60,491 nucleotides of DNA from Candidatus Delongbacteria bacterium (GTDB taxonomy: Bacteria; UBA4055), in the NCBI GenBank assembly GCA_003252515.1, contig QKDR01000029.1, forward strand, positions 1 through 60,491. The letters run 5' to 3'. The first letter of the stretch is position 1. The number at the start of each line of letters is the position of its first letter. The notes beneath the pieces were generated by a model. The model was given only the letters and a program-made list of their open reading frames with translations, made no database searches and was not told where the DNA came from. Positions 1 to 60,491 of the stretch are shown here, one piece after another. The translations under genes were made by a program, and so were the position numbers.

Positions 1-1668
1 GATCACATCTGTAACTGTCGTCTTTATACTTGAAGATCTGAGATCTTTGATCAAAGAATAAAATTCTTTCTGCCATCCGTTCTGAACCACCTGCCCGCCC
101 ATCCAAGTGGGAGCTATCACGTTCTTATAGAAAGTAGTGTCGGGAATGCTCTTTCTGAATTTCTGCCTGCCTTCATATAAAATATCTACAACCGTTTTTA
201 AAGCGGAACTGTCAGGTATCTCGCAGAGCTCTTTGTCGTCCCAGTTTCTTATGATCTCAGTAAGTATTCTGTATTTGTCCTGCCTGATCTTTCCTGATTC
301 GGAGTCAATTCTCTTATAAACCTTCAGGAACTCATCAGTATTTCCTCCCAGAATATCGCACTTGTCAAGGTATTCTTTTTCCTGTGAATAGAATTTTTCG
401 TTATCGCTAAAACCCATACTTTTCAAATAATACGAAGCGAATTCTGAAGTTCTTTTATAATTATTCAGCCTGTCCTTTCGTTTAAGCGCGGCTTTGTCCT
501 TCATCAGATCGAATTTGCCTTCGAAATATTTTTTTTCTGTTTTTCCTTCCGGTTTTTCAGCAGATGCGATCTGGAACCTGAAATTCAGATCAAGATCCTT
601 AATTTCCGTTGTTTTACCAAGTTCGATCCTGATATTCTTTTCTCCTTCTACCGTATCGAACATGGAGTAACCGAATCCGGCATCTTTTTTATAAGCCGTT
701 ATAAATACGGATCCTTTTCCCATAGGTATTATGACCTGACCTGATTTATCCGATTTGAGTTCCATCATGGGAAATATTCCGCCCCATGAGACTGCATAAA
801 GAACAACTGTAGCTCCGTCTACAGGCATTGAAGAGCTGTCGTCTATACTTATGATACACCTGTCCCAGCTCTTCGTATAATATTTTATCGAGCTCATCCT
901 TGTTGAGTTACCGGTTTTTTCGATCACATCGTCACCGTCATAATATCCGAAGGCCATTGAAGTAATTATTGAAGCACGCTCGGTAGTTTTAGTGAACCAC
1001 GTGCTGTTCAGGCGGTCGGCAGGCTCTCCAAGATATTTCCAGCCTTCAGGTGTCCACACTTCGATCCATGCATGATTTGAGTCCGTAAAATTCCATAAAG
1101 GTGTTCCTGCGGATCTTACAGGTATGCCTACGCTTCTTGCCGCGGCCATATAAATGATCATCATTTCCTCGCATCTTCCGTAACCGCGTTTTATCGTGGT
1201 GAGCGGCGCCTGGTCTTTCCCGTGAGTAGGTTTATACGTCATCTGTTCTTCAGCCCACAGATTCACAAGAATGGCAGCTTCCTCAATATCTTCTACATCT
1301 TTCACTAAAGGCGATATCTCATTATAAAATCTTTCCCGCCAGTCCTCGAACGGTTCCTGGGTTATCCTGAACGGCAGAACGAAATGCCTGAATATTTCAT
1401 CATCATATAAACCGGCATACTTGAATTCTTTTGTTTTTACTGCAAGATCAACGTTCTTTTTAATCTGGTCCGAAGTAATGACTGCAAGATCGTTAGGAGA
1501 AGAATAGTCCAGAATGAATTTAATATAATCAGATGTATCCGCTGAATTATACAATTCTGTAAGACTTTTTGCATTCTTCCCTGAATATTTCTTTATCCTG
1601 TCACCAGTCTGATCACAGTACAGAAACGATACTGCAGCCAGTATTATTATAATGTATTTATTCTTCAT
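1..1668 (-). CDS. transglutaminase-like domain protein, probable lipoprotein (partial; C-terminus runs off the window)
   Basis: Absent from the ORF track because it is open at the window edge. My reverse-strand translation from ATG 1668..1666 stays open for 556 codons down to base 1. The N-terminus MKNKYIIIILAAVSFLYCDQ looks like a signal peptide/lipobox. The core GYGRCEEMMIIYMAAARSVGIPVR...NHAWIEVW matches the transglutaminase Cys/His core. Confidence 0.8.
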   Translation of the reverse strand, partial: MKNKYIIIILAAVSFLYCDQTGDRIKKYSGKNAKSLTELYNSADTSDYIKFILDYSSPNDLAVITSDQIKKNVDLAVKTKEFKYAGLYDDEIFRHFVLPFRITQEPFEDWRERFYNEISPLVKDVEDIEEAAILVNLWAEEQMTYKPTHGKDQAPLTTIKRGYGRCEEMMIIYMAAARSVGIPVRSAGTPLWNFTDSNHAWIEVWTPEGWKYLGEPADRLNSTWFTKTTERASIITSMAFGYYDGDDVIEKTGNSTRMSSIKYYTKSWDRCIISIDDSSSMPVDGATVVLYAVSWGGIFPMMELKSDKSGQVIIPMGKGSVFITAYKKDAGFGYSMFDTVEGEKNIRIELGKTTEIKDLDLNFRFQIASAEKPEGKTEKKYFEGKFDLMKDKAALKRKDRLNNYKRTSEFASYYLKSMGFSDNEKFYSQEKEYLDKCDILGGNTDEFLKVYKRIDSESGKIRQDKYRILTEIIRNWDDKELCEIPDSSALKTVVDILYEGRQKFRKSIPDTTFYKNVIAPTWMGGQVVQNGWQKEFYSLIKDLRSSSIKTTVTDVI

Positions 1669-1724
1669 GATCTCACCTTATATATTAATGATTAATTTTA
1701 TAAAATTTTATTGCATTAAGCAAA

Positions 1725-1757
1725 TAAAAAAGAGCCGCGAATTGCGGCTCTTTTTTA
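1725..1757 (-). terminator. rho-independent terminator after cargo paralog A
   Basis: AGAGCCGC-gaatt-GCGGCTCT hairpin (1731..1751) flanked by an A-run and a T-run. On the minus strand the stem is followed by a U-run. Confidence 0.75.
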
Positions 1758-1773
1758 AATATTAAGGCTCATA

Positions 1774-3960
1774 TTATTTTGTCAGTACCATCTTTTTGGT
1801 TTCTGCTCTTCCGTTCACGTCAAGTTTATAGAAATAAACCCCGGAATTAAGTGCCGTAGCATCGAAGTTCACGTTATGAACACCTTTAGTCATTTTTTCA
1901 TTCTTCAGATTTGAAACAAGCTCCCCTTTAGTATTATATACCGTGAGTTTAACATTAGAGTCGTTCTGAAGAGCGAATTTTATCTCTGTTGAAGGGTTGA
2001 ACGGGTTGGGATAGTTCTGATAAAGAGTAAAGTCCTTTACAAGGCTCACCTCTTCTGCTTCTATACCTACATAGTTCAAAGTACCAGTCACTTTCCAAGC
2101 TTTCAGATACTGGTAGTAGCAGGAGAAATCGTCATCTTCAGCAACTGAAAGGTTATTCGGGTCGTATACCTGATGAGCACCGTAGAATGTCAGATTACCC
2201 CCTTCAACGATACCGTGATTGGCAACAGCCCATCCCTGTTCGTGAAGAGATCCTGTCTTGGAAACGTTCGTTCCGTAATATACGCTTGTATAAATGCTGT
2301 CGCCGTCAACCACGTCCCAGAGAATATCAGTTACGGAGTTGTGCTCCCACGAATTACCGCCGTCGCAGGATACGTTTACATAGATATCATCGTAGAAATA
2401 AGCTGAACCTGAAAGTTCTCCGAACGGACTCAGTACGGCTCTGCTTGTCGGTTTATCCAGCCACGATGAGAAAAGCACTTCGTATCCGTTCTCGGTTCCC
2501 GCGTAACCGATGCTTAAGTTGTTGCTGTTGTAATATTTGTATTCGAACTGGTCTTCGTCGCCAATCAAATATTCGTACAGGTCTACCCAAGATGCTACCC
2601 TGTTGGCTTTCTCCCATGTTACGCCTGTATCAGTAATATGACCTCTGATGTGATAAGTACCGCCTCTCAGCCCGTTGTCCGTATAAAGGTAGTAAGAGTC
2701 TGGAGCATCAAGAGTTGCAGGCCATACTTTAATAAGAAGGTGCACGTTGTTGTTCTCAGTTGCAACCGCTGACAGATTCCACTGGATCGAAGGATCGTCC
2801 ATGGTTACCACTTCAAGAGTATCCCATATCGTTTGCCCTTCTCCGTCCGTTCCGATCGAATCTCTGTCTATTACAGTCTCGCCGTACCAGTCGAAAATAT
2901 CCTTGCCTTCTAGCTGAAAAAATTTCCCGTCGATATCGTGTATCCAGTTCGGAGCCCAGTCGCCTGATCCGTCGTCACCACCCCAGTTCGTAGTGTACAT
3001 ATAAGATATCTTACCGTTCTGAAGAGTTTCTTCTCCAAGACTGTTCTGAGCGTAGTCGTCAACGTCATTTATATTTGCTACTATGATTCCGTATCCTGTT
3101 CCGTTGCCGTAAATATCTTTACAGTATGCTACGTATGCATCACCTATAGAAGTTACTCCGTTCGCATCATCAGTAGCGTCAAATCTGAGATCGTTAAAAT
3201 CCGTCCATGCCCAGCTGTTTTCATCATTCGGAGTCATTGACCTTCCTACTACTACGTCAAGAACAGCATCCTCAAGATTTGATAGTGTCTCGTTCCATGT
3301 CTGGGTCCAGTAATAGTAACCTGTAGCCGGATCATAAACGACGTCGCTGTTGCCTGTCCAGGCCGCAGGAACTACCGCTCCGCCTTCCGTTGCCTCAACT
3401 CTCTTGGGAGCCGACCAGAAAGAAATGTCCCATCCGAAAGTTGCGTCCGCTACCGTGAACATAGGCTGTGATACTTCACCTTCAGTTGTAAGATCATAAT
3501 CGTTGAAAGTACCGAAGAAATATCCGTTAATGAATTCACCGGCGTATGGATATCTTCCTCCGGGGGTTGTTCCTCCTCCCGCACCCTGATATGATGACGA
3601 AGAGTAAATTGTCTGAGCGTATCCGGAGAATGAAGTATCCCACGCTCCGATCATTCCGCCTATGGTTCCCGACCCGTAAGTCACATTAAGCTGTCTGTAG
3701 ATGGAACCTACCATAGGACCTGTAACAGGATCCATATTCGTCTGGATCTTCCTTGTAGTGTTGAGGATCCATCCGTAACCATTCATACTCTGATCGAAAG
3801 TAGGACCCTGAACCGCCGTGTACGGTGTTTTCTGGTTTGAAGTCACATTGTCATTGACATTCTCTTTCGCGATCTTGTCTCTTTTCGCATTTGCAAGACC
3901 TGCGGAGAGCGCCGCTGTCATCAGCACTGCCAGAGAAACCGTCATGATCTTTTTTAACAT
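1774..3960 (-). CDS. secreted protein with T9SS C-terminal sorting domain (tandem paralog A), one Asp-box-like motif
   Basis: The ORF is 1774..4005. I prefer the start at 3960 (MLKKIMTVSLAVLMTAALSAGLANA signal peptide, AGGAG RBS upstream). The C-terminus FTLYQNYPNPFNPSTEIKFAL...GVYFYKL...KKMVLTK is typical of Por_Secre_tail. SCDGGNSW resembles an Asp-box. Confidence 0.8.
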   Translation of the reverse strand: MLKKIMTVSLAVLMTAALSAGLANAKRDKIAKENVNDNVTSNQKTPYTAVQGPTFDQSMNGYGWILNTTRKIQTNMDPVTGPMVGSIYRQLNVTYGSGTIGGMIGAWDTSFSGYAQTIYSSSSYQGAGGGTTPGGRYPYAGEFINGYFFGTFNDYDLTTEGEVSQPMFTVADATFGWDISFWSAPKRVEATEGGAVVPAAWTGNSDVVYDPATGYYYWTQTWNETLSNLEDAVLDVVVGRSMTPNDENSWAWTDFNDLRFDATDDANGVTSIGDAYVAYCKDIYGNGTGYGIIVANINDVDDYAQNSLGEETLQNGKISYMYTTNWGGDDGSGDWAPNWIHDIDGKFFQLEGKDIFDWYGETVIDRDSIGTDGEGQTIWDTLEVVTMDDPSIQWNLSAVATENNNVHLLIKVWPATLDAPDSYYLYTDNGLRGGTYHIRGHITDTGVTWEKANRVASWVDLYEYLIGDEDQFEYKYYNSNNLSIGYAGTENGYEVLFSSWLDKPTSRAVLSPFGELSGSAYFYDDIYVNVSCDGGNSWEHNSVTDILWDVVDGDSIYTSVYYGTNVSKTGSLHEQGWAVANHGIVEGGNLTFYGAHQVYDPNNLSVAEDDDFSCYYQYLKAWKVTGTLNYVGIEAEEVSLVKDFTLYQNYPNPFNPSTEIKFALQNDSNVKLTVYNTKGELVSNLKNEKMTKGVHNVNFDATALNSGVYFYKLDVNGRAETKKMVLTK

Positions 3961-4044
3961 ACTCACTCCTTCTATTTTTAAAAGTTTACAAAAACTCTCG
4001 TCCAAAAATAACTATAAAAATCGTATATCGCAATTTTTTTTTAT

Positions 4045-4073
4045 AAAAAAGAGCCGCTCAAGCGGCTCTTTTT
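4045..4073 (-). terminator. rho-independent terminator after cargo paralog B
   Basis: GAGCCGC-tcaa-GCGGCTC hairpin (4051..4068) with flanking A/T runs. It uses the same stem sequence as the terminator at 1731..1751. Confidence 0.75.
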
Positions 4074-4092
4074 CAATCATCTGATGTTTTTT

Positions 4093-6180
4093 TTACTTGG
4101 TAAGAACCATCTTTTTGACTTCCGATCTTGCCCCGACGCTTAGTTTATAGAAATAAACTCCGGAGTTGAGAGCCGAAGCGTCAAAACTTACGCTGTGGTT
4201 CCCTTTAACCATTTTTTCGCTTTTCAGATTCGATACGAGTTCGCCTTTAGTATTGTAAACTGCAAGTTTTACATCGGAATCGTTCTCAAGGGCGAATCTT
4301 ATCTCCGTTACAGGGTTGAAAGGATTCGGGTAGTTCTGGAAAAGAGTGAAATCTTTAACCATGCTTACTTCTTCGGTCTCAATTCCTGTAGGAGTTCCGG
4401 TAACCTGCCATACTTTCAGGAACTGCTGATAGTCGTAATAGTCGTTATTCGGCGGTTCAAGCGGGTTAGTAGGATCATAATACTGGCATACCGCATATAC
4501 TTTCATGTTCGGAGCTTCATTCCATCCGTGAGATGAAATGATCCATCCCTCATCCTGAAGAGTACTGGTCTTTGTAACGTTAGCAGCATACTGAAGAGGA
4601 ATACCGTCGAAATCTACAGTTTTATTGATGTCCCAGGTTTTTCCGTAATCAGGTGAATAAGTAAAGAAATAATCATCTATATACAGCTTCTCGGGAGCTG
4701 TGTTCGGGTTGACGGTCCATCTGGTCTCGGGCCTGTCTCCCCATGAAGCATAAACAACTCCGTTGCCTGCATAACCGATAGCTAGATCGTGGTTATTTGA
4801 ATACTGCCACTCCATTTCATCATCATCAATACCCATGAAATTCGCTATAAAATCCACAGAAACCCAGTTCACACCACTCTCTGTAATGTGACCAAGAATA
4901 TGATAATAACCAGCTATAGCACTTCCGTTATGAGTGAACCACCAGTAGGCGTCGCCTTCATCAGTTGAAGCTCCGACAGCTTTTACGATAACATGTACAT
5001 AATTCTCTTCAGTGGCAACTGAAGATATATTCCACGTAAGATAAGGCCAGTTAAGTGTGGCAGTTGTAACAGAGTCAACTTCAGCTTCTTCACCGTAGAA
5101 GGGGAAAAGCTTGTAGATGTCTGCTCCGAAGAAATTATTTCCTTCTCCGTTAGGCGTGATCCAGTTCGGTTTGAAATCACCTGTACCAGAATCAGCACCC
5201 CAGTTCGTCGTATAGATATAACCAAGTCTCGGGTGATCCGTCACGTCAAGAGAATTACCGTCGCCATCCTGCATTTCGTATGTCACGTCGTTGAACATAG
5301 TTAAAGCGATTCCGTATCCTGTTCCGTTGCCGTATATGTCTTTACAGTAAGCAACATCTATATTTCCGAGCTGACGGATAGTGTTAGCGTCGTCAGTTGC
5401 GTCGAAATACAGTTCAGAATAGTCAGTCCATTCCCAGCTGTCGGGATCGTTCGGTGTCATTGTTCTTCCTACTACCATTCCCGCTTCAGAATCGTCGATA
5501 AGAGCAAGATCGTAATTCCAGTTGCTTGTCCAGTAATAATATCCTGTAGCCGGATCGTAAGTCACGTCGCCGATACCTGTCCATGCTCCGGGCATTGTAG
5601 CTCCGCCTTCGGTAGCTTCAATCCTTTTCGGGGCCGACCAGAAAGAAATATCCCATCCGAAAGTAGCGTCAGCAACCGTGAACATTGCCTGAGAATCTGT
5701 CGATCCTACCGGAAGGTTGTAATCGTTGAACAGACCGAAGAAATATCCGTTAATGAATTCGCTGGAATACGGATATCTTCCGCCCGGATTCCCTGATCCG
5801 TAAGGGCTTCCCTGATAATTCGAAACGCTGTAGACAGTCTGCGCGAATCCTGAAAAAGCAGTATCCCACGCACCACACATTCCGCCGATGGTTCCCGAGC
5901 CGGCAGTAGCATGCAGTTGTCTGTAGATTGATCCGACCATAGGTCCTGTAACCGGGTCCATGTTCGTCTGGATCTTTCTGTTGTATCCCTGATACCATCC
6001 GTATCCGTTGGCACTCTTGTCAAAAGTAGTACCCATTGTTCCTGTAAAAGTAACTGCCTTTACATCTTTAGGCGCATCATTCTTCTTTGCGACTTTTTTT
6101 GTATTGACCGGTCCTGTCACTCCGGCAGAGAGAGCGAACAACGATACCAGTACCGCTACGGCCATTATTTTCTTAATCAT
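4093..6180 (-). CDS. secreted protein with T9SS C-terminal sorting domain (tandem paralog B), Asp-box SPDYGKTW
   Basis: Signal peptide MIKKIMAVAVLVSLFALSAG with a GAGGAG RBS. Long collinear similarity to 1774..3960 (for example NMDPVTGPMVGSIYRQL, FTVADATFGWDISFWSAPKR). The C-terminal domain is FTLFQNYPNPFNPVTEIRFAL...GVYFYKL. Confidence 0.8.
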   Translation of the reverse strand: MIKKIMAVAVLVSLFALSAGVTGPVNTKKVAKKNDAPKDVKAVTFTGTMGTTFDKSANGYGWYQGYNRKIQTNMDPVTGPMVGSIYRQLHATAGSGTIGGMCGAWDTAFSGFAQTVYSVSNYQGSPYGSGNPGGRYPYSSEFINGYFFGLFNDYNLPVGSTDSQAMFTVADATFGWDISFWSAPKRIEATEGGATMPGAWTGIGDVTYDPATGYYYWTSNWNYDLALIDDSEAGMVVGRTMTPNDPDSWEWTDYSELYFDATDDANTIRQLGNIDVAYCKDIYGNGTGYGIALTMFNDVTYEMQDGDGNSLDVTDHPRLGYIYTTNWGADSGTGDFKPNWITPNGEGNNFFGADIYKLFPFYGEEAEVDSVTTATLNWPYLTWNISSVATEENYVHVIVKAVGASTDEGDAYWWFTHNGSAIAGYYHILGHITESGVNWVSVDFIANFMGIDDDEMEWQYSNNHDLAIGYAGNGVVYASWGDRPETRWTVNPNTAPEKLYIDDYFFTYSPDYGKTWDINKTVDFDGIPLQYAANVTKTSTLQDEGWIISSHGWNEAPNMKVYAVCQYYDPTNPLEPPNNDYYDYQQFLKVWQVTGTPTGIETEEVSMVKDFTLFQNYPNPFNPVTEIRFALENDSDVKLAVYNTKGELVSNLKSEKMVKGNHSVSFDASALNSGVYFYKLSVGARSEVKKMVLTK

Positions 6181-6197
6181 AACCCTTTACTCCTCAT

Positions 6198-7211
6198 TTA
6201 TTTAATTTCGTAACCGAGTGTTATCATATGGGTCATCCCGAGATATCCCATATGCTTCCATGCATAGTCTACTTTCAGACCGGCCGAATTCATTTTGAAA
6301 CCGAGACCGAGACTAGTACCCATCCAGTTGATACCGCTGTCGGAATAGTTCAGTTCCTCATCATCAGGATCCGCATTATCCGGAAAATCCACGGAATCAT
6401 CTTTCATGAACCAGTATTCGTCATTGTCGATCTTTCTTCCTACTCTGGCGAAGAACATGTCGTTGTAGGAATATTCGCATCCGATGGTAATGTACTCGGC
6501 ATTGTCTGAAGGATGAGCTGCCTCGCACAAAACAACGAGCTTGTTGACCTCGTCGTCCATCGCCGTATAGCTTGCACCGAAAACGAAAAGCATCGGAAGC
6601 GGAGTGTCTTCGTCAATATAAGTGAAGTTAGATCCGAAATGTCTGATCGACATACCGAATACAAGCGATTTCCATCCGGTGTTATAATAAGTACCCACAT
6701 CGCCGGCTGCTACGAAGACACTTTCGCCTGCAAGGCTCTCGGTTATGAACTTCAAAGTACCGCCGACAAAAAATTTCGGGGTAAGCATCTGTGCGTAAGT
6801 AAGACCCAGCATCATATCGCTTGCGCCGAAAGTTCTTCCTGTCCCGTCTGGATAAAGAGGAGTTGTCTCGTCCATTTCTCCGGTGGACAGATAAGCTACC
6901 TGAACCCCGGCTGCAGCGTTGAGCATAGGAATAGGATATGTTCCTCCTGCGAACGAATACTGTATGTCTGCCGCGTACATATTGTAAGATGCGACGAACT
7001 CCATGTTCTTCAGGTTCATCAGACCAGAAGGGTTATAGTACAGGCATGAAGCGTCGTCTGAAAGGCCAATGAACGATCCTCCCAGAGCGGTCGCTCTCGC
7101 GGACACGTCCATTTTAAGGAAAGTCATACCCGCGGTACCCGCTTTATCCTGTCCGAATGACACTGAAGTCAATAACATTAAAAATATCGCGAGAATCAGT
7201 TTATTTTTCAT
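6198..7211 (-). CDS. PorV/PorQ-family outer-membrane beta-barrel protein
   Basis: Signal peptide followed by GTAGMTFLKMDVSARATALGGSFIGLSDDASCLYYNPSGL, the N-terminal signature I associate with PorV/PorQ-type barrels. It lies directly upstream of two T9SS cargo genes. Confidence 0.65.
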   Translation of the reverse strand: MKNKLILAIFLMLLTSVSFGQDKAGTAGMTFLKMDVSARATALGGSFIGLSDDASCLYYNPSGLMNLKNMEFVASYNMYAADIQYSFAGGTYPIPMLNAAAGVQVAYLSTGEMDETTPLYPDGTGRTFGASDMMLGLTYAQMLTPKFFVGGTLKFITESLAGESVFVAAGDVGTYYNTGWKSLVFGMSIRHFGSNFTYIDEDTPLPMLFVFGASYTAMDDEVNKLVVLCEAAHPSDNAEYITIGCEYSYNDMFFARVGRKIDNDEYWFMKDDSVDFPDNADPDDEELNYSDSGINWMGTSLGLGFKMNSAGLKVDYAWKHMGYLGMTHMITLGYEIK

Positions 7212-9352
7212 TTTGCACCCCCATCATTGTTGATGTTGAACCATTCTATCATCGCCTTGAACATTTCGCTTACCTGATCATCAGAATTATCCAGGAAATA
7301 TGTCGGGAGGCCGAAGAACGCAGTTCTGAAGTTATCGCCTTCAGCTACGAATCTTGTAGCTACAGAACCAGATCTTCTCAAAATAGGTCCTTTTTCTCCT
7401 GTAACCGCATCTTTCCAGTACAGCCAGTGTGTCATATCGCCGTCAACTACAAGCGAATCGTTGGTGGCGTCCTTAGGAAGATCGTACAGCGACTGATACT
7501 TGTAAACAACTTCTCCCTTATAGGCTTCAAAAGTCGGAACTCCAGTGAATACCGTACCATTGTCTTTCAAAGCCAGCCTGTATAGCATTGTACTTCTGGG
7601 CCTGTCGAACCAAGCGCCATTGACTCTGGCGCTGTCAATCTTGAGAGGCAGAAGTCCTTCTTCAGCGGAAATATGCTCGTAAACTGTCGCACCTACGAAA
7701 TCATAGTTCTCCGAATATTTGTAATCCGTTGGTACAAGCGCCGGGTTCGGTGCGTTCTCTACGTAATATGTTTTCTGCTCGGGGAACGTCATTGAGTAGA
7801 TACCGAAATATTTATTGAAGAAATCTTCGGTACTTGCGCTGACACCCTGTCCTGAAATCGCGTAGGTGTCGAAAACGTATCTGTAAGGCTCTTTGTACTG
7901 GTGTATAGGCAGCTGGTCAGGTGACGCATAGATCTTGCCCATCAGTACAGAGTTGCCGAGGATGAATACGTTGCCTTTTACATCGAGATACTGTGAAAGA
8001 TACTGGTTGTATCCTGTGTAAGGCGGTTCTCCGGCAAAGTCTACGCCTCTGATGTTGCTTCTGTCATCGGAAGCTATCACTACGAGTTTGTATCTGGTCA
8101 AATCTCTGATGCTCGGATCGTAGACGCCTCTGTATACTGCTGTAGAGTCAACTATGACCTCGGGAGTAGCCGGGTTGTCGTCGTCGTCGTCCCATATATA
8201 ATCCCATCCGACAAATTCAGTTCCCTTCTGGAATTTTTTTACTACATAACCCTTGAGTGAATCGGGCGTTCCGGCAACAAGACTGTCCGGTTGATATCCC
8301 GCATACTGAAGAAGTTCTTCGTAGAAAGCGGTTACCAGCGATGCGTCAGGGTTACCCATGATCAGATAGTTGGTAGTAGGCGGCGGATACATTGTCGGGT
8401 CCGTATCGTCTATAAGAAGGATACCCTTATCGAACTGGGGTGCGAACACTTCGAAATTGATCGTAGCGTGATGTTCTGATTCTTCGAATGCGTCGTCACG
8501 CACATAGACCATGAACGCGTATTTTCCCTGCTTGTTATGGTTGTAGATCTTATCGTCAAAAGATACGGACAGGTTGTTGATGCTCCATCCGTTAGAAGAT
8601 GCAACAAGAGTTATGTAATTGTCAACTCCAGAAAGCCTCTGTCTCTCCCAGAGCTCCCATCTGAATTCAAGGTCAACGTCGGCTCCGTCAGGGTCTTCAC
8701 CCATCCATTTGAAGTCGAAGTTCTTCCAGAAAGTCGTGGGTTCTTCAAGAACCATCTGAGCGGAATCTGAACCGACTGTCATCCAGTATTTGTCGAAACC
8801 GTTAAGACCCAGCTTCTGAGAATATACCATTGGATATTTCGGGATTTTATTTGTTCTTTTGAAAATTTTTGACTGCATAAGCGTATTGTCTTCGTTCTCG
8901 TCAACTCCGAAAACGAAGAATTTCGAATATACAGCTTTGAAAGTAATCGTATCCGTAATAGCCGGATCCGTATAAGTCGCGGTATCCAAGAACACTACTT
9001 CGCTGTGATAAGGTCCGAAAGGCATTGATATATAAGCGTAAGTGTTCTCTGTTTCCGACCAGTAGGGATTGCCGTCTAGGTCAGTTCCGTCCAGAGGAAG
9101 TGAGGTCTTGACGTTGTCAACGGTCAGAGTTGTGTCAGTAGTGACAGTGTAATAATACTTGATCTTCATTCCGTCCGAATCGTTACCGTACCACTGGATC
9201 TTAGTTTTTTTACTGCTCGTAATATCACTTGTGTCGTAGATGTTGATCACCGGCACCTGATTGGCAGGTTTAGCTCCGTCGTAATCGGTAGAGCAGGAAA
9301 AAAACTGCAAAGACAGGGCGAGGATCGGTAACATCATTAATATCTTTTTCAT
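7208..9352 (-). CDS. hypothetical lipoprotein (714 aa)
   Basis: Long ORF with signal peptide plus Cys (LSLQFFSCSTDY). ATGA start/stop overlap with the PorV-like gene. No motif that I recognise. Confidence 0.6.
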   Translation of the reverse strand: MKKILMMLPILALSLQFFSCSTDYDGAKPANQVPVINIYDTSDITSSKKTKIQWYGNDSDGMKIKYYYTVTTDTTLTVDNVKTSLPLDGTDLDGNPYWSETENTYAYISMPFGPYHSEVVFLDTATYTDPAITDTITFKAVYSKFFVFGVDENEDNTLMQSKIFKRTNKIPKYPMVYSQKLGLNGFDKYWMTVGSDSAQMVLEEPTTFWKNFDFKWMGEDPDGADVDLEFRWELWERQRLSGVDNYITLVASSNGWSINNLSVSFDDKIYNHNKQGKYAFMVYVRDDAFEESEHHATINFEVFAPQFDKGILLIDDTDPTMYPPPTTNYLIMGNPDASLVTAFYEELLQYAGYQPDSLVAGTPDSLKGYVVKKFQKGTEFVGWDYIWDDDDDNPATPEVIVDSTAVYRGVYDPSIRDLTRYKLVVIASDDRSNIRGVDFAGEPPYTGYNQYLSQYLDVKGNVFILGNSVLMGKIYASPDQLPIHQYKEPYRYVFDTYAISGQGVSASTEDFFNKYFGIYSMTFPEQKTYYVENAPNPALVPTDYKYSENYDFVGATVYEHISAEEGLLPLKIDSARVNGAWFDRPRSTMLYRLALKDNGTVFTGVPTFEAYKGEVVYKYQSLYDLPKDATNDSLVVDGDMTHWLYWKDAVTGEKGPILRRSGSVATRFVAEGDNFRTAFFGLPTYFLDNSDDQVSEMFKAMIEWFNINNDGGAK

Positions 9353-9369
9353 CTTCCTAACTCCGTAAT

Positions 9370-12300
9370 TTATTTAATAATCACAAATTTACCAACCTGC
9401 TCGTAGCTGTCGTCATCAACGTCCTGAACGCTGAACAGATAGATACCTGATGCAACAGCCTGGTTGTTGTCATTAATAAGGTCCCAGGCGGCGCCGTATT
9501 CGCCGTACATATATCTCGCTGTAACCCTTGCGTTGCCGTTGTGCCCTATCGTCTTGACTAGGTCTCCGGCCAGAGTATAGATCCTGATGACCGACCTTAA
9601 AGGAATGTTCATGAAAACGATCTTCCTGTCCTGCTCTTGCCATACGTCCGCGCCGTCAACGTTCTCCCATCCCATTTCTTCATAATCCACATCTCCTCTG
9701 TAAGGATTTGGAACTACATAAACGTCATCGTTTCCTGATATTTTTGTAGGTATCACTGAAGTACCGTTCGTAGCAGGGTTTGATTTCAGGGCCGGAGTTC
9801 CGGTCTTCGGATCACCATAGTCTGAGGATGTTACTGCGACATAATTTTCTTTAGCGTAAAGTTTGTTGTGAAGAACGAATTTATATTTTTTGTACTGTAT
9901 AGTATCTACTACGTTCTCGGCAACGTTCAAGTATTTTACGTCATCCGACACAGTGTAGGTATATACGCCGTCAAGTGAATGGTTCTCATGGTACGATCTG
10001 TTGTCTCCGAAAGGCTTGAGCATCCATATCTTGTTTTCCTGTACTATGGTCGTCAATCCTGAATCTACAAGCGCGAGATATTCGTCTTCAGATATCGGAG
10101 CGTCAAGATAATTACCGACTTCGCTGACGTCTTCGTAAATGTAGTTGATGTTGTCCATGCCGAAGAGTTCTGTATAATTTTGAGAATTGGCGTTCGGAGA
10201 TATCTGTATCTGATATCCTTCAAAGTCCTTCGTTCTTGTGAACGGGTCAATGTAATGCTCGGGTCCTGTATAAGCTTCGAATCCGTCTTCTTTTGTAAAG
10301 AACTCGTGAGAAGCCCATTCTACCGTTACGTCGTTGTTATTGTAAGAAACGCTGATCTTAGGTGAAGGCGGAGGCGGCGGTCCTGTAAAGTCAGGCACTC
10401 CGTCACCGACGTCAATTTTGCCGTTGTCGAAACCGTACCTTATCCACTGACCGGGAGTGACCTGAGGATCAGGATCGATGAGATTATCGTAGATCACCAT
10501 GTATCCGTATCCGTCGCGGTCTCCGTTAGCGCTTGTACCGGTAATCCCGTATTTGCCGTCCTGGCTTTCTAGCTCTCTACCGTAAGGCAGAAGCACATCC
10601 TCGCTCGTAGCGGTATGACCGTAAATGTCGGTCAGTTCCACGGTGAAATCGGTAAGCTCGAAATCACCCTCTCCGTTCTCATCGTCCGGTCCGGAATATT
10701 CCTGCTCGTACCACCAGCAGACCGGATCGTTCTTCAGGTCGCCGAAGATACCGTCCGCTCCGACATCCTCTCCGTACCAGCCGTCTCCTTTAGTCTCGCC
10801 GTTCTTGTTGACGTAAGTGTCGTACATAGGGATATCATATACCCTTTCAGCCCATACTACGTTATAAAGCGCGTCGTACCAGCCTTTGTCATATAACGAT
10901 ACGTCAAGACCGTCGTCCAGATTCACTACCGTGTCGTCGTCGTAATTCGGGTCCTGATCGAGTGAAGTATGAAAGTTCTCGTTGACGATAAAAGCCAGAG
11001 TAAGTTTCAGCGAGTCCCCATTCGCAAATTTCCAAACCGCTTTGTTCGGTATAACATCGTCAAGAGTGCCGTCCATATTGGTGTCTATAGCGATATTATC
11101 TACAGTCTCCGTTCCGAGAGGCCCGAAAGACAGCAGGTATTTAACATCCGCTCCGTTGGCAAGATCGTTCAAAGCGGGAATATCACCGTCAGGGACTTCA
11201 CCGTATCCGGGTTGGCCAACGTCTGCAGCTGTAGTCCAGTTCTGCCATTTATTGGCCTGAGCATATGGAGTGCCTATCATATAATCCGGATCTTCAAGAA
11301 GTCCGAGTCTCAGATCTCTCAGTTTGTACTGTTCGTAATCGAACTCGTCGTTCGACATTACCATATATCTTCCTCTGTCACCTGTAGGTCTTCCTTCGGT
11401 CCTTCCGCCGTACAGCGGATCGGATCCGTTATTGCTGCTGACCATCAGATTGTCATGGTTGTCGTCATCATATCCTTTCTGGAAAGTACTCAGATCGTAC
11501 TGCCATACAACCGGGTCAATTCCGTCAACCTGTGCCGTGGAAGGTCCGTGAAGACCGGTCTTCCATCTCGGACCCCAGTCTATAGATTCGTCGTTGGATT
11601 CCGCCACGTACATATTGAACGCGTATCTCAGGTTCGGGTTCGGGTTCCTTAAAACCCTTACGGTAGCAATAGAAGTCGCACCGTCGAGAGGTGCTCCCGA
11701 ACCGGGTTCTCCCGATGCGGAATAGTATCCCTGTCCGGTATAGTTCCTTCCGTCGTTATCCGCCGCCCACGCGAGGTTCAGGTCAACAGTTTTCTGCAGA
11801 CCGGTAGCCGGGTCTATATAGTTATCCCATTTCTGGATAAACCCTCCGAGATCGTCCGCATGATCGTAGGTCCATGGCGCGTAAGTCATACCGATATCGC
11901 AGTCGAGATATACTCCCATAAAGAAATCGTATATGTCCTTTCCGTCGGTGTTCCTGTTATATAATGTATAATCAATTATAACGAATTTCTGGGCGTAGTC
12001 GTAAGACCATGAATAACTTTTCTGCCTTACTTCTATTCCCATTGGGATGTGGTCCCTTTTATCGTAATCGTCCTGTCCTGTGTATGGCGATCTCAAAACG
12101 AATTTATCAGTGTACATCGTATTGAACTGCTCTTCAGCAGTTGCCAGAGGATCGTAAACCTCTTCGAACAGACAGCTTACTTTTCCCTCGACATTCGAAG
12201 TTTCCACTATAGTTCCGAGCGTTGTTCCGGTCTCGTCCTCAACGAATTTGACCGGCCACAGCTCTCTAGCCATATCGTCCGGACCATTAGTTCCTGTCCA

Positions 12301-12693
12301 GCCTTCATATCCTGTCGTACAAAGAGGTCCCTGAAATACGTTGGCAGACTGACCGCCGATATTAACCGAAGCAGAGTCAAGATATCCTCCGAAAAGCAGA
12401 GAACCTACGAAAAGGAAGTCCGTTCTGGATCCGCCCGGAAGCTCGCCTGAAACAGCTACACTTCCTGTACACGGGTCTTTTAGTCCGTCGGGGTTCCCGA
12501 AATATCCGTTGTTAGTGACCATCATCCAGAAAAGGCCAGCCCTGTGAACCCTGTTCGCCTGAACCGGTTTCAGTTCCTTGGAGTCCTTAACCGAATAGCT
12601 GTCATCTGACGGTCCCGGATAGGCTGTTCTTGCCATTGCCGAGAATGCCATTATCAGCAGTATCGCGGTTACCGGTTTTAAGATTTTCATCAA
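9370..12693 (-). CDS. large secreted hypothetical protein (1107 aa) with C-terminal FlgD-Ig/T9SS-like sorting domain
   Basis: Signal peptide MMKILKPVTAILLIMAFSAMA. Contains a PPPPPSP linker. The C-terminus VYVVPNPYRG...IRIYTLAGDLVKTI...GIYLFSVQD...GKFVIIK resembles a sorting/Ig-like tail. Confidence 0.6.
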   Translation of the reverse strand: MMKILKPVTAILLIMAFSAMARTAYPGPSDDSYSVKDSKELKPVQANRVHRAGLFWMMVTNNGYFGNPDGLKDPCTGSVAVSGELPGGSRTDFLFVGSLLFGGYLDSASVNIGGQSANVFQGPLCTTGYEGWTGTNGPDDMARELWPVKFVEDETGTTLGTIVETSNVEGKVSCLFEEVYDPLATAEEQFNTMYTDKFVLRSPYTGQDDYDKRDHIPMGIEVRQKSYSWSYDYAQKFVIIDYTLYNRNTDGKDIYDFFMGVYLDCDIGMTYAPWTYDHADDLGGFIQKWDNYIDPATGLQKTVDLNLAWAADNDGRNYTGQGYYSASGEPGSGAPLDGATSIATVRVLRNPNPNLRYAFNMYVAESNDESIDWGPRWKTGLHGPSTAQVDGIDPVVWQYDLSTFQKGYDDDNHDNLMVSSNNGSDPLYGGRTEGRPTGDRGRYMVMSNDEFDYEQYKLRDLRLGLLEDPDYMIGTPYAQANKWQNWTTAADVGQPGYGEVPDGDIPALNDLANGADVKYLLSFGPLGTETVDNIAIDTNMDGTLDDVIPNKAVWKFANGDSLKLTLAFIVNENFHTSLDQDPNYDDDTVVNLDDGLDVSLYDKGWYDALYNVVWAERVYDIPMYDTYVNKNGETKGDGWYGEDVGADGIFGDLKNDPVCWWYEQEYSGPDDENGEGDFELTDFTVELTDIYGHTATSEDVLLPYGRELESQDGKYGITGTSANGDRDGYGYMVIYDNLIDPDPQVTPGQWIRYGFDNGKIDVGDGVPDFTGPPPPPSPKISVSYNNNDVTVEWASHEFFTKEDGFEAYTGPEHYIDPFTRTKDFEGYQIQISPNANSQNYTELFGMDNINYIYEDVSEVGNYLDAPISEDEYLALVDSGLTTIVQENKIWMLKPFGDNRSYHENHSLDGVYTYTVSDDVKYLNVAENVVDTIQYKKYKFVLHNKLYAKENYVAVTSSDYGDPKTGTPALKSNPATNGTSVIPTKISGNDDVYVVPNPYRGDVDYEEMGWENVDGADVWQEQDRKIVFMNIPLRSVIRIYTLAGDLVKTIGHNGNARVTARYMYGEYGAAWDLINDNNQAVASGIYLFSVQDVDDDSYEQVGKFVIIK

Positions 12694-12721
12694 TTTCTCC
12701 TTACATTATATTATATAATAA

Positions 12722-15700
12722 TTACCACGCGTAGCTTACGCCGAAACTATAATGTCTTCTTTCGTCAATGTTCTCAGGATTAACCCAATATTCAGCAAGG
12801 TTTTCCGTCCCTGTCTGCTCGTAATACTGCGAACTTCTTCTCCACCAGCTTCCCGTATCCGGATAAACTGCAAGAACGTTGATCTTGTTGAACACGTTAT
12901 AAACATTGAACTCGAATTTAAGTCTGCCGTAAGAAACGTTGTTCTCTCCGTTAAAAGAGAATGATTTGGATAATTTTATGTCCGTATTTGATGTCCACGG
13001 CATTCTTTCGGAATTTGTTTCTATGTCTTCCGCAGCAACAGCATAATTATAATACCATGTGTTAGGAGTGAAAGGTTTTCCGCTGCCGAAATCGGTCGTA
13101 ACACTTAATGACCAGTCGTCGGTATAAGGCATTCCGAAAAGAGTCTCACCCTGTCCGTAAAGAAGAGTGAAATATGTATTCAGAGAATGTCTCTCATCCC
13201 AGTCCAGCGGAAATTCTTTGACTTCGTATTCATCTTCTTCAAGGTTGGATGTCTGGCTTGAGGATTTTCCGTAAGCATAAGAAAGAGTATAAGAAAGTCC
13301 CCACATGTAGTGATCGCTCAAACTTTTATCAACCGAGATCTCCACACCTCTTGATTTACCGTAATCAGAGTTATAATAGATCGTCGCGTTCGTAACACCA
13401 TATTCATAAGTTTTAGTGTTGATCATGTCGTAGATATCTTTAAAATATCCTGTTATGTCTACAAGATATTCACCGATCTCGTTGACGACTCCGAGTTCAT
13501 ACTGAACGTTCCTTTCGTAATCAAGGTTCATATTACCGAAAAGAGGGTTCCTTCCAGCTTTCGTGTTCGGATCATATACGAGAGTATAGTTAGGAAGCTG
13601 ATACAGGTGACCGTATGAGAAAAAAAGTTTCGAAGTTTCAGAGATCGAGTGTGATATACCGAACCTTGGGCTGACAGCGTAAGTATATTTATTTATATCC
13701 TCTTCATAGCCGAATTCACCTTCATCATATTTTTCTTCGTAATCATCGACCGATTTGTCGTCGAGAATTCTCATATCAAGTCTTACACCTGCATTTACAA
13801 CGAGATCCTCGAATTCCATTTTGTCCTGAAGGAAAGCGGAGAACTCTTTTGGCTGATAGGCGTATAATGTTTTTTCTTCACCTCTTGTAGGATAATCGTC
13901 ATCAGGGTCTACCTCATACATATCGGTGTCATAATAGTAATAGGGGTTGACTATACTGTAGTAGTTGAGGTCGTTCATAGTGAATTCAAATCCAGTCTTT
14001 ATCATATGGAATCTGTTGATCTGGTTAGTGTAACTTCCTTTGAATTTCATAACTGAGTTATCAAAATCCTGATAAGTAATACCGTCGAGATAAGTACCCG
14101 GCTGAAGAAAACCGGAGCTCTCGTTCCATGCATCATTGTAATTGTAATCAACGAAATTCTCTCCCATATCATATGCGTTGTTCGGCTTGTCGTATGTACC
14201 ATTGCTGTTGTTGTCTATCCAGGTTGAATAAACTTCATCGTACGTGATCAGCGCTATGTTGGGAACTCCTACGTACATCGCCGACGGAGCTCTGTAAACG
14301 GAATACGATCCGGTGAACTCAACATAATCCGAAGGATTGTCAGAAGGTGCGTGACCGGTAGTCCATCCCAGAACCGATTCGTCCGTTGAAGAACCTTCGT
14401 ATCTCCATGAAGAAAAAGCCTCGAATTCGTCGAAAACTCCGTCGCTCCATGAGTTGTAAACGTCATTGAGCCTTGGTGTCGGCTGCGATGTCGAACCAAG
14501 CGAAGATCTCAGGTCCTGAAAATATTCTTTCGGATAAGTCAGTTCGAGAACCGTTCCGTCCCCGTATTTATCTGTAACGGTTGCATTGTAGAAATCACTG
14601 GTCTTTATAAAATCTATCCTGTTCCAAAATGCTGCAGACCCGCCGGGGTATGTGGCTGTGTAGTCTATTGAATCGGCGGTATCGGCGTAATTACGGACTA
14701 TTATCGTAAGATCGTATTTTCCCGATCCTTCGTCCCACATTCCGTTGGCTTCCTCTATCAGTTTACCGCCGGAAAGGTACAGTCTTTTCTGATCCACGAA
14801 AGGCTCCCCTGTGTCATTGAACCTGTCACCATCGGTGAAAGGCTCGTCGCCCGATACGTTATAAATATCCTTGTCATAATGTCCGGTACCGTTCTGATCG
14901 TCGTATCCTTCAACGATCTCAGTTGTCAGACAGTCGCCGTTGAAACCTGTATATGATGTACCTTTTTCCCAGTAATCCCAAGCGTTATTTCCGTTGGAAT
15001 CGTAAAGTTTATCTCCGTCCCAAGTTCCGTTCATGTTTGCGTCATAAGCAGGGTCATAAGCAATGAAAGTATCGCCTGTGCTGTATTCGCCGTCTCCGTT
15101 GACGTCAACGAAATACTCTCTGTCAAAATAACCGTTCTGGTTATTGTCGACGTAACCTTCCGCGTCACCTCCGTCCCTGACTCCGTTGTTTATTATATCG
15201 TGCTTAGCGAAACTGAAATTGTCAAGCTGCGATTCATAAACGAATTCGTCGGGCTGCTTTCCTCCCGGAAGATTTTCAAACTCTCTGTTGTAATACGAGA
15301 ATATAAAATCGTAGTAGCTCTGCTGATTGAGCGTATGCCTCCAGTTCAGATTGAAGATCGTGACATCCTCCAGCTGCTCCGTTGCGGTTTCCGGAGTGTA
15401 TCTGTAATCATACTGATAATCATAATCATGAGTTCTTGATTTGGTATAACCGAGACTCAGTTTCATAGTCGGAGAGAAATCATAAGCCGATTTAAGGATG
15501 ATGTTAAAATTATTCTCTCTTGATTGCGGCAATTCGAATCCGAAACCAGTCAGGTCATAGTCCTTAAATTCAAAAAAATCGCCGTCAGGATCTCCATTAT
15601 CCCTGTATGATCTGGTGTAACCGTTCTGCAGTGTAAAATCAGTAGCTATATAATATGTTGGCTTCATTCCACTCACAGGAAGAGGTATCGGACCGCTGAG

Positions 15701-16474
15701 ACTGAACTCTCCTCTGTTGTAATCAAGCTTGCTGTCCCCGAAAAAAGAATCAGTTGTATATTTAACATGTCCGGAAGTTTTCTCCTGATCACCTATTTTC
15801 ATGACGATGTTGACACTTCCTGAAAGAGCGTCGCCGTATTCAGCGTCAGGTATACCTTTCTGAATGTTGAAAGATTCCACATTGGCAAAGTTGATCTCTA
15901 CCGGATTCGTTTTGGCTCCAGTAGGGTCGCCCACCGAAATACCGTCGATCACATAACTTACCTCACCGGCCCTACCTCCCCTGAAGTGAAGTTCTCCTTC
16001 AGCGTCAGTTTTGATACCGGCAGTTCCTTTCAGAACATCCTCAACCTGAGTCACTGCAAGTGTTTCGATGTTTCCCATATCTACTGTCCTTGCTGAAGTG
16101 GTCTTACTCGGATCGACTTTCTGTTCCATGACGACCTCGGCTACGATCTCCTGAAGCTCAATCTCCTCTGAGGACATTTTAAAGTTCTGAGTAGTCGTCA
16201 GACCTACCCTTACTTTGATATCTTTAGCCTCCTTAGGTGCATATCCCACAAATTCGGTCTTGAGAGTGTAGGTTCCGGCTCTCACACCGATAATGTAGTA
16301 ATATCCATCTTCATCAGCTTCCGCACCCCATGTAGTTCCCACAACCATAATGTTCGCACCCGGAAGAGGATCTCCCTGCTCGTCAAGGACTACACCCTTA
16401 ATCTTACCGGTTGTTTGAGAAAACAAGACTGTTGCGAATAGGGCGATCATCATTAAGACGACACTTCTTTTCAT
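12722..16474 (-). CDS. TonB-dependent-receptor-like outer-membrane protein with CarboxypepD_reg-like N-domain and a large inserted loop region
   Basis: Signal peptide. GKIKGVVLDEQGDPLPGANIMVVGT...GYYYIIGVRAGTYTL is CarboxypepD_reg-like. A plug-like segment follows (LKGTAGI...HFRGGRAGEVSYVIDGISV). The C-terminus has alternating beta-strand character and ends in the aromatic residues YAW. Confidence 0.75.
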   Translation of the reverse strand: MKRSVVLMMIALFATVLFSQTTGKIKGVVLDEQGDPLPGANIMVVGTTWGAEADEDGYYYIIGVRAGTYTLKTEFVGYAPKEAKDIKVRVGLTTTQNFKMSSEEIELQEIVAEVVMEQKVDPSKTTSARTVDMGNIETLAVTQVEDVLKGTAGIKTDAEGELHFRGGRAGEVSYVIDGISVGDPTGAKTNPVEINFANVESFNIQKGIPDAEYGDALSGSVNIVMKIGDQEKTSGHVKYTTDSFFGDSKLDYNRGEFSLSGPIPLPVSGMKPTYYIATDFTLQNGYTRSYRDNGDPDGDFFEFKDYDLTGFGFELPQSRENNFNIILKSAYDFSPTMKLSLGYTKSRTHDYDYQYDYRYTPETATEQLEDVTIFNLNWRHTLNQQSYYDFIFSYYNREFENLPGGKQPDEFVYESQLDNFSFAKHDIINNGVRDGGDAEGYVDNNQNGYFDREYFVDVNGDGEYSTGDTFIAYDPAYDANMNGTWDGDKLYDSNGNNAWDYWEKGTSYTGFNGDCLTTEIVEGYDDQNGTGHYDKDIYNVSGDEPFTDGDRFNDTGEPFVDQKRLYLSGGKLIEEANGMWDEGSGKYDLTIIVRNYADTADSIDYTATYPGGSAAFWNRIDFIKTSDFYNATVTDKYGDGTVLELTYPKEYFQDLRSSLGSTSQPTPRLNDVYNSWSDGVFDEFEAFSSWRYEGSSTDESVLGWTTGHAPSDNPSDYVEFTGSYSVYRAPSAMYVGVPNIALITYDEVYSTWIDNNSNGTYDKPNNAYDMGENFVDYNYNDAWNESSGFLQPGTYLDGITYQDFDNSVMKFKGSYTNQINRFHMIKTGFEFTMNDLNYYSIVNPYYYYDTDMYEVDPDDDYPTRGEEKTLYAYQPKEFSAFLQDKMEFEDLVVNAGVRLDMRILDDKSVDDYEEKYDEGEFGYEEDINKYTYAVSPRFGISHSISETSKLFFSYGHLYQLPNYTLVYDPNTKAGRNPLFGNMNLDYERNVQYELGVVNEIGEYLVDITGYFKDIYDMINTKTYEYGVTNATIYYNSDYGKSRGVEISVDKSLSDHYMWGLSYTLSYAYGKSSSQTSNLEEDEYEVKEFPLDWDERHSLNTYFTLLYGQGETLFGMPYTDDWSLSVTTDFGSGKPFTPNTWYYNYAVAAEDIETNSERMPWTSNTDIKLSKSFSFNGENNVSYGRLKFEFNVYNVFNKINVLAVYPDTGSWWRRSSQYYEQTGTENLAEYWVNPENIDERRHYSFGVSYAW

Positions 16475-16554
16475 AACTCACTCCATCTTTATTTTAATTA
16501 ATCTCTCGCATATATACATCTTTGCATTCCATTCCTTAAATGCAAATCAGAGCT

Positions 16555-16583
16555 AATATAGCTCCTAATTTATGAAATTGCAA
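16555..16583 (-). promoter_or_regulatory. candidate sigma70-type promoter for the 16474->1774 cluster
   Basis: On the minus strand: TTGCAA (16583..16578), 17-nt spacer, TATATT (16560..16555). It sits about 80 nt upstream of the receptor start codon. Confidence 0.4.
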
Positions 16584-16692
16584 ATCAAAATATTTTTTAT
16601 TTTTTCGTCGTATTTCCGTATATGTTGATTTTGGGTGATTTTTATATTATCTTGAACCGTTGGATTTATTACTCAAACCGGAGTGCTATATC

Positions 16693-17898
16693 ATGAAAAA
16701 TCTCATAATCATCAAATTGACGGTTTTATGCATTTTGTCATTTACCCCGATCATATTGTCTCAGGAGCCGGGAATGAGGAAGTCGTTCTCGGACGAAATA
16801 ACAGGCCGTACATTCAATAATTTCAGAACAGATTCGACAGAAGTTCTCTTTTATCAGGTATTTATTCAGGATGAGTTCCTGTATGACGAACCGAAGAACA
16901 ACGCCGAAGCCGTTTACACTCTTGATTCCGGCACTTTTGTTGAAGTCGCGGAAGAAACCGGAGGAAGTTTCATAAAAATAAAAGCCCTCGACAAATTTCA
17001 CGGGATAATTGAGGGATGGGTACGATCGAATGCGCTGAAAAAAGAAAAGTATTACGCAAAACCGTTCGGCGGATCGAAAAAAAGTTCTGATACTTCCATA
17101 AGCGATCTCAGGAAAAATCCCCACTGGATAAGGTCCGGTTCCGCTATCGTCTATTCAGACAGCTCTAGATCAGCAGCATTAGCGATCCTTAAGGCAGGCG
17201 ATCCGGTTTTTGTAAAGGAATTCATTACGGAAGATTATTATCCTGTTTATTTTAAGAATGGCGAAGGCGGTTTATCCGAAGGTTTCATTAACACTGCAGA
17301 CATTTCAGAATATGCACTAATTCCGAATGCATCGACCGATATAGACGAACTTTATAAGATTTATAATCCTATACTGATCAGGAACGATCTCGATAAAGCC
17401 GGCTTCATATCTTTTAAAGGTATCAGTTTCAAAAATAAAGATGTTACTGAATTTACAGAGGACAAGGTCTGCAAAGAAAGGTCCGCTGACACTTTATCGT
17501 TCAGATATTCCTTAAGTTCCAACATTCATGACATTAAAAAAAGAACTGAAATCAGGAACAGACCGGAAAAACCGTCGATCGCCATGTACAGGTTCCTTCC
17601 GGATGAAAACATACTGACAAGCCGCGATACGGTCAAATGCAGAGTTATAGAAATTGCCTCGGTACCGCGTATCGCAAAGATCACTGTCGGAGGCATAGAA
17701 GAATCTTCAGTCACCAATATGATCTCGAAACTTTATATTACAACTCTTGACAATTTCGGTATGGACATCGTATTTCACAAAGAGGTCGAAGAATTTACTT
17801 TCAGCTACAAAAAAGACATATCGAACGGAAAGATATTCGATACTAAGACCGACACAGAAAAAGTAATAAAAAGACTGATCGCTTTCAGGAAGCACTGA
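16693..17898 (+). CDS. hypothetical secreted protein, possibly with SH3b-like repeats
   Basis: The ORF is 16660..17898. I prefer the start at 16693 (MKNLIIIKLTVLCILSF signal peptide, GGAG RBS). Family assignment is weak. Confidence 0.55.
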   Translation: MKNLIIIKLTVLCILSFTPIILSQEPGMRKSFSDEITGRTFNNFRTDSTEVLFYQVFIQDEFLYDEPKNNAEAVYTLDSGTFVEVAEETGGSFIKIKALDKFHGIIEGWVRSNALKKEKYYAKPFGGSKKSSDTSISDLRKNPHWIRSGSAIVYSDSSRSAALAILKAGDPVFVKEFITEDYYPVYFKNGEGGLSEGFINTADISEYALIPNASTDIDELYKIYNPILIRNDLDKAGFISFKGISFKNKDVTEFTEDKVCKERSADTLSFRYSLSSNIHDIKKRTEIRNRPEKPSIAMYRFLPDENILTSRDTVKCRVIEIASVPRIAKITVGGIEESSVTNMISKLYITTLDNFGMDIVFHKEVEEFTFSYKKDISNGKIFDTKTDTEKVIKRLIAFRKH

Positions 17899-19813
17899 CC
17901 TTTTTTCTGAATATCAGATAGAACACTATCAAAATGGAAAATACCGACATCAGCCGGGCAAACTGAATGTTCGAGAGCAGAAAGTGATTCTCCGTCAGGT
18001 CCCCGTTTTTCAGCATGAACATTACGACAATCGAATAACAGTTATTGGTAAAATGCATAATGACCGCAGGATAAATAGAGCCTGAATAAACGGTGAGTAT
18101 ACCCATTACCATACCCAGCACCGATGTCTCGAACAGAGTAAATACGTTGAGATGCATGGCTCCGAACATGAATCCCGTAAATACGATCACCTGAAATTTT
18201 GTGAATTTCTTTTCCATTACGGTTAAGAACACACCTCTGAAAGTAAATTCCTCGAAAACAGCCGGGAGAAGAGCGATCACCGCAACTGCGGCAAAAATGT
18301 TCAGATTCCCGATACCGGTACTCATAATATCCGATTTTTTCATGATATCCGGAACAGGAAAAATATCAAGCAACCACTCTGATACAAGAGATATCGGATA
18401 TCTGGCGAAAAGTCCGAGGAATACAGCGGAAGGTATAAAAACTACGGGGAATCTCCTTAATTTGAGTATCCCGGAAAAAGGCTTATCCAAAGTTCTCTTC
18501 ATGATGGCGACAAATGCCCCCAGAATTAATATCTGCGAGTATACAAGTCCCGTTATTATATTTCTTCCCTGCAGATAACCGCCTATCATCATATATGAAA
18601 CTGCAAGAAGGGCGAAAATCGTGAAAACTGCGCCTTTCGAAAATCCTTTTTTTACAATATCTGTGTCCGTATTTTTATCGAGAACGTCTTCTCCCCCAAG
18701 GTAACCTGATGCGCTTTTTACGACTATAAATGAGTAGATAAGATTCAGAGCGATCACAGAAACAGTCCCGAATATTCTGGTATCTCCCCTGAGAACGGCT
18801 TTAATGATCCCGGCGGAATTTACTACCGGTATAAGCAGCAGTCCTTTCCGTATGATTATTCCTTCGAAAGTACCCATCAATCCCAGTACAAGATATGTAA
18901 GCATAACAGGCAGGAACAGCAATTGCCCCGAGGAGGAAGATGTGAGCCTGCATGAGATAAATACCGAGACCGATGATATAAACATAGAGAGCGACAGCAG
19001 AACTGGAATGAGACTGAATATCTGTGAAGCGTAAAGAACCATATCGAAGCTTAAAGATCCGGTAAATCTCCCGTAAAAGAAAAAAGAAACAAGTTCGAGA
19101 ACCGACATGATCATTCCCGCAAGCATAACGATACTCATCTTTCCGTAAATAATATCCCTCCTTTTTACCCCGGAAGACAGGAGTGATTCAAGAGTGTTGT
19201 TATCCTTTTCTGCGAGAATGACATAATTGGAGATGACAAAAGTTCCCAGAACGAGAATGAGTATTATCGTCATCGGGAGTATGCCGGCATTCTTCATTTG
19301 CCTCATATCTTCATGTGAAGCGGCATTTTCTAGCTGAGGTATTGAATTTTTGTAATAATCCCTGATCCCTATCTCAGAATATCTCGATTCGGTAATGCTC
19401 TTTCTTATCTTTCTCAAATCCTTTATGAAAGCGCCTGCCTGAATACTCTGCCTGTCTTTTTTGGATGAATAATTCACGATGATCAAGTTAGTTCTGAGCG
19501 AATCGTTATATTCTAGAGTTACGACGGCCGGATAAACATTCAGGAGCGAATCTACTGAAGATCCTTTTTCCGCGTATACTACCGAAAAGATACTGTCATT
19601 ATCAAACTCTGAAAGTACATTCTTCAGGAAAGGCTCGTCATAGGAAACAACTTCAGTTTTTTCTTCAAATATCTTCCCGACACGCGAAGTTATCACGTTT
19701 GTCAGAACTCCGTTCAAAAGAGGAAAAATAACTAGAGGAAGTACGAATACCAGAATTATCGTTTTCTTATCTCTTAACAGCTGCCTGACCTCGTATTTGA
19801 GTATCTTTTTCAT
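17885..19813 (-). CDS. ABC-2-type permease fused to CPBP (CAAX-type) intramembrane protease domain
   Basis: The N-terminus resembles an ABC-2 permease (MKKILKYEVRQLLRDKKTIILVFVLPLVIFPLL). The C-terminal polytopic region carries the CPBP motifs EEFTFRG, FGAMH and HFTNN. Confidence 0.7.
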   Translation of the reverse strand: MKKILKYEVRQLLRDKKTIILVFVLPLVIFPLLNGVLTNVITSRVGKIFEEKTEVVSYDEPFLKNVLSEFDNDSIFSVVYAEKGSSVDSLLNVYPAVVTLEYNDSLRTNLIIVNYSSKKDRQSIQAGAFIKDLRKIRKSITESRYSEIGIRDYYKNSIPQLENAASHEDMRQMKNAGILPMTIILILVLGTFVISNYVILAEKDNNTLESLLSSGVKRRDIIYGKMSIVMLAGMIMSVLELVSFFFYGRFTGSLSFDMVLYASQIFSLIPVLLSLSMFISSVSVFISCRLTSSSSGQLLFLPVMLTYLVLGLMGTFEGIIIRKGLLLIPVVNSAGIIKAVLRGDTRIFGTVSVIALNLIYSFIVVKSASGYLGGEDVLDKNTDTDIVKKGFSKGAVFTIFALLAVSYMMIGGYLQGRNIITGLVYSQILILGAFVAIMKRTLDKPFSGILKLRRFPVVFIPSAVFLGLFARYPISLVSEWLLDIFPVPDIMKKSDIMSTGIGNLNIFAAVAVIALLPAVFEEFTFRGVFLTVMEKKFTKFQVIVFTGFMFGAMHLNVFTLFETSVLGMVMGILTVYSGSIYPAVIMHFTNNCYSIVVMFMLKNGDLTENHFLLSNIQFARLMSVFSILIVFYLIFRKKVSAS

Positions 19814-19912
19814 GGTACTTCCGCAATTTCGACGCTTAATTATAATTTTTTAATTCCTAAATATCAATTGTTTTCTTAAATTACACAGGGCGTTTGAAGT
19901 AAGGGTAAGCGA

Positions 19913-20458
19913 ATGGAAGCATCTAAACCCGGAGACGGCGGGCTTTTTATATTTCTTCCCGAGGATATTTCTTCAAGGATATATTCTTGGCAGAGTCAGT
20001 TCAAAGAGTATATAAAAATGCCGAAGCCGCATTTGACCATTATGTATCCTCCATATATTACGAGAGATGAATGGATCAGATTCAGACCTGAGGTCGTAAG
20101 GCGGGTAAGGATGCAGAGTTCTTTTGAGATCGAATTCACAAGAACGGGATTTTTCAAAGATCCGTTTTTTCTTTATATAGCTCCGTCATCTACATCTGAG
20201 CTTGACAAACTTAATGCTTCTCTTTCGGAGATCTGCCCTGCGAATATTCAGGGATTGAATCTCGAACCGTTTATTCCTCACGCTTCTATCGGCACTTTCG
20301 CGACCGAAGAATCGACGCTTTACGCTCAGAAACAGCTCGAATTGTTCATGCGTAAGACCGATCTTAAGTTCAGGGTCAGAGAAATATTTTATACGGCTCT
20401 TGACAACGACTTCAGATGGAAGATCCACGATATTATTTCACTTGGAAGAGGCAAATGA
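19913..20458 (+). CDS. 2H phosphoesterase superfamily protein (LigT/2'-5' RNA ligase-like)
   Basis: Two HxT/S motifs at appropriate spacing (PHLTIM and PHASIG). Length is about 180 aa. Confidence 0.65.
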   Translation: MEASKPGDGGLFIFLPEDISSRIYSWQSQFKEYIKMPKPHLTIMYPPYITRDEWIRFRPEVVRRVRMQSSFEIEFTRTGFFKDPFFLYIAPSSTSELDKLNASLSEICPANIQGLNLEPFIPHASIGTFATEESTLYAQKQLELFMRKTDLKFRVREIFYTALDNDFRWKIHDIISLGRGK

Positions 20459-21468
20459 TAGTTCTCGGCATTGAATCATCCTGCGACGACACTTCGGTCT
20501 CCGTTCTTGAGGACGGAAATATCCTTTCAGTTGCGACAAACACCCAGCTGGAACATATCGGGTTCGGCGGAGTGATACCCGAAATAGCCTCGCGGGAACA
20601 CCTGAGGTTTTTTCCGGCGGTGCTGGAAAAAGCTCTAAAGGACGCCGGGAAAAAGCCGGAGGAAATTGACGCCATCGGCGTTACTTACGGCCCCGGTCTT
20701 GTCGGATGCCTTCTGGTGGGCGTCAATTTCGCGAAAGGGCTCGCTTTTTCGCTTTCCGTCCCGGTCGTTCCCGTGAACCACATAGAAGCTCATATATCTG
20801 CAAATTTCATTGAGCATCATGATATAAAATATCCTTTCGTCGTTCTTGTTGTATCAGGTGGACACACAGAACTTATTTTCGTCCCGGAATACGGCGTATA
20901 TGAGCTTATCGGGAAGACGAGAGACGACGCCGCGGGAGAGTGTATAGACAAGGTCTCCAAGATGCTCGGTCTGGGCTTTCCGGGCGGGAGGATCATTGAC
21001 GAACTGGCCGCAAAAGGAGAAAAGGATTTCGTAAATTTTCCGAGAGGTATGAGAAACAGCCTCGATTTCAGCTTCAGCGGTCTGAAAACGGCAGTGAAAT
21101 ATTACATTGAAAAACATGATCCTGAGTTTATAAGATCGAATATCAGCAACATTGCCGCCTCATTTCTTGAATCCGTTACAGACTCACTGACCGAAAAGCT
21201 TTTCAGGGCGGTAAAAAAACATAAAGCAAAAACAGTACTTCTGGCGGGCGGGGTTTCGGCTAATTCGCTCCTGCGGAAAAAAGTGTCCGAATTCTCGGTA
21301 AAAAAAGGGATAACTTTCCATTATCCTCATCCGAAATACTGCACCGACAACGCCGCGATGGTCGCCATGACCGCGTACAAAAAGATAATGAAGCACGGTA
21401 TCGGCAGCTACAGTTTGACTTCCGAACTTGACGCGGTACCTTTTCTGAAACTGTCTGAAAAAAACTGA
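20455..21468 (+). CDS. tsaD: tRNA N6-adenosine threonylcarbamoyltransferase TsaD
   Basis: MIVLGIESSCDDTSVSVL...GGVIPEIASREH...VNHIEAHI is the Kae1/TsaD signature. The start at 20455 overlaps the upstream stop (ATGA). The ORF-track start at 20416 is an upstream extension. Confidence 0.93.
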   Translation: MIVLGIESSCDDTSVSVLEDGNILSVATNTQLEHIGFGGVIPEIASREHLRFFPAVLEKALKDAGKKPEEIDAIGVTYGPGLVGCLLVGVNFAKGLAFSLSVPVVPVNHIEAHISANFIEHHDIKYPFVVLVVSGGHTELIFVPEYGVYELIGKTRDDAAGECIDKVSKMLGLGFPGGRIIDELAAKGEKDFVNFPRGMRNSLDFSFSGLKTAVKYYIEKHDPEFIRSNISNIAASFLESVTDSLTEKLFRAVKKHKAKTVLLAGGVSANSLLRKKVSEFSVKKGITFHYPHPKYCTDNAAMVAMTAYKKIMKHGIGSYSLTSELDAVPFLKLSEKN

Positions 21469-21555
21469 AAATTTCATTAGAATTTTTAATATTCTTTTTG
21501 TATATTGAAAAACGGCAGTGCATATAATCCTCCCCCTATTATTGAACTGCCTAGG

Positions 21556-21580
21556 AAAAGCGCCTTCCCGGCGCTTTTTG
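21556..21580 (+). terminator. rho-independent terminator after tsaD
   Basis: GCGCC-ttccc-GGCGC hairpin (21560..21574) followed by TTTTT. Confidence 0.65.
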
Positions 21581-21583
21581 CAT

Positions 21584-21612
21584 TTGACAATCCGGTACCT
21601 TATAACTATATT
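21584..21612 (+). promoter_or_regulatory. sigma70-type promoter of nadA
   Basis: TTGACA (21584..21589), 17-nt spacer, TATATT (21607..21612). It sits 27 nt upstream of the nadA ATG. Confidence 0.55.
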
Positions 21613-21638
21613 AATCCGAAAACGGAGCTTTACGCAAG

Positions 21639-22565
21639 ATGGACAAACAGGAACTGGCAGAAAAAATACTCGAACTGAAAAAGAAAAAGAACGCGGTCAT
21701 TCTGGCTCACTCCTATCAGGATATTGAAGTTCAGGCTCTGGCGGATTTTACGGGAGATTCTCTTGAACTGTCAAGAAAAGCGGCGGGAACGGATGCGGAT
21801 ATGATCGTATTCTGCGGTGTTGATTTCATGGCCGAAAGCGCGAAGATCCTGTCTCCGGACAAAAAAGTCCTGCTTCCGGCATCCGAGGCGAAATGCCCCA
21901 TGGCTCGCATGGCTGATGCTGAAGGCCTGCGTGAGCTTAAGAAAGAGAATCCTGACGCCGTGGTGATAACTTATATAAACTCTCCGGCCGAAGTAAAGGC
22001 GGAAAGCGACTGTATCTGCACTTCATCTAATGCCGTCAGAATAGTAGAACACTATAAGGACAGAAAGATCATCTTCGCTCCCGACAGAAACCTGGGGAAT
22101 TACTGTAAAATTATGACAGGCGCCGATATGATCATCTGGGACGGTTACTGCTATGTTCACGACGAATTCAGCATCGGCGACATATACATAGCAAAACACG
22201 AACACCCGGGCTGCATTCTTCTCGTTCATCCCGAAGCTCCTGCTGACGTGCTCGAACAGGCTGACTTCATCGGCTCCACTTCACAGATAACTAAATTCGT
22301 TGAGGATAATATTGCAGATATGGACGAGAATGCCGGAGTCATCATCGGCACCGAAGTGGAGATCGCAAGGATTCTGCAGTTGAAGTTCCCTAATAAAAGA
22401 ATATATCCTCTCGCCGATCACGCGGTCTGCCTTCAGATGAAGAAAACAAGTCCTGATGATGTTTACAACTCACTTCTGAACGAGAAGGAAGAGATATTTG
22501 TGTCGGAAGAAGTGAGAAAAAAAGCGCTGAAAGCTTTGAACAAAATGCTTGAATTAAGTAAATAG
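21639..22565 (+). CDS. nadA: quinolinate synthase NadA
   Basis: AVILAHSYQDIEVQALADFTGDSLELSRKAA together with the overall ~308-aa architecture is typical of NadA. Confidence 0.9.
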   Translation: MDKQELAEKILELKKKKNAVILAHSYQDIEVQALADFTGDSLELSRKAAGTDADMIVFCGVDFMAESAKILSPDKKVLLPASEAKCPMARMADAEGLRELKKENPDAVVITYINSPAEVKAESDCICTSSNAVRIVEHYKDRKIIFAPDRNLGNYCKIMTGADMIIWDGYCYVHDEFSIGDIYIAKHEHPGCILLVHPEAPADVLEQADFIGSTSQITKFVEDNIADMDENAGVIIGTEVEIARILQLKFPNKRIYPLADHAVCLQMKKTSPDDVYNSLLNEKEEIFVSEEVRKKALKALNKMLELSK

Positions 22566-22577
22566 ACGGCTGATATC

Positions 22578-23204
22578 ATGATAGAAATGCATGAAGAAAA
22601 TCCCAAAAAAAGAGACATTGACGCTATCGTCGGTATTTTGAAAAACGGAGGTGTAATTATCTACCCTACCGATACCGGATATGCGTTCGGATGCGACCTC
22701 TTCAACAAAAAAGCTCTGGACAAGCTGGTAATGATCAAAAAAGTCGATAAAAGAAAAACTTTCTCTTTCGTATGCGGCAGCTTGAGTCAGATCAGCGAAT
22801 ATGCCGAATGCTCAAAAGAATCCTTCAGGATCATAAGAGAACTTCTTCCCGGACCGTATACGTTTATTATGAAAGCACTGAATTCAGTATCCAAGACCGT
22901 CTCCGGTGAAAAAAAGAAGGTCGGTTTAAGGATACCCCTGAACAATATCGACCTGGCATTAGTAGAAGGATTAGGCAACCCTCTCATAAGTTCAAGTATC
23001 AACAAATACTCGGACATTATGAACGGCAAAAAACCGCTGTCCGATCCGTCCGAAATAGACAGGATATACGGAAGACAGGTTGACGAGATAATAGACTGCG
23101 GAGTGATCGAACCTGAATACTCCACCGTGATAGACCTGAGCGGAGAAGAGGCTGAAATAATCAGAGAAGGTAAAGGTCCGACTGACATGTTCTCTTCGGA
23201 GTGA
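22578..23204 (+). CDS. L-threonylcarbamoyladenylate synthase family protein (TsaC/YrdC/YciO)
   Basis: IIYPTDTGYAFGCDL plus GLRIP and a ~208-aa length match the YrdC-domain family. Confidence 0.8.
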   Translation: MIEMHEENPKKRDIDAIVGILKNGGVIIYPTDTGYAFGCDLFNKKALDKLVMIKKVDKRKTFSFVCGSLSQISEYAECSKESFRIIRELLPGPYTFIMKALNSVSKTVSGEKKKVGLRIPLNNIDLALVEGLGNPLISSSINKYSDIMNGKKPLSDPSEIDRIYGRQVDEIIDCGVIEPEYSTVIDLSGEEAEIIREGKGPTDMFSSE

Positions 23205-23205
23205 T

Positions 23206-24162
23206 ATGATACAAAAAACAATAATAATACTTCTTACCGTCATCTGCTATCTTTCAGGCGGCAGTAAATACGCCGGCGAGTTCATCGGAGGCGGGGTCGA
23301 CGCAAGAAGCCTTTCGCTTGGCAATATCGTGCTCACATCTTTCAATAACCCTTCGGCAGTATATTTTAACCCTTCTTTTCTTCCCGAAATGGCTATGGAC
23401 GGCGTCACTGTCTCACACAGCGAAAGATTTGAAGGTATCGTGCAGCAGGAATTTGCCGCATACAAGACAAAATACAGGGAATTCGATGTAGGGGCCGCGC
23501 TGATATGGATCAATGTGGACGGTATCACTCTGACCAGGCTTGAGAACGAGGATGAGGTTATCAGCCCCGACAACAGGATCATTCCTGACGGGACAGTTTC
23601 CGATAATGAGTTCGCATTCTTCCTGAGCATGGGAAGAAAATTCCGCGACAACATGAACTGGGGTGCCGGAGTCAAACTTCTTTACAAAACTTTCGAGGAG
23701 GAATCGGCATCAGGTATAGGTTTCGACGTGTCGGGCCTGTACAAAGCACCTTATAATATTGATCTCGGATTGAAAATTCAGGATATCACGACTTCAGCTC
23801 TCTTCTGGACGACAGGCACGAACGAATTCATCAGCCCGTCAATTCTTTTCAATGCGGAATACAACGGCAGACTGGAATATTTCCTGGCCGATTACAAGAT
23901 CATCGGCGGAACTAAGATAAGAACTGAAAATTATTCCGAGTACTCTTTCGCCTCACTCGGATTCGCGGACTTCATTCTTTCAGCCGGGCTCGAGCTGAAG
24001 TTTAAGAACGTGTTCATCAGAGGCGGCTACAACACCGATGACACATGGTCTGCGGGAAGCGGGCTCGAATTATTCAATTTCGTTCTGGATTATGCTTTCA
24101 GACCGGATTTTGAAGATCTCGGGAATACTCATAAGGCAAGTATTTCATATTTCTGGAAATAG
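23206..24162 (+). CDS. PorV/PorQ-family-like outer-membrane beta-barrel protein (second paralog)
   Basis: Signal peptide followed by GEFIGGGVDARSLSLGNIVLTSFNNPSAVYFNPSFL, parallel to the N-terminal motif of 6198..7211. Alternating beta-strand pattern, ending in FW-K. Confidence 0.55.
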   Translation: MIQKTIIILLTVICYLSGGSKYAGEFIGGGVDARSLSLGNIVLTSFNNPSAVYFNPSFLPEMAMDGVTVSHSERFEGIVQQEFAAYKTKYREFDVGAALIWINVDGITLTRLENEDEVISPDNRIIPDGTVSDNEFAFFLSMGRKFRDNMNWGAGVKLLYKTFEEESASGIGFDVSGLYKAPYNIDLGLKIQDITTSALFWTTGTNEFISPSILFNAEYNGRLEYFLADYKIIGGTKIRTENYSEYSFASLGFADFILSAGLELKFKNVFIRGGYNTDDTWSAGSGLELFNFVLDYAFRPDFEDLGNTHKASISYFWK

Positions 24163-24164
24163 TT

Positions 24165-24572
24165 ATGGACAGAGGCAGAGTAATAAGAACTGAGAACGGT
24201 TTTGCTTACATCGAAATGGAGATTAGCGCGTCATGCCGTTCGTGTTCAAATAAAGGTGTATGCATGGCCGGGGACAAACCGTGCGAGGTTAAGATCGAGG
24301 ACAATGTCGGGCTCAAACCGGGAGACATGGTCGAGATAGACCTTCCTCCGCAGACGAAACTTTCAGCCGGCTTCCTGCTGTTCATCTTCCCGCTTATATC
24401 ATTGATAATCTTCTATTATATAGCTTACAGGATATTCGGCACTGAGGAGGCCGGTATGCTCGGAGCGCTCGCCGGTCTTGTCATCGGCACCGTGGAACTT
24501 ATGGTCTTCAATAAAATCGCAGCAAAGAACCGTTATTTCGTACCAAGATCGGTAAAAAAGATCAGTCAATGA
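24165..24572 (+). CDS. RseC/MucC-family (SoxR-reducing system) membrane protein
   Basis: N-terminus GRVIRTENGFAYIEMEISASCRSCSNKGVCMAG, followed by two transmembrane helices. About 135 aa. Confidence 0.65.
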   Translation: MDRGRVIRTENGFAYIEMEISASCRSCSNKGVCMAGDKPCEVKIEDNVGLKPGDMVEIDLPPQTKLSAGFLLFIFPLISLIIFYYIAYRIFGTEEAGMLGALAGLVIGTVELMVFNKIAAKNRYFVPRSVKKISQ

Positions 24573-25396
24573 GATCATATTTTAAAATAATGCGACCGCT
24601 GAACCTTTTAATAACGGCGTTCGCGTCGCTGACAGCCTATTTCATTGTATCCGATTCCATGAACTATGGTGATCTTATGCTTATCATTGCGACAACTGTT
24701 CTTACAGCCGGCGCGGGTAATATAATAAATGACATAATCGACATAAAGATCGATACTATAAATAAACCAGACAGACCTCTTCCTTCAAAAAGCATCAGTG
24801 TAACTTCAGCTTATTATCTTTACTTTATCCTCGTAGGAACTTCCTCATACGCAGGTTATCTTCTGGGTTATCATTCATTCGCGGCCGTTCTGCTTGTAAA
24901 TCTTATACTTTTTTTCTACACGATCTTTTTGAAAAGACGCCCTTTCTGGGGAAATTTCGTAGTAGCTTTTACGGGAGGATACCTTTTCTATTTCTGCTCT
25001 ATCACGACGGGCAACTTCATCAAGATACTCCCTCTCGCGATCTCTGCTTTCCTGTTCCACTTCATCAGGGAGATCATCAAAGACATTGCCGACATCGAAG
25101 GCGACAGACACGAAAGAGCGAACACGATGGCGATCAAACTTGGTGTGCACAGAACTGTTGTTATTGTAAAAGCCCTTCTTATCTCACTCGCGTTCTACCT
25201 TGTAACGCTGATGACATCGGAAAGTTATAATTTCAAATTCGTACTTATAATCCTAGTCTTTGTTTTTCCCGTAATAATCTACACTTTAACTTCACTGTTC
25301 AAAGACATTTCAAAGGTGAATTTCGAACGGTTGAGCCTTGTCATAAAGATCGATATGTTCTTCGGCATTCTCGCATTTTATTTCGGGATGATCTGA
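24569..25396 (+). CDS. UbiA-family prenyltransferase
   Basis: Polytopic membrane protein with NDIIDIKIDTINKPDRPLP (NDxxDxxxD motif) and a second Asp-rich motif, KDIADIEGD. Confidence 0.8.
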   Translation: MRSYFKIMRPLNLLITAFASLTAYFIVSDSMNYGDLMLIIATTVLTAGAGNIINDIIDIKIDTINKPDRPLPSKSISVTSAYYLYFILVGTSSYAGYLLGYHSFAAVLLVNLILFFYTIFLKRRPFWGNFVVAFTGGYLFYFCSITTGNFIKILPLAISAFLFHFIREIIKDIADIEGDRHERANTMAIKLGVHRTVVIVKALLISLAFYLVTLMTSESYNFKFVLIILVFVFPVIIYTLTSLFKDISKVNFERLSLVIKIDMFFGILAFYFGMI

Positions 25397-25485
25397 TACC
25401 GGACTGACAGGCGTCAATCTCTAGGAGAGGAACTATAGAATACTAAAACTTATTCGTGATGCGATTTCAAACATCATTAAACTAT

Positions 25486-25500
25486 TTACCATATTGGTAA
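25486..25500. other. perfect 15-bp palindrome TTACCATATTGGTAA followed by T-run (weak terminator or protein-binding site)
   Basis: Read directly from the sequence. It sits 90 nt downstream of the UbiA stop and 22 nt from the left end of the IS. Confidence 0.3.
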
Positions 25501-25518
25501 TTTTTAAATTGACATTAT

Positions 25519-26249
25519 TTACTTTTTAGGAGTAATGGACAAAAAGTGGGTGTTATTTAGACAATAAATAGTCAGTAACTTTCTTCTTTTTTCGATCTTC
25601 ATTCCGTTATGAACTCTGAGCTTCATTTTAATCTTTGAAAACATCCCTTCGATGGAATTAGAAGTATCTGGCATGAGCAGATCAGGGTATTTTTGATAAG
25701 TAAACAGATATGGGAGATTATTTACTAGACTACGATAGGCACTTCTAAGTCTTTTATGCGTAAAATGAAATTTCTTAGTCTCGATATTATAAGTTCTCTG
25801 CTTAAGAAAGAACTCCCATCTTTCATTTCATTCGTAGAGTAAGCACTCAAATTCGTCTCTGCTCGAATTAGTAAGCTTGGCAGCAATCTCTTTCAATTCG
25901 ATTCCCGGTTGTAATTTCGGTTTTCTTGTTATGTATCTTGTGATTATAGCTACCTGATAAAACTGACAAGCTGAACACGGATAGATCCGAACGAGTTAAG
26001 AATACCTCTTTTGCCATCACAAACGATGCCTAATATTTTCCAGCCTTGATCCTGCAAATGTTTTATGCCTGATATGTATTCGCTGTTTGTTTCATAACTG
26101 ACATATTTCCAATAAATATTCCTCTTCGTGATATAATCTCTGAACAACATTACACCGAAGCCTCTTCTTATATAGGATGTATCCATTATAATCAGGCATT
26201 TATCTGGTATGATCTCTTTTGTATTGATATTTATCTCAGAGAACCTTAT
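25519..26249 (-). pseudogene. DDE transposase remnant (N-terminally truncated, one frameshift, one in-frame TGA)
   Basis: One frame gives LIIMDTSYIRRG...ILGIVCDGKRG...IRVQL, then stops at 25950. One frame over it continues CQFYQVAIITRY...LLYE*NERW...THKRLRSAYRSLVNNLPYLFTY...NSIEGMFSKIKMKL. Candidate D, D and E residues are visible. Only about 20 codons precede the first D. Confidence 0.7.
25523..25552. repeat. IS terminal inverted repeat (left)
   Basis: See the mobile element entry. 28 of 30 positions match the reverse complement of 26350..26379. Confidence 0.8.
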
Positions 26250-26349
26250 TTAGGACAATATTTTTCACTCATTTTTAACCGTTTTTTAACTCAAAAAATA
26301 AAAATATGCACTTAACTAATCAATTACTTATCACTTGCAGCGATTTTAG

Positions 26350-26379
26350 CACCCACTTTTTGTCCATTAGACCTAAAAA
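26350..26379. repeat. IS terminal inverted repeat (right)
   Basis: See the mobile element entry. Confidence 0.8.
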
Positions 26380-26412
26380 TTTGATATTCTAATTTCAAAC
26401 CAATAAAGAGTT

Positions 26413-26730
26413 CTACCCGTTCACGGCCCTGATATCGAACTCCTCGACCACATCAAGCACTTTATCCGCGAACTCACTGATGATCTCGTAAAAAGCCTCG
26501 TTCTTGTTGTTCCTAGTCTTCTCGACGACTCCATGCCTTTTAAGTATCGCCAGCTGCTGGGAAACGATCGGGAAAGGTTCGTTGATACATTCGGCCATGT
26601 TCCCGACCCTGCATCTTTCCTCTCTTAATGCCAGAAGCAGATTGATCCTCTTCGGATTACTGAGCGCTTTGAATATCGTAGCCAGTTCCTCATGGTTCTT
26701 CAGATATGTCTTTTTATCTTCATTCTTCAT
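26413..26730 (-). CDS. ArsR/SmtB-family transcriptional regulator
   Basis: ATIFKALSNPKRINLLLAL...CRVGNMAECINEPFPIVSQQLAILKRHGVV is a winged-HTH ArsR signature. It is the last gene of the thioredoxin/OsmC operon. Confidence 0.8.
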   Translation of the reverse strand: MKNEDKKTYLKNHEELATIFKALSNPKRINLLLALREERCRVGNMAECINEPFPIVSQQLAILKRHGVVEKTRNNKNEAFYEIISEFADKVLDVVEEFDIRAVNG

Positions 26731-27151
26731 GCAGAAGCCTGTTGTTTAAAAAAATTTTATTATGTATGTCGCTTGCTTTTCTGAGCATGGCCGACACACC
26801 GCAGTATTTTTCATGCGATAACTCAACTGCTCTCTTAATTTTTTCGGGGTCAATATCATCCGGACCGGTAATATGGTATTCGATAACGATATTTTTATAG
26901 ATCTTCGGATGCTCTTCAGTCTGCCCCGCATCGACCGTAATTGTGAGATCATCGTATTTAACATGCATTTTCTGAAGTATGGAGGCAACATCCATGCCCG
27001 TACAACCCGCCAGACCGCCCAGAAGCAGTCCTTTCGGCGAAGGTCCCTTATCCTCGCCGCCGAACTCCTTCGCTCCGTCTACGAAGTACTTATGACCTTT
27101 CTGGTCGATCTCGAATGCTAGATTACCCTTCTGTACCGCTTTTATTATCAT
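26720..27151 (-). CDS. OsmC-family protein (thiol peroxidase-like)
   Basis: Two conserved Cys contexts, GGLAGCTGMDV and HEKYCGVSAML. About 143 aa. Confidence 0.7.
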   Translation of the reverse strand: MIIKAVQKGNLAFEIDQKGHKYFVDGAKEFGGEDKGPSPKGLLLGGLAGCTGMDVASILQKMHVKYDDLTITVDAGQTEEHPKIYKNIVIEYHITGPDDIDPEKIKRAVELSHEKYCGVSAMLRKASDIHNKIFLNNRLLHEE

Positions 27152-27347
27152 TCTCTTTCCTCTTAATTCTTTTATCGTTTATAACAGAATTTATCATATA
27201 GCCGAAAAAAATACCGTAAAGAACTGAAGTATAGGGATTAGAAGTAATCGGACAGCTGCCGCTTGAACATCCTATAAAATAATAATATGAATAACCCGCC
27301 ACTCCGCCGGTAATGATCAGTAATACTGCAATTAAATTCTTTTTCAC
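27123..27347 (-). CDS. small membrane protein with CxxGxC motif
   Basis: 74 aa with two transmembrane helices flanking FIGCSSGSCPITSNP. It is tightly packed in the operon, with overlaps at both ends. Confidence 0.5.
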   Translation of the reverse strand: MKKNLIAVLLIITGGVAGYSYYYFIGCSSGSCPITSNPYTSVLYGIFFGYMINSVINDKRIKRKENDNKSGTEG

Positions 27348-27766
27348 TATTGCTTCTCTATCGTTTTTTCAGTCGTTTTTCCGGATTTGAAATGTTTCTT
27401 CAGTATATCAAGCATCTGATCTTTGTCTCTGAGGCCCACGAATCCGTCTACAGGTTTTCCTCCGACGAATATCCCCACAGTAGGTATAGACCTTATTCCG
27501 TAACCGCCTGCCGTCCGCCTGTTATTATCAACGTTCAGTTTGCCGAATTTCATTTCAAGGTGATGCTCTTCGGCAATTTCTTCTATAATCGGACCGAGCT
27601 GCTTACACGGACCGCACCATGGCGCCCAGAAATCTACAAGAACAGCTTCTTCCGACTGAACAACCTCTTTCTCAAAATTCTGGTCTGTAATCTCAGTTAT
27701 GTATTTACTCTCACCGTTCAGCATAAATACGGCCAGCAGCAGCATACCTATTAATAATTTTTTCAT
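27347..27766 (-). CDS. exported thioredoxin (WCGPC)
   Basis: Signal peptide MKKLLIGMLLLAVFMLNG, then the thioredoxin fold motif FWAPWCGPCKQLGP. Confidence 0.85.
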   Translation of the reverse strand: MKKLLIGMLLLAVFMLNGESKYITEITDQNFEKEVVQSEEAVLVDFWAPWCGPCKQLGPIIEEIAEEHHLEMKFGKLNVDNNRRTAGGYGIRSIPTVGIFVGGKPVDGFVGLRDKDQMLDILKKHFKSGKTTEKTIEKQ

Positions 27767-27775
27767 CTTAACGCC

Positions 27776-28102
27776 TTATTTTTTAATATATTTATCCAGT
27801 TTCGCTTTTATGTTAGCTTCCGGATGAGCGCCGATAAGTCCGTCAACTACCTCACCATTTACAAAGATCAGCATTGTCGGTATAGACTGGATATTGTAAT
27901 TCATCGCTGTTTCCCTGTTGTGGTCGACGTCAAGTTTAGCGATCTTGAATTTTCCCTGATATTCATCGGCGAGTTTTTCTATTACAGGCCCTACCATTCT
28001 GCACGGAGCGCACCATTCCGCCCAGCAATCAACAAGAACCGGAATATCTGATTTTATCACTTCTTTTTCGAAGTCGGCGTCGTGTACGTGTAATGCTCCC
28101 AT
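27776..28102 (-). CDS. thioredoxin (WCAPC)
   Basis: CWAEWCAPCRMVGP. I prefer the start at 28102 (MGALHV, AAGGAG RBS). The ORF-track start at 28147 lies inside the conserved promoter-proximal block. Confidence 0.85.
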   Translation of the reverse strand: MGALHVHDADFEKEVIKSDIPVLVDCWAEWCAPCRMVGPVIEKLADEYQGKFKIAKLDVDHNRETAMNYNIQSIPTMLIFVNGEVVDGLIGAHPEANIKAKLDKYIKK

Positions 28103-28153
28103 TTGTTTCTCCTTTGTCATTTTAGTTATTTCAAAAATAATTAGCATTGTCGC

Positions 28154-28175
28154 TATTTAGTAAATTTACTAAATA
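28154..28175. promoter_or_regulatory. perfect 22-bp palindrome TATTTAGTAAATTTACTAAATA overlapping the -10 of the trx/OsmC/ArsR operon promoter (candidate operator)
   Basis: Verified base by base to be its own reverse complement. It overlaps the -10 hexamer at 28163..28168. Confidence 0.55.
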
Positions 28176-28191
28176 ACAAAGTGAATGTCAA
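28163..28191 (-). promoter_or_regulatory. sigma70-type promoter (P2) of the trx(WCAPC)-trx(WCGPC)-OsmC-ArsR operon
   Basis: On the minus strand: TTGACA (28191..28186), 17-nt spacer, TAAATT (28168..28163). Confidence 0.55.
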
Positions 28192-28249
28192 GTATTATTT
28201 TTCCGGTTTTAATTGACAGGATGATAAAATATGTTATAGGCAGTAGATA

Positions 28250-28597
28250 TCAGGCTTTTTTGCTTTTTTTCGGCTTCTTTGTCAAATATTTGTCCAGTAT
28301 AGCGTTCAGATCTTCCTCAGGGTCCACTTCCTCAAATCTTTCCAGTTCTTCACCGTTTATTATCACAAGAAGGGTGGGTATATATTTGATATTATAAGTC
28401 TCGGCGATCGGTTTATTTTCATTGTAATTCATTTTCCCGACTTTGAATCTGCCCTTGTATTCGTCAGCAAGATCGTCTATCAGCGGATCGACAATCCTGC
28501 ACTGAAAACACCAGTCGGCGCATATATTTAAAAGCACCGGCATTTCCGACTTAAGCACTTCTTTCTCATAATTTTTTTTGTTGATGATCATTGCGCC
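28250..28597 (-). CDS. thioredoxin-like protein with atypical WCFQC active site
   Basis: ICADWCFQCRIVDP in a thioredoxin-fold context. I prefer the start at 28597 (MGAMII, AGGAG RBS). The ORF-track start at 28660 lies in the promoter-proximal conserved block. Confidence 0.75.
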   Translation of the reverse strand, partial: GAMIINKKNYEKEVLKSEMPVLLNICADWCFQCRIVDPLIDDLADEYKGRFKVGKMNYNENKPIAETYNIKYIPTLLVIINGEELERFEEVDPEEDLNAILDKYLTKKPKKSKKA

Positions 28598-28650
28598 CAT
28601 TATTTTCTCCTGCGTGATTAACATTCTGTTAGCATTGTTGCTATGTAGCG

Positions 28651-28679
28651 AATTAAACAAACTTAAAACAGGTTGTCAA
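28651..28679 (-). promoter_or_regulatory. sigma70-type promoter (P1) of the WCFQC thioredoxin gene
   Basis: On the minus strand: TTGACA (28679..28674), 17-nt spacer, TTAATT (28656..28651). It is followed by a block that is 20 of 24 identical to the one downstream of P2. Confidence 0.5.
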
Positions 28680-28693
28680 GTTTTATTTTTACA

Positions 28694-28723
28694 AATAAAA
28701 AAGGCAGACGATCGTCTGCCTTT
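28694..28723 (-). terminator. rho-independent terminator after the giant hdrA-like gene
   Basis: GGCAGACGATCGTCTGCC palindromic hairpin (28703..28720), followed on the minus strand by TTTTTTATTT. Confidence 0.8.
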
Positions 28724-28727
28724 AACA

Positions 28728-31700
28728 TTACCACACTTCAAGCGCTTCGGTCAGCATGGCCAGCGTCTGCTCCTCCTTGAAACCGAGCTGCTGCATCGCG
28801 CCTGACGGACAGACGGAGGCACAGCTTCCGCATCCTTTGCAGAGAGCAGTATTGATATGAGCGAACTCCTTACCGTTCCTCCAGAAGAGTTCCGGAGCTC
28901 CGTAAGGACAAACGGACACGCACATTCCACAACCCGAGCAGACATCAAGGTCCACCTTGGCGATATTGGCTTCGGATATATATTTGTCCGAACTTATTAT
29001 CATACTTGCTCTTTCCGCTGCCGCTTTCGCCTGAGAGATAGTCTCTTCTATCCCCTTGGGAGAATGAGCCAGTCCGGCGAGGAATATCCCTTCGGCTGAG
29101 AAATCGACCGGCCTTAGTTTTACATGCGCTTCCATAAAGAAGTTGTCTTCATTCAATGGAATCTTGAGCATCTGTGAAAGAGTGACCGCATCTTCTCTCG
29201 GTACCATCGCCGATGCAAGAATTACCAGCCCCGGATTGATCACGAGCTCTTCGTTAAGGATATGGTCTTTAACCCTGACCAGCATACCTTTATCCTTTAG
29301 AACAAGGCTCTTGCTGTCGATCTCGACCACGGGTTTGTTATCAGGATTATATTTGACGAAGACTATCCCCATTTCACGAGCCTGTCGGTAATATTTCTCG
29401 TTAAAACCGTAGGTTCTTATATCTCTGTACAGAATGTAGATGTTGACTTGGGGATTCAGTTCTTTCAGTCTTATTGCGTTCTTGATCGACTGGGTACAGC
29501 ATACCCTGGAGCAGTACGGTCTGTTCTCGTCCCTTGAGCCGACGCACTGGATCATCACGACGTTCTTGAATTTCTGATATTTTTTCGGCTCTTTCTCGAA
29601 ATCCTCTTCGAATTCGAGTTGCGTCATTACACCGGGATCCGAGCCGTACAGGTATTCCTCCGGTTTGGATTCGACTGCTCCAGTCGCTATCACGATCACA
29701 CCATGCCTGTACTCAATGGTCTCGTTCTCCGAATTCACGAATGTAGTTTTATAATTTCCTATGTATCCGCCGATCTCGTTTATCTTAGCTTCCGTATAGA
29801 TATGTACGTTCGGATTGTCGTCGAGACTGTCCCTTATCTCAGTTATATACGTCTCTATCTTTTTACCTTCAACATTTTCAGATAACCTGTTGAGATTACC
29901 TCCTAACCGGTCGCTTTTCTCCAGCAGAGCGACTTCGTAACCCTGTTCAGCTATCGACAGAGCTGCGATCATACCCGACAATCCTCCGCCGATGATCAGC
30001 GCTTTCTGCGTAACGTCAAGAGCTACCGTATAGAGCGGTTCGAGAAGTCTTGCTTTACCGACGGCTATCTTAGTCAGACCTTTCGCCTTCTCGGTCGCGT
30101 CCGCGTGATTGTCCTTGTGTACCCAGCTGCACTGGTTCCTTATGTTCGCCATATCGAACAGATAAGGATTGAGCCCTGCTTCCTTGAGCGTCTCCTGAAA
30201 CAGCGCCTCGTGAGTACTTGGGGAACATGACGACACAACTACCCTGTTAAGCTTGTATTCCTTTATTATATCTCTCATCTGTATCTGCGTATCCTGCGAA
30301 CAGGTGAAAAGATTGTCCGACGCGTAAACTACGTTCGGAAGCGTCTTTGCGTACGCAACAACATCTTTCACGTCCACGACGCTGCTGATGTTTATTCCGC
30401 AGTGACATACGAAGACACCTATCCTCGGTGTTTTACCGGTTACGTCAATCTCTTCCGGATAAACTTTTTCCGTTATCTCAGTACCTCTGACTTCCGAAAG
30501 TATCTCCGCAGCTCCCGCGACCGCACCCGAAGCCTGCATCACAGTTTCAGGAATATCTTTTGGCGATACTGCCGGACCGCATACGAAAACGCCCGGTCTT
30601 GATGTCTGGATCGGGTAGATACCGAAATTATCTATGAAATTATACTCGTTCAATCTTACTTTCAGCTTATCCGCAAGATCGGCCGTGTTCTTCTGGGGAT
30701 GCAGACCTATCGAGAGTACTACAAGATCGAATTCCTCTATCGTATTCTTTCCGTCGTCACCGACATAGTAAAGCTCAAGATTACCTGTTTCCGCTATTTC
30801 CTTGATCTTTCCTATCCTGCCTCTTACGAACCTTACTCCTGTCGCTTTGGCTTTATCATAATATTTGTCGAAGTCCTTACCGAAAGCCCTGATGTCCATA
30901 TAGAAGATCGTAGGTTCGACCGTTCCGACGTGCTCTTTAGCGATTATAGCCTCTTTCATGGCATACATACAGCATACCGACGAGCAGTACGGCATAGGGG
31001 ATTCTTCGGTCCTTGATCCGACGCACTGGATCCATGCGATCTTTCTGGGAACCTTTCCGTCGGCGGGTCTCTGAAGGTGACCTTCATAAGGTCCCGAAGC
31101 AGCCAGCACCCTTTCGAACTGGATACTGGTAAGAACGTTCCTGTACCTGCCGAAACCGTATTCATGCATTGCCGTCGGATCATATTTCTCGGCTCCAGTC
31201 GAGACTATTATGGAACCTACGCTTATCTCTATGGTCTCGCCTGTCATTGAATGATCTACAGCACCGGCTTCACATACAGTAACGCACTGCAGACATTCCG
31301 AACATATTCCGCACTCGAGACAGCGTGACGCCTCTTTCTTAACCTGCTCCTCGGAAAATCCCAGTTCGTGCTCATCGAAATTATTAATCCTTTCTTTCGG
31401 GTCCTGTTCGCCCATTTTCGCACGTACTTTTCTCATCACGAACTGGTCTGGCTCTTTAGCCGGGATCAGGTCGTCTCTGACAGTTCTGCCTTCCGTCAGG
31501 TCCTGCTTTCTTAAAAATCTGTCTATGGAAATCGCGGCTTCGTACGCCTGACCTACAGCCTCTACGACCGAAGCAGGTCCCTGTACTGCGTCACCGCCTG
31601 CGAAAATGTCCTTTCCTGTGGATTTGAATGTTAGTTCATCGGCTTTGACCGTGTTCCATTTTGTAACTTCTACGTTATTCCCGTTAAGGAATTTAAGATC

Positions 31701-33185
31701 TGAAGTCTGGGATACTGCCACCATCATGCTGTCGTATTCCTCAGTAATGAACTCTCCGGTCGGTTCGGGTCTTCTTCTTCCCGATTCGTCCCTTACACCA
31801 AGCTTCATCACGGCAAACTTAACCGATTTTATTCTTCCGTTCTCACCGTTTATCTCTACAGGGTTGGTCAGGAATTTAAAATTTATGCCTTCTTCTTCAG
31901 CTGCGACTATCTCGTGCGGCTCGGCCGGCATTTCGCGTCTCGTTCTTCTGTAAACGAGCGTAACGTCGGCGCCGAGTCTTTTGGCGACCCTCGCGCAGTC
32001 TATCGCGGTGTTTCCGCCTCCGATCACAGCGACCTTTTTACCTATCTCGACTTTTTCCTCTCCAAGATTCACTTTCTTAAGAAAATCTATACCGCCGTAA
32101 ACACCGTCCAGCTCCTCTCCCTTTATCTTAAGCGAGAGACTGACCTGCGCGCCGACACCTATGAAGAACGCCTTATATCCTTTTTTCCTTAAGTCCTCGA
32201 AATCTTTCGCAGTCGCGATGTCCGCGCCGGTCTTAAGTTCGATGCCCTCTTTAAGTATCTGCTCTATCTCCCAGTCAAGTTCGTTCCTTGAAAGCCTGTA
32301 AGCAGGAATACATGAGCGCATCATTCCGCCCGGTTTTTTATCTTTTTCATATATAGTGACCTGATAGCCTTTCTGAGCAAGATAGTACGCACATGTAAGT
32401 CCTGCAGGTCCGGCACCTATGACCCCCACTTTTCCCTTATCCTTCGGTACAGGCACATTTTTCTTTTCGAATTCGTCCTGATGCTGATGAACGTAGTCGG
32501 CTATGAACCTCTTGATTGATCTGATCGCTATAGGCTCGTCATATTCCCCTCTGCGGCATTCGATCTCGCACGGATGATGACATACTCTTCCGCATACCGA
32601 CGGGAACGGGTTGTTCTGTCTGATAAGGTCGTACGCTTCTTTGTATTTGCCTTTCGCGGCAAGAGCGACGTACCCCTGAACATGTATTCCCGAAGGGCAG
32701 ACGATCTTACACGGAGCCGTCTCTTTTTTATCGATCACAAAAGCGTTCGGTGATGCCTGAGCGTAAGGTTTATATATAGCTGCTTTCTCCACAAGTCTCT
32801 CGTCGAACACAGATACTGTCGAGATGGGGCAGACGGAAGCACATTCGCCGCATCCGGTACATTTGTCAAGATCGACGAATCTCGGCTTCTTGAACAATTT
32901 TACTTTAAAATTACCTGCCTCACCATCAACAGACAAAAGTTCTGATCCGGTAAGCAGGTCTATATTCAAATGTCTCCCTGCTTCCACAAGCTTGGGAGAT
33001 ATTACACACATAGCGCAGTCGTTTGTCGGGAACGTCTTGTCCAGCTGAGCCATCGTACCGCCTATCGCGGGCGTCTCGTCCATCAGGTATACTTTAAATC
33101 CCGAACCTGCAAGGTCAAGAGACGACTGGATACCGGCGATTCCGGCTCCAACTACAAGTACTGATCCCACTTTATTTTTTTTCAT
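28728..33185 (-). CDS. hdrA: 1485-aa fusion: HdrA-like flavin module carrying a GltD/NfnB-like NAD(P)H module, followed by a complete HdrA module
   Basis: aa 1-150: VVGAGIAGIQSSLDLA...DKTFPTNDCAMCV (HdrA FAD domain). aa ~155-560: CPSGIHVQGYV...NPFPSVCGRVCHHPCEIECRRG, VIGAGPAGLTCAYYL, VAVIGGGNTAIDCAR and FAGGDAV (GltD-like small subunit). aa ~620-905: the rest of the HdrA module, with PYCSSVCCMYAMKEA. aa ~915-1485: RIGVFVCHCGINISS, IIGGGLSGM, PYCSRVCCTQSIKNA and two C-terminal CxxCxxCxxxCP motifs. Confidence 0.8.
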   Translation of the reverse strand: MKKNKVGSVLVVGAGIAGIQSSLDLAGSGFKVYLMDETPAIGGTMAQLDKTFPTNDCAMCVISPKLVEAGRHLNIDLLTGSELLSVDGEAGNFKVKLFKKPRFVDLDKCTGCGECASVCPISTVSVFDERLVEKAAIYKPYAQASPNAFVIDKKETAPCKIVCPSGIHVQGYVALAAKGKYKEAYDLIRQNNPFPSVCGRVCHHPCEIECRRGEYDEPIAIRSIKRFIADYVHQHQDEFEKKNVPVPKDKGKVGVIGAGPAGLTCAYYLAQKGYQVTIYEKDKKPGGMMRSCIPAYRLSRNELDWEIEQILKEGIELKTGADIATAKDFEDLRKKGYKAFFIGVGAQVSLSLKIKGEELDGVYGGIDFLKKVNLGEEKVEIGKKVAVIGGGNTAIDCARVAKRLGADVTLVYRRTRREMPAEPHEIVAAEEEGINFKFLTNPVEINGENGRIKSVKFAVMKLGVRDESGRRRPEPTGEFITEEYDSMMVAVSQTSDLKFLNGNNVEVTKWNTVKADELTFKSTGKDIFAGGDAVQGPASVVEAVGQAYEAAISIDRFLRKQDLTEGRTVRDDLIPAKEPDQFVMRKVRAKMGEQDPKERINNFDEHELGFSEEQVKKEASRCLECGICSECLQCVTVCEAGAVDHSMTGETIEISVGSIIVSTGAEKYDPTAMHEYGFGRYRNVLTSIQFERVLAASGPYEGHLQRPADGKVPRKIAWIQCVGSRTEESPMPYCSSVCCMYAMKEAIIAKEHVGTVEPTIFYMDIRAFGKDFDKYYDKAKATGVRFVRGRIGKIKEIAETGNLELYYVGDDGKNTIEEFDLVVLSIGLHPQKNTADLADKLKVRLNEYNFIDNFGIYPIQTSRPGVFVCGPAVSPKDIPETVMQASGAVAGAAEILSEVRGTEITEKVYPEEIDVTGKTPRIGVFVCHCGINISSVVDVKDVVAYAKTLPNVVYASDNLFTCSQDTQIQMRDIIKEYKLNRVVVSSCSPSTHEALFQETLKEAGLNPYLFDMANIRNQCSWVHKDNHADATEKAKGLTKIAVGKARLLEPLYTVALDVTQKALIIGGGLSGMIAALSIAEQGYEVALLEKSDRLGGNLNRLSENVEGKKIETYITEIRDSLDDNPNVHIYTEAKINEIGGYIGNYKTTFVNSENETIEYRHGVIVIATGAVESKPEEYLYGSDPGVMTQLEFEEDFEKEPKKYQKFKNVVMIQCVGSRDENRPYCSRVCCTQSIKNAIRLKELNPQVNIYILYRDIRTYGFNEKYYRQAREMGIVFVKYNPDNKPVVEIDSKSLVLKDKGMLVRVKDHILNEELVINPGLVILASAMVPREDAVTLSQMLKIPLNEDNFFMEAHVKLRPVDFSAEGIFLAGLAHSPKGIEETISQAKAAAERASMIISSDKYISEANIAKVDLDVCSGCGMCVSVCPYGAPELFWRNGKEFAHINTALCKGCGSCASVCPSGAMQQLGFKEEQTLAMLTEALEVW

Positions 33186-33233
33186 CCGTAAATACTCCTG
33201 ATTTACTGAATACTCTTCTTTCGGAAAATGGTA

Positions 33234-33260
33234 AATGAAGGAGCACGAAGCTCCTTCATT
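33234..33260 (-). terminator. rho-independent terminator after the tandem-rhodanese gene
   Basis: AATGAAGGAGC-acgaa-GCTCCTTCATT hairpin. Confidence 0.6.
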
Positions 33261-33266
33261 CTGAAT

Positions 33267-34127
33267 CTATTCGACCGGATTGTCTTTTGTAGCGTTCCAC
33301 TCGTAATAAGCCCCGTCATATACTCTGACTTTTTTGAAATCCATTACGGAAGTCAGTACCGCATAAACAATACCTGCTCTGACGCTTGAAGCGCAGTACA
33401 GGATGATCTCTTTGTCACCTGATATACCGGCAGTCTGCAAAAGTTTAGCTATATCGTCTTTTGATTTTACTGTACCGTCACTGTTTATTACGGTGTCAAA
33501 AACGAAATTCACCGCGCCCGGAATGTGTCCTTTTCTTGTGATATTCGCGTCATCTTTTTCTTTACCGTTGAATTCGTCGCTGCTTCTGACGTCAACCAGC
33601 ATCACACCGTCTTTTTTCATATTGCTTTTTACGTATTCCATTGAAGCGTATTTTGATCCGTCTACCGCAGGAGCGAAAGTAACAGGTTCTACTTTATTGA
33701 TCTTCGCTGACATCTTGCCTCTAGCTTTTGCCCAGCCGCCTGTAATATGACCGTTAAGAATATCTACATTCTTAGCTCCCATATATTCAAGTATCCAGTA
33801 AAGTCTTCCGGCGGCTTTATTCGAACCGGTATCATATACGATGATCTTTTTATCGGGCGTAATTCCTTTTTCGCCTAAATACTTTGCGATCTCTTCTGCC
33901 GGTTTAAGCATTACTTTTATACCTTCCGGATTATACAGCGCGTTAAGATCCACGTTGACAGCCCCGTCGATATGTTTCTTGGCATAATCTTCAGCAGGTC
34001 TTGTTGAAACTATTATCGCGTCACCCGATTTAAGCAGTTTCGCTGCTTCTTTGGCGTCTATAAACCCTCCGAACAGGAATTGTACTCCCGCGATTAAGGT
34101 AATAAACAGAACTAATGATCTTTTCAT
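33267..34127 (-). CDS. exported tandem-domain rhodanese (thiosulfate sulfurtransferase-like)
   Basis: Signal peptide present. Two rhodanese domains: the first is inactive-type (VYDTGSNKAAGR) and the second has the active-site loop YCASSVRAG. Confidence 0.8.
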   Translation of the reverse strand: MKRSLVLFITLIAGVQFLFGGFIDAKEAAKLLKSGDAIIVSTRPAEDYAKKHIDGAVNVDLNALYNPEGIKVMLKPAEEIAKYLGEKGITPDKKIIVYDTGSNKAAGRLYWILEYMGAKNVDILNGHITGGWAKARGKMSAKINKVEPVTFAPAVDGSKYASMEYVKSNMKKDGVMLVDVRSSDEFNGKEKDDANITRKGHIPGAVNFVFDTVINSDGTVKSKDDIAKLLQTAGISGDKEIILYCASSVRAGIVYAVLTSVMDFKKVRVYDGAYYEWNATKDNPVE

Positions 34128-34145
34128 AAGATTTCCTTGCGTTGT

Positions 34146-35237
34146 TTAGAATTTCACCTGCAGCTGTACAAGTATTTCATTGTTGTCAACATCCTGCCAT
34201 TCTTCATCGTTCATTATATAATTGAACTGAAGCCTTGTCCATTCATTGAAGAAATAATTAAATCCGAACGTCATAGTAGTTACAGCCTGATAATCCAGCG
34301 ACATATCTTCGGCTGAGGGATCATATTTATCAATATCTGAATTCGCATCGAAGTATTCGTACTTGAAAACAGGCTGCAGATCCCAAGGCGTCATATATAA
34401 TGCCTGTACGAAATAACCGTTCCTTTTAATTGTTCCCTGGTGAACCACCACGGGTGTACCGTCTCATCCTCCGCCTGTAGTATAGGAACCTTTATCTTCC
34501 GCCTGAATATATTCCGCCTGTACAAGTATATCGGAATATTTGAACTCGAATTCTCCGGCAACCCTGGTTCTCTCGTCTTCTTCGGGCGCTGTGATCACGT
34601 TATAATATTTTCCGAATCTGTAGCTTCCGCCTATGCTGACCATATCCATTGCGTTGTAAACAAGCCTTCCGGCAAACACTTTATTCGGGTTGTCATCTTT
34701 AACACCCACACCATTACCGTTAGTGAGTGACATCGCGTATTTGAATTTTGCGTAATCGTTAACGTCGTAATTACCCTGCAGAAGAACGCCAAGATCCCTA
34801 TCAGGATAGACTAATGTATTTACCACCTTCGATCTTTTTATTGTGTGCAGGCTCTGGCATGGTGTATTCAGTTCAAGACTGAACGGGGATTTGAACTGAC
34901 CCATCGACAGTTTTGCGTATGGTGCAAGACGGGAATAAGTGATAAATCCGTCAAGCAGGAACGGCTGCCCGGCTTCAGTCACGAAAGGGCTTAATTCAAC
35001 TATGATGTAATAGCTGAAATCATACGGAATGCTTCCCAGAAAACCTAATCTTGCTCTGTTGAACGTAAAGCCCATATAATCGTCTGCATCCTCATCGTCG
35101 GACTGCTTATATTCGAACTGAGACTGAATATAGCCGACAACGCTCACTCCTTCATCTGAAGAGGCTTCCATGCATTGTGCCAGCAGTCCTGCAGTCATTG
35201 AAACCATCAGCATGAAAAATAAAATTTTATTCTTCAT
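34146..35237 (-). CDS. phosphate-selective porin O/P-like outer-membrane porin interrupted by an in-frame TGA at 34464..34466 (pseudogene, sequencing error or read-through)
   Basis: ORFs 34464..35237 and 34146..34451 are in the same frame, separated by a single TGA (…YTTGGG*DGTPVVVHQ…). The N-terminal part shows FNRARLGFLG...LLDGFITY...GQFKSPFSLE...PDRDLG (Porin_O_P-like). The C-terminal fragment ends LQVKF, a typical OMP terminal Phe. Confidence 0.6.
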
Positions 35238-35262
35238 TTGATCTCCTTTAATTTAAAATTCA

Positions 35263-35289
35263 GAGCAGGAACTATATAAGCTCCTGCTC
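35263..35289 (-). terminator. strong hairpin (11-bp stem, 5-nt loop) between the rhodanese lipoprotein and porin genes; terminator or attenuator
   Basis: On the minus strand: GAGCAGGAGCT-TATAT-AGTTCCTGCTC, followed by TGAATTTTAAATT. Confidence 0.5.
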
Positions 35290-35298
35290 ATATTTTCG

Positions 35299-36330
35299 TT
35301 ACTTGGCAAGCGTACCTTCAAGAGGAAGATCCACTATTGCCGTCGCATCCCACTTGTGTCCGGTAAGATCGTCATAGATCATCGCGTTAGCACCGTTACC
35401 CAGTGACCATGCGTCATATCCAAGCGCGCCAAGATATGCCGTGATCATTGAAGATGTCTGTCCCGTCCAGCAGTAGGTAACTATCGGCAAGTCAGGATTG
35501 AGAAGGCTCAGATCGATAGGGTTGATCCTGTAAGCTCCGTCAATGTTTCCATAAGTAGTTACGTCAGTTGCAGCCCAGTAATTGTTAATGAAATAGTTCG
35601 TATTGTTGTCGAGAACATCAGTCGCTGTTTTCTTATGGAAATTCTGCGTGATCCAGTATGCTCTGTTAGCCACTATTTCAGCATCCGTGTTACCTTCAAG
35701 TGTAACTGCAGGTAATGCATAAGTTGTCACAGGTACTGTAGCGTTGCCCGGTGCGGCTACCCAGTTGGCATGGTTAAGCTGAGCTGTACCGGCAGACCAG
35801 TAATCGAATCTAAGTTCATTAGCATCTGTAAGAGTAGCAGGATCCGGTTCGCCGTTAGGATTAATATCTGTATGCCATCCTGACATTCCCCACATTATTG
35901 AGAAAGCGTCGGAATAACCTGATAATCTGAGCGCTACCACTGCGTGACATGCGGACTGACCGGTATAGCAGACCACCGCAATTGTTTTCCCTCCGCATGC
36001 TGAGGCGTCAGTAATTATAGTTGCGAGGCTGGAATTTACAGCTCCCGGTATATGTCCTTTTTCGAATAAGGCCGCGCTTCTTATGTCCATTATATAATAG
36101 TCATTTGAAGCATCTGCATCCGTCATTACATCATTGACCGCTGCTGCTGTTTTGATCCAGTTTGTCAGCATGTCGTCTATGCCCATACCTTTGTTATCAA
36201 GATAATTAACAAGGTCCTGAGTCGAGTTGATCGTTACTTCAACGCTGTCGTCATCGTCTGAGCAGCTGATGATGAACATACTTGAGAATAGTACCAGCAC
36301 AATAGCCAGTAATGTGAATCTTTTTTGCAT
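35299..36330 (-). CDS. rhodanese-domain lipoprotein (two rhodanese-like domains)
   Basis: Lipobox FIISCSDDDD. Active-site-like loops VVCYTGQSACH and VTYCWTGQTSS. Confidence 0.7.
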   Translation of the reverse strand: MQKRFTLLAIVLVLFSSMFIISCSDDDDSVEVTINSTQDLVNYLDNKGMGIDDMLTNWIKTAAAVNDVMTDADASNDYYIMDIRSAALFEKGHIPGAVNSSLATIITDASACGGKTIAVVCYTGQSACHAVVALRLSGYSDAFSIMWGMSGWHTDINPNGEPDPATLTDANELRFDYWSAGTAQLNHANWVAAPGNATVPVTTYALPAVTLEGNTDAEIVANRAYWITQNFHKKTATDVLDNNTNYFINNYWAATDVTTYGNIDGAYRINPIDLSLLNPDLPIVTYCWTGQTSSMITAYLGALGYDAWSLGNGANAMIYDDLTGHKWDATAIVDLPLEGTLAK

Positions 36331-36408
36331 TTTGTCCTCCCGGATTTTTTTTCTACCACCTTATTATTACGATCTTAATTTAAGTGAACTCACTTGTTTC
36401 TACCCGCC

Positions 36409-36960
36409 TCATCCGCCGTCGCTTGTTTCTTCTTCGACGACGTCGGGAAGGCTCGGATCAAGCCACTTGGCATATCCGCCTTTAAGGCTCATTACATTTC
36501 TGTAGCCCATTTTCATAAGAGTCTGGGCTGCCAGAGCAGATCTGCCTCCTGATTTACAGTAAACAACTATTTCCTCATCTGTTCCCGGCATTTCGACGAA
36601 CAGATCATTGTCCCAGTACTTTTTGTTCCCGATATTGAACTCAATCATACCTCTTGGAATGTTTACCGTAAACGCATCAGGGTAAGGATACTCTCCGCTT
36701 TCCTCATCTTCCTGATTGATGAACCCTTCTTCGTATTCGGAAGGTTCCCTTACATCGATTACGACTCTTACTTCTTTGTTGTCCAGTTTCGATTTAAAAT
36801 CATCGTAACTGATCTCCGTGATATCTTTCTTCGCTTCACTTACCATTGCTTTGGAATTATCGAAAATCCCGTTCTCGCTGAAACCCTTTCCGCATGATAC
36901 GAGCAGAAGAAGGACAACTGTCAGAGCTGAAAGATATAATATCCGTCTGTTCATCATCAT
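36409..36960 (-). CDS. single-domain rhodanese lipoprotein
   Basis: Lipobox LLLVSCGKG. Canonical active-site loop VVYCKSGGRSALAA. Confidence 0.8.
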   Translation of the reverse strand: MMMNRRILYLSALTVVLLLLVSCGKGFSENGIFDNSKAMVSEAKKDITEISYDDFKSKLDNKEVRVVIDVREPSEYEEGFINQEDEESGEYPYPDAFTVNIPRGMIEFNIGNKKYWDNDLFVEMPGTDEEIVVYCKSGGRSALAAQTLMKMGYRNVMSLKGGYAKWLDPSLPDVVEEETSDGG

Positions 36961-36966
36961 CTCCTT

Positions 36967-38181
36967 TTAAAATGCGGAAAATTTTCCGGTTTTTTCATTC
37001 CATTTTACAAATATGTACGCAAAAAGCAAAAGCACAAGGATCAGTATTACCGATCCGGTATAACCAAGATAATCCGGCAGGAATACTTTTGTCGCTTCGG
37101 GCAGAAAACTGTCGAAGAAAGGCACAACGAAGTTCCTGGCGATCGGAGCAAATACAACGAATCCGAGTGCGGACAGCCATAGTTTAACATGTCCTTCTCC
37201 GGCTCTCCATAATGTTCCGACAGCACAGCCGCCGGCTATCGTCATACCCAGACCAAAGATGAACCCTCCGATCAGAGCTTTCGCCCAGAAGCTCGCGTAT
37301 ACTGCTTTCATTTCTATAGCCCTTACTGAAGTCTCCGCGGCGTTCCCGACACCAAAATACTTGAGAACGGTATAGCCGGTCAGGATCACAAGTATACTGA
37401 TAATGACCGCAACAGGAGCGGTCGCTTCGCCCGTCATGAACGGCTCGCGGAAAGCTCTAACAATACAGAATCTGGATCTCTGAAGAATGAGTCCGAGAAG
37501 CAGTCCGATTATAATATGCCATCCGAGCACCTTCATTCCCGAAGAACCTTCATAGTTATAGTTTCCGGCGACATAAAGAACCGCGATTATCACAAGCCAG
37601 GCCAGCCATTTCTGCCAAGCTCCGTGTTTGCTGTTGCCCGCCAGAAAAGTGTATGATTTTCCCGTGCTCATAAAAGGAAGGACTTCCATTTCCCAGATTA
37701 TATACTTTAAGGCAATATAAGTACCGATCAGAAACCCTAATGCCAGAAACAGAGCTCCGCCAGACAGAGCAGGCAAAGCCGAGAAGAAACCGCCTGTAGT
37801 ACATCCTACTCCGACCATAGATCCTACAGCCATCAATGCGCCTCCGAGAAAACCTTTGAAAAGTTCACCCTTTGGAGCGATCTTGATCCCGAACTCACCC
37901 GAGAATAGAGATGCCGTCATTGATCCTACCACCACCATAATGTTCAAAATGGCGACAGTATGCATGCTTACAGGTGTCGATGTGCTCATACTTTCCCATC
38001 CGAAAGCTCCGAGGAAGTTCTGCCCGATGTTCAGATAGCCTCCACTTGCCCCCCAGGGATACTTCACAACGAACAGAAGGATGTTCAGAACAGCCAGAAG
38101 TACACCTCCGACCCACATCGGCCAGGATTTTGCGAACAGGCTGTCGTATAGTTCCCTGAGCGTTCCGCCTTTTTTAAACAC
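36967..38181 (-). CDS. YeeE/YedE-family sulfur-compound (thiosulfate-type) transporter
   Basis: 404-aa polytopic protein. It has the three Cys-containing half-helix motifs typical of YeeE: GVGCTTGGFF, SRFCIVRAF and AGGCAVGTLW. A TusA-like gene lies immediately downstream. Confidence 0.8.
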   Translation of the reverse strand: MFKKGGTLRELYDSLFAKSWPMWVGGVLLAVLNILLFVVKYPWGASGGYLNIGQNFLGAFGWESMSTSTPVSMHTVAILNIMVVVGSMTASLFSGEFGIKIAPKGELFKGFLGGALMAVGSMVGVGCTTGGFFSALPALSGGALFLALGFLIGTYIALKYIIWEMEVLPFMSTGKSYTFLAGNSKHGAWQKWLAWLVIIAVLYVAGNYNYEGSSGMKVLGWHIIIGLLLGLILQRSRFCIVRAFREPFMTGEATAPVAVIISILVILTGYTVLKYFGVGNAAETSVRAIEMKAVYASFWAKALIGGFIFGLGMTIAGGCAVGTLWRAGEGHVKLWLSALGFVVFAPIARNFVVPFFDSFLPEATKVFLPDYLGYTGSVILILVLLLFAYIFVKWNEKTGKFSAF

Positions 38182-38192
38182 AGCTTTCTCCC

Positions 38193-38420
38193 TTATTTTT
38201 TCTTGATGTAGAACTTATTCTCGCCCTCACCTTCCTCTATGCTGAGAAATTCGTTCCCGGTTTTATTACACCATGCCGGTACGTCAGCTTTTGATCCCGG
38301 ATCCGTACCTATCAGTTCAAGCACCTGTCCGGGCTGAAGGTCCTTCATCGCCTTAGCAAGCTTGATTATAGGCATAGGGCATGATAATCCCCTGCAGTCC
38401 AATGTTTGATCAGCGTTCAT
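38193..38420 (-). CDS. tusA: TusA-family sulfur carrier protein
   Basis: 75 aa. LDCRGLSCPMPIIKLAK is the CPxP motif. Confidence 0.85.
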   Translation of the reverse strand: MNADQTLDCRGLSCPMPIIKLAKAMKDLQPGQVLELIGTDPGSKADVPAWCNKTGNEFLSIEEGEGENKFYIKKK

Positions 38421-38423
38421 TTT

Positions 38424-38918
38424 TCACTCCTCTTTTTTATTGTTATTAGCCCATTTCCCGTCAAGAATATTTGAAAGAACATCTTTTATTTCTTTCTCTT
38501 CTTTAGAATCAGGATGCAGTTTGTCGTTAATGATCCTGCATCTCAGGCTCTGTAGTTGTTTATCAAGCTCTTTTGCTTTAACATATCTTTCTCTTTCAAC
38601 GAAACCTTCTTTCACAGCCATCTCTCTAAGAATATCCAGCACATCGGAAAATTTCACACCCTGAGGGCAGAGAGCGTAACAGGTATAGCATCTGGAACAC
38701 ATCCAGAGAATATCCGATGATAGAACTTCCTTTTTCATTCCCAGGATACACATTCTGATTATTCTTCTGGGATCGTACTCGTCGTGAACTTCCGCCACCG
38801 GACATGCCGCAGTGCATGTTCCGCATGTGAAACACCTCTGTATGTGCTCCGCTCCGGGATGTGAGGCTATCTCGTTCTTGAAGTTCGCATCCATTTCGCT
38901 TAAGACTATCTTGTTCAT
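38424..38918 (-). CDS. HdrC-like 2x[4Fe-4S] ferredoxin subunit
   Basis: CFTCGTCTAACP and CSRCYTCYALCP motifs with HdrC-like spacing. 164 aa. Confidence 0.65.
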   Translation of the reverse strand: MNKIVLSEMDANFKNEIASHPGAEHIQRCFTCGTCTAACPVAEVHDEYDPRRIIRMCILGMKKEVLSSDILWMCSRCYTCYALCPQGVKFSDVLDILREMAVKEGFVERERYVKAKELDKQLQSLRCRIINDKLHPDSKEEKEIKDVLSNILDGKWANNNKKEE

Positions 38919-38933
38919 CAGAATTCTCCTTTA

Positions 38934-39764
38934 CTAAAAAGCTTCGGGTATATTTTTAAGTTCTTCGAATGAAAATACCGGTCCGTCGATACAGACATAC
39001 TTCGAGCCTATACCGCATCTTCCGCATTTCCCTATTCCGCATTTCATCCTTCTTTCGAGCGAAGTGTATATTTTATCGTCCGCGAATCCGAGTTCCTTAA
39101 GAACGGGCAGCGTGAATTTTATCATGATCGGAGGACCGCAGACAACAGCCCACGAATTCGGATCGGGAGCCACTTCTTTTGTGATGGTCGGAACGAATCC
39201 GCAATGCTTAGTCCATCCTTCTACCGATTTGTCAATGGTCAGGTGCAGAAAAAGGTCATCTCTCTTATCCCATTCCTTAAGCTCGTCCTTGTAAATGAGC
39301 AGATCGGGGTTCCTTGCTCCATAGATCACTGTGATCATACCATAATCCGACCTGTGTTCGAGCATATAAACAAGCATCGATCTCAGGGTCGTGAAAGCAA
39401 AACCTCCGCCGATTATCACTACATCCGCGCCTTTGAATTTCTCGACCGGATACCAGTTCCCGAGAGGACCCCTGATACCTACGATATCTCCCGGCTGAAG
39501 ATAATGGATCTCCTTTGTTACGGATCCGGTCCTGTTGACCGTGAATTTAAGAATGTCTTTTTCTGTAGGAGAAGAAGCTATTCCGAATGGGGATTCTCCC
39601 TTTCCGAGCATCGAGAACTCGCAGAACTGACCCGGCATGTAACTGAATTCGTCCCTGTCTTTCTCGTTCACAAAAGAGAGGTCAAATGTTTTAAGGGTTT
39701 TGTCCGGATTCTCGGCAAGGATTTTCTCGACCTTCATCTGTATAGGTAAGTAACCGTTACACAT
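38934..39764 (-). CDS. FAD/NAD(P)-binding oxidoreductase subunit with C-terminal [2Fe-2S] (FlxA / AsrB / sulfhydrogenase-gamma-like)
   Basis: FNR-like fold motifs (MPGQFCEF, RTGSVT, VVIIGGGFAFT) and the C-terminal motif CGIGKCGRCGIGSKYVCIDGPV. The start is uncertain (39764 or 39737). Confidence 0.7.
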   Translation of the reverse strand: MCNGYLPIQMKVEKILAENPDKTLKTFDLSFVNEKDRDEFSYMPGQFCEFSMLGKGESPFGIASSPTEKDILKFTVNRTGSVTKEIHYLQPGDIVGIRGPLGNWYPVEKFKGADVVIIGGGFAFTTLRSMLVYMLEHRSDYGMITVIYGARNPDLLIYKDELKEWDKRDDLFLHLTIDKSVEGWTKHCGFVPTITKEVAPDPNSWAVVCGPPIMIKFTLPVLKELGFADDKIYTSLERRMKCGIGKCGRCGIGSKYVCIDGPVFSFEELKNIPEAF

Positions 39765-40812
39765 CGGCTTGGACCTTTTCTTTAATTTTATGATCTAAAA
39801 TACCTTTTATAACTTCTCTGATATCGAAATTTACGGGACAAACCACGATGCACCTGCCGCAGCCCGTACAAAGATGGCTTCCGTAATTCTCCATAAAATA
39901 ATTGAATTTATGCATCACTCTCTGTTTCACACGCTGAGTCGAATTTCCGCGTGGATTATGACCTGAAGCCTCCATAGTGAAGATCGGGAACATGCATGAA
40001 TCCCACAGCCTGACCCTTTTTCCCCTGCCGTTCTTACCTTCGTCAGATACGTCGAAGCAGTGACACGTCGGACATATAAAAGCACAGGCGCCGCAGTTGA
40101 CGCATTTAGCGGCCAGTTTCTGCCACACAGGTTCGTTCCAGACTGTTGAAAGCTTTTCGAACAGGTTTGATATGTCGGTTGGTTTGGACATCATTTCTTC
40201 AGCTTTCTTTTTGGCTGTTTCGGCAAGTTCTTCGTCCTTCTTCTCCGCTTCAATCGTTACCGACAGTTTTTCAAGTAATGCTTTACCTTTTTCAGAGACA
40301 CCTTTCAGGATCAGATCCCCGTCAGTCTCAACGACGAACACGTCCGAACCGGTCTCGTCAAAAGGACCGCCGCCGAACCAGTTGCAGAAACAGGTTGACA
40401 GTGGTGCAGTGCATGCGAAGTTGAAGATAACGGAGGTGTCGTACTTTTTCTTCCAGTACGGGTCTTTGTACATATCCTTGTCCGGAGCCTGATGTGCGTT
40501 ACCGAACACCTTATCCAGCATTCTGATGCTCTTCGTGTCGCAGTTCCTCACACCCCAGAGCAGATAAGGTTTCTCTTCGTTATCCGAAATCCGGACCCCG
40601 TTAGTGTCATACTCGAAAAGTACTTCCGATTGGGGAAAGAAAACGTCTTTAGGAGATCTTTCGGATTTTACGGTGCCGGTAGAAATTTCCGCCGGATCGG
40701 TGATCTTTTTAAATTTAGATCTGGACCCGTCTTTTACCGGAGCGAAAACGAGATAATCCTTTAAAAATTCTCCGATCAGTCCGTTTATTTTGTCTTTTTT
40801 TACTTTCAGCAT
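39757..40812 (-). CDS. Fe-S subunit (AsrA / sulfhydrogenase-beta / FlxB-like), 2x[4Fe-4S]
   Basis: CVNCGACAFICPTCHCFDV and CTGCGRCIVVCPVNFDI. I prefer the start at 40812 (MLKVKKDK), just after the upstream stop. The ORF track extends to 40851. Confidence 0.65.
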   Translation of the reverse strand: MLKVKKDKINGLIGEFLKDYLVFAPVKDGSRSKFKKITDPAEISTGTVKSERSPKDVFFPQSEVLFEYDTNGVRISDNEEKPYLLWGVRNCDTKSIRMLDKVFGNAHQAPDKDMYKDPYWKKKYDTSVIFNFACTAPLSTCFCNWFGGGPFDETGSDVFVVETDGDLILKGVSEKGKALLEKLSVTIEAEKKDEELAETAKKKAEEMMSKPTDISNLFEKLSTVWNEPVWQKLAAKCVNCGACAFICPTCHCFDVSDEGKNGRGKRVRLWDSCMFPIFTMEASGHNPRGNSTQRVKQRVMHKFNYFMENYGSHLCTGCGRCIVVCPVNFDIREVIKGILDHKIKEKVQADV

Positions 40813-40814
40813 TT

Positions 40815-41780
40815 TCAACTCATTATAAAATCTTGTTTTTCGTGCTCGCAAAAGGTCGCCATTGCAGGTTTCTCATTAATGTCGAGACCTGCAGTATATC
40901 CGAACCTTTCCCTGATCTCCTTCTCGACCTTCTTGTTCATGATCCTCAGGTCGATCTCCACTGGACAGGCAGTAACGCAGGACCCGCAGTCGACGCACCT
41001 CCCGGCTATATGTATATTTCTTATAAGGTGGAAAATTATCGAATCTGTCGTTTCAGGGGTCTTTCCTATCCACTGCGGATTGTTCTGATCCACAAAACAT
41101 TCGTTGCAGTAGCATGACGGGCAAACGTTCCTGCATGCGTAGCAGCGGATGCATTTTGAATATTCCTCAGTAATATATTCCCATCTTTCTTCGGCTGTTT
41201 TCTTTTCGAACTCGTTGACGCTGGAGAATTCTTCCGGTACGTCAACTTCTTTTCTCGGTTCGCCGATGAAAACGTCGTATTCCCTCGCGTCGGGATATCT
41301 GCAGTAGATACAGGAATCTGAAAGGACTTCTTTTTCCGGTACGGATTTCTCGAGATCCCTGCCTTTTATCGTAACTATATTTCCGGAGCTTTTCACGGAA
41401 AATATCTCTTTTCCTTCCGCTGCAGCCCTCAGCTTCTTTTTCTCATACATCCCTTCGCAGTGTACGCCGATTATAAATACGTTTTCTCTCTTGACCTGAT
41501 TCTCAACAGCATAAAGAACGACCGATCTGGCATCACAGCCCTTAACGATCACTCCGACCTTCGCATGATCCTTAGAAAGTTTCCTCTTGTCTTTCGTCAG
41601 ATATGAAGTAAGATTGTTCCTGCATGTATGGTCGAATATCAGTTCCCCGACATCTTCGGGATATTCCATGAACAGAGGCGTGGCGATACCGGGAAGAGTG
41701 CCTTTTTTCCAGCCGATCACGATATCCGCCTTCTTCTCTTCAAGTATCTTCTTAACCGTATCCTTAAGTTCCTGCAGCAT
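40815..41780 (-). CDS. Fe-S protein, member of a local three-member paralog family (FlxC/FrhB-like?)
   Basis: CIRCYACRNVCPSCYCNECF...IFHLIRNIHIAGRCVDCGSCVTACPVEIDL. N-terminal GCDARS motif. Its ATG shares one base with the mvhD stop (TAATG). Confidence 0.6.
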   Translation of the reverse strand: MLQELKDTVKKILEEKKADIVIGWKKGTLPGIATPLFMEYPEDVGELIFDHTCRNNLTSYLTKDKRKLSKDHAKVGVIVKGCDARSVVLYAVENQVKRENVFIIGVHCEGMYEKKKLRAAAEGKEIFSVKSSGNIVTIKGRDLEKSVPEKEVLSDSCIYCRYPDAREYDVFIGEPRKEVDVPEEFSSVNEFEKKTAEERWEYITEEYSKCIRCYACRNVCPSCYCNECFVDQNNPQWIGKTPETTDSIIFHLIRNIHIAGRCVDCGSCVTACPVEIDLRIMNKKVEKEIRERFGYTAGLDINEKPAMATFCEHEKQDFIMS

Positions 41781-42202
41781 TATTTAACTCCTTTTACAAG
41801 TCTTTTGGCCGGTCCGATCTTTTTTATATCTTCCGATATTTTTGCTATAATATTGGCGAATCTTTCGCCTTCTCCTGCGGAAATCCACGAGAACTGAACT
41901 CTCTCCGGTTCAACTCCGACATACTCTAAGAGAGGCTTGATCGCCGCGAATTTTCTTCTTGCTATGAAATTACCTGACAGGTAATGGCAGTCGCCCGGAT
42001 GTCAGCCGGATACGAAAAGCCCATCATAACCGCTCTGAAGCGTCTTTACTATAAAAAGCGGATCGACCCTTCCGGAACATGGTATTCGCACAACTCTTAC
42101 GTTCGGAGGGTACTGCATCCTGGATACACCTGCCAAGTCAGCTCCGGCATAAGAGCACCAGTTGCACAGTAAAGCCAGTATTTTCGGTTCCCAGTTACTC
42201 AT
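41780..42202 (-). CDS. mvhD: MvhD (methyl-viologen-reducing hydrogenase delta / FlxD-like) selenoprotein; UGA at 42004..42002 read as Sec
   Basis: The track ORF 42002..42202 ends ...LFVSG at a TGA. The same frame continues U-HPGDCHYLSGNF...SWISAGEGERF for 73 sense codons to TAA 41782..41780. The TGA sits at the Cys of the conserved G-C-H-x-G-D-C-H-Y motif. Confidence 0.85.
41969..41985 (-). promoter_or_regulatory. SECIS-like hairpin downstream of UGA (mvhD copy 1)
   Basis: In the mRNA: AUUACC-UGUCA-GGUAAU, starting 17 nt after the UGA. Confidence 0.5.
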
Positions 42203-42222
42203 TGAAACTCCGTGTTATCAGT

Positions 42223-45200
42223 TTACTCGTTCATTACATTAATTATATCAAGCGATTCGAATGCGCTGAACATCTGCTCGTTCGTGAATCCTCTCAGATC
42301 CAGCGCACCGCACCTGCATGATGCCACACATGCCCCGCAGCCCTTGCATAGAGCGTCGTTCACTTTTGCGACTTCTTTCTCCTTATTGATCTCGATCGCG
42401 TTGTACGCGCATATCTGTTCGCAGTAACCGCAGGCCGTACAACGGCTTTCGTTCACCTCGCAGATGGTTCCTTCCGCGAGAACGGCTTTTTTGTTCAAAA
42501 ACGTCATCGCCCTGCTCGCCGCCGCTTTGGCCTGAGTGATACTTTCGCTACAATCTTTCGGGCCGTGCGCCAGACCTGCAAGAAAAACGCCGTCCGTCGC
42601 GAAATCCACCGGTCTGAGTTTTGCGTGGGCTTCGAGGAACATACCGTCAGTGTTTAGCGATACTTTAAGCATCTTGGCCAGATCCAAATTCTCTTTCTTG
42701 GCATCAACGGCGGTCGAGAGAACAAGAAGGTCGGCTTTTATTTCAATGTTCCTGTTCACGATCGGGTCGAAGACCGTGACGTTGACCTGAGTATCCGGAT
42801 CCATATCGTTGACAAGAGCCACTTCCGGTTTGTTGTCCGGCGTGTAGTGAACGAACATCGCTCCCTTGCCTCTCAGTTCGGAATAATATTTTTCCCTGAA
42901 ACCGTACGTTCTCACATCCCTGTACACGATGTAGATGTTCGCGTTCGGAAGCATCTTCTTGAGCACACCGGCGTTCTTGACGGCTTTCGTACAGCAAATT
43001 CTGCTGCAGTACATTTTCCCTTCCTCTCTCGATCCTACGCACTGTATCATAACCACGTTCTGAGGTTTTCTACCGCCGGGGAATTTCTTATCCTTCATCA
43101 TCCTTTCAAGCTCGACCTGCGAAATGATCCTTGATGATTCCCCGTAAAGGTATTCTTTCGACTCATGCTCGTCAGCTCCGGTCGCGATGATCACTGCTCC
43201 GTGCTCAACTATAACAGGCTGATCGCTACCTTTTTTCAGAAGTGTGGACTTGAAATTACCGACGTAACCGTCGATCTTTTGTATTTCAGTGCTCATATGA
43301 ATATGAATAAGCCTGTTTTTCCTGAGTTTATCTATTGTATCAGCAAGAAGTTCCTGCGGGTCGTCCTCGAAATTGAAGAAAATATTCCTGAGATTTCCTC
43401 CGAGCTCGTTCTCTTTTTCCACCAGATAGACTTCGTGTCCCGCTTCGGCCAGCGAGATCGCTGCGGTCATTCCGGCAAGTCCTCCGCCGATGACCATTGC
43501 TCTCGGATCGATAGGTATAGGCAGCCTTTTCAAAGGTTTCAGCTCTCTTGCTTTCGCGATACCCATACTTATAAGATCTTTAGATTTAGCTGTAGCGAGT
43601 TCCGGTTCGTTCATATGCGCCCAGGAGCACTGGTCTCTGATGTTGGCCATTTCGAACAGATACGGATTAAGCCCGGCTTCTGAAATTGTTTCCCTGAACA
43701 GAGGTTCGTGAGTTCTGGGAGTACACGCTGCTACGACGATCCTGTTGAGATTATGTTCTTTTATCTTTTCCTTTATTGTGTTCATACAGTCCTGAGAACA
43801 TGCGTATATCAGGTTCCCCGAAAATTCTACGTTAGGCTGAGTTCCGGCATGTTCGGCGACCGCTTTCACATCCACGACCCCGGCGATATTTATACCGCAG
43901 TGGCATACGAAAGCGCCTATCCTGGGTCTGTCTCCGGAAACGTCCATTTCAGGCACAGCTCCTTTTTTGTCTGTCAGGTCCTGACGCTCAAGCCTCAAGA
44001 ACTTGAGAGTTTCGGCTACAGCGCCTGAAGAAGTTGTAACCGACTCGGGGATGTCTTTAGGAGCATTCATAGCTCCGCAGACGTAAATACCTTCACTGGT
44101 AGTGTTCAGAGGAGTATTAGCGTCCGATCTGCAAAACCCGAATTCGTTCAGGTTGAAGTTCAGTTTTTCAGCGAGTTCGGTTATGTTGTTCCTGGGCTGA
44201 AGTCCGATCGAAAGCACGACCATATCGAATTTCTTGTACTGTATTTCTCCGTTCTCGAACACGTATTTCAGAATCAGGTTGCCCTCGTCGTCCTGGGAAA
44301 TGTCCGAAACTTTGGATTTTATGTATTCGACACCATATTTGCTTTTTGATTTTTCATAATATTTATCGAAATCCTTACCGAACGCTCTTATATCCATATA
44401 GAATATCGACGGCTGAAGGTCTTTTATGTGCTCTTTTGCAATAATAGCTTCTTTGATGGCGAACATGCAGCATGCTGAGGAACAGTAATTATGATTTATA
44501 TTCTCGTCCCTGGACCCGACGCACTGAATGAAAGCGAGACTCTTCGGTTCCTTGTGGTCTCCCGGACGTATGACATGACCTCCAAGCGGACCGGAAGCAG
44601 ACAGCATCCTTTCGAACTCAAGTGAAGTGACCACGTTCGGATATCTCTTATATCCGAAATTGCCGAAATGGATCGGGTTGAACGTATCTATCCCGCTCGA
44701 CAGTATTACAGCTCCGACATTAATTTCGTACTGTTTGTCTTTATCATCAAAATCTATCGCGCCTGCCGGACAAACCTTTTCGCATATCCTGCAAACGCCC
44801 TTGTTAAGATAAAGACAGCTTCTTCTGTCGATAGTATATTCTGAAGGGATACTTTGAAGGAAATATCTTGATATCGCTCCTCTTTTCCTGAGCTTCATGT
44901 CGAACTCGTCGTCAATCTTGACCGGACATTTTTCTTCGCAGAGACCGCATGATACGCATTTTTCCTGATTGACATACTTGGCTTTTTCAGTAATTACAGC
45001 CTTGAAATTGCCGGGAACACCGCTTACGGAATCTACGATCGAAGTCGTGTATATTTTTATATTGGGATGTCTGACGCTCTCGCTCATTTTCGGCGCGAGG
45101 ATACACATTGAGCAGTCATTGGTCGGGAAAGTTTTGTCCAGCTGGGGCATTCTTCCACCAATCGAAGGTGATTCTTCGACCAGATGTACCTTAATGCCCA

Positions 45201-45279
45201 TTTCAGCAAGGTCAAGCGCCGCCTGTATGCCGGCTATCCCCGCTCCTACTACCATTACCGATCTGCTTTTCAAACTCAT
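42223..45279 (-). CDS. hdrA: double HdrA (two HdrA-type flavin modules fused, 1018 aa)
   Basis: Module 1: VVGAGIAGIQAALDLA...DKTFPTNDCSMCI and NYCSSACCMFAIKEA. Module 2 starts at RIGAFVCHCGINIAGV, with IGGGLAGM, MYCSRICCTKAVKNA and two C-terminal CxxCxxCxxxC motifs. Confidence 0.85.
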   Translation of the reverse strand: MSLKSRSVMVVGAGIAGIQAALDLAEMGIKVHLVEESPSIGGRMPQLDKTFPTNDCSMCILAPKMSESVRHPNIKIYTTSIVDSVSGVPGNFKAVITEKAKYVNQEKCVSCGLCEEKCPVKIDDEFDMKLRKRGAISRYFLQSIPSEYTIDRRSCLYLNKGVCRICEKVCPAGAIDFDDKDKQYEINVGAVILSSGIDTFNPIHFGNFGYKRYPNVVTSLEFERMLSASGPLGGHVIRPGDHKEPKSLAFIQCVGSRDENINHNYCSSACCMFAIKEAIIAKEHIKDLQPSIFYMDIRAFGKDFDKYYEKSKSKYGVEYIKSKVSDISQDDEGNLILKYVFENGEIQYKKFDMVVLSIGLQPRNNITELAEKLNFNLNEFGFCRSDANTPLNTTSEGIYVCGAMNAPKDIPESVTTSSGAVAETLKFLRLERQDLTDKKGAVPEMDVSGDRPRIGAFVCHCGINIAGVVDVKAVAEHAGTQPNVEFSGNLIYACSQDCMNTIKEKIKEHNLNRIVVAACTPRTHEPLFRETISEAGLNPYLFEMANIRDQCSWAHMNEPELATAKSKDLISMGIAKARELKPLKRLPIPIDPRAMVIGGGLAGMTAAISLAEAGHEVYLVEKENELGGNLRNIFFNFEDDPQELLADTIDKLRKNRLIHIHMSTEIQKIDGYVGNFKSTLLKKGSDQPVIVEHGAVIIATGADEHESKEYLYGESSRIISQVELERMMKDKKFPGGRKPQNVVMIQCVGSREEGKMYCSRICCTKAVKNAGVLKKMLPNANIYIVYRDVRTYGFREKYYSELRGKGAMFVHYTPDNKPEVALVNDMDPDTQVNVTVFDPIVNRNIEIKADLLVLSTAVDAKKENLDLAKMLKVSLNTDGMFLEAHAKLRPVDFATDGVFLAGLAHGPKDCSESITQAKAAASRAMTFLNKKAVLAEGTICEVNESRCTACGYCEQICAYNAIEINKEKEVAKVNDALCKGCGACVASCRCGALDLRGFTNEQMFSAFESLDIINVMNE

Positions 45280-45300
45280 AATACAGTCCCCGCCGTCTGT

Positions 45301-45741
45301 CTAAATAAATATATTGTGTTTACTTTCATTCTCACCTTTTTCCAGGATATCTTTTGTGAACTCGTTGCCGACCTGAGCGAATTTCTGCCCTTCCGAAGCC
45401 GAGATCCATGACAACCTGAACCTTTCTTCGTCAAGTCCGAGACCTCCGAACAGGGCTTTTAGAATTTTGATCCTTCTTCTTGTATAGAAATTACCGACCT
45501 GGTAATGGCAGTCGCCGGGGTGTCATCCGCCCACAAGTATGCCGTCAGCCCCTCTCAGGTACGATTTGATAAGGAATACAGGATCGATCCTGCTGGAGCA
45601 CATTACCTTTATCGGCAGAATAGATGTCGGATAGGACATCCTGTTGATACCCGCCAGATCCGCTCCGGTATATGAACACCACTTGCATAAAAAACTTACG
45701 ATCTTTGGTGATTCAGCGCTTTTCATATCTTTATTTTCCAT
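45301..45741 (-). CDS. mvhD: MvhD-like selenoprotein; UGA at 45525..45523 read as Sec
   Basis: The track ORF 45523..45741 ends ...ILVGG at a TGA. The frame continues [13 protein letters not shown]...[11 protein letters not shown] for 73 codons to TAG 45303..45301. Confidence 0.85.
45490..45506 (-). promoter_or_regulatory. SECIS-like hairpin downstream of UGA (mvhD copy 2)
   Basis: In the mRNA: AUUACC-AGGUC-GGUAAU, starting 17 nt after the UGA. The loop contains GGUC. Confidence 0.55.
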
Positions 45742-45762
45742 GTTTTAAGCTCTCAACTTATC

Positions 45763-46854
45763 TTATTCACCGAGTTCAGGGAATTCCTGCTCTTTATATA
45801 TCATCACCGGTATCTTTTCTTCTACATTTCTACCCGGTACGAAACTGAATTCAGAGGCCACAATCTCACCGGCTCTGTTGAAGACCGTTCCTACAGGTAT
45901 CGAAGCGGGACATACATCTGAGCATTGTCCGCAGCCGACGCACGAAAAAGCCATATGGGACATTCTGCCGATGTGAAAGAATATCGTATCGGGCGGAAGC
46001 CTTACCGCGCCTTTCTGTTCAGCCTCTTTTTCGATTATCGTCCTGTTGTAGTCAAAATTCGCGGAAGAAAAATCGCATTGAGTACAATAACAAATGGGAC
46101 ATACAGAATTACAGCCTCTGCAGCCGATACATCTTCCGAATATCTCCACGAGCCCTTCAAGCCCTTTATCGCTTTTATCTACTGCCGCGTACTGCCGATG
46201 CTTTACTTCCTTTCTTTCAGAAACGATCCCTGACAGTACTGACGGATCGAATTTCCCGTTCTTAAGTTCTATTCCCGATCCTTCAATTATCTTTTTCGTT
46301 CTCTCGTTCCAGACATATATCTCGGTCGTTCCGCATTCCGATCCCAGAAAACTCACAAGAACATCCGCGTTCTCAGGATAAAAATGTTCGCATCTGAGAC
46401 AGTTGTCTCTTAAACCATCCGTATTTTTACATTCCGAAACTGAAGCGTAATATTTTTTTAACTCTTCGTCGGACATACCACCGGCAAGTTTCTGCATAGG
46501 GTAAACCCCTCCGCAAGTATAGCTGGCTGTTATAAAATTATCGATATCGCCCTGAACTCTCTTTACAAGTTCAATGAAGGCTCTTAATTCACAAGGTCTG
46601 ATTATAGCCAGAACAGGCTTATCCATCTTTGTGAATTTGGACAGTATCTTGCCCGCGTTCTGAGGCATTGCGGGATAGAAGGGTACGATATATTTCAGAA
46701 GTTCTGGATCCGTTATCAGTCCGTAATCGGCATTTGACGCGCCTCCGAATTTCTTTAAAGAGAACACTCCGCCGATCTTTCCGTTCTCGAGCAGATATGA
46801 AGCAAGTTCTCTTACTGCAGTATCACGGTCCTTGTTTATCACCGCTTTAAGCAT
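45763..46854 (-). CDS. Fe-S protein, local paralog family (FrhB/FlxC-like?)
   Basis: RPCELRAF motif. CIGCRGCNSVCPICYCTQCDF...IFFHIGRMSHMAFSCVGCGQCSDVCPASIPV. Confidence 0.6.
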   Translation of the reverse strand: MLKAVINKDRDTAVRELASYLLENGKIGGVFSLKKFGGASNADYGLITDPELLKYIVPFYPAMPQNAGKILSKFTKMDKPVLAIIRPCELRAFIELVKRVQGDIDNFITASYTCGGVYPMQKLAGGMSDEELKKYYASVSECKNTDGLRDNCLRCEHFYPENADVLVSFLGSECGTTEIYVWNERTKKIIEGSGIELKNGKFDPSVLSGIVSERKEVKHRQYAAVDKSDKGLEGLVEIFGRCIGCRGCNSVCPICYCTQCDFSSANFDYNRTIIEKEAEQKGAVRLPPDTIFFHIGRMSHMAFSCVGCGQCSDVCPASIPVGTVFNRAGEIVASEFSFVPGRNVEEKIPVMIYKEQEFPELGE

Positions 46855-48010
46855 CTAATCCCTCCTGTCTGTCAACACTCTTCACCAGCTCTCCCAGCTG
46901 TCCCAGCTGTCCGAGCTCTTCCTCTTTATAATCTCTCATCGGCAGCGGATCTCCTGTGCTGTTACCTGCTCTGTAATCGAAAGCCTCCTGGGTCTGTGAT
47001 GCCATATAACTGAAAACCGAGGCTACAGGAATATCTACCGGGCAGGCGTCAGAGCACAGTCCGCACGATACGCACGACAGGCTCATATGCGTCATCCTGC
47101 CTATATGGAACATCAGCTTATCTTCCGGGAAAGACAGCGCGCCTTTCTTTGACGCTCTCAGCAGTTTATAATCTGAATTCTGCTCATTTACCGAAGAGTC
47201 AAAAAAGCACTGCCTGCAGTAGCAGATCGGACACACGCTTCCGCAGTTATGACAGCCTATGCATTTCTCAAATACCTTATTAAGGTTCTGCATTCCGTCG
47301 ACCGAGGCTGCGGTTTCCGTGAATACTTTTGTTCTTTTTTCTTTCCTTACTGACAAGGCGGCGCTGAAAGAGTCTTCAGCGGGTTTCATATCTTCTTCTG
47401 CCTTCAGACCGCAGTCAGTGATAAATGAATTCCCTTTCTCGGTAACAGGCACAAGGTACAGATCGCTGTCTGTTTCTGAAATATGCATGTCGGATGAAGT
47501 TCTGCCGAATTCAGTACAGGTACCACAAATGCTCTTCATTATATCCGAATTATATTCCCCGCTCATGAAAGCCGAGTTAAAATCACTGCCTTTACCTTCG
47601 GGATCTTTGATGAAATCCTGCATCGGGACCGCTCCGGGGCAATCGTATGTTATCAGAAAAAGGTCTTCGGAATGAACCTGATTAAGTTTAATAAGTTCGG
47701 TCAACGCTCTTATCTCGCAGGGTCTCACAAGCACGCATGTCCTGTACTTTCCGTTCCCTTTTCTTGTCAGTCTTTTAACTGCATTGGCAGCGTTAACCGG
47801 CATTATCGGAGTGATAATGTCGGACATCTCCAGTACCTTCCTGTCCCTGATCAGCATCCAGGCGTATGAATCACCGGAAGGTACTTTTACGGGAAGAAAG
47901 GCCGCATCCGCAATTCCCGAATCCAGAGCTTTAACCAGAAAGTCCTTTATCACTTCTCTGTAATTTTGTTTAGAACCCAGTTTGACTCCCTTCGGAGTGA
48001 TTATATCCAT
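46847..48010 (-). CDS. Fe-S protein, local paralog family (FrhB/FlxC-like?)
   Basis: RPCEIRAL motif. CIGCHNCGSVCPICYCRQCFF...LMFHIGRMTHMSLSCVSCGLCSDACPVDIPV. 8-nt overlap with the downstream paralog. Confidence 0.6.
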   Translation of the reverse strand: MDIITPKGVKLGSKQNYREVIKDFLVKALDSGIADAAFLPVKVPSGDSYAWMLIRDRKVLEMSDIITPIMPVNAANAVKRLTRKGNGKYRTCVLVRPCEIRALTELIKLNQVHSEDLFLITYDCPGAVPMQDFIKDPEGKGSDFNSAFMSGEYNSDIMKSICGTCTEFGRTSSDMHISETDSDLYLVPVTEKGNSFITDCGLKAEEDMKPAEDSFSAALSVRKEKRTKVFTETAASVDGMQNLNKVFEKCIGCHNCGSVCPICYCRQCFFDSSVNEQNSDYKLLRASKKGALSFPEDKLMFHIGRMTHMSLSCVSCGLCSDACPVDIPVASVFSYMASQTQEAFDYRAGNSTGDPLPMRDYKEEELGQLGQLGELVKSVDRQEGLDA

Positions 48011-48020
48011 ATAAATCCCT

Positions 48021-49706
48021 CTACCTTACAGCTTCTTTAATTTCCTGGAACAGCTGCGGGTTGGTGAAATGCCTTGATCTTATTGAACCTGAAGGACAGC
48101 TTCCCACGCAGTTACCGCATCCTCTGCAAACGGCACCGTTGACTACCGAGACCGCTTTCGCATCATCAAAATAAATAGCACCGTATTTACATACTTTGAG
48201 ACATGTCTGACATCCGGTACAGTACGCTTCCAGAACTTCAGACACCTTAACTTCAGGAACGATCTTCTGACCGGGAATAAGCTGGGTAGATATCTTTGCG
48301 ACAGCCGCTTTCGCCTGTATTATGGAATCTGCGACATTAGCCGGACCGTGAGCGGCACCGACGGCAAAGATACCGTCGTTGGATGAAGATATCGGATTTA
48401 TCTTAAGATGAGCTTCTTTTATGAATCCGTATTCGTCAAGATCGATATTGAGAAGTTGAGCAAGTTCTTTAGTTCCCATGGCCGGTATGACCGACTTGGC
48501 GTAAATTATCATATCGTGCTCATCTGTTCCCTCTGTACCATAAGGATCGGCGTATTTTACCGTCTCGCCTTTAAGATTGAGACCGCTGATATATTTGAAT
48601 TCAATACCTTCCTCTCTGACATCCTTATAGAATGACTGACTGTCTTTTGTAGGAAGGCACAGATCTCTGATGTAATGGACGACAGGAACATCGGGATACA
48701 TGGCTCTTATATATGATGATATCTTTATCAGATAATTGCAGCAGATCTTTGAACAGTAGCCGGATAACTCTCTTCCGACACAGTGTATAATTCCCACTGA
48801 AGTTGGTGTCTTGCCGTTTTTCTTCAGCACTTTCTTCTGCTGAGCCATAAGAGCTTCTATCTCGAGTCCGCAATGTACATCGTGTTCGTCTGAAAATTCC
48901 ATGTATGCTGATTCTCCGGCATGAAGCAGTTCGTATCCCGTCGCGACTATAACGGCTCCTGCCATGAATTCCGTAGTATCGTTGTTAACAAGATTTCTTA
49001 TAACAATTTCATAATTACCCTGAAAACCTATAATACTTTCAAGCTTTGTACTTGTAAACACTTTTATATTCGGGTTCTTTTTGAGTTTTGCGAGCTTCTG
49101 ACTTATCATGTTCAGGTTCGATCCCTGCTCGGTCAGCAGGCCGTGAAGCCTGGTAGTCTTACCTCCCAGTTCCGGGGCTCTTTCGATAAGATAGACCGTC
49201 CTGTCCTTTGATGCAAGGTTCAGAGAAGCCTGAACACCGGCTATACCTGCTCCGATCACAAGCACATCGCAGTTAGAATCAAGCTGGTTCTCAAATAACT
49301 GTTCCTGATACAGAACTCTGTTCATACCGCCGTGAATATACTTGACGGCTTTATCCGTCGACTGTTCCTTGTCAGGTATTACCCATGCGCATTGCTCTCT
49401 GATATTCACCATCGTATAAAGATAAGGGTTCAGCTTTGTTTTCTTGCAGACCCCGATGAAAGTCGAATCGTGCTCTCTCGGTGAACAGGCGGCGCAGACC
49501 ATATGGGTAAGTTCGTTTGAATTTATCTCATCCTCAAGAAATTTCTTGCCTTCGTTCGAACAGAGAAGCTTATGTCGTCTTATAACAAGCTCTTTATCAC
49601 CGAAATCCTTCAGCCCGGCTATTTCCGCTGCTATCCTGTCCATATCCACTTTACTGGCTATGTTGGGACCGCACTCGCATAAGAATATTCCTATTTTATC
49701 ACCCAT
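48021..49706 (-). CDS. hdrA: HdrA, complete canonical-type module (561 aa; second half of a split double HdrA)
   Basis: KIGIFLCECGPNIASKVD N-domain, VIGAGIAGVQASLNLA, GYCSKICCNYLIKIS, and C-terminal CTGCQTCLKVC plus CRGCGNCVGSCP. Confidence 0.8.
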   Translation of the reverse strand: MGDKIGIFLCECGPNIASKVDMDRIAAEIAGLKDFGDKELVIRRHKLLCSNEGKKFLEDEINSNELTHMVCAACSPREHDSTFIGVCKKTKLNPYLYTMVNIREQCAWVIPDKEQSTDKAVKYIHGGMNRVLYQEQLFENQLDSNCDVLVIGAGIAGVQASLNLASKDRTVYLIERAPELGGKTTRLHGLLTEQGSNLNMISQKLAKLKKNPNIKVFTSTKLESIIGFQGNYEIVIRNLVNNDTTEFMAGAVIVATGYELLHAGESAYMEFSDEHDVHCGLEIEALMAQQKKVLKKNGKTPTSVGIIHCVGRELSGYCSKICCNYLIKISSYIRAMYPDVPVVHYIRDLCLPTKDSQSFYKDVREEGIEFKYISGLNLKGETVKYADPYGTEGTDEHDMIIYAKSVIPAMGTKELAQLLNIDLDEYGFIKEAHLKINPISSSNDGIFAVGAAHGPANVADSIIQAKAAVAKISTQLIPGQKIVPEVKVSEVLEAYCTGCQTCLKVCKYGAIYFDDAKAVSVVNGAVCRGCGNCVGSCPSGSIRSRHFTNPQLFQEIKEAVR

Positions 49707-49717
49707 AAACTACCTTA

Positions 49718-51007
49718 TTATTCATTTATTACAGCAAGAATACCCGCCACAGCAGCTTCAGCCTGCAGGATCGAACTCTGAACATCTTTAGGTCCTTCAA
49801 CGCAGCCTGCCACAAAAATACCGGCTCTCGAAGTTTCCACAGATCCTATCTCATACGGCTCTACACTTATAAACCCGTATTTATCTCTATCGATCTTGAG
49901 TATTTCAGTAAGGTCGACAATATTCTTCGGAGGTACAAGAGAATTTGCGAGTATTACCATATCCGTTGAGATCTGCTCAACTTTTCCTTTGTATAAATAT
50001 TTCACATTCAGTTTATCTCCTGCTTCTTCAATATTAATACTGTTCATATCTGCCTGGAAAATAAACTCGGAATCATGAGATTTAACGCTATCATAAAATT
50101 TCTGATAGTTTTTATCAGTTAAACAAATATCGGAATACAGATTGAATATTCTAACGTTTTCCAGTTTGTGTTTTATGAAATGCGCGTGTTTTGAAGAAGA
50201 CATACAGCATACTGTTGAACAGTATCCTGACTCTTCTCTTCCGACACAGTGAATGATAGCTACGGACTCAGGTTTCTTCCCGTTTCGCAGGATTAATTCA
50301 CCCTGAGTAGGTCCGTTAGAAGCGAAAAGCCTTTCGAATTCAAGCGAAGTATATACTCCATCCAGTTTGCTGTATCCCAGTCTGTCAATTTCTGCAGCAT
50401 CGTAAATATCATATCCGGTCGCTACGATAATTCCCGACACACTGAATTCCAGTACCTGATCTGTATCTTTAAGATCAATCGCCGCGAACATGCACGACTC
50501 AACGCATTTCGTACATTCCTCCGTGCCGTTCAGATTCAGGCATTTTTCCCTGTCGATAACCGGTACGTTCGGTAAAGACCCCGAACACGGGACGTAAATA
50601 GCTTTCTTGTCTGCCAGATTCTCTTCCCATTCGTTTTTCAGAACTACAGGACAAACCTCATAACACATTCCGCAACCAAGACAAAGCTCCAGGCTTACAT
50701 ACCTTGCTTTTTTCCTGACCGAGACCTTGAAATCACCTCTGTTTCCTGACACTTTTTCGATCGAGCTGTAAGTTAACACCTGAATGTCTTTATTCTGAAG
50801 TATAGACTGCTGGATCGGTGCTACAAGACAGGTTGAGCAGTCAAGATTCGGAAAAGTCTCCTCGTTCTTGATCGTCTTGCCGCCTATTATCGGGAGTTTT
50901 TCTACAAGGATAACCTTTTTCCCGGCTTTCGAAAGCATAAGTGCGGCTTCCATTCCCGCTACACCGGACCCGATTATCATAACATTTTCATTAGCGCTCA
51001 TCATCAC
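49718..51007 (-). CDS. hdrA: HdrA-like flavin module without N-domain (429 aa; first half of a split double HdrA)
   Basis: IIGSGVAGMEAALMLS...EETFPNLDCSTCL, CLGCGMCYEVCP and GYCSTVCCMSSSKHA. GTG/ATG start at 51007/51004. Confidence 0.8.
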   Translation of the reverse strand: MMMSANENVMIIGSGVAGMEAALMLSKAGKKVILVEKLPIIGGKTIKNEETFPNLDCSTCLVAPIQQSILQNKDIQVLTYSSIEKVSGNRGDFKVSVRKKARYVSLELCLGCGMCYEVCPVVLKNEWEENLADKKAIYVPCSGSLPNVPVIDREKCLNLNGTEECTKCVESCMFAAIDLKDTDQVLEFSVSGIIVATGYDIYDAAEIDRLGYSKLDGVYTSLEFERLFASNGPTQGELILRNGKKPESVAIIHCVGREESGYCSTVCCMSSSKHAHFIKHKLENVRIFNLYSDICLTDKNYQKFYDSVKSHDSEFIFQADMNSINIEEAGDKLNVKYLYKGKVEQISTDMVILANSLVPPKNIVDLTEILKIDRDKYGFISVEPYEIGSVETSRAGIFVAGCVEGPKDVQSSILQAEAAVAGILAVINE

Positions 51008-51014
51008 ATTCCAG

Positions 51015-51437
51015 TTATAAATTGATGTCTTTTGTAACAGGATTAGGACCTAGCTTAGCGATCTTCTTCGTGAACTCATTCACGACCTGTTCGTATTTAT
51101 TGCCTTCCGAAGCTGATATCCACGTAAGCTGGATCCTTTCGGGATCAATATTCAAGGTTTGGAATACCTTTTTAAGGAGAGCGTACCTTCTTCTTGTGTA
51201 GTAATTACCGACCTGGTAATGGCAGTCGCCCGGATGTCAGCCGGCGATCAGAACGCCATCCGCTCCGTTGAAGAAAGTAGTAAGTAATAGATTATGGTCC
51301 ACCCTGCTGGAACACATCACCCTGACGGCGTTGAATCCGGGTGGCAGATTTTTTTTAGCGGCTCCCGCCATATCCGCTGCGGCATATGTACACCAGTTGC
51401 ATAGGAAGCCGACTATTTTCGGATTGAACTCTTCCAT
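51015..51437 (-). CDS. mvhD: MvhD-like selenoprotein; UGA at 51239..51237 read as Sec
   Basis: The track ORF 51237..51437 ends ...VLIAG at a TGA. The frame continues [13 protein letters not shown]...TWISASEGNKY for 73 codons to TAA 51017..51015. Confidence 0.85.
51204..51220 (-). promoter_or_regulatory. SECIS-like hairpin downstream of UGA (mvhD copy 3)
   Basis: In the mRNA: AUUACC-AGGUC-GGUAAU, starting 17 nt after the UGA. Identical to copy 2. Confidence 0.55.
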
Positions 51438-51469
51438 TTAACACTCTGTCAAAAATTACATTAATTTAT

Positions 51470-51499
51470 TAAAAAAGCGCCCGTCTGCTGACGGACGCC
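51470..51499 (-). terminator. rho-independent terminator after the dsrE-like/tusA pair
   Basis: GCGTCCGTC-agca-GACGGGCGC hairpin (one mismatch), followed on the minus strand by TTTTTT. Confidence 0.7.
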
Positions 51500-51512
51500 T
51501 AACGAGAATCGT

Positions 51513-51737
51513 TTATAGCTGGATCTGAGCGTTGTGGACTCCGGAACCGTCGTCCATGCAGAACATCAGGGTTTTTCCGGTTCTGTCGCACCACGCTTTT
51601 ATATCAGTAGGAAATGAAGGGCAGTCGGCTTTTATCTCAAGAATGTCGCCGGGCTGAAGAGTAGGTATTACAGCTACCACTTTTAGTATTGGTTGCGGAC
51701 ATTTCAGTCCTAAGCAGTCTAATTCTTTTGTAGCCAT
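51513..51737 (-). CDS. tusA: TusA-family sulfur carrier protein (copy 2)
   Basis: LDCLGLKCPQPILKVV is the CPxP motif. 74 aa. Confidence 0.85.
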   Translation of the reverse strand: MATKELDCLGLKCPQPILKVVAVIPTLQPGDILEIKADCPSFPTDIKAWCDRTGKTLMFCMDDGSGVHNAQIQL

Positions 51738-51765
51738 TTTGTTCTCCTTTAATTTTTTTAATTTC

Positions 51766-52131
51766 CTAGAATGAAAATGTAAGGTTCGAACCCTGCGCTT
51801 CAGCTACAAAAGTGGTAGCTCCGACAACTTCGCATCCTTCTATCAGATCTTCCTCGTGAAGTCCGTGGACACCAAATCCGAGCTCGCAGATCAGAATTCT
51901 TCCGCCCAAAGCCTTGAATCCTTCCATCATCTCCACAAGATTCGGAAGATTTTTGCTCATTCCTTCTTCATTGAGTTTCTCTATCATCCCTTTTTTCAGC
52001 GCCGGAAGCGCGCTCGGAAGTATAAAGAGTATCACTTCATCCCCGCTTGCAAGAGCTGATACGGAGATAGTTACTGCAGGATAAATGTTCTTTACTTCCG
52101 ATCCGTTAAGAGTGATTGCCAGTTTGCCCAT
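51766..52131 (-). CDS. DsrE/DsrF-like family protein
   Basis: 121 aa. Small alpha/beta protein with ...ILFILPSA... and GGRILICELG (conserved Cys context). Adjacent to tusA. Confidence 0.6.
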   Translation of the reverse strand: MGKLAITLNGSEVKNIYPAVTISVSALASGDEVILFILPSALPALKKGMIEKLNEEGMSKNLPNLVEMMEGFKALGGRILICELGFGVHGLHEEDLIEGCEVVGATTFVAEAQGSNLTFSF

Positions 52132-52163
52132 TTTTTCTCCCTGTGTAATTTTTCACATTTTTA

Positions 52164-52192
52164 AATTTATTTCACATATTGCCGTTTGTCAA
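52164..52192 (-). promoter_or_regulatory. sigma70-type promoter of the dsrE-like/tusA operon
   Basis: On the minus strand: TTGACA (52192..52187), 17-nt spacer, TAAATT (52169..52164). The -10 is bracketed by TGTGAAA repeats. Confidence 0.5.
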
Positions 52193-52258
52193 GAACTTTT
52201 TATCTAATTATTTGCATATCTATATATCCGAATAGTGCGATATTCATGATTAAAAAAA

Positions 52259-52531
52259 TTATTCCTTCATAGTTTCCATAAGATTTATAAGACTGATGCA
52301 GAACTTATCAATCACTTGATAACATATCTCAGTACCTTTTCTTTTACCCTTGATAATGCCTGAATCTTTCAGTACTCTCAGATGTTGTGAAATGGTCGAC
52401 TGGGGAAGACCCATTCTTTCGGCGCATTGCGTTACATTGCACTCATTGTGGTACAGTCCGATTATCATTTTCAATCTGTGAGGATGAGAGAGAGGTTTGA
52501 GAAGGTTGCTTATTTTTTCGAAATCCGGCAT
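52259..52531 (-). CDS. ArsR/SmtB-family transcriptional regulator (Cys-x4-Cys in the helix preceding the recognition helix)
   Basis: LSHPHRLKMIIGLYHNECNVTQCAERMGLPQSTISQHLRVLKDSGII. Confidence 0.8.
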   Translation of the reverse strand: MPDFEKISNLLKPLSHPHRLKMIIGLYHNECNVTQCAERMGLPQSTISQHLRVLKDSGIIKGKRKGTEICYQVIDKFCISLINLMETMKE

Positions 52532-52564
52532 TACTTTTCCCTTACGTTAATTAAATCACGACAA

Positions 52565-52593
52565 AACATAACAAGGTACATGACCGATGTCAA
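52565..52593 (-). promoter_or_regulatory. sigma70-type promoter of the ArsR-type regulator gene
   Basis: On the minus strand: TTGACA (52593..52588), 17-nt spacer, TATGTT (52570..52565). Confidence 0.5.
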
Positions 52594-52643
52594 GTATTTT
52601 TTTTATTCAAATATTCAGATAAATAAATATATACAGTGCCTGA

Positions 52644-52868
52644 TTATAGCTGAATCTGGGCGGTATGCACCCCTGAACCGTCGTCCATACAGAACATCAG
52701 TGTCTTTCCTGTTCTGTCGCACCACGCTTTTATATCGGTTGGAAAAGAAGGACAATCGGCTTTTACTTCCAGAACGTCTCCGGCGGGTATGGTCGGGATC
52801 TTAGCTACCACTTTTAAAATAGGCTGCGGGCATTTCAATCCTAAACAATCTAATTCGTGAGTTGCCAT
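52644..52868 (-). CDS. tusA: TusA-family sulfur carrier protein (copy 3, close paralog of 51513..51737)
   Basis: MATHELDCLGLKCPQPILKVVAKIP... It differs from copy 2 at only about 9 of 74 residues. Confidence 0.85.
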   Translation of the reverse strand: MATHELDCLGLKCPQPILKVVAKIPTIPAGDVLEVKADCPSFPTDIKAWCDRTGKTLMFCMDDGSGVHTAQIQL

Positions 52869-52912
52869 TTTTTATCTCCTTACTGGTTTAATCGTTGTTT
52901 CTTCCGCTATAC

Positions 52913-52941
52913 ATTATATCCATTATTTAAACCGATTGCCA
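52913..52941 (-). promoter_or_regulatory. sigma70-type promoter of tusA copy 3
   Basis: On the minus strand: TGGCAA (52941..52936), 17-nt spacer, TATAAT (52918..52913). Confidence 0.45.
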
Positions 52942-53045
52942 TATTTTTTTTACATTTTTTACAATTTTATAAGTTCCGTTTTTATATTGCATTGAAGTCA
53001 TTATTTTTGTATTGTTATTCTTTAATATTGGATAAGGAGGGCAAA

Positions 53046-54227
53046 ATGAGCGGATTAAACTTAAAATTCATAACAGGAAGTCTGATTGTTTTCATAATAT
53101 CTGTTCTGACGCTGATTTCCTGTACAAAAAAAGAAACATGCACGATTGTCGAAAAAGACGGAGTCAGACATTACCAGAACAGAAACGTTCCGGCAAATCC
53201 TGCTCTTAAATTCGTTATCGACAGTAAGCTTGACATTCAGGGAAATTCGGAAGATAGTTTAAGCAGTTTCCGGAGACCGGCTGACTTTGAGATCGACGAT
53301 GACGGGAATTTCTATGTTTTTGACGCTGTAAAACAGAGAGTATTTAAATACGACCGCAACGGGAATTTCCTTCTCGGTTTTTCTAACAGAGGGACCGGGC
53401 CGGCTGAGATCGACGGGGCGCAGGACATAGCGATAATCGGAGATTCCGTAACGATCTCTTCTCCAGGTGTCGCAAAAGTCTCGATCTATGACAGGAACGG
53501 CAATTTCGGAAGGCACATTCCTGCGATGATGCCCGGGCTTTATTACGGAGCTAAAGATATCGGTATAGGAGATGACAAAATACTCGGATATAACCCTACT
53601 TTCAGGATGGAAGGCGAAAAACCTTTTATCGGTAATGATTTTGGGATAAAGAACAAAAAATATGAACAACAGACCCTTATACATTCAATACCGCCTGACC
53701 AGGACCCTATGGACATTGAGGGCGCCAAGATAATATTCATGCCTTTTGCTTATTTTAAAGGAAACATTTATTTCGCTCCCAACTTTCCCGAAAATTACCA
53801 GATACATCAGAAGGATGAAAAGGGGAATCTCCTCGGGATAATCTCGAAACATAATGCCCGTATAGAATACAATCCTGAAGAAAAAAAACATTATGAGGAA
53901 ACATCGAGTTTCAACTGGGGGGGACAGAGGCTGATCCCGAACTGCAAGCTGAAATCGGTAATGAACGGTATCTATACGGATAAATACGGTCAATTGCTCG
54001 TATGGGTGTCTCAGAAAAGAAAGGAAGGCGTAAAGCACAATCCCTCGATCGATGTTTTCAAGGACGGTGTATTCCAGAACACTATAATACTGGATCAGCT
54101 TAAGATAATCGAATCCCATACTCCGACCGATATGGAATTTTATTTCAAGAAGGATAAATTCATAGTTTTCGACAGAAACGAGAATACTTACAGCATTTAT
54201 GATTACCATTACGAAGGCATGAACTAA
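53046..54227 (+). CDS. lipoprotein, probable 6-bladed beta-propeller (NHL-like repeats)
   Basis: I prefer the start at 53046 (AAGGAGG RBS; MSGLNLKFITGSLIVFIISVLTLISCTKK lipobox). Repeats such as DDDGNFYVFDAVKQRVFKYDRNGNF are present. The ORF-track start at 52857 overlaps tusA. Confidence 0.6.
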   Translation: MSGLNLKFITGSLIVFIISVLTLISCTKKETCTIVEKDGVRHYQNRNVPANPALKFVIDSKLDIQGNSEDSLSSFRRPADFEIDDDGNFYVFDAVKQRVFKYDRNGNFLLGFSNRGTGPAEIDGAQDIAIIGDSVTISSPGVAKVSIYDRNGNFGRHIPAMMPGLYYGAKDIGIGDDKILGYNPTFRMEGEKPFIGNDFGIKNKKYEQQTLIHSIPPDQDPMDIEGAKIIFMPFAYFKGNIYFAPNFPENYQIHQKDEKGNLLGIISKHNARIEYNPEEKKHYEETSSFNWGGQRLIPNCKLKSVMNGIYTDKYGQLLVWVSQKRKEGVKHNPSIDVFKDGVFQNTIILDQLKIIESHTPTDMEFYFKKDKFIVFDRNENTYSIYDYHYEGMN

Positions 54228-54248
54228 TTATTATCAGGGAGGATTTTT

Positions 54249-54518
54249 ATGGCGCATATAGTCGTGAACGGGAAAAAAATAACGAACCCGCTTGTAATGT
54301 TTATTATCGGGCTTGTTTCAATAATTTTCACAGGACTCATTACGGCTTTTGTTATATTTCTGATCTTACCGTTCGCAGGTGTAGTCCTCAGCCTTTCGGT
54401 CGGACTTACGATCGTGATATTCATAGCACTGCTTGTAGGACTGCCTCTGCTGATCCTTATCAGAGTGATCCTCGGAGTTCTGTTAAGACCATTTAGTAAA
54501 GACAGGGATGAACGATGA
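54249..54518 (+). CDS. small membrane protein (89 aa)
   Basis: AGGGAGG RBS, two or three hydrophobic helices, and an ATGA overlap with hutI. Confidence 0.55.
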   Translation: MAHIVVNGKKITNPLVMFIIGLVSIIFTGLITAFVIFLILPFAGVVLSLSVGLTIVIFIALLVGLPLLILIRVILGVLLRPFSKDRDER

Positions 54519-55738
54519 ACGATCTTCTGATACATAATATAGGAAAGCTCTACAGTCCCGATCCTGACAATTTCGGCAAAATTTCAATAACCGATAACTG
54601 CTCTGTTAAGATCAGAGACGGTATTATTGAGGATATTATTCCCGCGGAAGTTGAAGTTAACGCACCGGTGATCGAAAAATACGATATACTTGACGCAAAA
54701 GGGAAATCTGTTTTACCAGGATTTATCGATTCTCACGCGCATCCGGTCTTCGCCGCGCTCAGGAATAACGAGTTCGAGATGAGGAATGCCGGAAAGTCCT
54801 ACCTGGAAATAGCTGAAGCCGGCGGTGGCATAAAGAACAGTGTAAGAAAGCTTAGGGCGATGAGCGAGGATGATCTGTTCAGGATATCCAGAAAGCGCGT
54901 GCTTGAGTTCCTGAAATTCGGGACGACGACTCTGGAGGCAAAATCAGGATACGGCCTGACTGTCGACGACGAGATCAAGATGCTCAAGGTTATCAGACGG
55001 CTGAACGAAGAGCTGCCTATCGACCTCGTGCCTACATTCTTGGGCGCGCACGACACCCCGGAAGAGTATAAGGAGGACCGCGAGGGATATATCAGCCTGC
55101 TGATAAATGAAATGATCCCGAAGATCGCTGAAGAAAAGTTGGCCGTTGCATGTGACATCTTCATTGAAAAGAACTATTATACTATAGAGGAAGGCAGAAG
55201 GATACTGACTGCCGCAAAGAAGCACGGGCTTGACGTCAAGATACACGCCGACCAGCTCACATGCAACGGCGGGAGCGGTCTTGCAGCCGAACTGGGCGCT
55301 CTTTCATCGGACCATCTGGAATACATTTCGGATTCCGATATTGATACGATGATCGGAAAGGGAACAGTATTCAACCTAATGCCCGGAGCTTCATTTTTCA
55401 TAGGCATGAAGGATTTCCCGCCGGCAAGAAAGATCATCGATCGTGGCGGTATCTGCGCGCTCTCGACAGACTTCAACCCCGGAACTTGCTACTGCTATTC
55501 GCTGCCCTTTATCATGACGGTATCGGCGATATATCTGCATATGAGCGCGGAGGAACTTGTCTGGGCGGCTACGGCAGGTGGCGCGAGGGCTCTCGGTCTT
55601 ACTGACAGAGGCCGCATCGAAAAAGGCGCAGCCGGCGATCTTCTGGTCATGGACATTAAAGAGCTCAGCGAAATACCGTACAGTATGGGTATGAACCTGG
55701 TCAGAAAAGTCATAAAGAACGGAAAAGTAGTGATATAG
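54515..55738 (+). CDS. hutI: imidazolonepropionase
   Basis: PGFIDSHAHPVFA, GGGI, TTLEAKSGYGL, TFLGAHDTP, KIHADQL, SSDHLEY, STDFNPG and AAGDLLVM together form the HutI amidohydrolase pattern. Confidence 0.88.
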   Translation: MNDLLIHNIGKLYSPDPDNFGKISITDNCSVKIRDGIIEDIIPAEVEVNAPVIEKYDILDAKGKSVLPGFIDSHAHPVFAALRNNEFEMRNAGKSYLEIAEAGGGIKNSVRKLRAMSEDDLFRISRKRVLEFLKFGTTTLEAKSGYGLTVDDEIKMLKVIRRLNEELPIDLVPTFLGAHDTPEEYKEDREGYISLLINEMIPKIAEEKLAVACDIFIEKNYYTIEEGRRILTAAKKHGLDVKIHADQLTCNGGSGLAAELGALSSDHLEYISDSDIDTMIGKGTVFNLMPGASFFIGMKDFPPARKIIDRGGICALSTDFNPGTCYCYSLPFIMTVSAIYLHMSAEELVWAATAGGARALGLTDRGRIEKGAAGDLLVMDIKELSEIPYSMGMNLVRKVIKNGKVVI

Positions 55739-55746
55739 GAGGTTTT

Positions 55747-56871
55747 ATGCAGTACAGGAAAATGAAAGACGGGAACAAAGTATCGGTACTGGGATACGGA
55801 TGTATGAGGTTCCCGACTAAAAAAGACGGTTCTATCAATGAGGAGAGGGCGACAAAACAGCTGCTGTACGCTATAGAACAAGGTGTGAATTACCTTGATA
55901 CGGCAAAACCTTACCATGGAGGAAAAAGCGAACCGTTCGTCGGAAAATTCCTTGAGGAAAACAAATTAAGAAACAAAATATACCTTGCTACCAAATTGTC
56001 AGGATGGTACATTAAGGAAACGAAAGATTTTGATAGAATATTCAAAGAACAGCTGAAAGACCTTCGTACTGACTATATTGACTACTATCTGGTCCACGCC
56101 CTGAACGGTAAAAGCTGGGCTAAATTGAAGGAACTGGGCGTCCTGAAATTCCTTGACAAACTCAGAAAACAGAAGAAGATCATAAATGTCGGGTTCTCGT
56201 TCCACGGAAACATTGAGCATTTCTATCAGATCGTAGACGATTACGGCTGGTCGTTCTGTCAGATACAGTTCAACTTCCTCGACACTGAATATCAGGCGGG
56301 GTTCAAAGGATATCTCTATGCGGTGAAAAAAGGTCTGTCGGTAATATCAATGGAGCCTTTAAGAGGAGGAAGACTCGCTCAGATGCCGCCTGAAAAAGTA
56401 AAAGAAATTTACGGCAGCTCCGGATATAAAAGAACTCCCGCGGAATGGGCTCTCAGATGGGTCTGGAATTTTCAGGGGATCACCACTCTTCTTTCCGGTA
56501 TGAACCAGATGAAACAGGTAAAAGAAAATATAAAAATATCGAAGAACGCATTTCCGGGTTCTATGACTCAGGAAGAGCTGCAGGTGATCGAAAATGTCAC
56601 GAAGGTCTATAAGAAACTCATGAAGATCGGTTGTACCGGATGCATGTACTGTCTGCCCTGCCCGGTAAATGTCACGATCCCCGCATGTTTCGAATATTAC
56701 AACGGTTACCATCTTTACAAAGATGAAAAATTCAAGACATGGTACAAGAACTTCCTCGGTGACAGGGCTAAAGCATCACTCTGTGTCAATTGCGGCGAGT
56801 GTGTAAAAAAATGTCCTCAGGGTCTTAAAATACCCGAACTACTGAAAAAAGTAGTAAAAGATATGGAATAA
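55747..56871 (+). CDS. aldo/keto reductase with C-terminal 4Fe-4S ferredoxin domain
   Basis: YRKMKDGNKVSVLGYGCMRFP and NYLDTAKPYHGG form the AKR core. The C-terminus has CTGCMYCLPCP and CVNCGECVKKCP. Confidence 0.8.
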   Translation: MQYRKMKDGNKVSVLGYGCMRFPTKKDGSINEERATKQLLYAIEQGVNYLDTAKPYHGGKSEPFVGKFLEENKLRNKIYLATKLSGWYIKETKDFDRIFKEQLKDLRTDYIDYYLVHALNGKSWAKLKELGVLKFLDKLRKQKKIINVGFSFHGNIEHFYQIVDDYGWSFCQIQFNFLDTEYQAGFKGYLYAVKKGLSVISMEPLRGGRLAQMPPEKVKEIYGSSGYKRTPAEWALRWVWNFQGITTLLSGMNQMKQVKENIKISKNAFPGSMTQEELQVIENVTKVYKKLMKIGCTGCMYCLPCPVNVTIPACFEYYNGYHLYKDEKFKTWYKNFLGDRAKASLCVNCGECVKKCPQGLKIPELLKKVVKDME

Positions 56872-56872
56872 A

Positions 56873-57850
56873 ATGTATAATAGAATTTATTTATTAATTT
56901 TATTTACTGCTGTCTTACTTTTTTCGCAATATCCGATTGAACTTCCTGAGACGGTCAAAGGAAAACAATTGGTATTTATATACGTCCACGGTTTCGGGGA
57001 ATACGGACTTGATACTGCTTTCGAAGAGAAAATGCGGGAATTTCTGGAACCTGTTTCCGAGATAACTGACGTTTTTACTTACCGCTGGGAAAGAGTGCTC
57101 ATAAATCCGGTAAAAGTAACGGACCAGTGGAAAAATTCCAAGACGAGAGCTGATTCAGTCGCTTCTCATTTTCTGAACAATGTGCTTCTTAAACTGGAGG
57201 ATGAGAAAGTTCCTTATGTGATATTAGGATACAGTCTGGGTACGAGGGTCGTATCGGGAGCGCTCGTACTCTGCAGACGTAATCTGAAATACGTAAGAGG
57301 CGTATATTTCGCAGGATCCGCCTTGCCGAACGATTTCTCGCCCGACATTTCAAAACTGCCGCCCGGAATGAAGATCATCAATTATTATTCTTCCTTTTTC
57401 GATGAAGTTCTGAAGGTCAGCTATTACTTTACCGAAAAGAACGAGGCGGGCGGAGAAGTAGGATTCACAGACAGCGCGTTCGTGAACTACAGAACGGTCT
57501 GCACTCATGTTCACAAGGGCGGTCCTCTCCAGCGCGACTATACGGAACTCGCAGAACCTGTCGGATACTTATCGCTGATGAAGGAAGGCATATTTTACAA
57601 AGAATCGTATAACGACCATAACATTGAAATGCCGGTTCTGGACGGCGATATCCAGTGGAACGACATAGTTCTTTACGGTCCGCCCGATGACATCCTGATC
57701 CAGCAGAACATGACGACCGGACATTACAGGGCTGTAAAAATTGATGCTGACGGTGATCGGACTAGAGTCTCGTGGGGGAATTCACTTCACGCAATTCTTG
57801 ACGAACTCGGACTGTTCGGTGAAAAGAAGATGACGGTGATCGTGCGGTAA
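56873..57850 (+). CDS. alpha/beta-hydrolase-fold protein of unknown function
   Basis: Signal peptide-like N-terminus, VFIYVHGFGEY, and the nucleophile elbow GYSLGTRV (GxSxG). Confidence 0.5.
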   Translation: MYNRIYLLILFTAVLLFSQYPIELPETVKGKQLVFIYVHGFGEYGLDTAFEEKMREFLEPVSEITDVFTYRWERVLINPVKVTDQWKNSKTRADSVASHFLNNVLLKLEDEKVPYVILGYSLGTRVVSGALVLCRRNLKYVRGVYFAGSALPNDFSPDISKLPPGMKIINYYSSFFDEVLKVSYYFTEKNEAGGEVGFTDSAFVNYRTVCTHVHKGGPLQRDYTELAEPVGYLSLMKEGIFYKESYNDHNIEMPVLDGDIQWNDIVLYGPPDDILIQQNMTTGHYRAVKIDADGDRTRVSWGNSLHAILDELGLFGEKKMTVIVR

Positions 57851-57854
57851 CAAT

Positions 57855-57880
57855 GAAAAAGGGCGGAATTTCCGCCCTTC
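57855..57880. terminator. hairpin terminator between convergent genes
   Basis: GGGCGG-aattt-CCGCCC, preceded by AAAAA. This gives a good U-run for the minus-strand transcript and a weaker one for the plus strand. Confidence 0.6.
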
Positions 57881-57901
57881 AGACACTTGGATATTTCCTG
57901 T

Positions 57902-58330
57902 TTATTTCTCGATGTAGATCCTGACGATATCGCCGTTAGCGCTTTCCACGTTCACGATATCCTCGTCGACCATATCGACGAAGCTGTCGATATTTGCAAC
58001 GATCTGCTCGAGGTCGATCCCCTCGTTCTTAATGTCAGCCATTTTGTTCTTCGGCATCATGTTCATTGCCAGTTTGGCCAGCATCAGCGGAAGTGTTATC
58101 ACGACATTGTCACCGTCAGAGCTTTCAACTACAACTTTGAACTTCCCTTTCAGTTTTCCTCCGACTTCTGATTTTTCAACCGGCACCGGTGCCGCGGGAA
58201 CCGCCGGTTTCCTCAATTCTGTTTTACCTTCAGCGCTATCGACAGCTTTCAGCAGCTTCTCGGCCTGCTCAACCGATATTTTCTTTTCCTCTAACATCTT
58301 GAGGATCTGTAATTTTTCTTCGCTTCCCAT
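57902..58330 (-). CDS. SHOCT-like/YvlB-type N-terminal domain protein
   Basis: N-terminus KLQILKMLEEKKISVEQAEKLLKAV. 142 aa. Confidence 0.5.
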   Translation of the reverse strand: MGSEEKLQILKMLEEKKISVEQAEKLLKAVDSAEGKTELRKPAVPAAPVPVEKSEVGGKLKGKFKVVVESSDGDNVVITLPLMLAKLAMNMMPKNKMADIKNEGIDLEQIVANIDSFVDMVDEDIVNVESANGDIVRIYIEK

Positions 58331-58345
58331 TTTAAACTCCTTTTC

Positions 58346-58765
58346 TTAAAGTTTTATTTTAATTACTGTTCCGTCTTTTGCGGTAACATCCACACCTATT
58401 TCGTCCTTCAGTCCGACCGTCGGCTGCTTTCTCATTATCAGATACAGATTGAAAGGAATAAGCAGGAGCGGCCTGAAAATACTGTAATTTACCGTTACTT
58501 CTTTATTTATCACTCTCACAACACTCATGTAGGGCATTTCCCAGACCGTCTTTCCGGTATAGGTTATAGTAAGATAGTCGATAAAAGTATAGATCACATA
58601 AATGAACCCTAAAGTTCTTACTACGCCTTCATCCATCCCGTTCAGGACCAGCAGGTTCACCGCGAACATCACGGATGTGATGACCAGCATCGCTTTCGTT
58701 TCTTTCAGGATCACGCCTTTTATCAGGTAGTATAATCCGAGTGTGAGTATCAGAATAAAGATCAT
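58346..58765 (-). CDS. membrane protein (139 aa)
   Basis: Three or four hydrophobic helices. Tightly spaced within the operon. Confidence 0.5.
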   Translation of the reverse strand: MIFILILTLGLYYLIKGVILKETKAMLVITSVMFAVNLLVLNGMDEGVVRTLGFIYVIYTFIDYLTITYTGKTVWEMPYMSVVRVINKEVTVNYSIFRPLLLIPFNLYLIMRKQPTVGLKDEIGVDVTAKDGTVIKIKL

Positions 58766-58775
58766 GATGTTTTCC

Positions 58776-59696
58776 TTATTTTAAAGCGTTGATGAGTTTT
58801 TCCGCTTCCTCCGCGGTGATCTTGCCTTCGGATACCATGTTCAGGATCTGCGAAACGTTCTGATTGTCCTGTTTTGAGGAATGGACTTCGGATTTAAAAC
58901 TGTGTTTCGTAACGTCCTTCAGATGCTCTTTCAGGTTCTTTATCATCGGTTTAAATGAATCCTGGAAGAAAGCTTTATTGAACTTGGCGAATTCCCCTTT
59001 GACCTGAGAGATGTGAATTTTATCTTCTGCAGGTTTTTCGCCTGTTATGCTGATGTCTCCCGATACGGAATTGACATTTATTCCCGCATCACCGCTGAAT
59101 TTGACTATATTGACAGAAACATCTCCCGTAACGCTGTTGATGTTCAGGTCGTCCTCAAGTTCGAGCTCGCAGCTGACCGAAACGTCACCGGACACACTTT
59201 TTAACGACAGCTCCGTCATTTTTCCGTCCATAACACTGACATCGCCGCTGATGCTTGAAGTCTTCAGCTTGCCGTTAACTCCCGCGACCGATATGTCTCC
59301 CGAAATGACGTTCACGTCCGCGTCGGCATTTTTTATTTCTGATACGCTGATGTCCCCTTTTTTCGACGCGATCTTGCCGGAAAAAGAAGCCACTCCGGCA
59401 AGAACGATGTCGCCTTTCAGGCTGTCGAGAGTCCCTTCTACTTCTATACTTTCAGGTACCGAGATCATTACCGGGAACTCTTCTTTATTAATGAACTGCG
59501 AAAGTTTCTTGTTCTTTTGTGATATATTCAGTTCGCCGCCGCTGTAAGATATCTCGAAAACTTCTTCAGCCGTTCCTTTTCTCAGTTCGTCGAAATTCAC
59601 CGAGATTTCATTTCCTGATGTTCCTTTGAGCTCAATGTCACCGTTTAAAAGTGTCACATTGACCTTCAGTTTGCCGTCCTTCACTTCGTAATTCAT
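58776..59696 (-). CDS. DUF4097-like beta-strand repeat protein with C-terminal SHOCT-like helix
   Basis: Many GD(I/V)SV repeats (GDISVSE, GDISVAG, GDVSVMD, GDVSVSC, GDVSVNI, GDISITG). C-terminus MVSEGKITAEEAEKLINALK. Confidence 0.65.
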   Translation of the reverse strand: MNYEVKDGKLKVNVTLLNGDIELKGTSGNEISVNFDELRKGTAEEVFEISYSGGELNISQKNKKLSQFINKEEFPVMISVPESIEVEGTLDSLKGDIVLAGVASFSGKIASKKGDISVSEIKNADADVNVISGDISVAGVNGKLKTSSISGDVSVMDGKMTELSLKSVSGDVSVSCELELEDDLNINSVTGDVSVNIVKFSGDAGINVNSVSGDISITGEKPAEDKIHISQVKGEFAKFNKAFFQDSFKPMIKNLKEHLKDVTKHSFKSEVHSSKQDNQNVSQILNMVSEGKITAEEAEKLINALK

Positions 59697-60061
59697 GATT
59701 GCCTCCCTTTCGAAAGTTTGTTTAAGGCTTCATCCGCCGATATCTCTCCCTTTGACAGAAGTTCTATCACGTCAGCGGAAATATCTTCCTCCTCCTCTTC
59801 GATGTTGAGAACTGTCTTCGCTTTCTTCAGCAGGTTCTTCACCTTGGGATACGAGCAGTTCATTAATTTCTCGACCTGTTTAATGTTCCCCTCCGCGAAG
59901 ATGAACACTTTTATGAAGTCAGTGATCTCCTTCTCCATTTCTCCCATACCGCCGTCGCAGACGAAATCCCCTCTGATCTTCGTGCTGCATGATCCGCATG
60001 TGTATTCGGTGACCTTGAGCCCCGAACCGCAGACCGGACAATCCGTTAGTTTTTTCTTCAT
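59693..60061 (-). CDS. DUF2089-like zinc-ribbon/HTH protein
   Basis: CPVCGSGLKVTEYTCGSCSTKIRGDF zinc ribbon, followed by an HTH-like segment. ATGA overlap with the downstream gene. Confidence 0.6.
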   Translation of the reverse strand: MKKKLTDCPVCGSGLKVTEYTCGSCSTKIRGDFVCDGGMGEMEKEITDFIKVFIFAEGNIKQVEKLMNCSYPKVKNLLKKAKTVLNIEEEEEDISADVIELLSKGEISADEALNKLSKGRQS

Positions 60062-60222
60062 TTCATTTCCTTTGTATTGTTAAATATATTCATGTCGGTC
60101 AGTATTTTTGAGGCAGTAGTTTCAAAAGCGATAAATGTTCCGATCATTCTGTCGGCTTCAGATCTGCTGATCTTTTTGTCTTTCAGCATCTGAAATATAC
60201 TATTTATGTCCTGACACCACAT
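60058..60222 (-). CDS. small ORF (54 aa) translationally coupled to the DUF2089 gene
   Basis: Too short for the ORF track. GGGAGG RBS with an ATG at 60222. Product: MWCQDINSIFQMLKDKKISRSEADRMIG... Its TGA overlaps the downstream ATG. Confidence 0.4.
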   Translation of the reverse strand: MWCQDINSIFQMLKDKKISRSEADRMIGTFIAFETTASKILTDMNIFNNTKEMK

Positions 60223-60237
60223 TTTGTCCTCCCTTTT

Positions 60238-60378
60238 CTATAAAATTCTGCCGTTACCCTGTCCGAGAGCGAATTCGTATTTTACTGATATAGACATAAG
60301 GTCTTTTGCTTTTTTGAAGGACTCTCCTCCGTTCTCAAGCATTTTTATCAATCTGTCCATTTTATTATTCATCTTCAT
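60238..60378 (-). CDS. small ORF (46 aa)
   Basis: Too short for the ORF track. AAGGAG RBS with an ATG at 60378. Product: MKMNNKMDRLIKMLENGGESFKKAKDLMSISVKYEF... Confidence 0.3.
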   Translation of the reverse strand: MKMNNKMDRLIKMLENGGESFKKAKDLMSISVKYEFALGQGNGRIL

Positions 60379-60491
60379 TTTGTTCTCCTTGTTTGTGTTT
60401 CTGATGGCAATATAAACATTATTTATTCTTTTGTCAAGTATTTATTAATATTATTAACATTTTATTTTATTTCTATTAATTTTATCAACAT

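Follow-up and report, generated by a model that had tools for sequence, protein, structure and literature searches.

The open reading frame that starts with the ATG at position 42202 on the minus strand of a Candidatus Delongbacteria contig ends after 66 codons at a TGA (42004..42002), directly after ...DGLFVSG, and raises the question of whether it is a complete gene or the first half of a longer one. Past the TGA, the same frame reads HPGDCHYLSGNFIARRKF...SWISAGEGERF for 73 sense codons to a TAA (41782..41780), the last A of which is also the A of the ATG of the next gene (ORF 40815..41780). The full frame, 41780..42202 on the minus strand, comprises 140 codons and yields a joined product of 140 residues if the in-frame UGA at codon 67 (42002..42004), directly before HPGDCHY, is read as selenocysteine (Sec). 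The original prediction had described the stop, the reopened frame and the shared base in this way, and re-reading of the coordinates and re-translation agreed exactly. It had also stated that a gene caller would yield a 66-aa fragment, which is precisely what appears in the program-made ORF list of the window (the whole stretch of 60,491 nucleotides analysed); in that list no ORF of at least 40 aa with its own ATG, GTG or TTG covers the C-terminal half. Judged from the DNA, the 66-aa ORF is very probably the N-terminal part of one protein of the MvhD/FlxD type, with UGA at codon 67 read as Sec, and we consider with high confidence that this gene, referred to as copy 1, encodes a genuine selenoprotein that adds a member to a family already known.

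Alignment of the joined product with the Pfam family PF02662 (FlpD/MvhD) covered profile positions 1–123 of 123 (E = 9.7e-53), and alignment with the solved MvhD structure 5ODC, chain D, extended over residues 1–133 (E = 1.7e-49); further matches were obtained with the VhuD model and the model of the HdrA2 C-terminal domain. The alignment with MvhD and VhuD homologues that had been proposed as a check demonstrated that the UGA column is occupied by cysteine in 120 of the 120 best full-length homologues and corresponds to Cys67 in every solved MvhD structure found. The conserved cysteine set of copy 1, i.e. C13 and C16 (CxxC), C42, U67 and C72, aligns column for column with that of 5ODC chain D. 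This set holds or flanks the [2Fe-2S] cluster of MvhD, with Cys67 being either a ligand or merely a nearby residue. Both PF02662 (FrhD/MvhD/VhuD) and HdrA are listed as selenoprotein families in the literature, in line with the original claim that VhuD-type proteins and HdrA are known selenoproteins.

Two paralogues of copy 1 are present on the minus strand of the window, so that three MvhD genes in total show the UGA-HPGDCHY arrangement. Copy 2 (45301..45741) has its UGA at 45525..45523 and covers positions 1–120 of the 123 positions of PF02662, and copy 3 (51015..51437) has its UGA at 51239..51237 and covers all positions 1–123. The mean column identity of copies 1 and 2 is 77%, yet every base of GGCGACTGCCATTACC and GGTAATTTC is identical in the two genes; copy 3 shares GGCGACTGCCATTACC and GGTAAT with both of them. 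Outside the window, at least 120 stretches from the genomes of other bacteria contain the pattern GGN-TGA-CAY-CCN-GGN-GAY-TGY-CAY-TA; 125 sites were located in them, and each site for which the fetched sequence extends far enough is flanked by an open frame on either side. Carriers of TGA-HPGDCHY among the matches listed include Desulfobacterales, Syntrophomonadaceae, Desulforudis, Pelotomaculum, Cloacimonadota, Delongbacteria and others, and even the nearest fetched loci share only about 70% nucleotide identity with the window.

A hairpin AUUACC-UGUCA-GGUAAU had been predicted just 3' of the UGA of copy 1, and it is indeed present (41969..41985, minus strand), separated from the UGA by a spacer of 16 nt (42001..41986). 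It can be drawn in two ways, either with the predicted 6 bp and the loop UGUCA, which is a valid drawing, or with 7 bp and a GUC triloop, the arms then being AUUACC(U) at 41985..41979 and (A)GGUAAU at 41975..41969 around the loop at 41978..41976. In copies 2 and 3 the hairpin reads AUUACC-AGGUC-GGUAAU (45506..45490 and 51220..51204, respectively). The published model of the bacterial SECIS element (bSECIS) demands an apical loop of 3–9 nt with a G in its first two positions, a stem of 4–16 bp, a UGA-to-loop distance of 16–37 nt and a minimum free energy (MFE) of −7.5 kcal/mol or lower (PMC13188914). The values for copy 1 (loop GUC, 7 bp, 23 nt, −9.1 kcal/mol) and for copies 2 and 3 (loop AGGUC, 6 bp, 22 nt, −8.8 and −8.7 kcal/mol) all lie within these ranges, the energy threshold being reached only if a neighbouring 3-bp helix is counted in, and for copy 1 they bear out the SECIS-like placement that had been suggested. 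Taken alone, the hairpins of the window are short and AU-rich, with energies of −4.7 to −5.3 kcal/mol. The folding energy of the hairpin is indistinguishable from that of shuffled sequence of its composition (z ~0), so that its significance is supported by the comparative data described below and not by thermodynamics. A search of the whole window against Rfam at gathering thresholds gave no match, and at E values up to 10 the region 41000..52000 gave four chance-level matches only, none of them on the hairpins.

Like the SECIS of Escherichia coli fdhF and the bSECISearch consensus, the hairpins of the window are stem-loops within the coding region just past the UGA, with a small apical loop carrying a G followed by G or U and a UGA-to-loop distance of 16–37 nt (PMC13188914, Fig. 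2). They differ from the fdhF-type element in consisting of a single short helix of 6–7 bp in which no bulged U is evident, and in having a stem sequence that is set partly by the conserved codons of CHY..GN. The AGGUC loop of copies 2 and 3 resembles the GGUC loop of fdhF.

The comparative data were obtained from genes with UGA (Sec-type) and genes with a cysteine codon (Cys-type) at the column in question. A plain comparison of MFE between the two types proved too unspecific, and position-specific pairing counts were used instead. An ungapped hairpin of at least 6 bp was found in 112 of 123 distinct Sec-type genes as compared with 11 of 71 Cys-type genes, two sets that were drawn from different collections via different search routes and compared by a Fisher test that takes no account of common descent; the hairpin is thus not fully specific to Sec-type genes, about 15% of the Cys-type genes showing one there too. 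A single structure common to all Sec-type genes was ruled out by the occurrence of two registers shifted by 3 nt, A (AUUACC/GGUAAU) and B (GCCACUA/UAGUGGC), one or the other of which is fully paired in 105/123 Sec-type and 5/71 Cys-type genes. Most of the 11 Sec-type genes without an ungapped hairpin of this length fit a bulged form of B by eye. One stem pair switches between U-A (47 genes) and A-U (15 genes); the six core pairs of the hairpin class found in the window are invariant, which is conservation and not covariation. Furthermore, the His, Tyr, Gly and Asn codons occur in essentially two combinations in the Sec-type genes versus 27 in the Cys-type genes, and a syntenic operon of another MAG with TGC/TGT at the UGA column lacks the hairpin. 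These comparisons, uncorrected for phylogeny, support the view that the hairpin is under selection specifically where the UGA is present, its synonymous sites being fixed in UGA genes and free in Cys genes.

With regard to decoding, the established bacterial mechanism suggests that SelB-GTP carrying Sec-tRNA(Sec) would bind the hairpin with the ribosome positioned at the UGA, and would then deliver Sec in place of termination by a release factor. The amino acid could in principle be another one, since a cysteine column together with a SelB-type hairpin cannot tell which residue is inserted: a tRNA(Sec)-like tRNA(Cys), as described in some anaerobes, might act with SelB, or a near-cognate Trp or Cys tRNA might read through. 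The genes selA, selB, selD and that of tRNA(Sec) (selC) are all absent from the 60 kb window, and neither the window nor any of 24 related loci yielded a tRNA, tRNA(Sec) included, in a search with ARAGORN, which leaves some room for such decoding. We nevertheless consider it improbable, as PF02662 is an established selenoprotein family that carries Sec, and as a tRNA(Sec) of the Cloacimonetes type, that is, from relatives of the host lineage, has been described in the literature; moreover, leaky read-through needs no conserved hairpin and would be inefficient for three core redox subunits. Copy 1 might instead simply be broken at codon 67 by a nonsense mutation, by decay into a pseudogene or by a sequencing error. 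A lone in-frame TGA would also be expected from a C/T-to-A error or from decay, and the lack of sel genes within the window fits that reading as well, but the TGA recurs at one column in three diverged paralogues of the window and in the at least 120 other genome stretches, it is accompanied by a dedicated hairpin, and the half downstream of it has stayed open and shows conservation (coverage 99%, identity to Cys homologues about 80%), which makes a broken gene highly implausible. Equally implausible is a split gene, in which translation would stop at the UGA, a second polypeptide (HPGDCHY...) would be started separately and the pieces would assemble: gene callers in public databases do output such fragments, as seen for an analogous porin, but the downstream half offers no ATG, GTG or TTG start yielding an ORF of at least 40 aa, the relatives always keep the frame across the TGA, and the conserved cysteine set spans both halves. 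A global reassignment of UGA (code 4 or 25) was ruled out because TGA also terminates 15 of 47 ordinary genes in the window.

With copy 1 thus read as a selenoprotein gene, its neighbourhood points to probable partners of the product. Directly upstream, on the same strand, lies a gene (42223..45279) for an HdrA-like flavo-iron-sulfur protein of 1018 aa with a duplicated HdrA core (HdrA2 model, 1009 bits), which is the expected docking partner of the copy 1 MvhD. Downstream on this strand follow genes for an iron-sulfur protein of 321 aa with a 4Fe-4S dicluster and a weak C-terminal match to FrhB (40815..41780, the gene whose ATG overlaps the mvhD stop), an AsrA/HydB-like iron-sulfur subunit of 364 aa (39757..40851) and an AsrB/HydG-like FAD/NAD(P)-binding subunit of 276 aa (38934..39764); the 276-aa subunit is the probable entry point of NAD(P)H. 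Each of the three MvhD copies has an HdrA-like gene as its immediate neighbour: for copies 2 and 3 this gene lies downstream, and copy 1 itself follows the gene for the 1018-aa protein. Copy 3 precedes two such genes, 51007..49718 and 49706..48021. At the position occupied by Sec in certain HdrA proteins, the 1018-aa protein has cysteine (DCSMC); cysteine stands there in all three HdrA-like proteins with the FPT/NxDCxxC motif, a motif that was not seen in the fourth (48021..49706). Of the components of an FlxABCD-HdrABC-type complex, the window has FlxA-, FlxB- and FlxC-like genes, HdrA and an HdrC-like gene (164 aa); it also encodes an HdrL-type fusion of 1485 aa (28728..33185).

Neither the large nor the small subunit of a [NiFe] hydrogenase (mvhA, mvhG) was found among the scanned ORFs of the window of at least 120 aa, which rules out copy 1 as a subunit of MvhAGD proper; in the present context it is an MvhD-like adaptor and not a hydrogenase subunit. 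Presumably, it acts as a small [2Fe-2S] adaptor passing single electrons to the flavin of its HdrA-like partner, and the gene order suggests that the two proteins, together with the iron-sulfur and FAD/NAD(P) subunits encoded downstream, may form a soluble electron-transfer complex of the Flx/Hdr type. A functional link between this complex and the neighbouring genes for sulfur/selenium carriers (TusA, YeeE/YedE, rhodaneses and DsrE-like) is probable. Among other genes of the window that belong to types prone to carry Sec, the OsmC-like, DsrE-like and rhodanese genes match their families, and the three thioredoxins give full-length family matches, all without an interrupting TGA.

Among known systems, archaeal VhuD belongs to the same family as the MvhD proteins of the window and shares with them both the fold and the role of a [2Fe-2S] adaptor that docks on HdrA. 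Its second Sec presumably lies at the same G-U-H-x-G-D-C-H-Y position as the UGA of the window. VhuD differs, however, in having two Sec residues and a SECIS in the 3' UTR, whereas the genes of the window have cysteine in CxxC and an in-frame bacterial hairpin; furthermore, VhuD is a component of a genuine [NiFeSe] hydrogenase, and no hydrogenase genes are found near the mvhD genes of the window. The order mvhD, FeS (321 aa), FeS (364 aa), FAD/NAD (276 aa) and HdrC-like (164 aa) matches the gene set of the FlxABCD-HdrABC NADH dehydrogenase/heterodisulfide reductase of Desulfovibrio, in which the gene for the MvhD-like FlxD stands together with Hdr-like genes and with those for a FAD/NAD(P)-binding subunit and two iron-sulfur subunits. 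In D. vulgaris, FlxD is known as a protein of the Cys type. Unlike FlxABCD-HdrABC, the window has no CCG-domain HdrB among its scanned ORFs of at least 120 aa, and the neighbours are sulfur-carrier genes.

The parallel named at the outset, Sec-containing MvhD in Deltaproteobacteria, is on record for Desulfobacterium autotrophicum HRM2, which has four Sec-mvhD genes (MvhD1/2/3/5) beside hdrA/hdrL (Strittmatter et al. 2009, PMC2702500). In both cases several Sec-mvhD paralogues stand next to hdrA or hdrL outside a complete Mvh hydrogenase, and the HdrL-type fusion and several HdrA genes of the window have counterparts there as well. In D. autotrophicum, however, several HdrA/HdrL proteins are also selenoproteins (PMC2702500), whereas the HdrA-like motif proteins of the window keep cysteine; the lineage is also a different one, an FCB-group relative of Delongbacteria/Cloacimonadota. 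Another bacterial MvhD homologue with a [2Fe-2S] cluster and, like copy 1, one Sec is BamF of the class II benzoyl-CoA reductase of Geobacter metallireducens, an adaptor that connects an HdrA-type flavoprotein with a module for NADH/ferredoxin input (bioRxiv 10.64898/2026.04.10.717634). BamF is longer by more than 100 residues, and its Sec is residue 19 and not 67 (bioRxiv 10.64898/2026.04.10.717634); from this near-N-terminal position, Sec19 would lie at the CxxC/U motif.

In annotations, fragments of 66–72 aa lacking the C-terminal halves would stand for three genes of a core redox cluster, and public protein sets of relatives show the same effect. Both the intact MvhD adaptors and the dependence on selenium would then be overlooked when the metabolism of this uncultured FCB-group lineage is reconstructed. 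The lineage would be one more among the bacteria with Sec at MvhD residue 67 and HdrA keeping Cys. The syntenic Cys and Sec operons, with the hairpin absent and present, respectively, offer a natural experiment on Sec beside a [2Fe-2S] cluster. To a selenoprotein specialist a Sec-MvhD would be unsurprising, being of a well-known kind that gene callers routinely cut; a porin is the less expected item.

A scan of the window for in-frame TGA codons flanked on either side by 40 codons or more left only the three mvhD genes and this porin standing, the other candidates being antisense or adjacent-gene artefacts. The gene (35237..34146) encodes an ExtI-like outer-membrane porin of the OprO/P family, with TGA at a conserved Cys column, likewise in four relatives, and has its own covarying hairpin. 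In a 2026 review tabulating the known selenoprotein families the word "porin" is absent and only one other outer-membrane beta-barrel family is tabulated, so that the porin, if truly recoded, would represent a family absent from that review. There is perhaps an even chance that the three Sec-MvhD proteins and the candidate Sec-porin are parts of a selenium-dependent island of sulfur/selenium trafficking comprising TusA, YeeE/YedE, rhodaneses, the porin, HdrL/HdrA and MvhD; a selenol would then be positioned in or at an outer-membrane channel adjoining rhodanese sulfur/selenium carriers.

In the minus-strand gene mvhD1 (41780..42202; copy 1), the ORF that starts at ATG 42202 comprises 66 codons and stops after ...DGLFVSG at TGA 42004..42002, while the same frame continues as HPGDCHYLSGNFIARRKF... 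and stays open over 73 sense codons until TAA 41782..41780, whose last base doubles as the A of the ATG that starts the next ORF (40815..41780). Coordinates, frame and shared base all agree with the original prediction, and the observation on copy 1 is confirmed. When the stop is translated as Cys, the joined product has 140 residues and matches PF02662 (FlpD, methyl-viologen-reducing hydrogenase delta subunit) in Pfam over positions 1–123 of 123 (E 9.7e-53). Further matches are to VhuD in NCBIfam and to the MvhD-like domain at the C-terminus of HdrA2. The C-terminal half has no ORF of its own of at least 40 aa beginning with ATG, GTG or TTG. Alignment with the MvhD crystal structure from Methanothermococcus thermolithotrophicus (5ODC chain D; residues 1–133, E 1.7e-49) demonstrated that the UGA corresponds to Cys67 of GGCHLGDCHY, and Cys is found in the same column in four further solved chains shown of the six matched. 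A search of a large protein collection with the joined product retrieved thousands of relatives; in all of the best 120 (138–152 residues, 76–83% identity, 98–100% query coverage) this column holds the conserved Cys that had been expected there, within the motif [VI]SG-C-HPGDCHY.

Two further minus-strand genes of the window, mvhD2 (copy 2, 45741..45301, TGA 45525..45523) and mvhD3 (copy 3, 51437..51015, TGA 51239..51237), both directly upstream of an HdrA-like gene, likewise have TGA immediately before HPGDCHY and 73 open codons beyond it. The pattern GGN-TGA-CAY-CCN-GGN-GAY-TGY-CAY-TA, scanned against bacterial and archaeal genomes, one for each species, matched at least 120 genome stretches containing 125 sites. 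At every site for which enough sequence was fetched, the frame is open before and after the TGA and runs on into the conserved C-terminal half of MvhD. Among the matches listed, the hosts include Desulfobacterales and other Thermodesulfobacteriota, Syntrophomonadaceae, Desulforudis, Pelotomaculum, Moorellaceae, Cloacimonadota and Candidatus Delongbacteria, as well as single bins labelled Planctomycetota, Gemmatimonadota and Armatimonadota. Paired TGA-bearing mvhD genes, 3.5 kb apart in the window, occur about 3.5–3.9 kb apart in Cloacimonadota, Delongbacteria and one Armatimonadota-labelled bin, and 5.7 kb apart in one Cloacimonadota contig; these loci share only about 70% DNA identity with the window. 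UGA is not reassigned to a sense codon: among the 47 gene-like ORFs of the window, the stop is TGA in 15, TAA in 23 and TAG in 9. A sequencing error or private nonsense mutation is excluded, since the same TGA recurs in copies 2 and 3 and in other genomes, at loci this diverged.

The hairpin drawn in the original prediction is present after a 16-nt spacer behind the UGA of copy 1; on the minus strand its arms are AUUACC(U) (41985..41979) and (A)GGUAAU (41975..41969), which enclose the loop GUC (41978..41976). Copies 2 and 3 carry AUUACC-AGGUC-GGUAAU downstream of each UGA on the same strand. For bacterial SECIS elements, a 2026 review (PMC13188914) gives an apical loop of 3–9 nt with G at position 1 or 2, usually followed by G or U, an upper stem of 4–16 bp, a UGA-to-loop distance of 16–37 nt and an MFE no higher than -7.5 kcal/mol. 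The copy 1 hairpin has a 7-bp stem and the loop GUC 23 nt from the UGA, inside the published range and SECIS-like in placement as proposed, with an MFE of -9.1 kcal/mol; copies 2 and 3 both have a 6-bp stem and the loop AGGUC at 22 nt, with -8.8 and -8.7 kcal/mol, respectively. These energies refer to the 40 nt from the UGA. The hairpin on its own reaches only -4.7 to -5.3 kcal/mol, and the folds of the copies were no better than those of shuffled sequence (z about 0).

The real evidence for the putative SECIS is comparative, rather than a matter of folding energy. The mean column identity between copies 1 and 2 is 77%, but GGCGACTGCCATTACC and GGTAATTTC are the same in both at every base, wobble positions included. 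Relatives with TGA before HPGDCHY (Sec-type; 123 distinct sequences from the genome scan, metagenome loci and the window) were compared with relatives having a Cys codon there (Cys-type; 71 distinct sequences out of 80 metagenome loci retrieved with the protein as query). An ungapped hairpin of at least 6 bp starting 12–16 nt past the codon was found in 112 of 123 Sec-type but 11 of 71 Cys-type sequences (Fisher 3e-27, shared ancestry being ignored), and in 7/7 versus 12/72 when only the metagenome set was taken. The 11 Sec-type genes lacking it mostly fit, as judged by eye, a bulged form of structure B (GCCACUA/UAGUGGC), which is shifted by 3 nt from structure A (AUUACC/GGUAAU), the form of the window; one or the other is fully paired in 105 of 123 Sec-type and 5 of 71 Cys-type sequences. 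The codons for His, Tyr, Gly and Asn occur in essentially two combinations in the Sec-type set, mainly CAT-TAC...GGT-AAT and CAC-TAT...GGC-AAY, against 27 in the Cys-type set, and the seventh pair of structure A is U-A in 47 genes and A-U in 15. A natural Sec/Cys comparison pair is provided by a Bacteroidales-labelled MAG (GCA_019038625.1, JAHOYU010000078.1), which matches the window operon gene for gene (HdrA, FeS, FeS, MvhD, HdrA, MvhD, FeS, AsrA-like, AsrB-like, HdrC-like) and has TGC and TGT at its two mvhD sites, with the hairpins absent. From these data the UGA of copy 1 is very probably a Sec codon served by a functional SECIS. A hairpin at the Sec-type place is kept in the Cys-type mvhD of eight metagenome loci (L139, L141, L143, L155, L158, L163, L164 and L174); such hairpins may reflect recent Sec-to-Cys conversion leaving a fossil SECIS, or chance pairing.

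The frame, homologue and hairpin data are from this analysis and the steps of decoding are taken from the established bacterial pathway, in which SelB-GTP carrying Sec-tRNA(Sec) would bind the hairpin as the ribosome arrives at the UGA and Sec would be inserted there. No tRNA gene was found in the 60,491-nt window, nor SelA, SelB or SelD among its proteins; a Cloacimonetes-type tRNA(Sec) is known, so Sec use in that part of the tree has precedent. PF02662 (FrhD/MvhD/VhuD) is listed as a selenoprotein family, as is HdrA, in line with the earlier reference to VhuD and HdrA, and the Sec-containing MvhD ascribed to Deltaproteobacteria is borne out by Desulfobacterium autotrophicum HRM2, which has four such genes beside hdrA/hdrL, plus selABCD (PMC2702500). 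The window genes therefore add further cases to an already known selenoprotein type, in a lineage related to Delongbacteria/Cloacimonadota. In BamF of Geobacter metallireducens, by contrast, Sec19 is taken from its position to lie at the N-terminal CxxC/U motif, whereas the predicted Sec of the window protein is residue 67. The practical consequence is the annotation error that had been foreseen, gene callers giving a 66-aa fragment of copy 1.

MvhD/VhuD proteins hold a [2Fe-2S] cluster and pass electrons to the bifurcating FAD of HdrA, and the description of residue 67 as cluster-proximal is reasonable. The gene order here, on the minus strand, is mvhD3 and HdrA-like proteins of 429 and 561 aa, followed by two FeS proteins, mvhD2 and an HdrA-like protein (1018 aa), then mvhD1, an FeS protein (321 aa), an AsrA/HydB-like FeS protein (364 aa) and an AsrB/HydG-like FAD/NAD(P) protein (276 aa), then an HdrC-like protein (164 aa), TusA, YeeE/YedE and two rhodaneses, and finally a porin, another rhodanese and an HdrL-type fusion (1485 aa). 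Neither a [NiFe] hydrogenase nor a CCG-domain HdrB was found in the window, and "MvhD" is thus used here as a family name. The gene order suggests an adaptor in a soluble redox complex of Flx/Hdr-like type, with a probable link to NAD(P)H and to sulfur or selenium carriers. Three of the four minus-strand HdrA/HdrL-type genes (42223..45279, 48021..49706, 49718..51007 and 28728..33185) have Cys at the FPT/NxDCxxC site, which corresponds to Sec197 of Methanococcus HdrA, so that within the complexes of the window only MvhD would use Sec; the motif is absent from the 561-aa protein (48021..49706). In the product of 28728..33185, an HdrL-like part is fused to a glutamate-synthase-type NAD(P)H module. 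The dense set of sulfur/selenium-carrier genes around the Hdr-like cluster (33267..38420 and 51513..52868) contains TusA (38193..38420), a YeeE/YedE-like gene (36967..38181) weakly matching the selenium-metabolism YedE model, three rhodaneses, a DsrE-like gene (51766..52131) and two nearly identical 74-aa TusA-like genes (51513..51737 and 52644..52868), between which lies a 90-aa ORF, ArsR-like by eye (52259..52531).

A scan of the window for in-frame TGAs also flagged the porin, an ExtI-like OprO/P-family gene (34146..35237, minus strand; TGA 34466..34464, hairpin about 34435..34453). Its front ORF (35237..34464; 257 aa, PF07396 Porin_O_P) stops at the TGA after ...GSYTTGGG and the frame continues for 105 codons to ...LVQLQVKF; joining the halves lifted the Pfam match from 45.8 to 62.1 bits. 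Among the best 120 homologues the TGA column is Cys in 112, Trp in one and a gap in one, and six, counting the window's own protein and hence five relatives, end exactly at ...GGG. The DNA of 4/4 truncated relatives (L203, L204, L205 and L209), one of them from a Delongbacteria MAG, has TGA at this codon; the frame is open to the C-terminus in three, and the fourth contig ends 20 codons past the TGA. All four have a hairpin with a G-containing loop starting 16–19 nt past the UGA, the stems differing in sequence with pairing kept, whereas none was found in the three Cys-type relatives (L206–L208), which share the synteny TusA, YeeE, rhodanese, rhodanese, porin, rhodanese. The best NCBIfam match is ExtI, the selenite/tellurite-operon porin of Geobacter (50 bits, under its cut-off), and the adjoining rhodanese weakly matches ExtH. 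ExtI itself contains a single cysteine and does not belong to the selenoproteins. The word "porin" is absent from the text of the 2026 review tabulating known selenoprotein families, where term searches for outer-membrane beta-barrel families found only the GSU2204/MtrB type. Judged from sequence, the window porin is a candidate for a new selenoprotein family.

Elsewhere, a 1.3-kb gap (25397..26719) contains short stop-broken ORFs (25519..26186, minus strand) with an in-frame TGA at 25830..25828, which by eye resemble a decayed mobile-element or transposase gene; the one piece scanned had no Pfam match at E ≤1e-5. The three tandem thioredoxin genes and the OsmC-like gene at 26720..28660 (minus strand) all match their families and have no interrupting TGA, the thioredoxin matches spanning nearly the whole profile, and the 105-aa ORF 26413..26730 looks, by eye from its translation, like an ArsR-type regulator. 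Two large minus-strand proteins (1774..6180 and 12722..16474) carry C-terminal sorting domains of the type IX secretion kind, and a TonB-dependent receptor is also encoded in the window, which fits an FCB-group origin. The best named relatives of the window genes are in Candidatus Delongbacteria and Cloacimonadota MAGs.

Follow-up and report, generated by a model that had tools for sequence, protein, structure and literature searches.

Does the UGA that interrupts the second of three mvhD-like genes at this locus terminate translation, or is it decoded as selenocysteine (Sec)? The window, by which we mean the whole stretch of 60,491 bases that was analysed, carries this gene (copy 2) on its minus strand. 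Judged from the sequence and its relatives, the UGA very likely encodes Sec, and copy 2 would then be a functional gene for a Sec-containing [2Fe-2S] electron-transfer protein of the MvhD/FlpD type. The following features of copy 2 are used throughout.

45301..45741, minus strand: mvhD copy 2, full coding sequence with predicted recoding, composed of 72 codons, UGA (Sec73), 73 codons and TAG (translation, PF02662, alignments)
45523..45525, minus strand: in-frame UGA of copy 2, putatively read as selenocysteine (Cys column in homologues)
45490..45506, minus strand: predicted bacterial SECIS hairpin of copy 2, AUUACC-AGGUC-GGUAAU (sequence, fold, RNAalifold consensus, synonymous-site freezing)

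The open reading frame of copy 2 runs on the minus strand from an ATG at 45741 and ends with ...ADGILVGG at the TGA 45525..45523. Behind it the frame stays open for exactly 73 codons, ending with ...NIFI at the TAG 45303..45301. Re-reading of the minus strand thus agreed with the first-pass annotation, which had described this TGA and the 73 in-frame codons up to a TAG. In an alignment of 141-aa homologues, their starts fell on Met6 of copy 2 (ATG 45726), and the true start is probably located there, giving a product of 141 aa rather than 146 aa. None of the 73 codons behind the TGA encodes Met, and reading of the sequence found no in-frame alternative start before or within the HPGDCHY motif of copy 2 from which this invariant motif could be translated separately.

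Two paralogs are found in the same window.

41780..42202, minus strand: mvhD copy 1, with TGA at 42002..42004 and the hairpin AUUACC-UGUCA-GGUAAU at 41969..41985
51015..51437, minus strand: mvhD copy 3, with TGA at 51237..51239 and the hairpin AUUACC-AGGUC-GGUAAU at 51204..51220

Copies 1 and 3 share the G-TGA-HPGDCHY junction and have an extension of 73 codons each, and the three paralogs are indeed interrupted at one and the same codon, as had been claimed. The other mvhD paralogs show 46-53% amino acid identity to copy 2. At the nucleotide level the three copies are about 74% identical overall, whereas the TGA and the roughly 50 nt behind it are almost identical, even at synonymous sites.

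For the assignment to a protein family, the TGA was replaced by Cys in all three translations before the Pfam search. All three products match the PF02662 (FlpD/MvhD) domain over its full length, with profile positions 1-120 or 1-123 of 123 and E-values between 8e-46 and 1e-52. Copy 2 scored 155.5 bits at a cut-off of 22.3 (E = 8e-46, profile positions 1-120 of 123), and its domain spans the UGA. Residues 11-133 of copy 2 align with residues 5-127 of MvhD in the structure PDB 5ODC, chain D (E = 8e-43). The junction in this chain reads GGCHLGDCHY, with Cys67 at the UGA position. Full-length relatives of 141-143 aa numbered in the thousands in a search of 5.8 billion protein sequences. In the 120 best full-length homologues the TGA column is Cys without exception (120 of 120), embedded in the motif [G/A/T]-G-C-HPGDCHY. 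The alignment of homologues and 5ODC chain D further revealed the conserved pattern CxxC ... C ... [C/U]HxGDCHY, which is present in copy 2 as C19, C22, C48, U73 and C78. A UGA opposite an invariant Cys is the classic signature of a Sec/Cys pair. Moreover, PF02662 (FrhD/MvhD/VhuD) is among the experimentally verified selenoprotein families (PMC13188914), and by 2006, 19 bacterial Sec-containing members had been counted, Syntrophobacter fumaroxidans possessing multiple copies (Zhang et al., 2006, PMC1794560). The finding is real but ordinary: a new member of a known selenoprotein family. Specialists would have expected this main result, because PF02662 is among the commonest prokaryotic selenoprotein families.

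Metagenome contigs were scanned with the exact pattern GGN-TGA-CAY-CCN-GGN-GAY-TGY-CAY-TAY. The pattern with TGA was found at no fewer than 120 metagenome loci. Apart from L100, where the frame upstream of the TGA is broken, the matches listed encode mvhD in open frames both before and after the TGA, as far as the contigs reach. In all of the matches listed (100%), the TGA is followed immediately by HPGDCHY. An independent Logan assembly contains the same genes with the same TGA, called there as FlpD fragments of 72 aa and 66 aa. At 90% identity, the N-terminal fragment falls into a cluster of seven members, all of 65-78 aa, so that the close relatives carry the same TGA.

Selection on both parts of the gene was compared by the Nei-Gojobori method. 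As dS was saturated in most pairs and the ratios were undefined, dN and the pattern over codon positions were used instead of dN/dS. Orthologue pairs gave a dN of 0.09-0.24 before and of 0.10-0.29 after the TGA, with saturated synonymous sites in both segments. Differences per codon position were about 0.2, 0.1 and 0.6 (position 3 >> 1 > 2), before and after the TGA alike. The first-pass annotation had pointed to neutral evolution behind the UGA as the outcome that would speak against translation; no such neutrality was found, and purifying selection after the UGA equals that before it. Its case against pseudogenisation gained support from the intact frames, the low dN and the same TGA in the paralogs and in 120 or more loci. 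Concerning the genetic code, TGA terminates 13 of the 42 long open reading frames of the window, and none is found internally in their 17125 codons.

The hairpin of copy 2 consists of a 6-bp stem and the 5-nt loop AGGUC and lies within the codons for His-Tyr-Gln-Val-Gly-Asn. Sequence and position (45506..45490) were re-read and agreed with the first description. Counted from behind the UGA, the stem begins at nt 17; 16 nt lie between the two, and the distance from UGA to loop is 22 nt. A published model of the bacterial SECIS (bSECIS) foresees a loop of 3-9 nt, an upper stem of 4-16 bp, 16-37 nt from UGA to loop, a G at loop position 1 or 2, as a rule with G or U behind it, and a minimum free energy of -7.5 kcal/mol or lower (PMC13188914). 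Copy 2 agrees with this geometry (5-nt loop, 6-bp stem, G at loop position 2 followed by G, 22-nt spacing). The hairpin alone has -4.1 kcal/mol, while the 60-nt minimum free energy structure including it has -10.2 kcal/mol compared to the model threshold of -7.5. The hairpin by itself thus stays above the threshold, and the stability agrees with the model only under a lenient reading that takes the 60 nt as a whole. When the folding of the 60 nt after each of the three UGAs was compared with shuffled sequences, z-scores of -0.23, -0.06 and +0.21 were obtained, i.e., no excess stability. With a stability at chance level, the significance of the hairpin comes from comparative data. A scan of the window against Rfam at gathering thresholds gave no matches, and consequently no curated SECIS family applies.

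Codon usage was analysed in 119 unique sequences, taken from the window and from the metagenome matches listed. Third-position entropy amounts to 0.74-1.82 bits at the codons +1 to +5 (His, Pro, Gly, Asp, Cys) in these 119 sequences, whereas codon choice collapses at +6 to +11. Leu+8 is encoded by CTG in 67 of 67 cases (0 bits) and Glu+9 by GAA in 60 of 63 (0.28 bits of third-position entropy). At Gly+10 only GGT or GGC occur; elsewhere in these sequences, Gly and Leu codons retain 1.5-2.0 bits. Two mutually exclusive codon sets, corresponding to two hairpin registers, became visible among the mvhD sequences with TGA.

Class A: codons CAT TAC C.. ... GGT AAT; hairpin AUUACC/GGUAAU with loop N-G-N-N-N; 83 sequences, including all three window copies
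Class B: codons CAC TAT ..T AGT GGC; hairpin GCCACU(A)/(U)AGUGGC in a different register; about 28 sequences

Even the Ser codon differs, being AGT in class B versus TCN in class A. The loop rule across the family is N-G-N-N-N, with UGGAA in most members, AGGUC in copies 2 and 3 and UGUCA in copy 1. A perfect 6-bp hairpin in either register was present in 111 of 117 genes with TGA versus 2 of 84 genes with Cys (Fisher p = 3e-46). The Cys controls were the Cys loci from a scan of genome contigs for GCHPGDCH, a pattern which returned almost only Cys forms. We are aware that these controls come largely from phyla other than those of the Sec set; for this reason the stronger argument is the comparison of codons +1 to +5 with codons +6 to +11 inside the same sequences, which is independent of kinship. 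For 22 class A sequences, RNAalifold yielded the AUUACC/GGUAAU hairpin as the only consensus structure, with all stem pairs invariant; neither a conserved lower helix nor compensatory changes were found in this set. As covariation is absent within class A, the evidence consists of the freezing of synonymous sites and the switch between the two classes. The hairpin is selected as an RNA element and is not a by-product of the protein sequence.

How do other explanations of the interrupted gene compare with Sec insertion? If the UGA were a true stop, only the N-terminal fragment of 72 aa would be made, and the downstream frame would be an untranslated remnant or encode a separate peptide. The public gene callers, which annotate FlpD fragments of 65-78 aa at copy 2 and in the 90% cluster, are in line with such a stop. 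The complete conservation of HPGDCHY after the TGA, the purifying selection on the next 73 codons and the lack of a Met or any other in-frame start seen there make it highly improbable. In addition, the TGA divides the conserved Cys residues, so that the fragment could not hold the cluster. Even less credit is given to a pseudogene or to a sequencing or assembly error that turned a Cys codon TGC or TGT into TGA. A single base separates these codons, yet the same TGA would have to have arisen in three diverged paralogs, the Logan assembly, at least 120 metagenome loci and the syntenic operon of L173, always with intact frames and low dN. The TGA, furthermore, co-occurs with a specific hairpin that the Cys genes do not have. 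A genome-wide reassignment of UGA to a sense codon, as in the genetic codes 4 and 25, is known from some uncultivated candidate phyla. We regard it as equally negligible here, because TGA ends 13 of the 42 long frames without occurring inside them, and in-frame TGAs are limited to few sites that align with Cys.

Somewhat more weight, albeit still little, goes to read-through without Sec, in which a near-cognate or suppressor tRNA inserts Cys, Trp or Gly and the hairpin serves as a generic stimulator of read-through or pausing. It would suit this explanation that no Sec machinery can be seen in the window, that the hairpin is small and of low stability, and that the identity of the inserted residue is not derivable from sequence alone. 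Against it, the UGA takes the place of a Cys with a redox or metal-binding function, as a classic Sec/Cys pair within a verified selenoprotein family, and both loop and spacing of the hairpin are as the SelB-dependent bSECIS model prescribes. The locus also carries a YedE/FdhT-like gene, other selenium-associated families and further genes with a TGA at a Cys position. The reading as Sec, which the first-pass annotation had proposed together with a SECIS-like hairpin, is supported by the Cys column, the coverage of PF02662, the dN values and the link between hairpin and TGA.

Decoding of copy 2 as a Sec gene would proceed as follows. When the ribosome arrives at the UGA 45525..45523, a SelB-type elongation factor with Sec-tRNA(Sec) would be held by the 17-nt hairpin at 45506..45490, Sec would be inserted in place of termination, and the 73 further codons would be translated. 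The hairpin would be written into the invariant peptide C-H-Y-x-x-G-N by the fixed synonymous choices CAU UAC C.. ... GGU AAU. A tRNA search of the 60,491-base window found no tRNA-Sec, and no selA, selB or selD was found among those of its open reading frames that were scanned. By alignment, Sec would stand in for the Cys of G-C-H-P-G-D-C-H-Y, which corresponds to Cys67 of the archaeal MvhD. Of the five conserved Cys positions, four are expected to act as [2Fe-2S] ligands. Position 67/73 is most probably such a ligand at the HdrA interface, as would fit five conserved Cys positions of which one is non-ligating; a role of the Sec residue as cluster ligand or as redox relay is inferred from these relationships. 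In MvhD, His68 and Asp71 come close to the ligand that is bound by the HdrA residues Cys202 and Cys205 (PMC13580544). Their equivalents in copy 2 are the H and D of U-H-P-G-D. Sec73 would accordingly neighbour the residues that face the HdrA Cys pair and the FAD, and electrons could be passed from Sec-MvhD to the adjacent HdrA-like flavoprotein.

Candidates for this partner are encoded directly beside the mvhD genes.

42223..45279, minus strand: hdrA-like gene for 1018 aa with FAD and Fer4 domains (Pfam), starting 21 nt downstream of copy 2
45763..51007, minus strand: upstream cluster genes, namely an hdrA-like gene of 429 aa, an hdrA-like gene of 561 aa and two genes for FrhB/FdhB-like Fe-S proteins (Pfam search)

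Copies 3 and 2 sit on either side of the genes at 45763..51007, and every mvhD copy in the window adjoins an hdrA-like gene. The 1018-aa HdrA-like product is the presumed redox partner of MvhD copy 2. An HdrA homologue lies next to Sec-mvhD in 98 of 120 metagenome loci among the matches listed. The operon of L173 has the same order, DsrE-TusA-mvhD(U)-hdrA-hdrA-frhB-frhB-mvhD(U), with 50-84% amino-acid identity. FlxABCD-HdrABC of Desulfovibrio combines the MvhD-like FlxD with Fe-S and FAD/NAD-binding subunits and hdr genes. Judged by gene arrangement, copy 1 together with the genes at 38934..41780 presumably resembles this system.

The minus-strand cluster continues into a region of sulfur/selenium trafficking with TusA-like, DsrE-like and YedE/FdhT-like proteins, three rhodaneses, thioredoxins and OsmC. 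Two further genes with an in-frame TGA were noticed.

35237..34149, minus strand: OprO/P-like porin, with TGA 34466..34464 within GSYTTGGG-TGA-DG and an open frame of 105 codons behind it, which closes with ...LVQLQVKF
36960..36400, minus strand: rhodanese, ending with ...SDGG-TGA-GG-TAG, with a hairpin with a GUU-containing loop downstream

The TGA column of the porin is Cys in 115 of 116 full-length homologues, and three related contigs preserve its TGA and frame as well as a hairpin whose loop begins with G. Relatives of the rhodanese end with ...EGG-TGA-G-TAG. Both are probable selenoprotein genes by these features and look more novel than Sec-mvhD; the word "porin" is absent from the 2026 selenoproteome review. 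Taken together, the two candidates suggest, as an independent hint, that the host decodes Sec. The syntenic neighbour locus, reached through the porin, belongs to a metagenome-assembled genome of Candidatus Delongbacteria (GCA_013139625.1). Two other frames were rejected as Sec genes. The in-frame 76-codon frame behind HdrC (38196..38930) is a separate TusA-like gene with an ATG just after the stop, and the TGA-split frame at 25522..25995 looks like a transposase remnant.

A wider interpretation is offered as speculation, and we would rather bet against it than for it. The three Sec-MvhD/HdrA modules might form the electron-input side of a selenium-dependent sulfur or selenium relay in an organism akin to Delongbacteria and not a hydrogenase accessory, with the MvhD SECIS as a minimal 17-nt element that evolved in two registers. 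The idea of a relay derives from the neighbours, i.e., the TusA-like and DsrE-like proteins, the three rhodaneses, one of them ending with GGUGG, the YedE/FdhT-like transporter and the OprO/P-like porin with a UGA at an invariant pore-loop Cys.

For annotation the consequences are direct. Public calls shorten all three mvhD genes to FlpD fragments of 66-72 aa; annotated correctly, the genes encode three complete electron-transfer subunits of complexes of the Hdr type, which are possibly electron-bifurcating. Reading mvhD as a Sec gene would identify an uncultivated lineage as one that uses selenium. The comparison of sequences provides a clean case of a minimal bacterial SECIS that is encoded by synonymous codons within a metal-binding motif and has two exclusive solutions. 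Such two-register data could improve selenoprotein gene finders.

Compared with known systems, the bacterial Sec-containing FrhD/MvhD proteins, for instance of Syntrophobacter fumaroxidans and other Deltaproteobacteria (PMC1794560), are closest. Like the genes described here, they belong to PF02662, carry a UGA where a conserved Cys would stand, occur several times in a genome and cluster with hdrA. The sole TGA locus from the genome contig scan, L064 of the Desulfobacteraceae, has its TGA at the same column as copy 2. In contrast to the deltaproteobacterial cases, the host appears to be uncultivated and, with type IX secretion genes found within the window, resembles the Fibrobacterota-Chlorobiota-Bacteroidota group in this trait; furthermore, none of the hdrA genes of the window encodes Sec. 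Hydrogenase-related selenoproteins have been associated with sulfate reducers and methanogens (PMC13188914), whereas the host considered here is neither. VhuD of Methanococcus/Methanocaldococcus, a verified archaeal selenoprotein, belongs to the same family and has the same role as a [2Fe-2S] adaptor between an electron-input module and HdrA. The archaeal protein contains two Sec residues and a CxxU motif, and its SECIS lies in the 3' UTR (PMC13188914). Copy 2 differs from it by one Sec in the U-HPGDC motif, an N-terminal CxxC with both residues Cys and a SECIS inside the coding sequence. The MvhD proteins of Methanothermococcus thermolithotrophicus (PDB 5ODC chain D) and M. marburgensis have the same five conserved Cys positions and the His68 and Asp71 equivalents; however, their residue 67 is Cys where copy 2 has UGA.

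The fdhF gene of E. coli K-12 was read directly and carries its UGA at codon 140, with GGUC as the apical loop of the folded downstream RNA. Similar to copy 2, its SECIS lies inside the open reading frame directly 3' of the UGA, a His codon follows the UGA, and the loop letters are (A)GGUC. The fdhF element is a long two-part helix with unpaired stem bases, has -16 kcal/mol over 60 nt and places GGUC at nt 22-25, whereas copy 2 lacks a conserved lower helix, has a perfect 6-bp stem of -4.1 kcal/mol and carries GGUC at nt 27-30, with 5 nt more between UGA and GGUC than in fdhF. The likeness to the fdhF SECIS that the first-pass annotation had seen is therefore limited to the loop letters GGUC of copies 2 and 3; spacing, the bulged U and the lower helix do not correspond, and copy 1 has the loop UGUCA. 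The hairpin of copy 2 is a SECIS of the general bacterial type and not an fdhF-type element. What distinguishes the locus from the known cases of Sec-MvhD is the host, the single Sec at the second motif and the minimal SECIS in two registers.

Two genes other than the mvhD copies are further candidates for an in-frame TGA read as Sec; they are listed with their relatives on related contigs.

34149..35237, minus strand: OprO/P-like porin gene, TGA at 34464..34466 inside GSYTTGGG-TGA-DG
L203 3001..4095, and contigs L204 and L205: related porin loci
36400..36960, minus strand: gene for a rhodanese-domain protein, TGA at 36409..36411
L203 1209..1751 and L204 3..518: related rhodanese loci

Beyond its TGA, the porin frame continues for 105 more codons and ends with ...LVQLQVKF, a typical outer-membrane C-terminus. 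Cysteine occupies the TGA column in 115 of the 116 full-length homologues. A hairpin (UGGUG-GUU-CACCA) is found 3' of the UGA, with its loop beginning 19 nt past the codon, and TGA, frame and downstream hairpin are all kept in a Candidatus Delongbacteria MAG and two metagenome contigs. The gene of the window probably encodes a Sec-containing porin. Its similarity to ExtI is weak, and the word "porin" is absent from the 2026 selenoproteome review.

The rhodanese carries its TGA at the very end of the frame, with a tail of ...SDGG-TGA-GG-TAG in the window and ...EGG-TGA-G-TAG in the relatives. Hairpins were observed 3' of the stop, AAGUG-AGUU-CACUU in the window and GGGUGA-GUU-UCACCC in the relatives. 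The TGA-bearing tails together with the hairpin after the stop suggest a Sec close to the C-terminus (penultimate in the relatives), within a GGUG(G) tail. The porin and rhodanese hairpins of the window have GUG(A)GUUCAC in common. Among the metagenome loci with TGA-bearing mvhD (L081-L200), some may rely on a different fold or on a SECIS variant.

Other frames next to or containing a TGA are the following.

38196..38423, minus strand: TusA-like gene (MNADQTLDCRGLSCPMP...), directly after the TGA stop of an HdrC-like gene
25522..25995, minus strand: transposase-like remnant with in-frame TGA
53259..54209, minus strand: two ORFs joined by TGA
52857..54227, plus strand: 456-aa ORF overlapping these two on the opposite strand

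A read-through from the HdrC-like into the TusA-like gene was rejected, the TusA-like gene being separate and sharing the HdrC-like frame by chance. The stretch at 25.4-26.7 kb, in which the transposase-like remnant lies, has few other ORFs, and the TGA of the remnant probably reflects decay, not Sec. Searches of Pfam and NCBIfam with the 456-aa ORF gave no match.

About 28700..52200, minus strand: long same-strand gene cluster

This cluster contains four HdrA-like genes, one of them a 1485-aa GltD-HdrA fusion, together with an HdrC-like gene and genes for FrhB-like Fe-S proteins and for an AsrB/HydG-like FAD/NAD subunit. It also includes two TusA-like genes, one DsrE-like gene, the gene of a YedE/FdhT-like transporter, three rhodanese genes and the porin gene. 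This gene mix suggests that electron transfer of the Hdr type is coupled here to the trafficking of sulfur or selenium.

1774..7211 and 23206..24162: type IX secretion components

The window has a GC content of 44%. Its type IX secretion set comprises members of the PorV/PorQ family as well as two large proteins that carry T9SS C-terminal sorting domains. This set points to a host from the Fibrobacterota-Chlorobiota-Bacteroidota group or from candidate phyla related to it.

Follow-up and report, generated by a model that had tools for sequence, protein, structure and literature searches.

The third mvhD gene of the window (by which we mean the whole stretch of 60,491 nucleotides that was analysed) very probably encodes an MvhD/FlxD-type subunit in which the UGA at codon 67 is decoded as selenocysteine (Sec) by means of a bacterial SECIS element located inside the coding sequence, with the codons that form the stem of this element frozen. 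Judged from the sequence and its relatives, the in-frame TGA of this gene (copy 3) is almost certainly read as Sec by way of the short RNA hairpin that lies downstream of it. The gene, its signal and the neighbouring features to which we refer are these:

51015 to 51437, minus strand: mvhD copy 3, an FlxD/MvhD-type [2Fe-2S] electron-transfer subunit (140 codons including Sec67; translated with TGA as U)
51237 to 51239, minus strand: in-frame UGA, putatively read as selenocysteine (Sec67) and aligned with a Cys of GCHxGDCHY in Cys-type homologues
51204 to 51220, minus strand: candidate bacterial SECIS hairpin (5' arm AUUACC, 51220 to 51215; loop AGGUC, 51214 to 51210; 3' arm GGUAAU, 51209 to 51204)
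45301 to 45741, minus strand: mvhD copy 2 (146 codons; UGA at 45525 to 45523; hairpin at 45506 to 45490, identical to that of copy 3)
41780 to 42202, minus strand: mvhD copy 1 (140 codons; UGA at 42004 to 42002; hairpin at 41985 to 41969, AUUACCU-GUC-AGGUAAU, 7 bp with loop GUC)
49718 to 51007, minus strand: HdrA-type flavoprotein module, the likely redox partner, 7 nt downstream of copy 3 (Pfam Pyr_redox_2/FAD_oxidored/Fer4)
48021 to 49706, minus strand: second HdrA-type module, following that at 49718 to 51007
51475 to 51500, minus strand: terminator-like hairpin with a T-run, located after tusA (51513 to 51737); 11-bp stem with 7 GC pairs and a T-rich tail

Read-through product and selenocysteine machinery

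The reading frame of copy 3 runs on the minus strand from 51437 to 51015; it reaches ...DGVLIAG, encounters TGA as codon 67 and continues for 73 codons to a TAA at 51017 to 51015. Everything that an earlier note on this DNA had stated as fact about the gene (the open reading frame, its TGA, its TAA and the 73 codons between them) was borne out. The read-through product matched PF02662 (FlpD, methyl-viologen-reducing hydrogenase delta subunit) with 167.5 bits (E = 1.5e-49, Pfam cut-off 22.3), and the alignment is full length, with residues 8 to 130 corresponding to profile positions 1 to 123 of 123. The solved MvhD chain 5ODC_D aligned to residues 1 to 137 (E = 7.8e-45). The UGA occupies the position of the Cys in G-C-H-P-G-D-C-H-Y, and in the alignment with 5ODC_D residue U67 faces the first Cys of GGCHLGDCHY. 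Residues C13, C16, C42, U67 (which replaces Cys) and C72 are invariant across the three mvhD copies of the window.

The genome assembly (G000; a 2.52-Mb MAG of 183 contigs with 42.6% GC) carries a complete Sec trait. Genome-wide searches found SelA (457 bits), SelB (a 636-aa frame, with a wing domain scoring 60.1 bits), SelD (356.9 bits) and a tRNA-Sec with anticodon UCA (56.1 bits, where the gathering score is 47), and ARAGORN at relaxed stringency called the same tRNA as tRNA-SeC(tca). The selD gene, which lies outside the window (G000:C165:7199-8119, plus strand), has one in-frame TGA of its own, making it a Sec-type SelD. TGA terminates 502 of the 1,759 open frames of at least 200 codons in the genome, indicating that there is no genome-wide reassignment of this codon. 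When this genome and 40 relatives were searched, TGA-type MvhD was present in 6 of the 41, and SelA in all six.

That the TGA is a true stop in a split gene or pseudogene, or else an ordinary sense codon throughout the genome, has in our judgement next to no probability. Table-11 gene calling does cut the gene at codon 66, as a true stop would require, but the 73 further open codons match the MvhD profile to its end, and the TGA stands in the same alignment column in all three paralogues of the window and in relatives from many phyla; the long frames ended by TGA and the complete Sec machinery also speak against it. The reading of copy 3 as a Sec-recoded MvhD, which the earlier note had proposed, is therefore supported by the PF02662 and 5ODC_D alignments, by the Sec machinery and by the use of TGA as a normal stop elsewhere.

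There are four FlpD domains in the genome, of which three are the genes of the window, all with a single TGA. A fourth, degenerate domain lies outside the window (G000:C137:21617-21982, plus strand) as part of a fused frame of 800 aa and has neither the CxxC nor the GCHxGDCHYxxGN motif (it reads DSCTY...IGDCEKDK) and, to judge from its residues, probably binds no equivalent cluster. We considered this domain as an internal Cys-type control and rejected it, the CHYxxGN motif being absent.

Codon constraint on the stem

The hairpins of copies 2 and 3 had been described as identical, and they are: the 17-mer ATTACCAGGTCGGTAAT at 51220 to 51204 recurs base for base at 45506 to 45490. On the plus strand, the 16-mer GGTAATGGCAGTCGCC has exactly three sites in the window (41980, 45501 and 51215), compared with a mean of 0.18 matches in shuffled sequence at up to three mismatches. 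This local identity is found among proteins that are 41-45% identical. When the three loci were aligned, all nine amino-acid-invariant degenerate codons at +3 to +16 (counted from the UGA codon) proved to be codon-identical in the three copies, versus 5 of 32 elsewhere (Fisher 6e-6, for a window that was picked after the fact), the latter being the level expected of saturated synonymous sites; with a wider window, from -1 to +16, the corresponding counts are 9 of 12 and 5 of 29 (p = 8e-4). Codon usage in the genome is only mildly biased, giving a joint chance of about 2e-7 for nine identical sites, and is near-even for the codons of the stem (CAT 0.57, TAC 0.41, GGT 0.27 and AAT 0.51), so that the chance of finding all four stem codons in all three copies, as computed from codon usage, is 3e-5. 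The spacer codons GGC GAC TGC are also the same in all three copies (chance from codon usage about 0.006), as are two Arg codons (about 0.02) that differ among the orthologues; these spacer and Arg identities may reflect chance or short-tract gene conversion in this genome. The conservation peak around the UGA that the earlier note had described is thus a real excess, although it is limited to the stem and the G-containing loop and does not extend over the whole of the approximately 45 nt that had been claimed.

To separate the stem from its surroundings we used the 29 sequences nearest to the three copies, a clade set that divides into three groups of orthologues (11, 11 and 7 sequences) with at least 75% protein identity to copy 1, 2 or 3. 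The sources are same-family genomes, with the three copies of the window included, and Cloacimonadota and Delongbacteria MAGs. The in-frame UGA is kept in all 29. Only 4 of the 32 conserved degenerate codons are invariant in 29 of 29 sequences, and these four (CAT for His+6, TAC for Tyr+7, GGT for Gly+10 and AAT for Asn+11) are the stem. All other codon columns vary, with a major-codon fraction of at most 0.90, and the spacer codons for Pro+2, Gly+3, Asp+4 and Cys+5 are free to do so (0.48-0.66). The three copies are old paralogues, each with its own orthologues in other genera, and the hairpin that they share has been maintained and not recently copied.

The identity between copies (above all the hairpin in copies 2 and 3 and the spacer in all three) could alternatively have arisen by short-tract gene conversion and not by selection on the RNA. 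Such conversion would account for spacer codons that agree here and vary among orthologues, and for the derived GUC codon that copies 2 and 3 share where their orthologues in genus g6 have GUU; against it, protein identity between the copies is no higher than 41-45%, each copy belongs to an orthologous group of its own when other genomes are compared, copies 3 and 2 of the nearest relative (G005) have GUC and GUA, respectively, and conversion within one genome cannot explain stem codons that are invariant in 29 sequences from same-family genomes and independent MAGs. We consider conversion unlikely as the explanation of the identity; at most, it acts alongside selection on the bases of the spacer and the loop.

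The GUC codon (Val) bears on the loop itself. In genus g6, the orthologues of these two copies (L030, L036, L031 and L038), with Val as GUU, have a 7-bp stem and a GGU loop, and copies 2 and 3 of the present genome, with GUC, have an A.C mismatch at the seventh pair and a loop of 5 nt. The hairpin common to the two copies is thus a lineage-specific state, in which two paralogues have lost the closing pair in parallel; gene conversion and a changed SelB preference are both possible causes.

Selection on the stem as an RNA structure makes a further prediction at the level of homologues that have Cys at the UGA position, and for these we compared two sets. For the Sec set, the genome_contigs collection was scanned for TGA-CAY-CCN-GGN-GAY-TGY-CAY-TAY, with third positions left free so as not to bias the comparison; this yielded over 120 stretches, their sources being Desulfobacterota, Bacillota, Cloacimonadota, Delongbacteria, Planctomycetota, Gemmatimonadota and others; for the Cys set, the metagenome_contigs collection was scanned with the same pattern, TGY replacing TGA. 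The 119 unique Sec-type HPGDCHYxxGN sequences fall largely into two codon haplotypes, with CAT TAC...GGT AAT in 64 and CAC TAT...GGC AAY in 49, whereas the 115 Cys-type sequences, which encode the identical peptide, are distributed among more than 12 combinations of codons. Within nt 13-42, the best contiguous stem has a mean length of 7.1 bp in the Sec set and 3.7 bp in the Cys set, and the mean minimum free energy (MFE) is -7.6 versus -4.0 kcal/mol (Mann-Whitney p = 4e-22, with the two sets drawn from different collections and the comparison taking no account of phylogeny). Scored with explicit pair lists at the same relaxed threshold, one of the two hairpin types described below (A or B) fits 113 of 119 Sec-type but only 15 of 115 Cys-type genes, and all seven type-A pairs occur in 0 of 115 Cys genes.

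Compensatory change is visible within the stem as well. The closing pair 26-30 covaries among type-A sequences, being U-A in 45 (with Leu-Glu or Leu-Ser) and A-U in 16 (with Gln-Val, Gln-Ser or Gln-Asp), and in a divergent Sec-type homologue (L032, G*LPGQCHFLEGN) the pair A23-U33 has become U-A through a Tyr-to-Phe replacement together with a change of GGU to GGA. A pooled profile of synonymous identity over all Sec and all Cys homologues differs only modestly (0.62 versus 0.52 at +5 to +9), because two hairpin types are mixed in it and two-fold codons have a high baseline; haplotype counts and the clade-restricted analysis of single codons were used in its place.

These comparisons indicate that an RNA-level constraint exists and that it is specific to UGA-bearing genes. 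The contrary view, in which the local identity follows merely from the invariant CHYxxGN peptide, perhaps with some codon bias, and the hairpin is an accident without function as RNA, draws on the facts that the stem lies wholly in codons of invariant residues, that the fold energy is no better than that of shuffled sequences and that Rfam has no match (see below). We hold it to be very improbable: Cys-type homologues with the same peptide keep neither the codons nor the hairpin, the near-even codon usage makes the shared stem codons an improbable coincidence, only the stem codons are frozen in the clade, and the closing pair covaries. Dual coding plus an RNA-structure constraint, as the earlier note had suggested, is accordingly what the nucleotide comparison bears out, the excess over what the peptide requires being present in Sec-type genes, which keep the hairpin codons, and absent from Cys-type genes, which do not.

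The hairpin as a SECIS element, and its designs across phyla

The published consensus for bacterial SECIS elements has four parts, with all of which the hairpin agrees: an upper stem of 4-16 bp capped by an apical loop of 3-9 nt, a G within the first two loop positions (pattern N-G-[G/U]-N-N), a distance of 16-37 nt from the UGA to that loop, and an MFE of -7.5 kcal/mol or lower (PMC13188914). With the U of the UGA as nucleotide 1, copy 3 forms the pairs A20-U36, U21-A35, U22-A34, A23-U33, C24-G32 and C25-G31 around the loop A26-G27-G28-U29-C30; that is, a 6-bp stem with a 5-nt loop and G at loop position 2 (copy 1 has a 7-bp stem and the loop GUC). The loop in the 64 type-A relatives is GGA, GGU, GUC or GUA. 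The distance from the UGA to the loop is 22 nt (positions 4-25), and to these structural features is added the evolutionary evidence, namely the constraint specific to UGA-bearing genes and the covariation.

Energetically the agreement is only marginal. Folding from the UGA downstream, which the earlier note had proposed as a check, returned the 6-bp hairpin, with an MFE of -8.4 to -8.7 kcal/mol for the UGA to +36 or +48 (-8.7 kcal/mol to +48), a value that includes a non-conserved 3-bp mini-hairpin; the 17-mer alone reaches only -4.1 kcal/mol. Folds of 60 nt from all three copies were no better than dinucleotide shuffles (z from -0.23 to +0.21, with +0.21 for copy 3), and Rfam gave no match at the gathering score over the whole window and none at E <= 10 over 51150 to 51290. 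The fold energy being unremarkable and an Rfam match lacking, support for the hairpin is comparative and not energetic. The mini-hairpin in the spacer (GGC-GACU-GCC) was considered as a conserved element and rejected, given that its Gly codon is GGC in only 16 of the 29 clade sequences, a distribution like that in Cys genes.

On the preferred reading of copy 3 as a Sec gene, the SECIS element inside the coding sequence is very probably the cis signal for decoding of UGA67; following the paradigm of E. coli and Moorella, SelB with Sec-tRNA(Sec) would bind the G-containing loop while the ribosome is positioned on the UGA. The arms of the hairpin are the codons of the invariant His-Tyr (CAU UAC) and Gly-Asn (GGU AAU). 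Each of their bases serves a conserved residue and the stem at once, so that third positions are frozen in all four codons; the two loop codons are limited to a few residue pairs. The sequences themselves establish the UGA, the protein family, the Sec machinery, and the synonymous constraint and covariation of the hairpin, from which we infer Sec insertion, SelB binding and a redox role of the Sec residue.

Across phyla, the invariant Cys-His-Tyr-x-x-Gly-Asn codons host at least two mutually exclusive hairpin registers, offset by one codon. Type A, to which copy 3 belongs, has arms AUUACC/GGUAAU and its loop at nt 27-29, and occurs in Desulfobacterota (for example, Desulfosarcina widdelii L041 and Desulfoluna spongiiphila L085) and in Cloacimonadota/Delongbacteria. 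Type B, with arms UGCCACUA/UAGUGGCA and its loop at nt 24-26 (UGU, UGG or UGC), lies 3 nt closer to the UGA and is found mainly in Bacillota (for example, Desulforudis L043, Desulfofundulus L077 and L082, Pelotomaculum propionicicum L131 and Neomoorella carbonis L120). A third form, with a long lower stem and energies of -19 to -23 kcal/mol, was seen in six sequences and is the one used in Desulfarculaceae-like genomes (L047, L056, L068, L090 and L091). The residues x1x2 differ by design, being Leu-Glu, Leu-Ser or Gln-Val in type A and Val-Ser, Gly-Ser or Ala-Ser in type B.

We suggest, tentatively and with less than even confidence, that the MvhD family is an unusually clear case of a coding sequence hosting SECIS elements in incompatible designs, each of which dictates x1x2. 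If the designs track lineages of SelB, the family would be a natural experiment on the co-evolution of SelB and SECIS and would also show how few synonymous changes part a Cys gene from a Sec gene. The two-register picture is possibly unreported, a non-exhaustive search having found no paper on it, and would be a modest illustration of SECIS evolution in coding sequence.

Genomic neighbourhood and comparison with known systems

The genomic association with an HdrA-type flavoprotein that is expected of MvhD is seen here: an hdrA-like gene adjoins copy 3, copies 1 and 2 flank a fused HdrA of 1018 aa, and further along the island are Fe-S proteins and an NAD-binding/[2Fe-2S] subunit. A Pfam search of the neighbourhood found no hydrogenase genes next to copy 3. 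By the example of MvhD in Mvh-Hdr complexes, the HdrA-type flavoprotein next to copy 3 presumably receives electrons from the copy 3 protein, and the three old paralogues would each serve their own HdrA module.

Upstream of copy 3, the terminator-like hairpin at 51475 to 51500 lies 38 nt before the start codon, and its position suggests that copy 3 begins its own transcription unit within an otherwise long same-strand island; the terminator scan itself found one site, against a shuffle mean of 1.0, and hence no excess. We also examined a DsrE-like frame (51766 to 52158, minus strand) as a further selenoprotein and rejected it: the frame is over-extended, with the TGA as its codon 2, and under table 11 the ORF begins at 52131 and encodes 121 aa.

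The distribution of the island within the family is uneven. Four genomes of the same genus (G001-G004) have SelA, and the PF02662 domain is absent from all four; the three-copy Sec-MvhD island is found in this genome and in three other genera of the family (G005, G009, G012 and G015). Mis-binning of the window's contig (C157) was considered in view of the same-genus genomes and left no sign, the contig having a GC content of 44.1% (42.5 +/- 1.6 for comparison) and ranking 24 of 43 contigs in tetranucleotide distance, as expected of compositionally native sequence. Such a distribution suggests that the hdrA/mvhD island has been gained or lost as a unit, in a patchy manner, among members of the family. 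Contigs of the same family have been deposited under the name Candidatus Delongbacteria; the nearest orthologues come from MAGs of Cloacimonadota.

Several consequences follow for annotation and interpretation. Gene callers cut copy 3 and its two paralogues at codon 66, so that this hdrA/flx-like island will be misannotated unless the UGA is taken as Sec. An FCB-group lineage (Delongbacteria/Cloacimonadota-like) joins the organisms that use selenium in MvhD-type subunits of Hdr-like flavoprotein complexes. The Sec and Cys genes that share an identical peptide offer a clean comparative demonstration that the synonymous conservation is due to the SECIS stem. Knowledge of selenocysteine decoding itself is unchanged by copy 3.

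In archaea the SECIS element is in the untranslated region, and in copy 3 it would be inside the coding sequence, as in bacteria. The loop of the E. coli fdhF SECIS is GGUC, which the GGU(C) motif of copy 3 resembles, and copy 3 also agrees with fdhF and with the bSECISearch model in having a stem-loop just downstream of the UGA and a G followed by G or U in the loop. Unlike fdhF, it has a very short upper stem (6 bp), no conserved lower stem and no evident bulged U, and its loop is about 5 nt further from the UGA.

Among solved structures, chain D of 5ODC (from the MvhAGD-HdrABC complex of Methanothermococcus thermolithotrophicus) is like copy 3 in length (140 aa for both) and in keeping all conserved Cys positions; it differs in having Cys in place of Sec and a [NiFe] hydrogenase as its partner. 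By homology, we infer for copy 3 a role as a [2Fe-2S] relay to HdrA.

MvhD/VhuD, within PF02662 (FrhD/MvhD/VhuD), is listed as an experimentally verified selenoprotein family (PMC13188914, PMC9312934); copy 3 falls in the same Pfam family, of which the verified cases are archaeal (VhuD of Methanococcales). A close parallel is Desulfobacterium autotrophicum HRM2, which has Sec-containing mvhD1, 2, 3 and 5, each beside hdrA or hdrL, and a genome in which selA, selB, selC and selD are all present (Strittmatter et al. 2009, PMC2702500). As in that organism, several small mvhD genes with an in-frame UGA occur in one genome with hdrA neighbours and complete sel machinery, and the type-A codons CAT TAC CTG GAA GGT AAT are found in related Desulfobacterales (for example, Desulfosarcina widdelii L041). 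Here, by contrast, the host is an uncultured FCB-group anaerobe, the three copies share one strand and a stretch of less than 10 kb, Sec is absent from the HdrA modules beside them, and the loop codons are those of Gln-Val or Leu-Ser and not Leu-Glu. Copy 3 is an ordinary addition to a long-known selenoprotein family, with the arrangement of D. autotrophicum found in a different, uncultured lineage.
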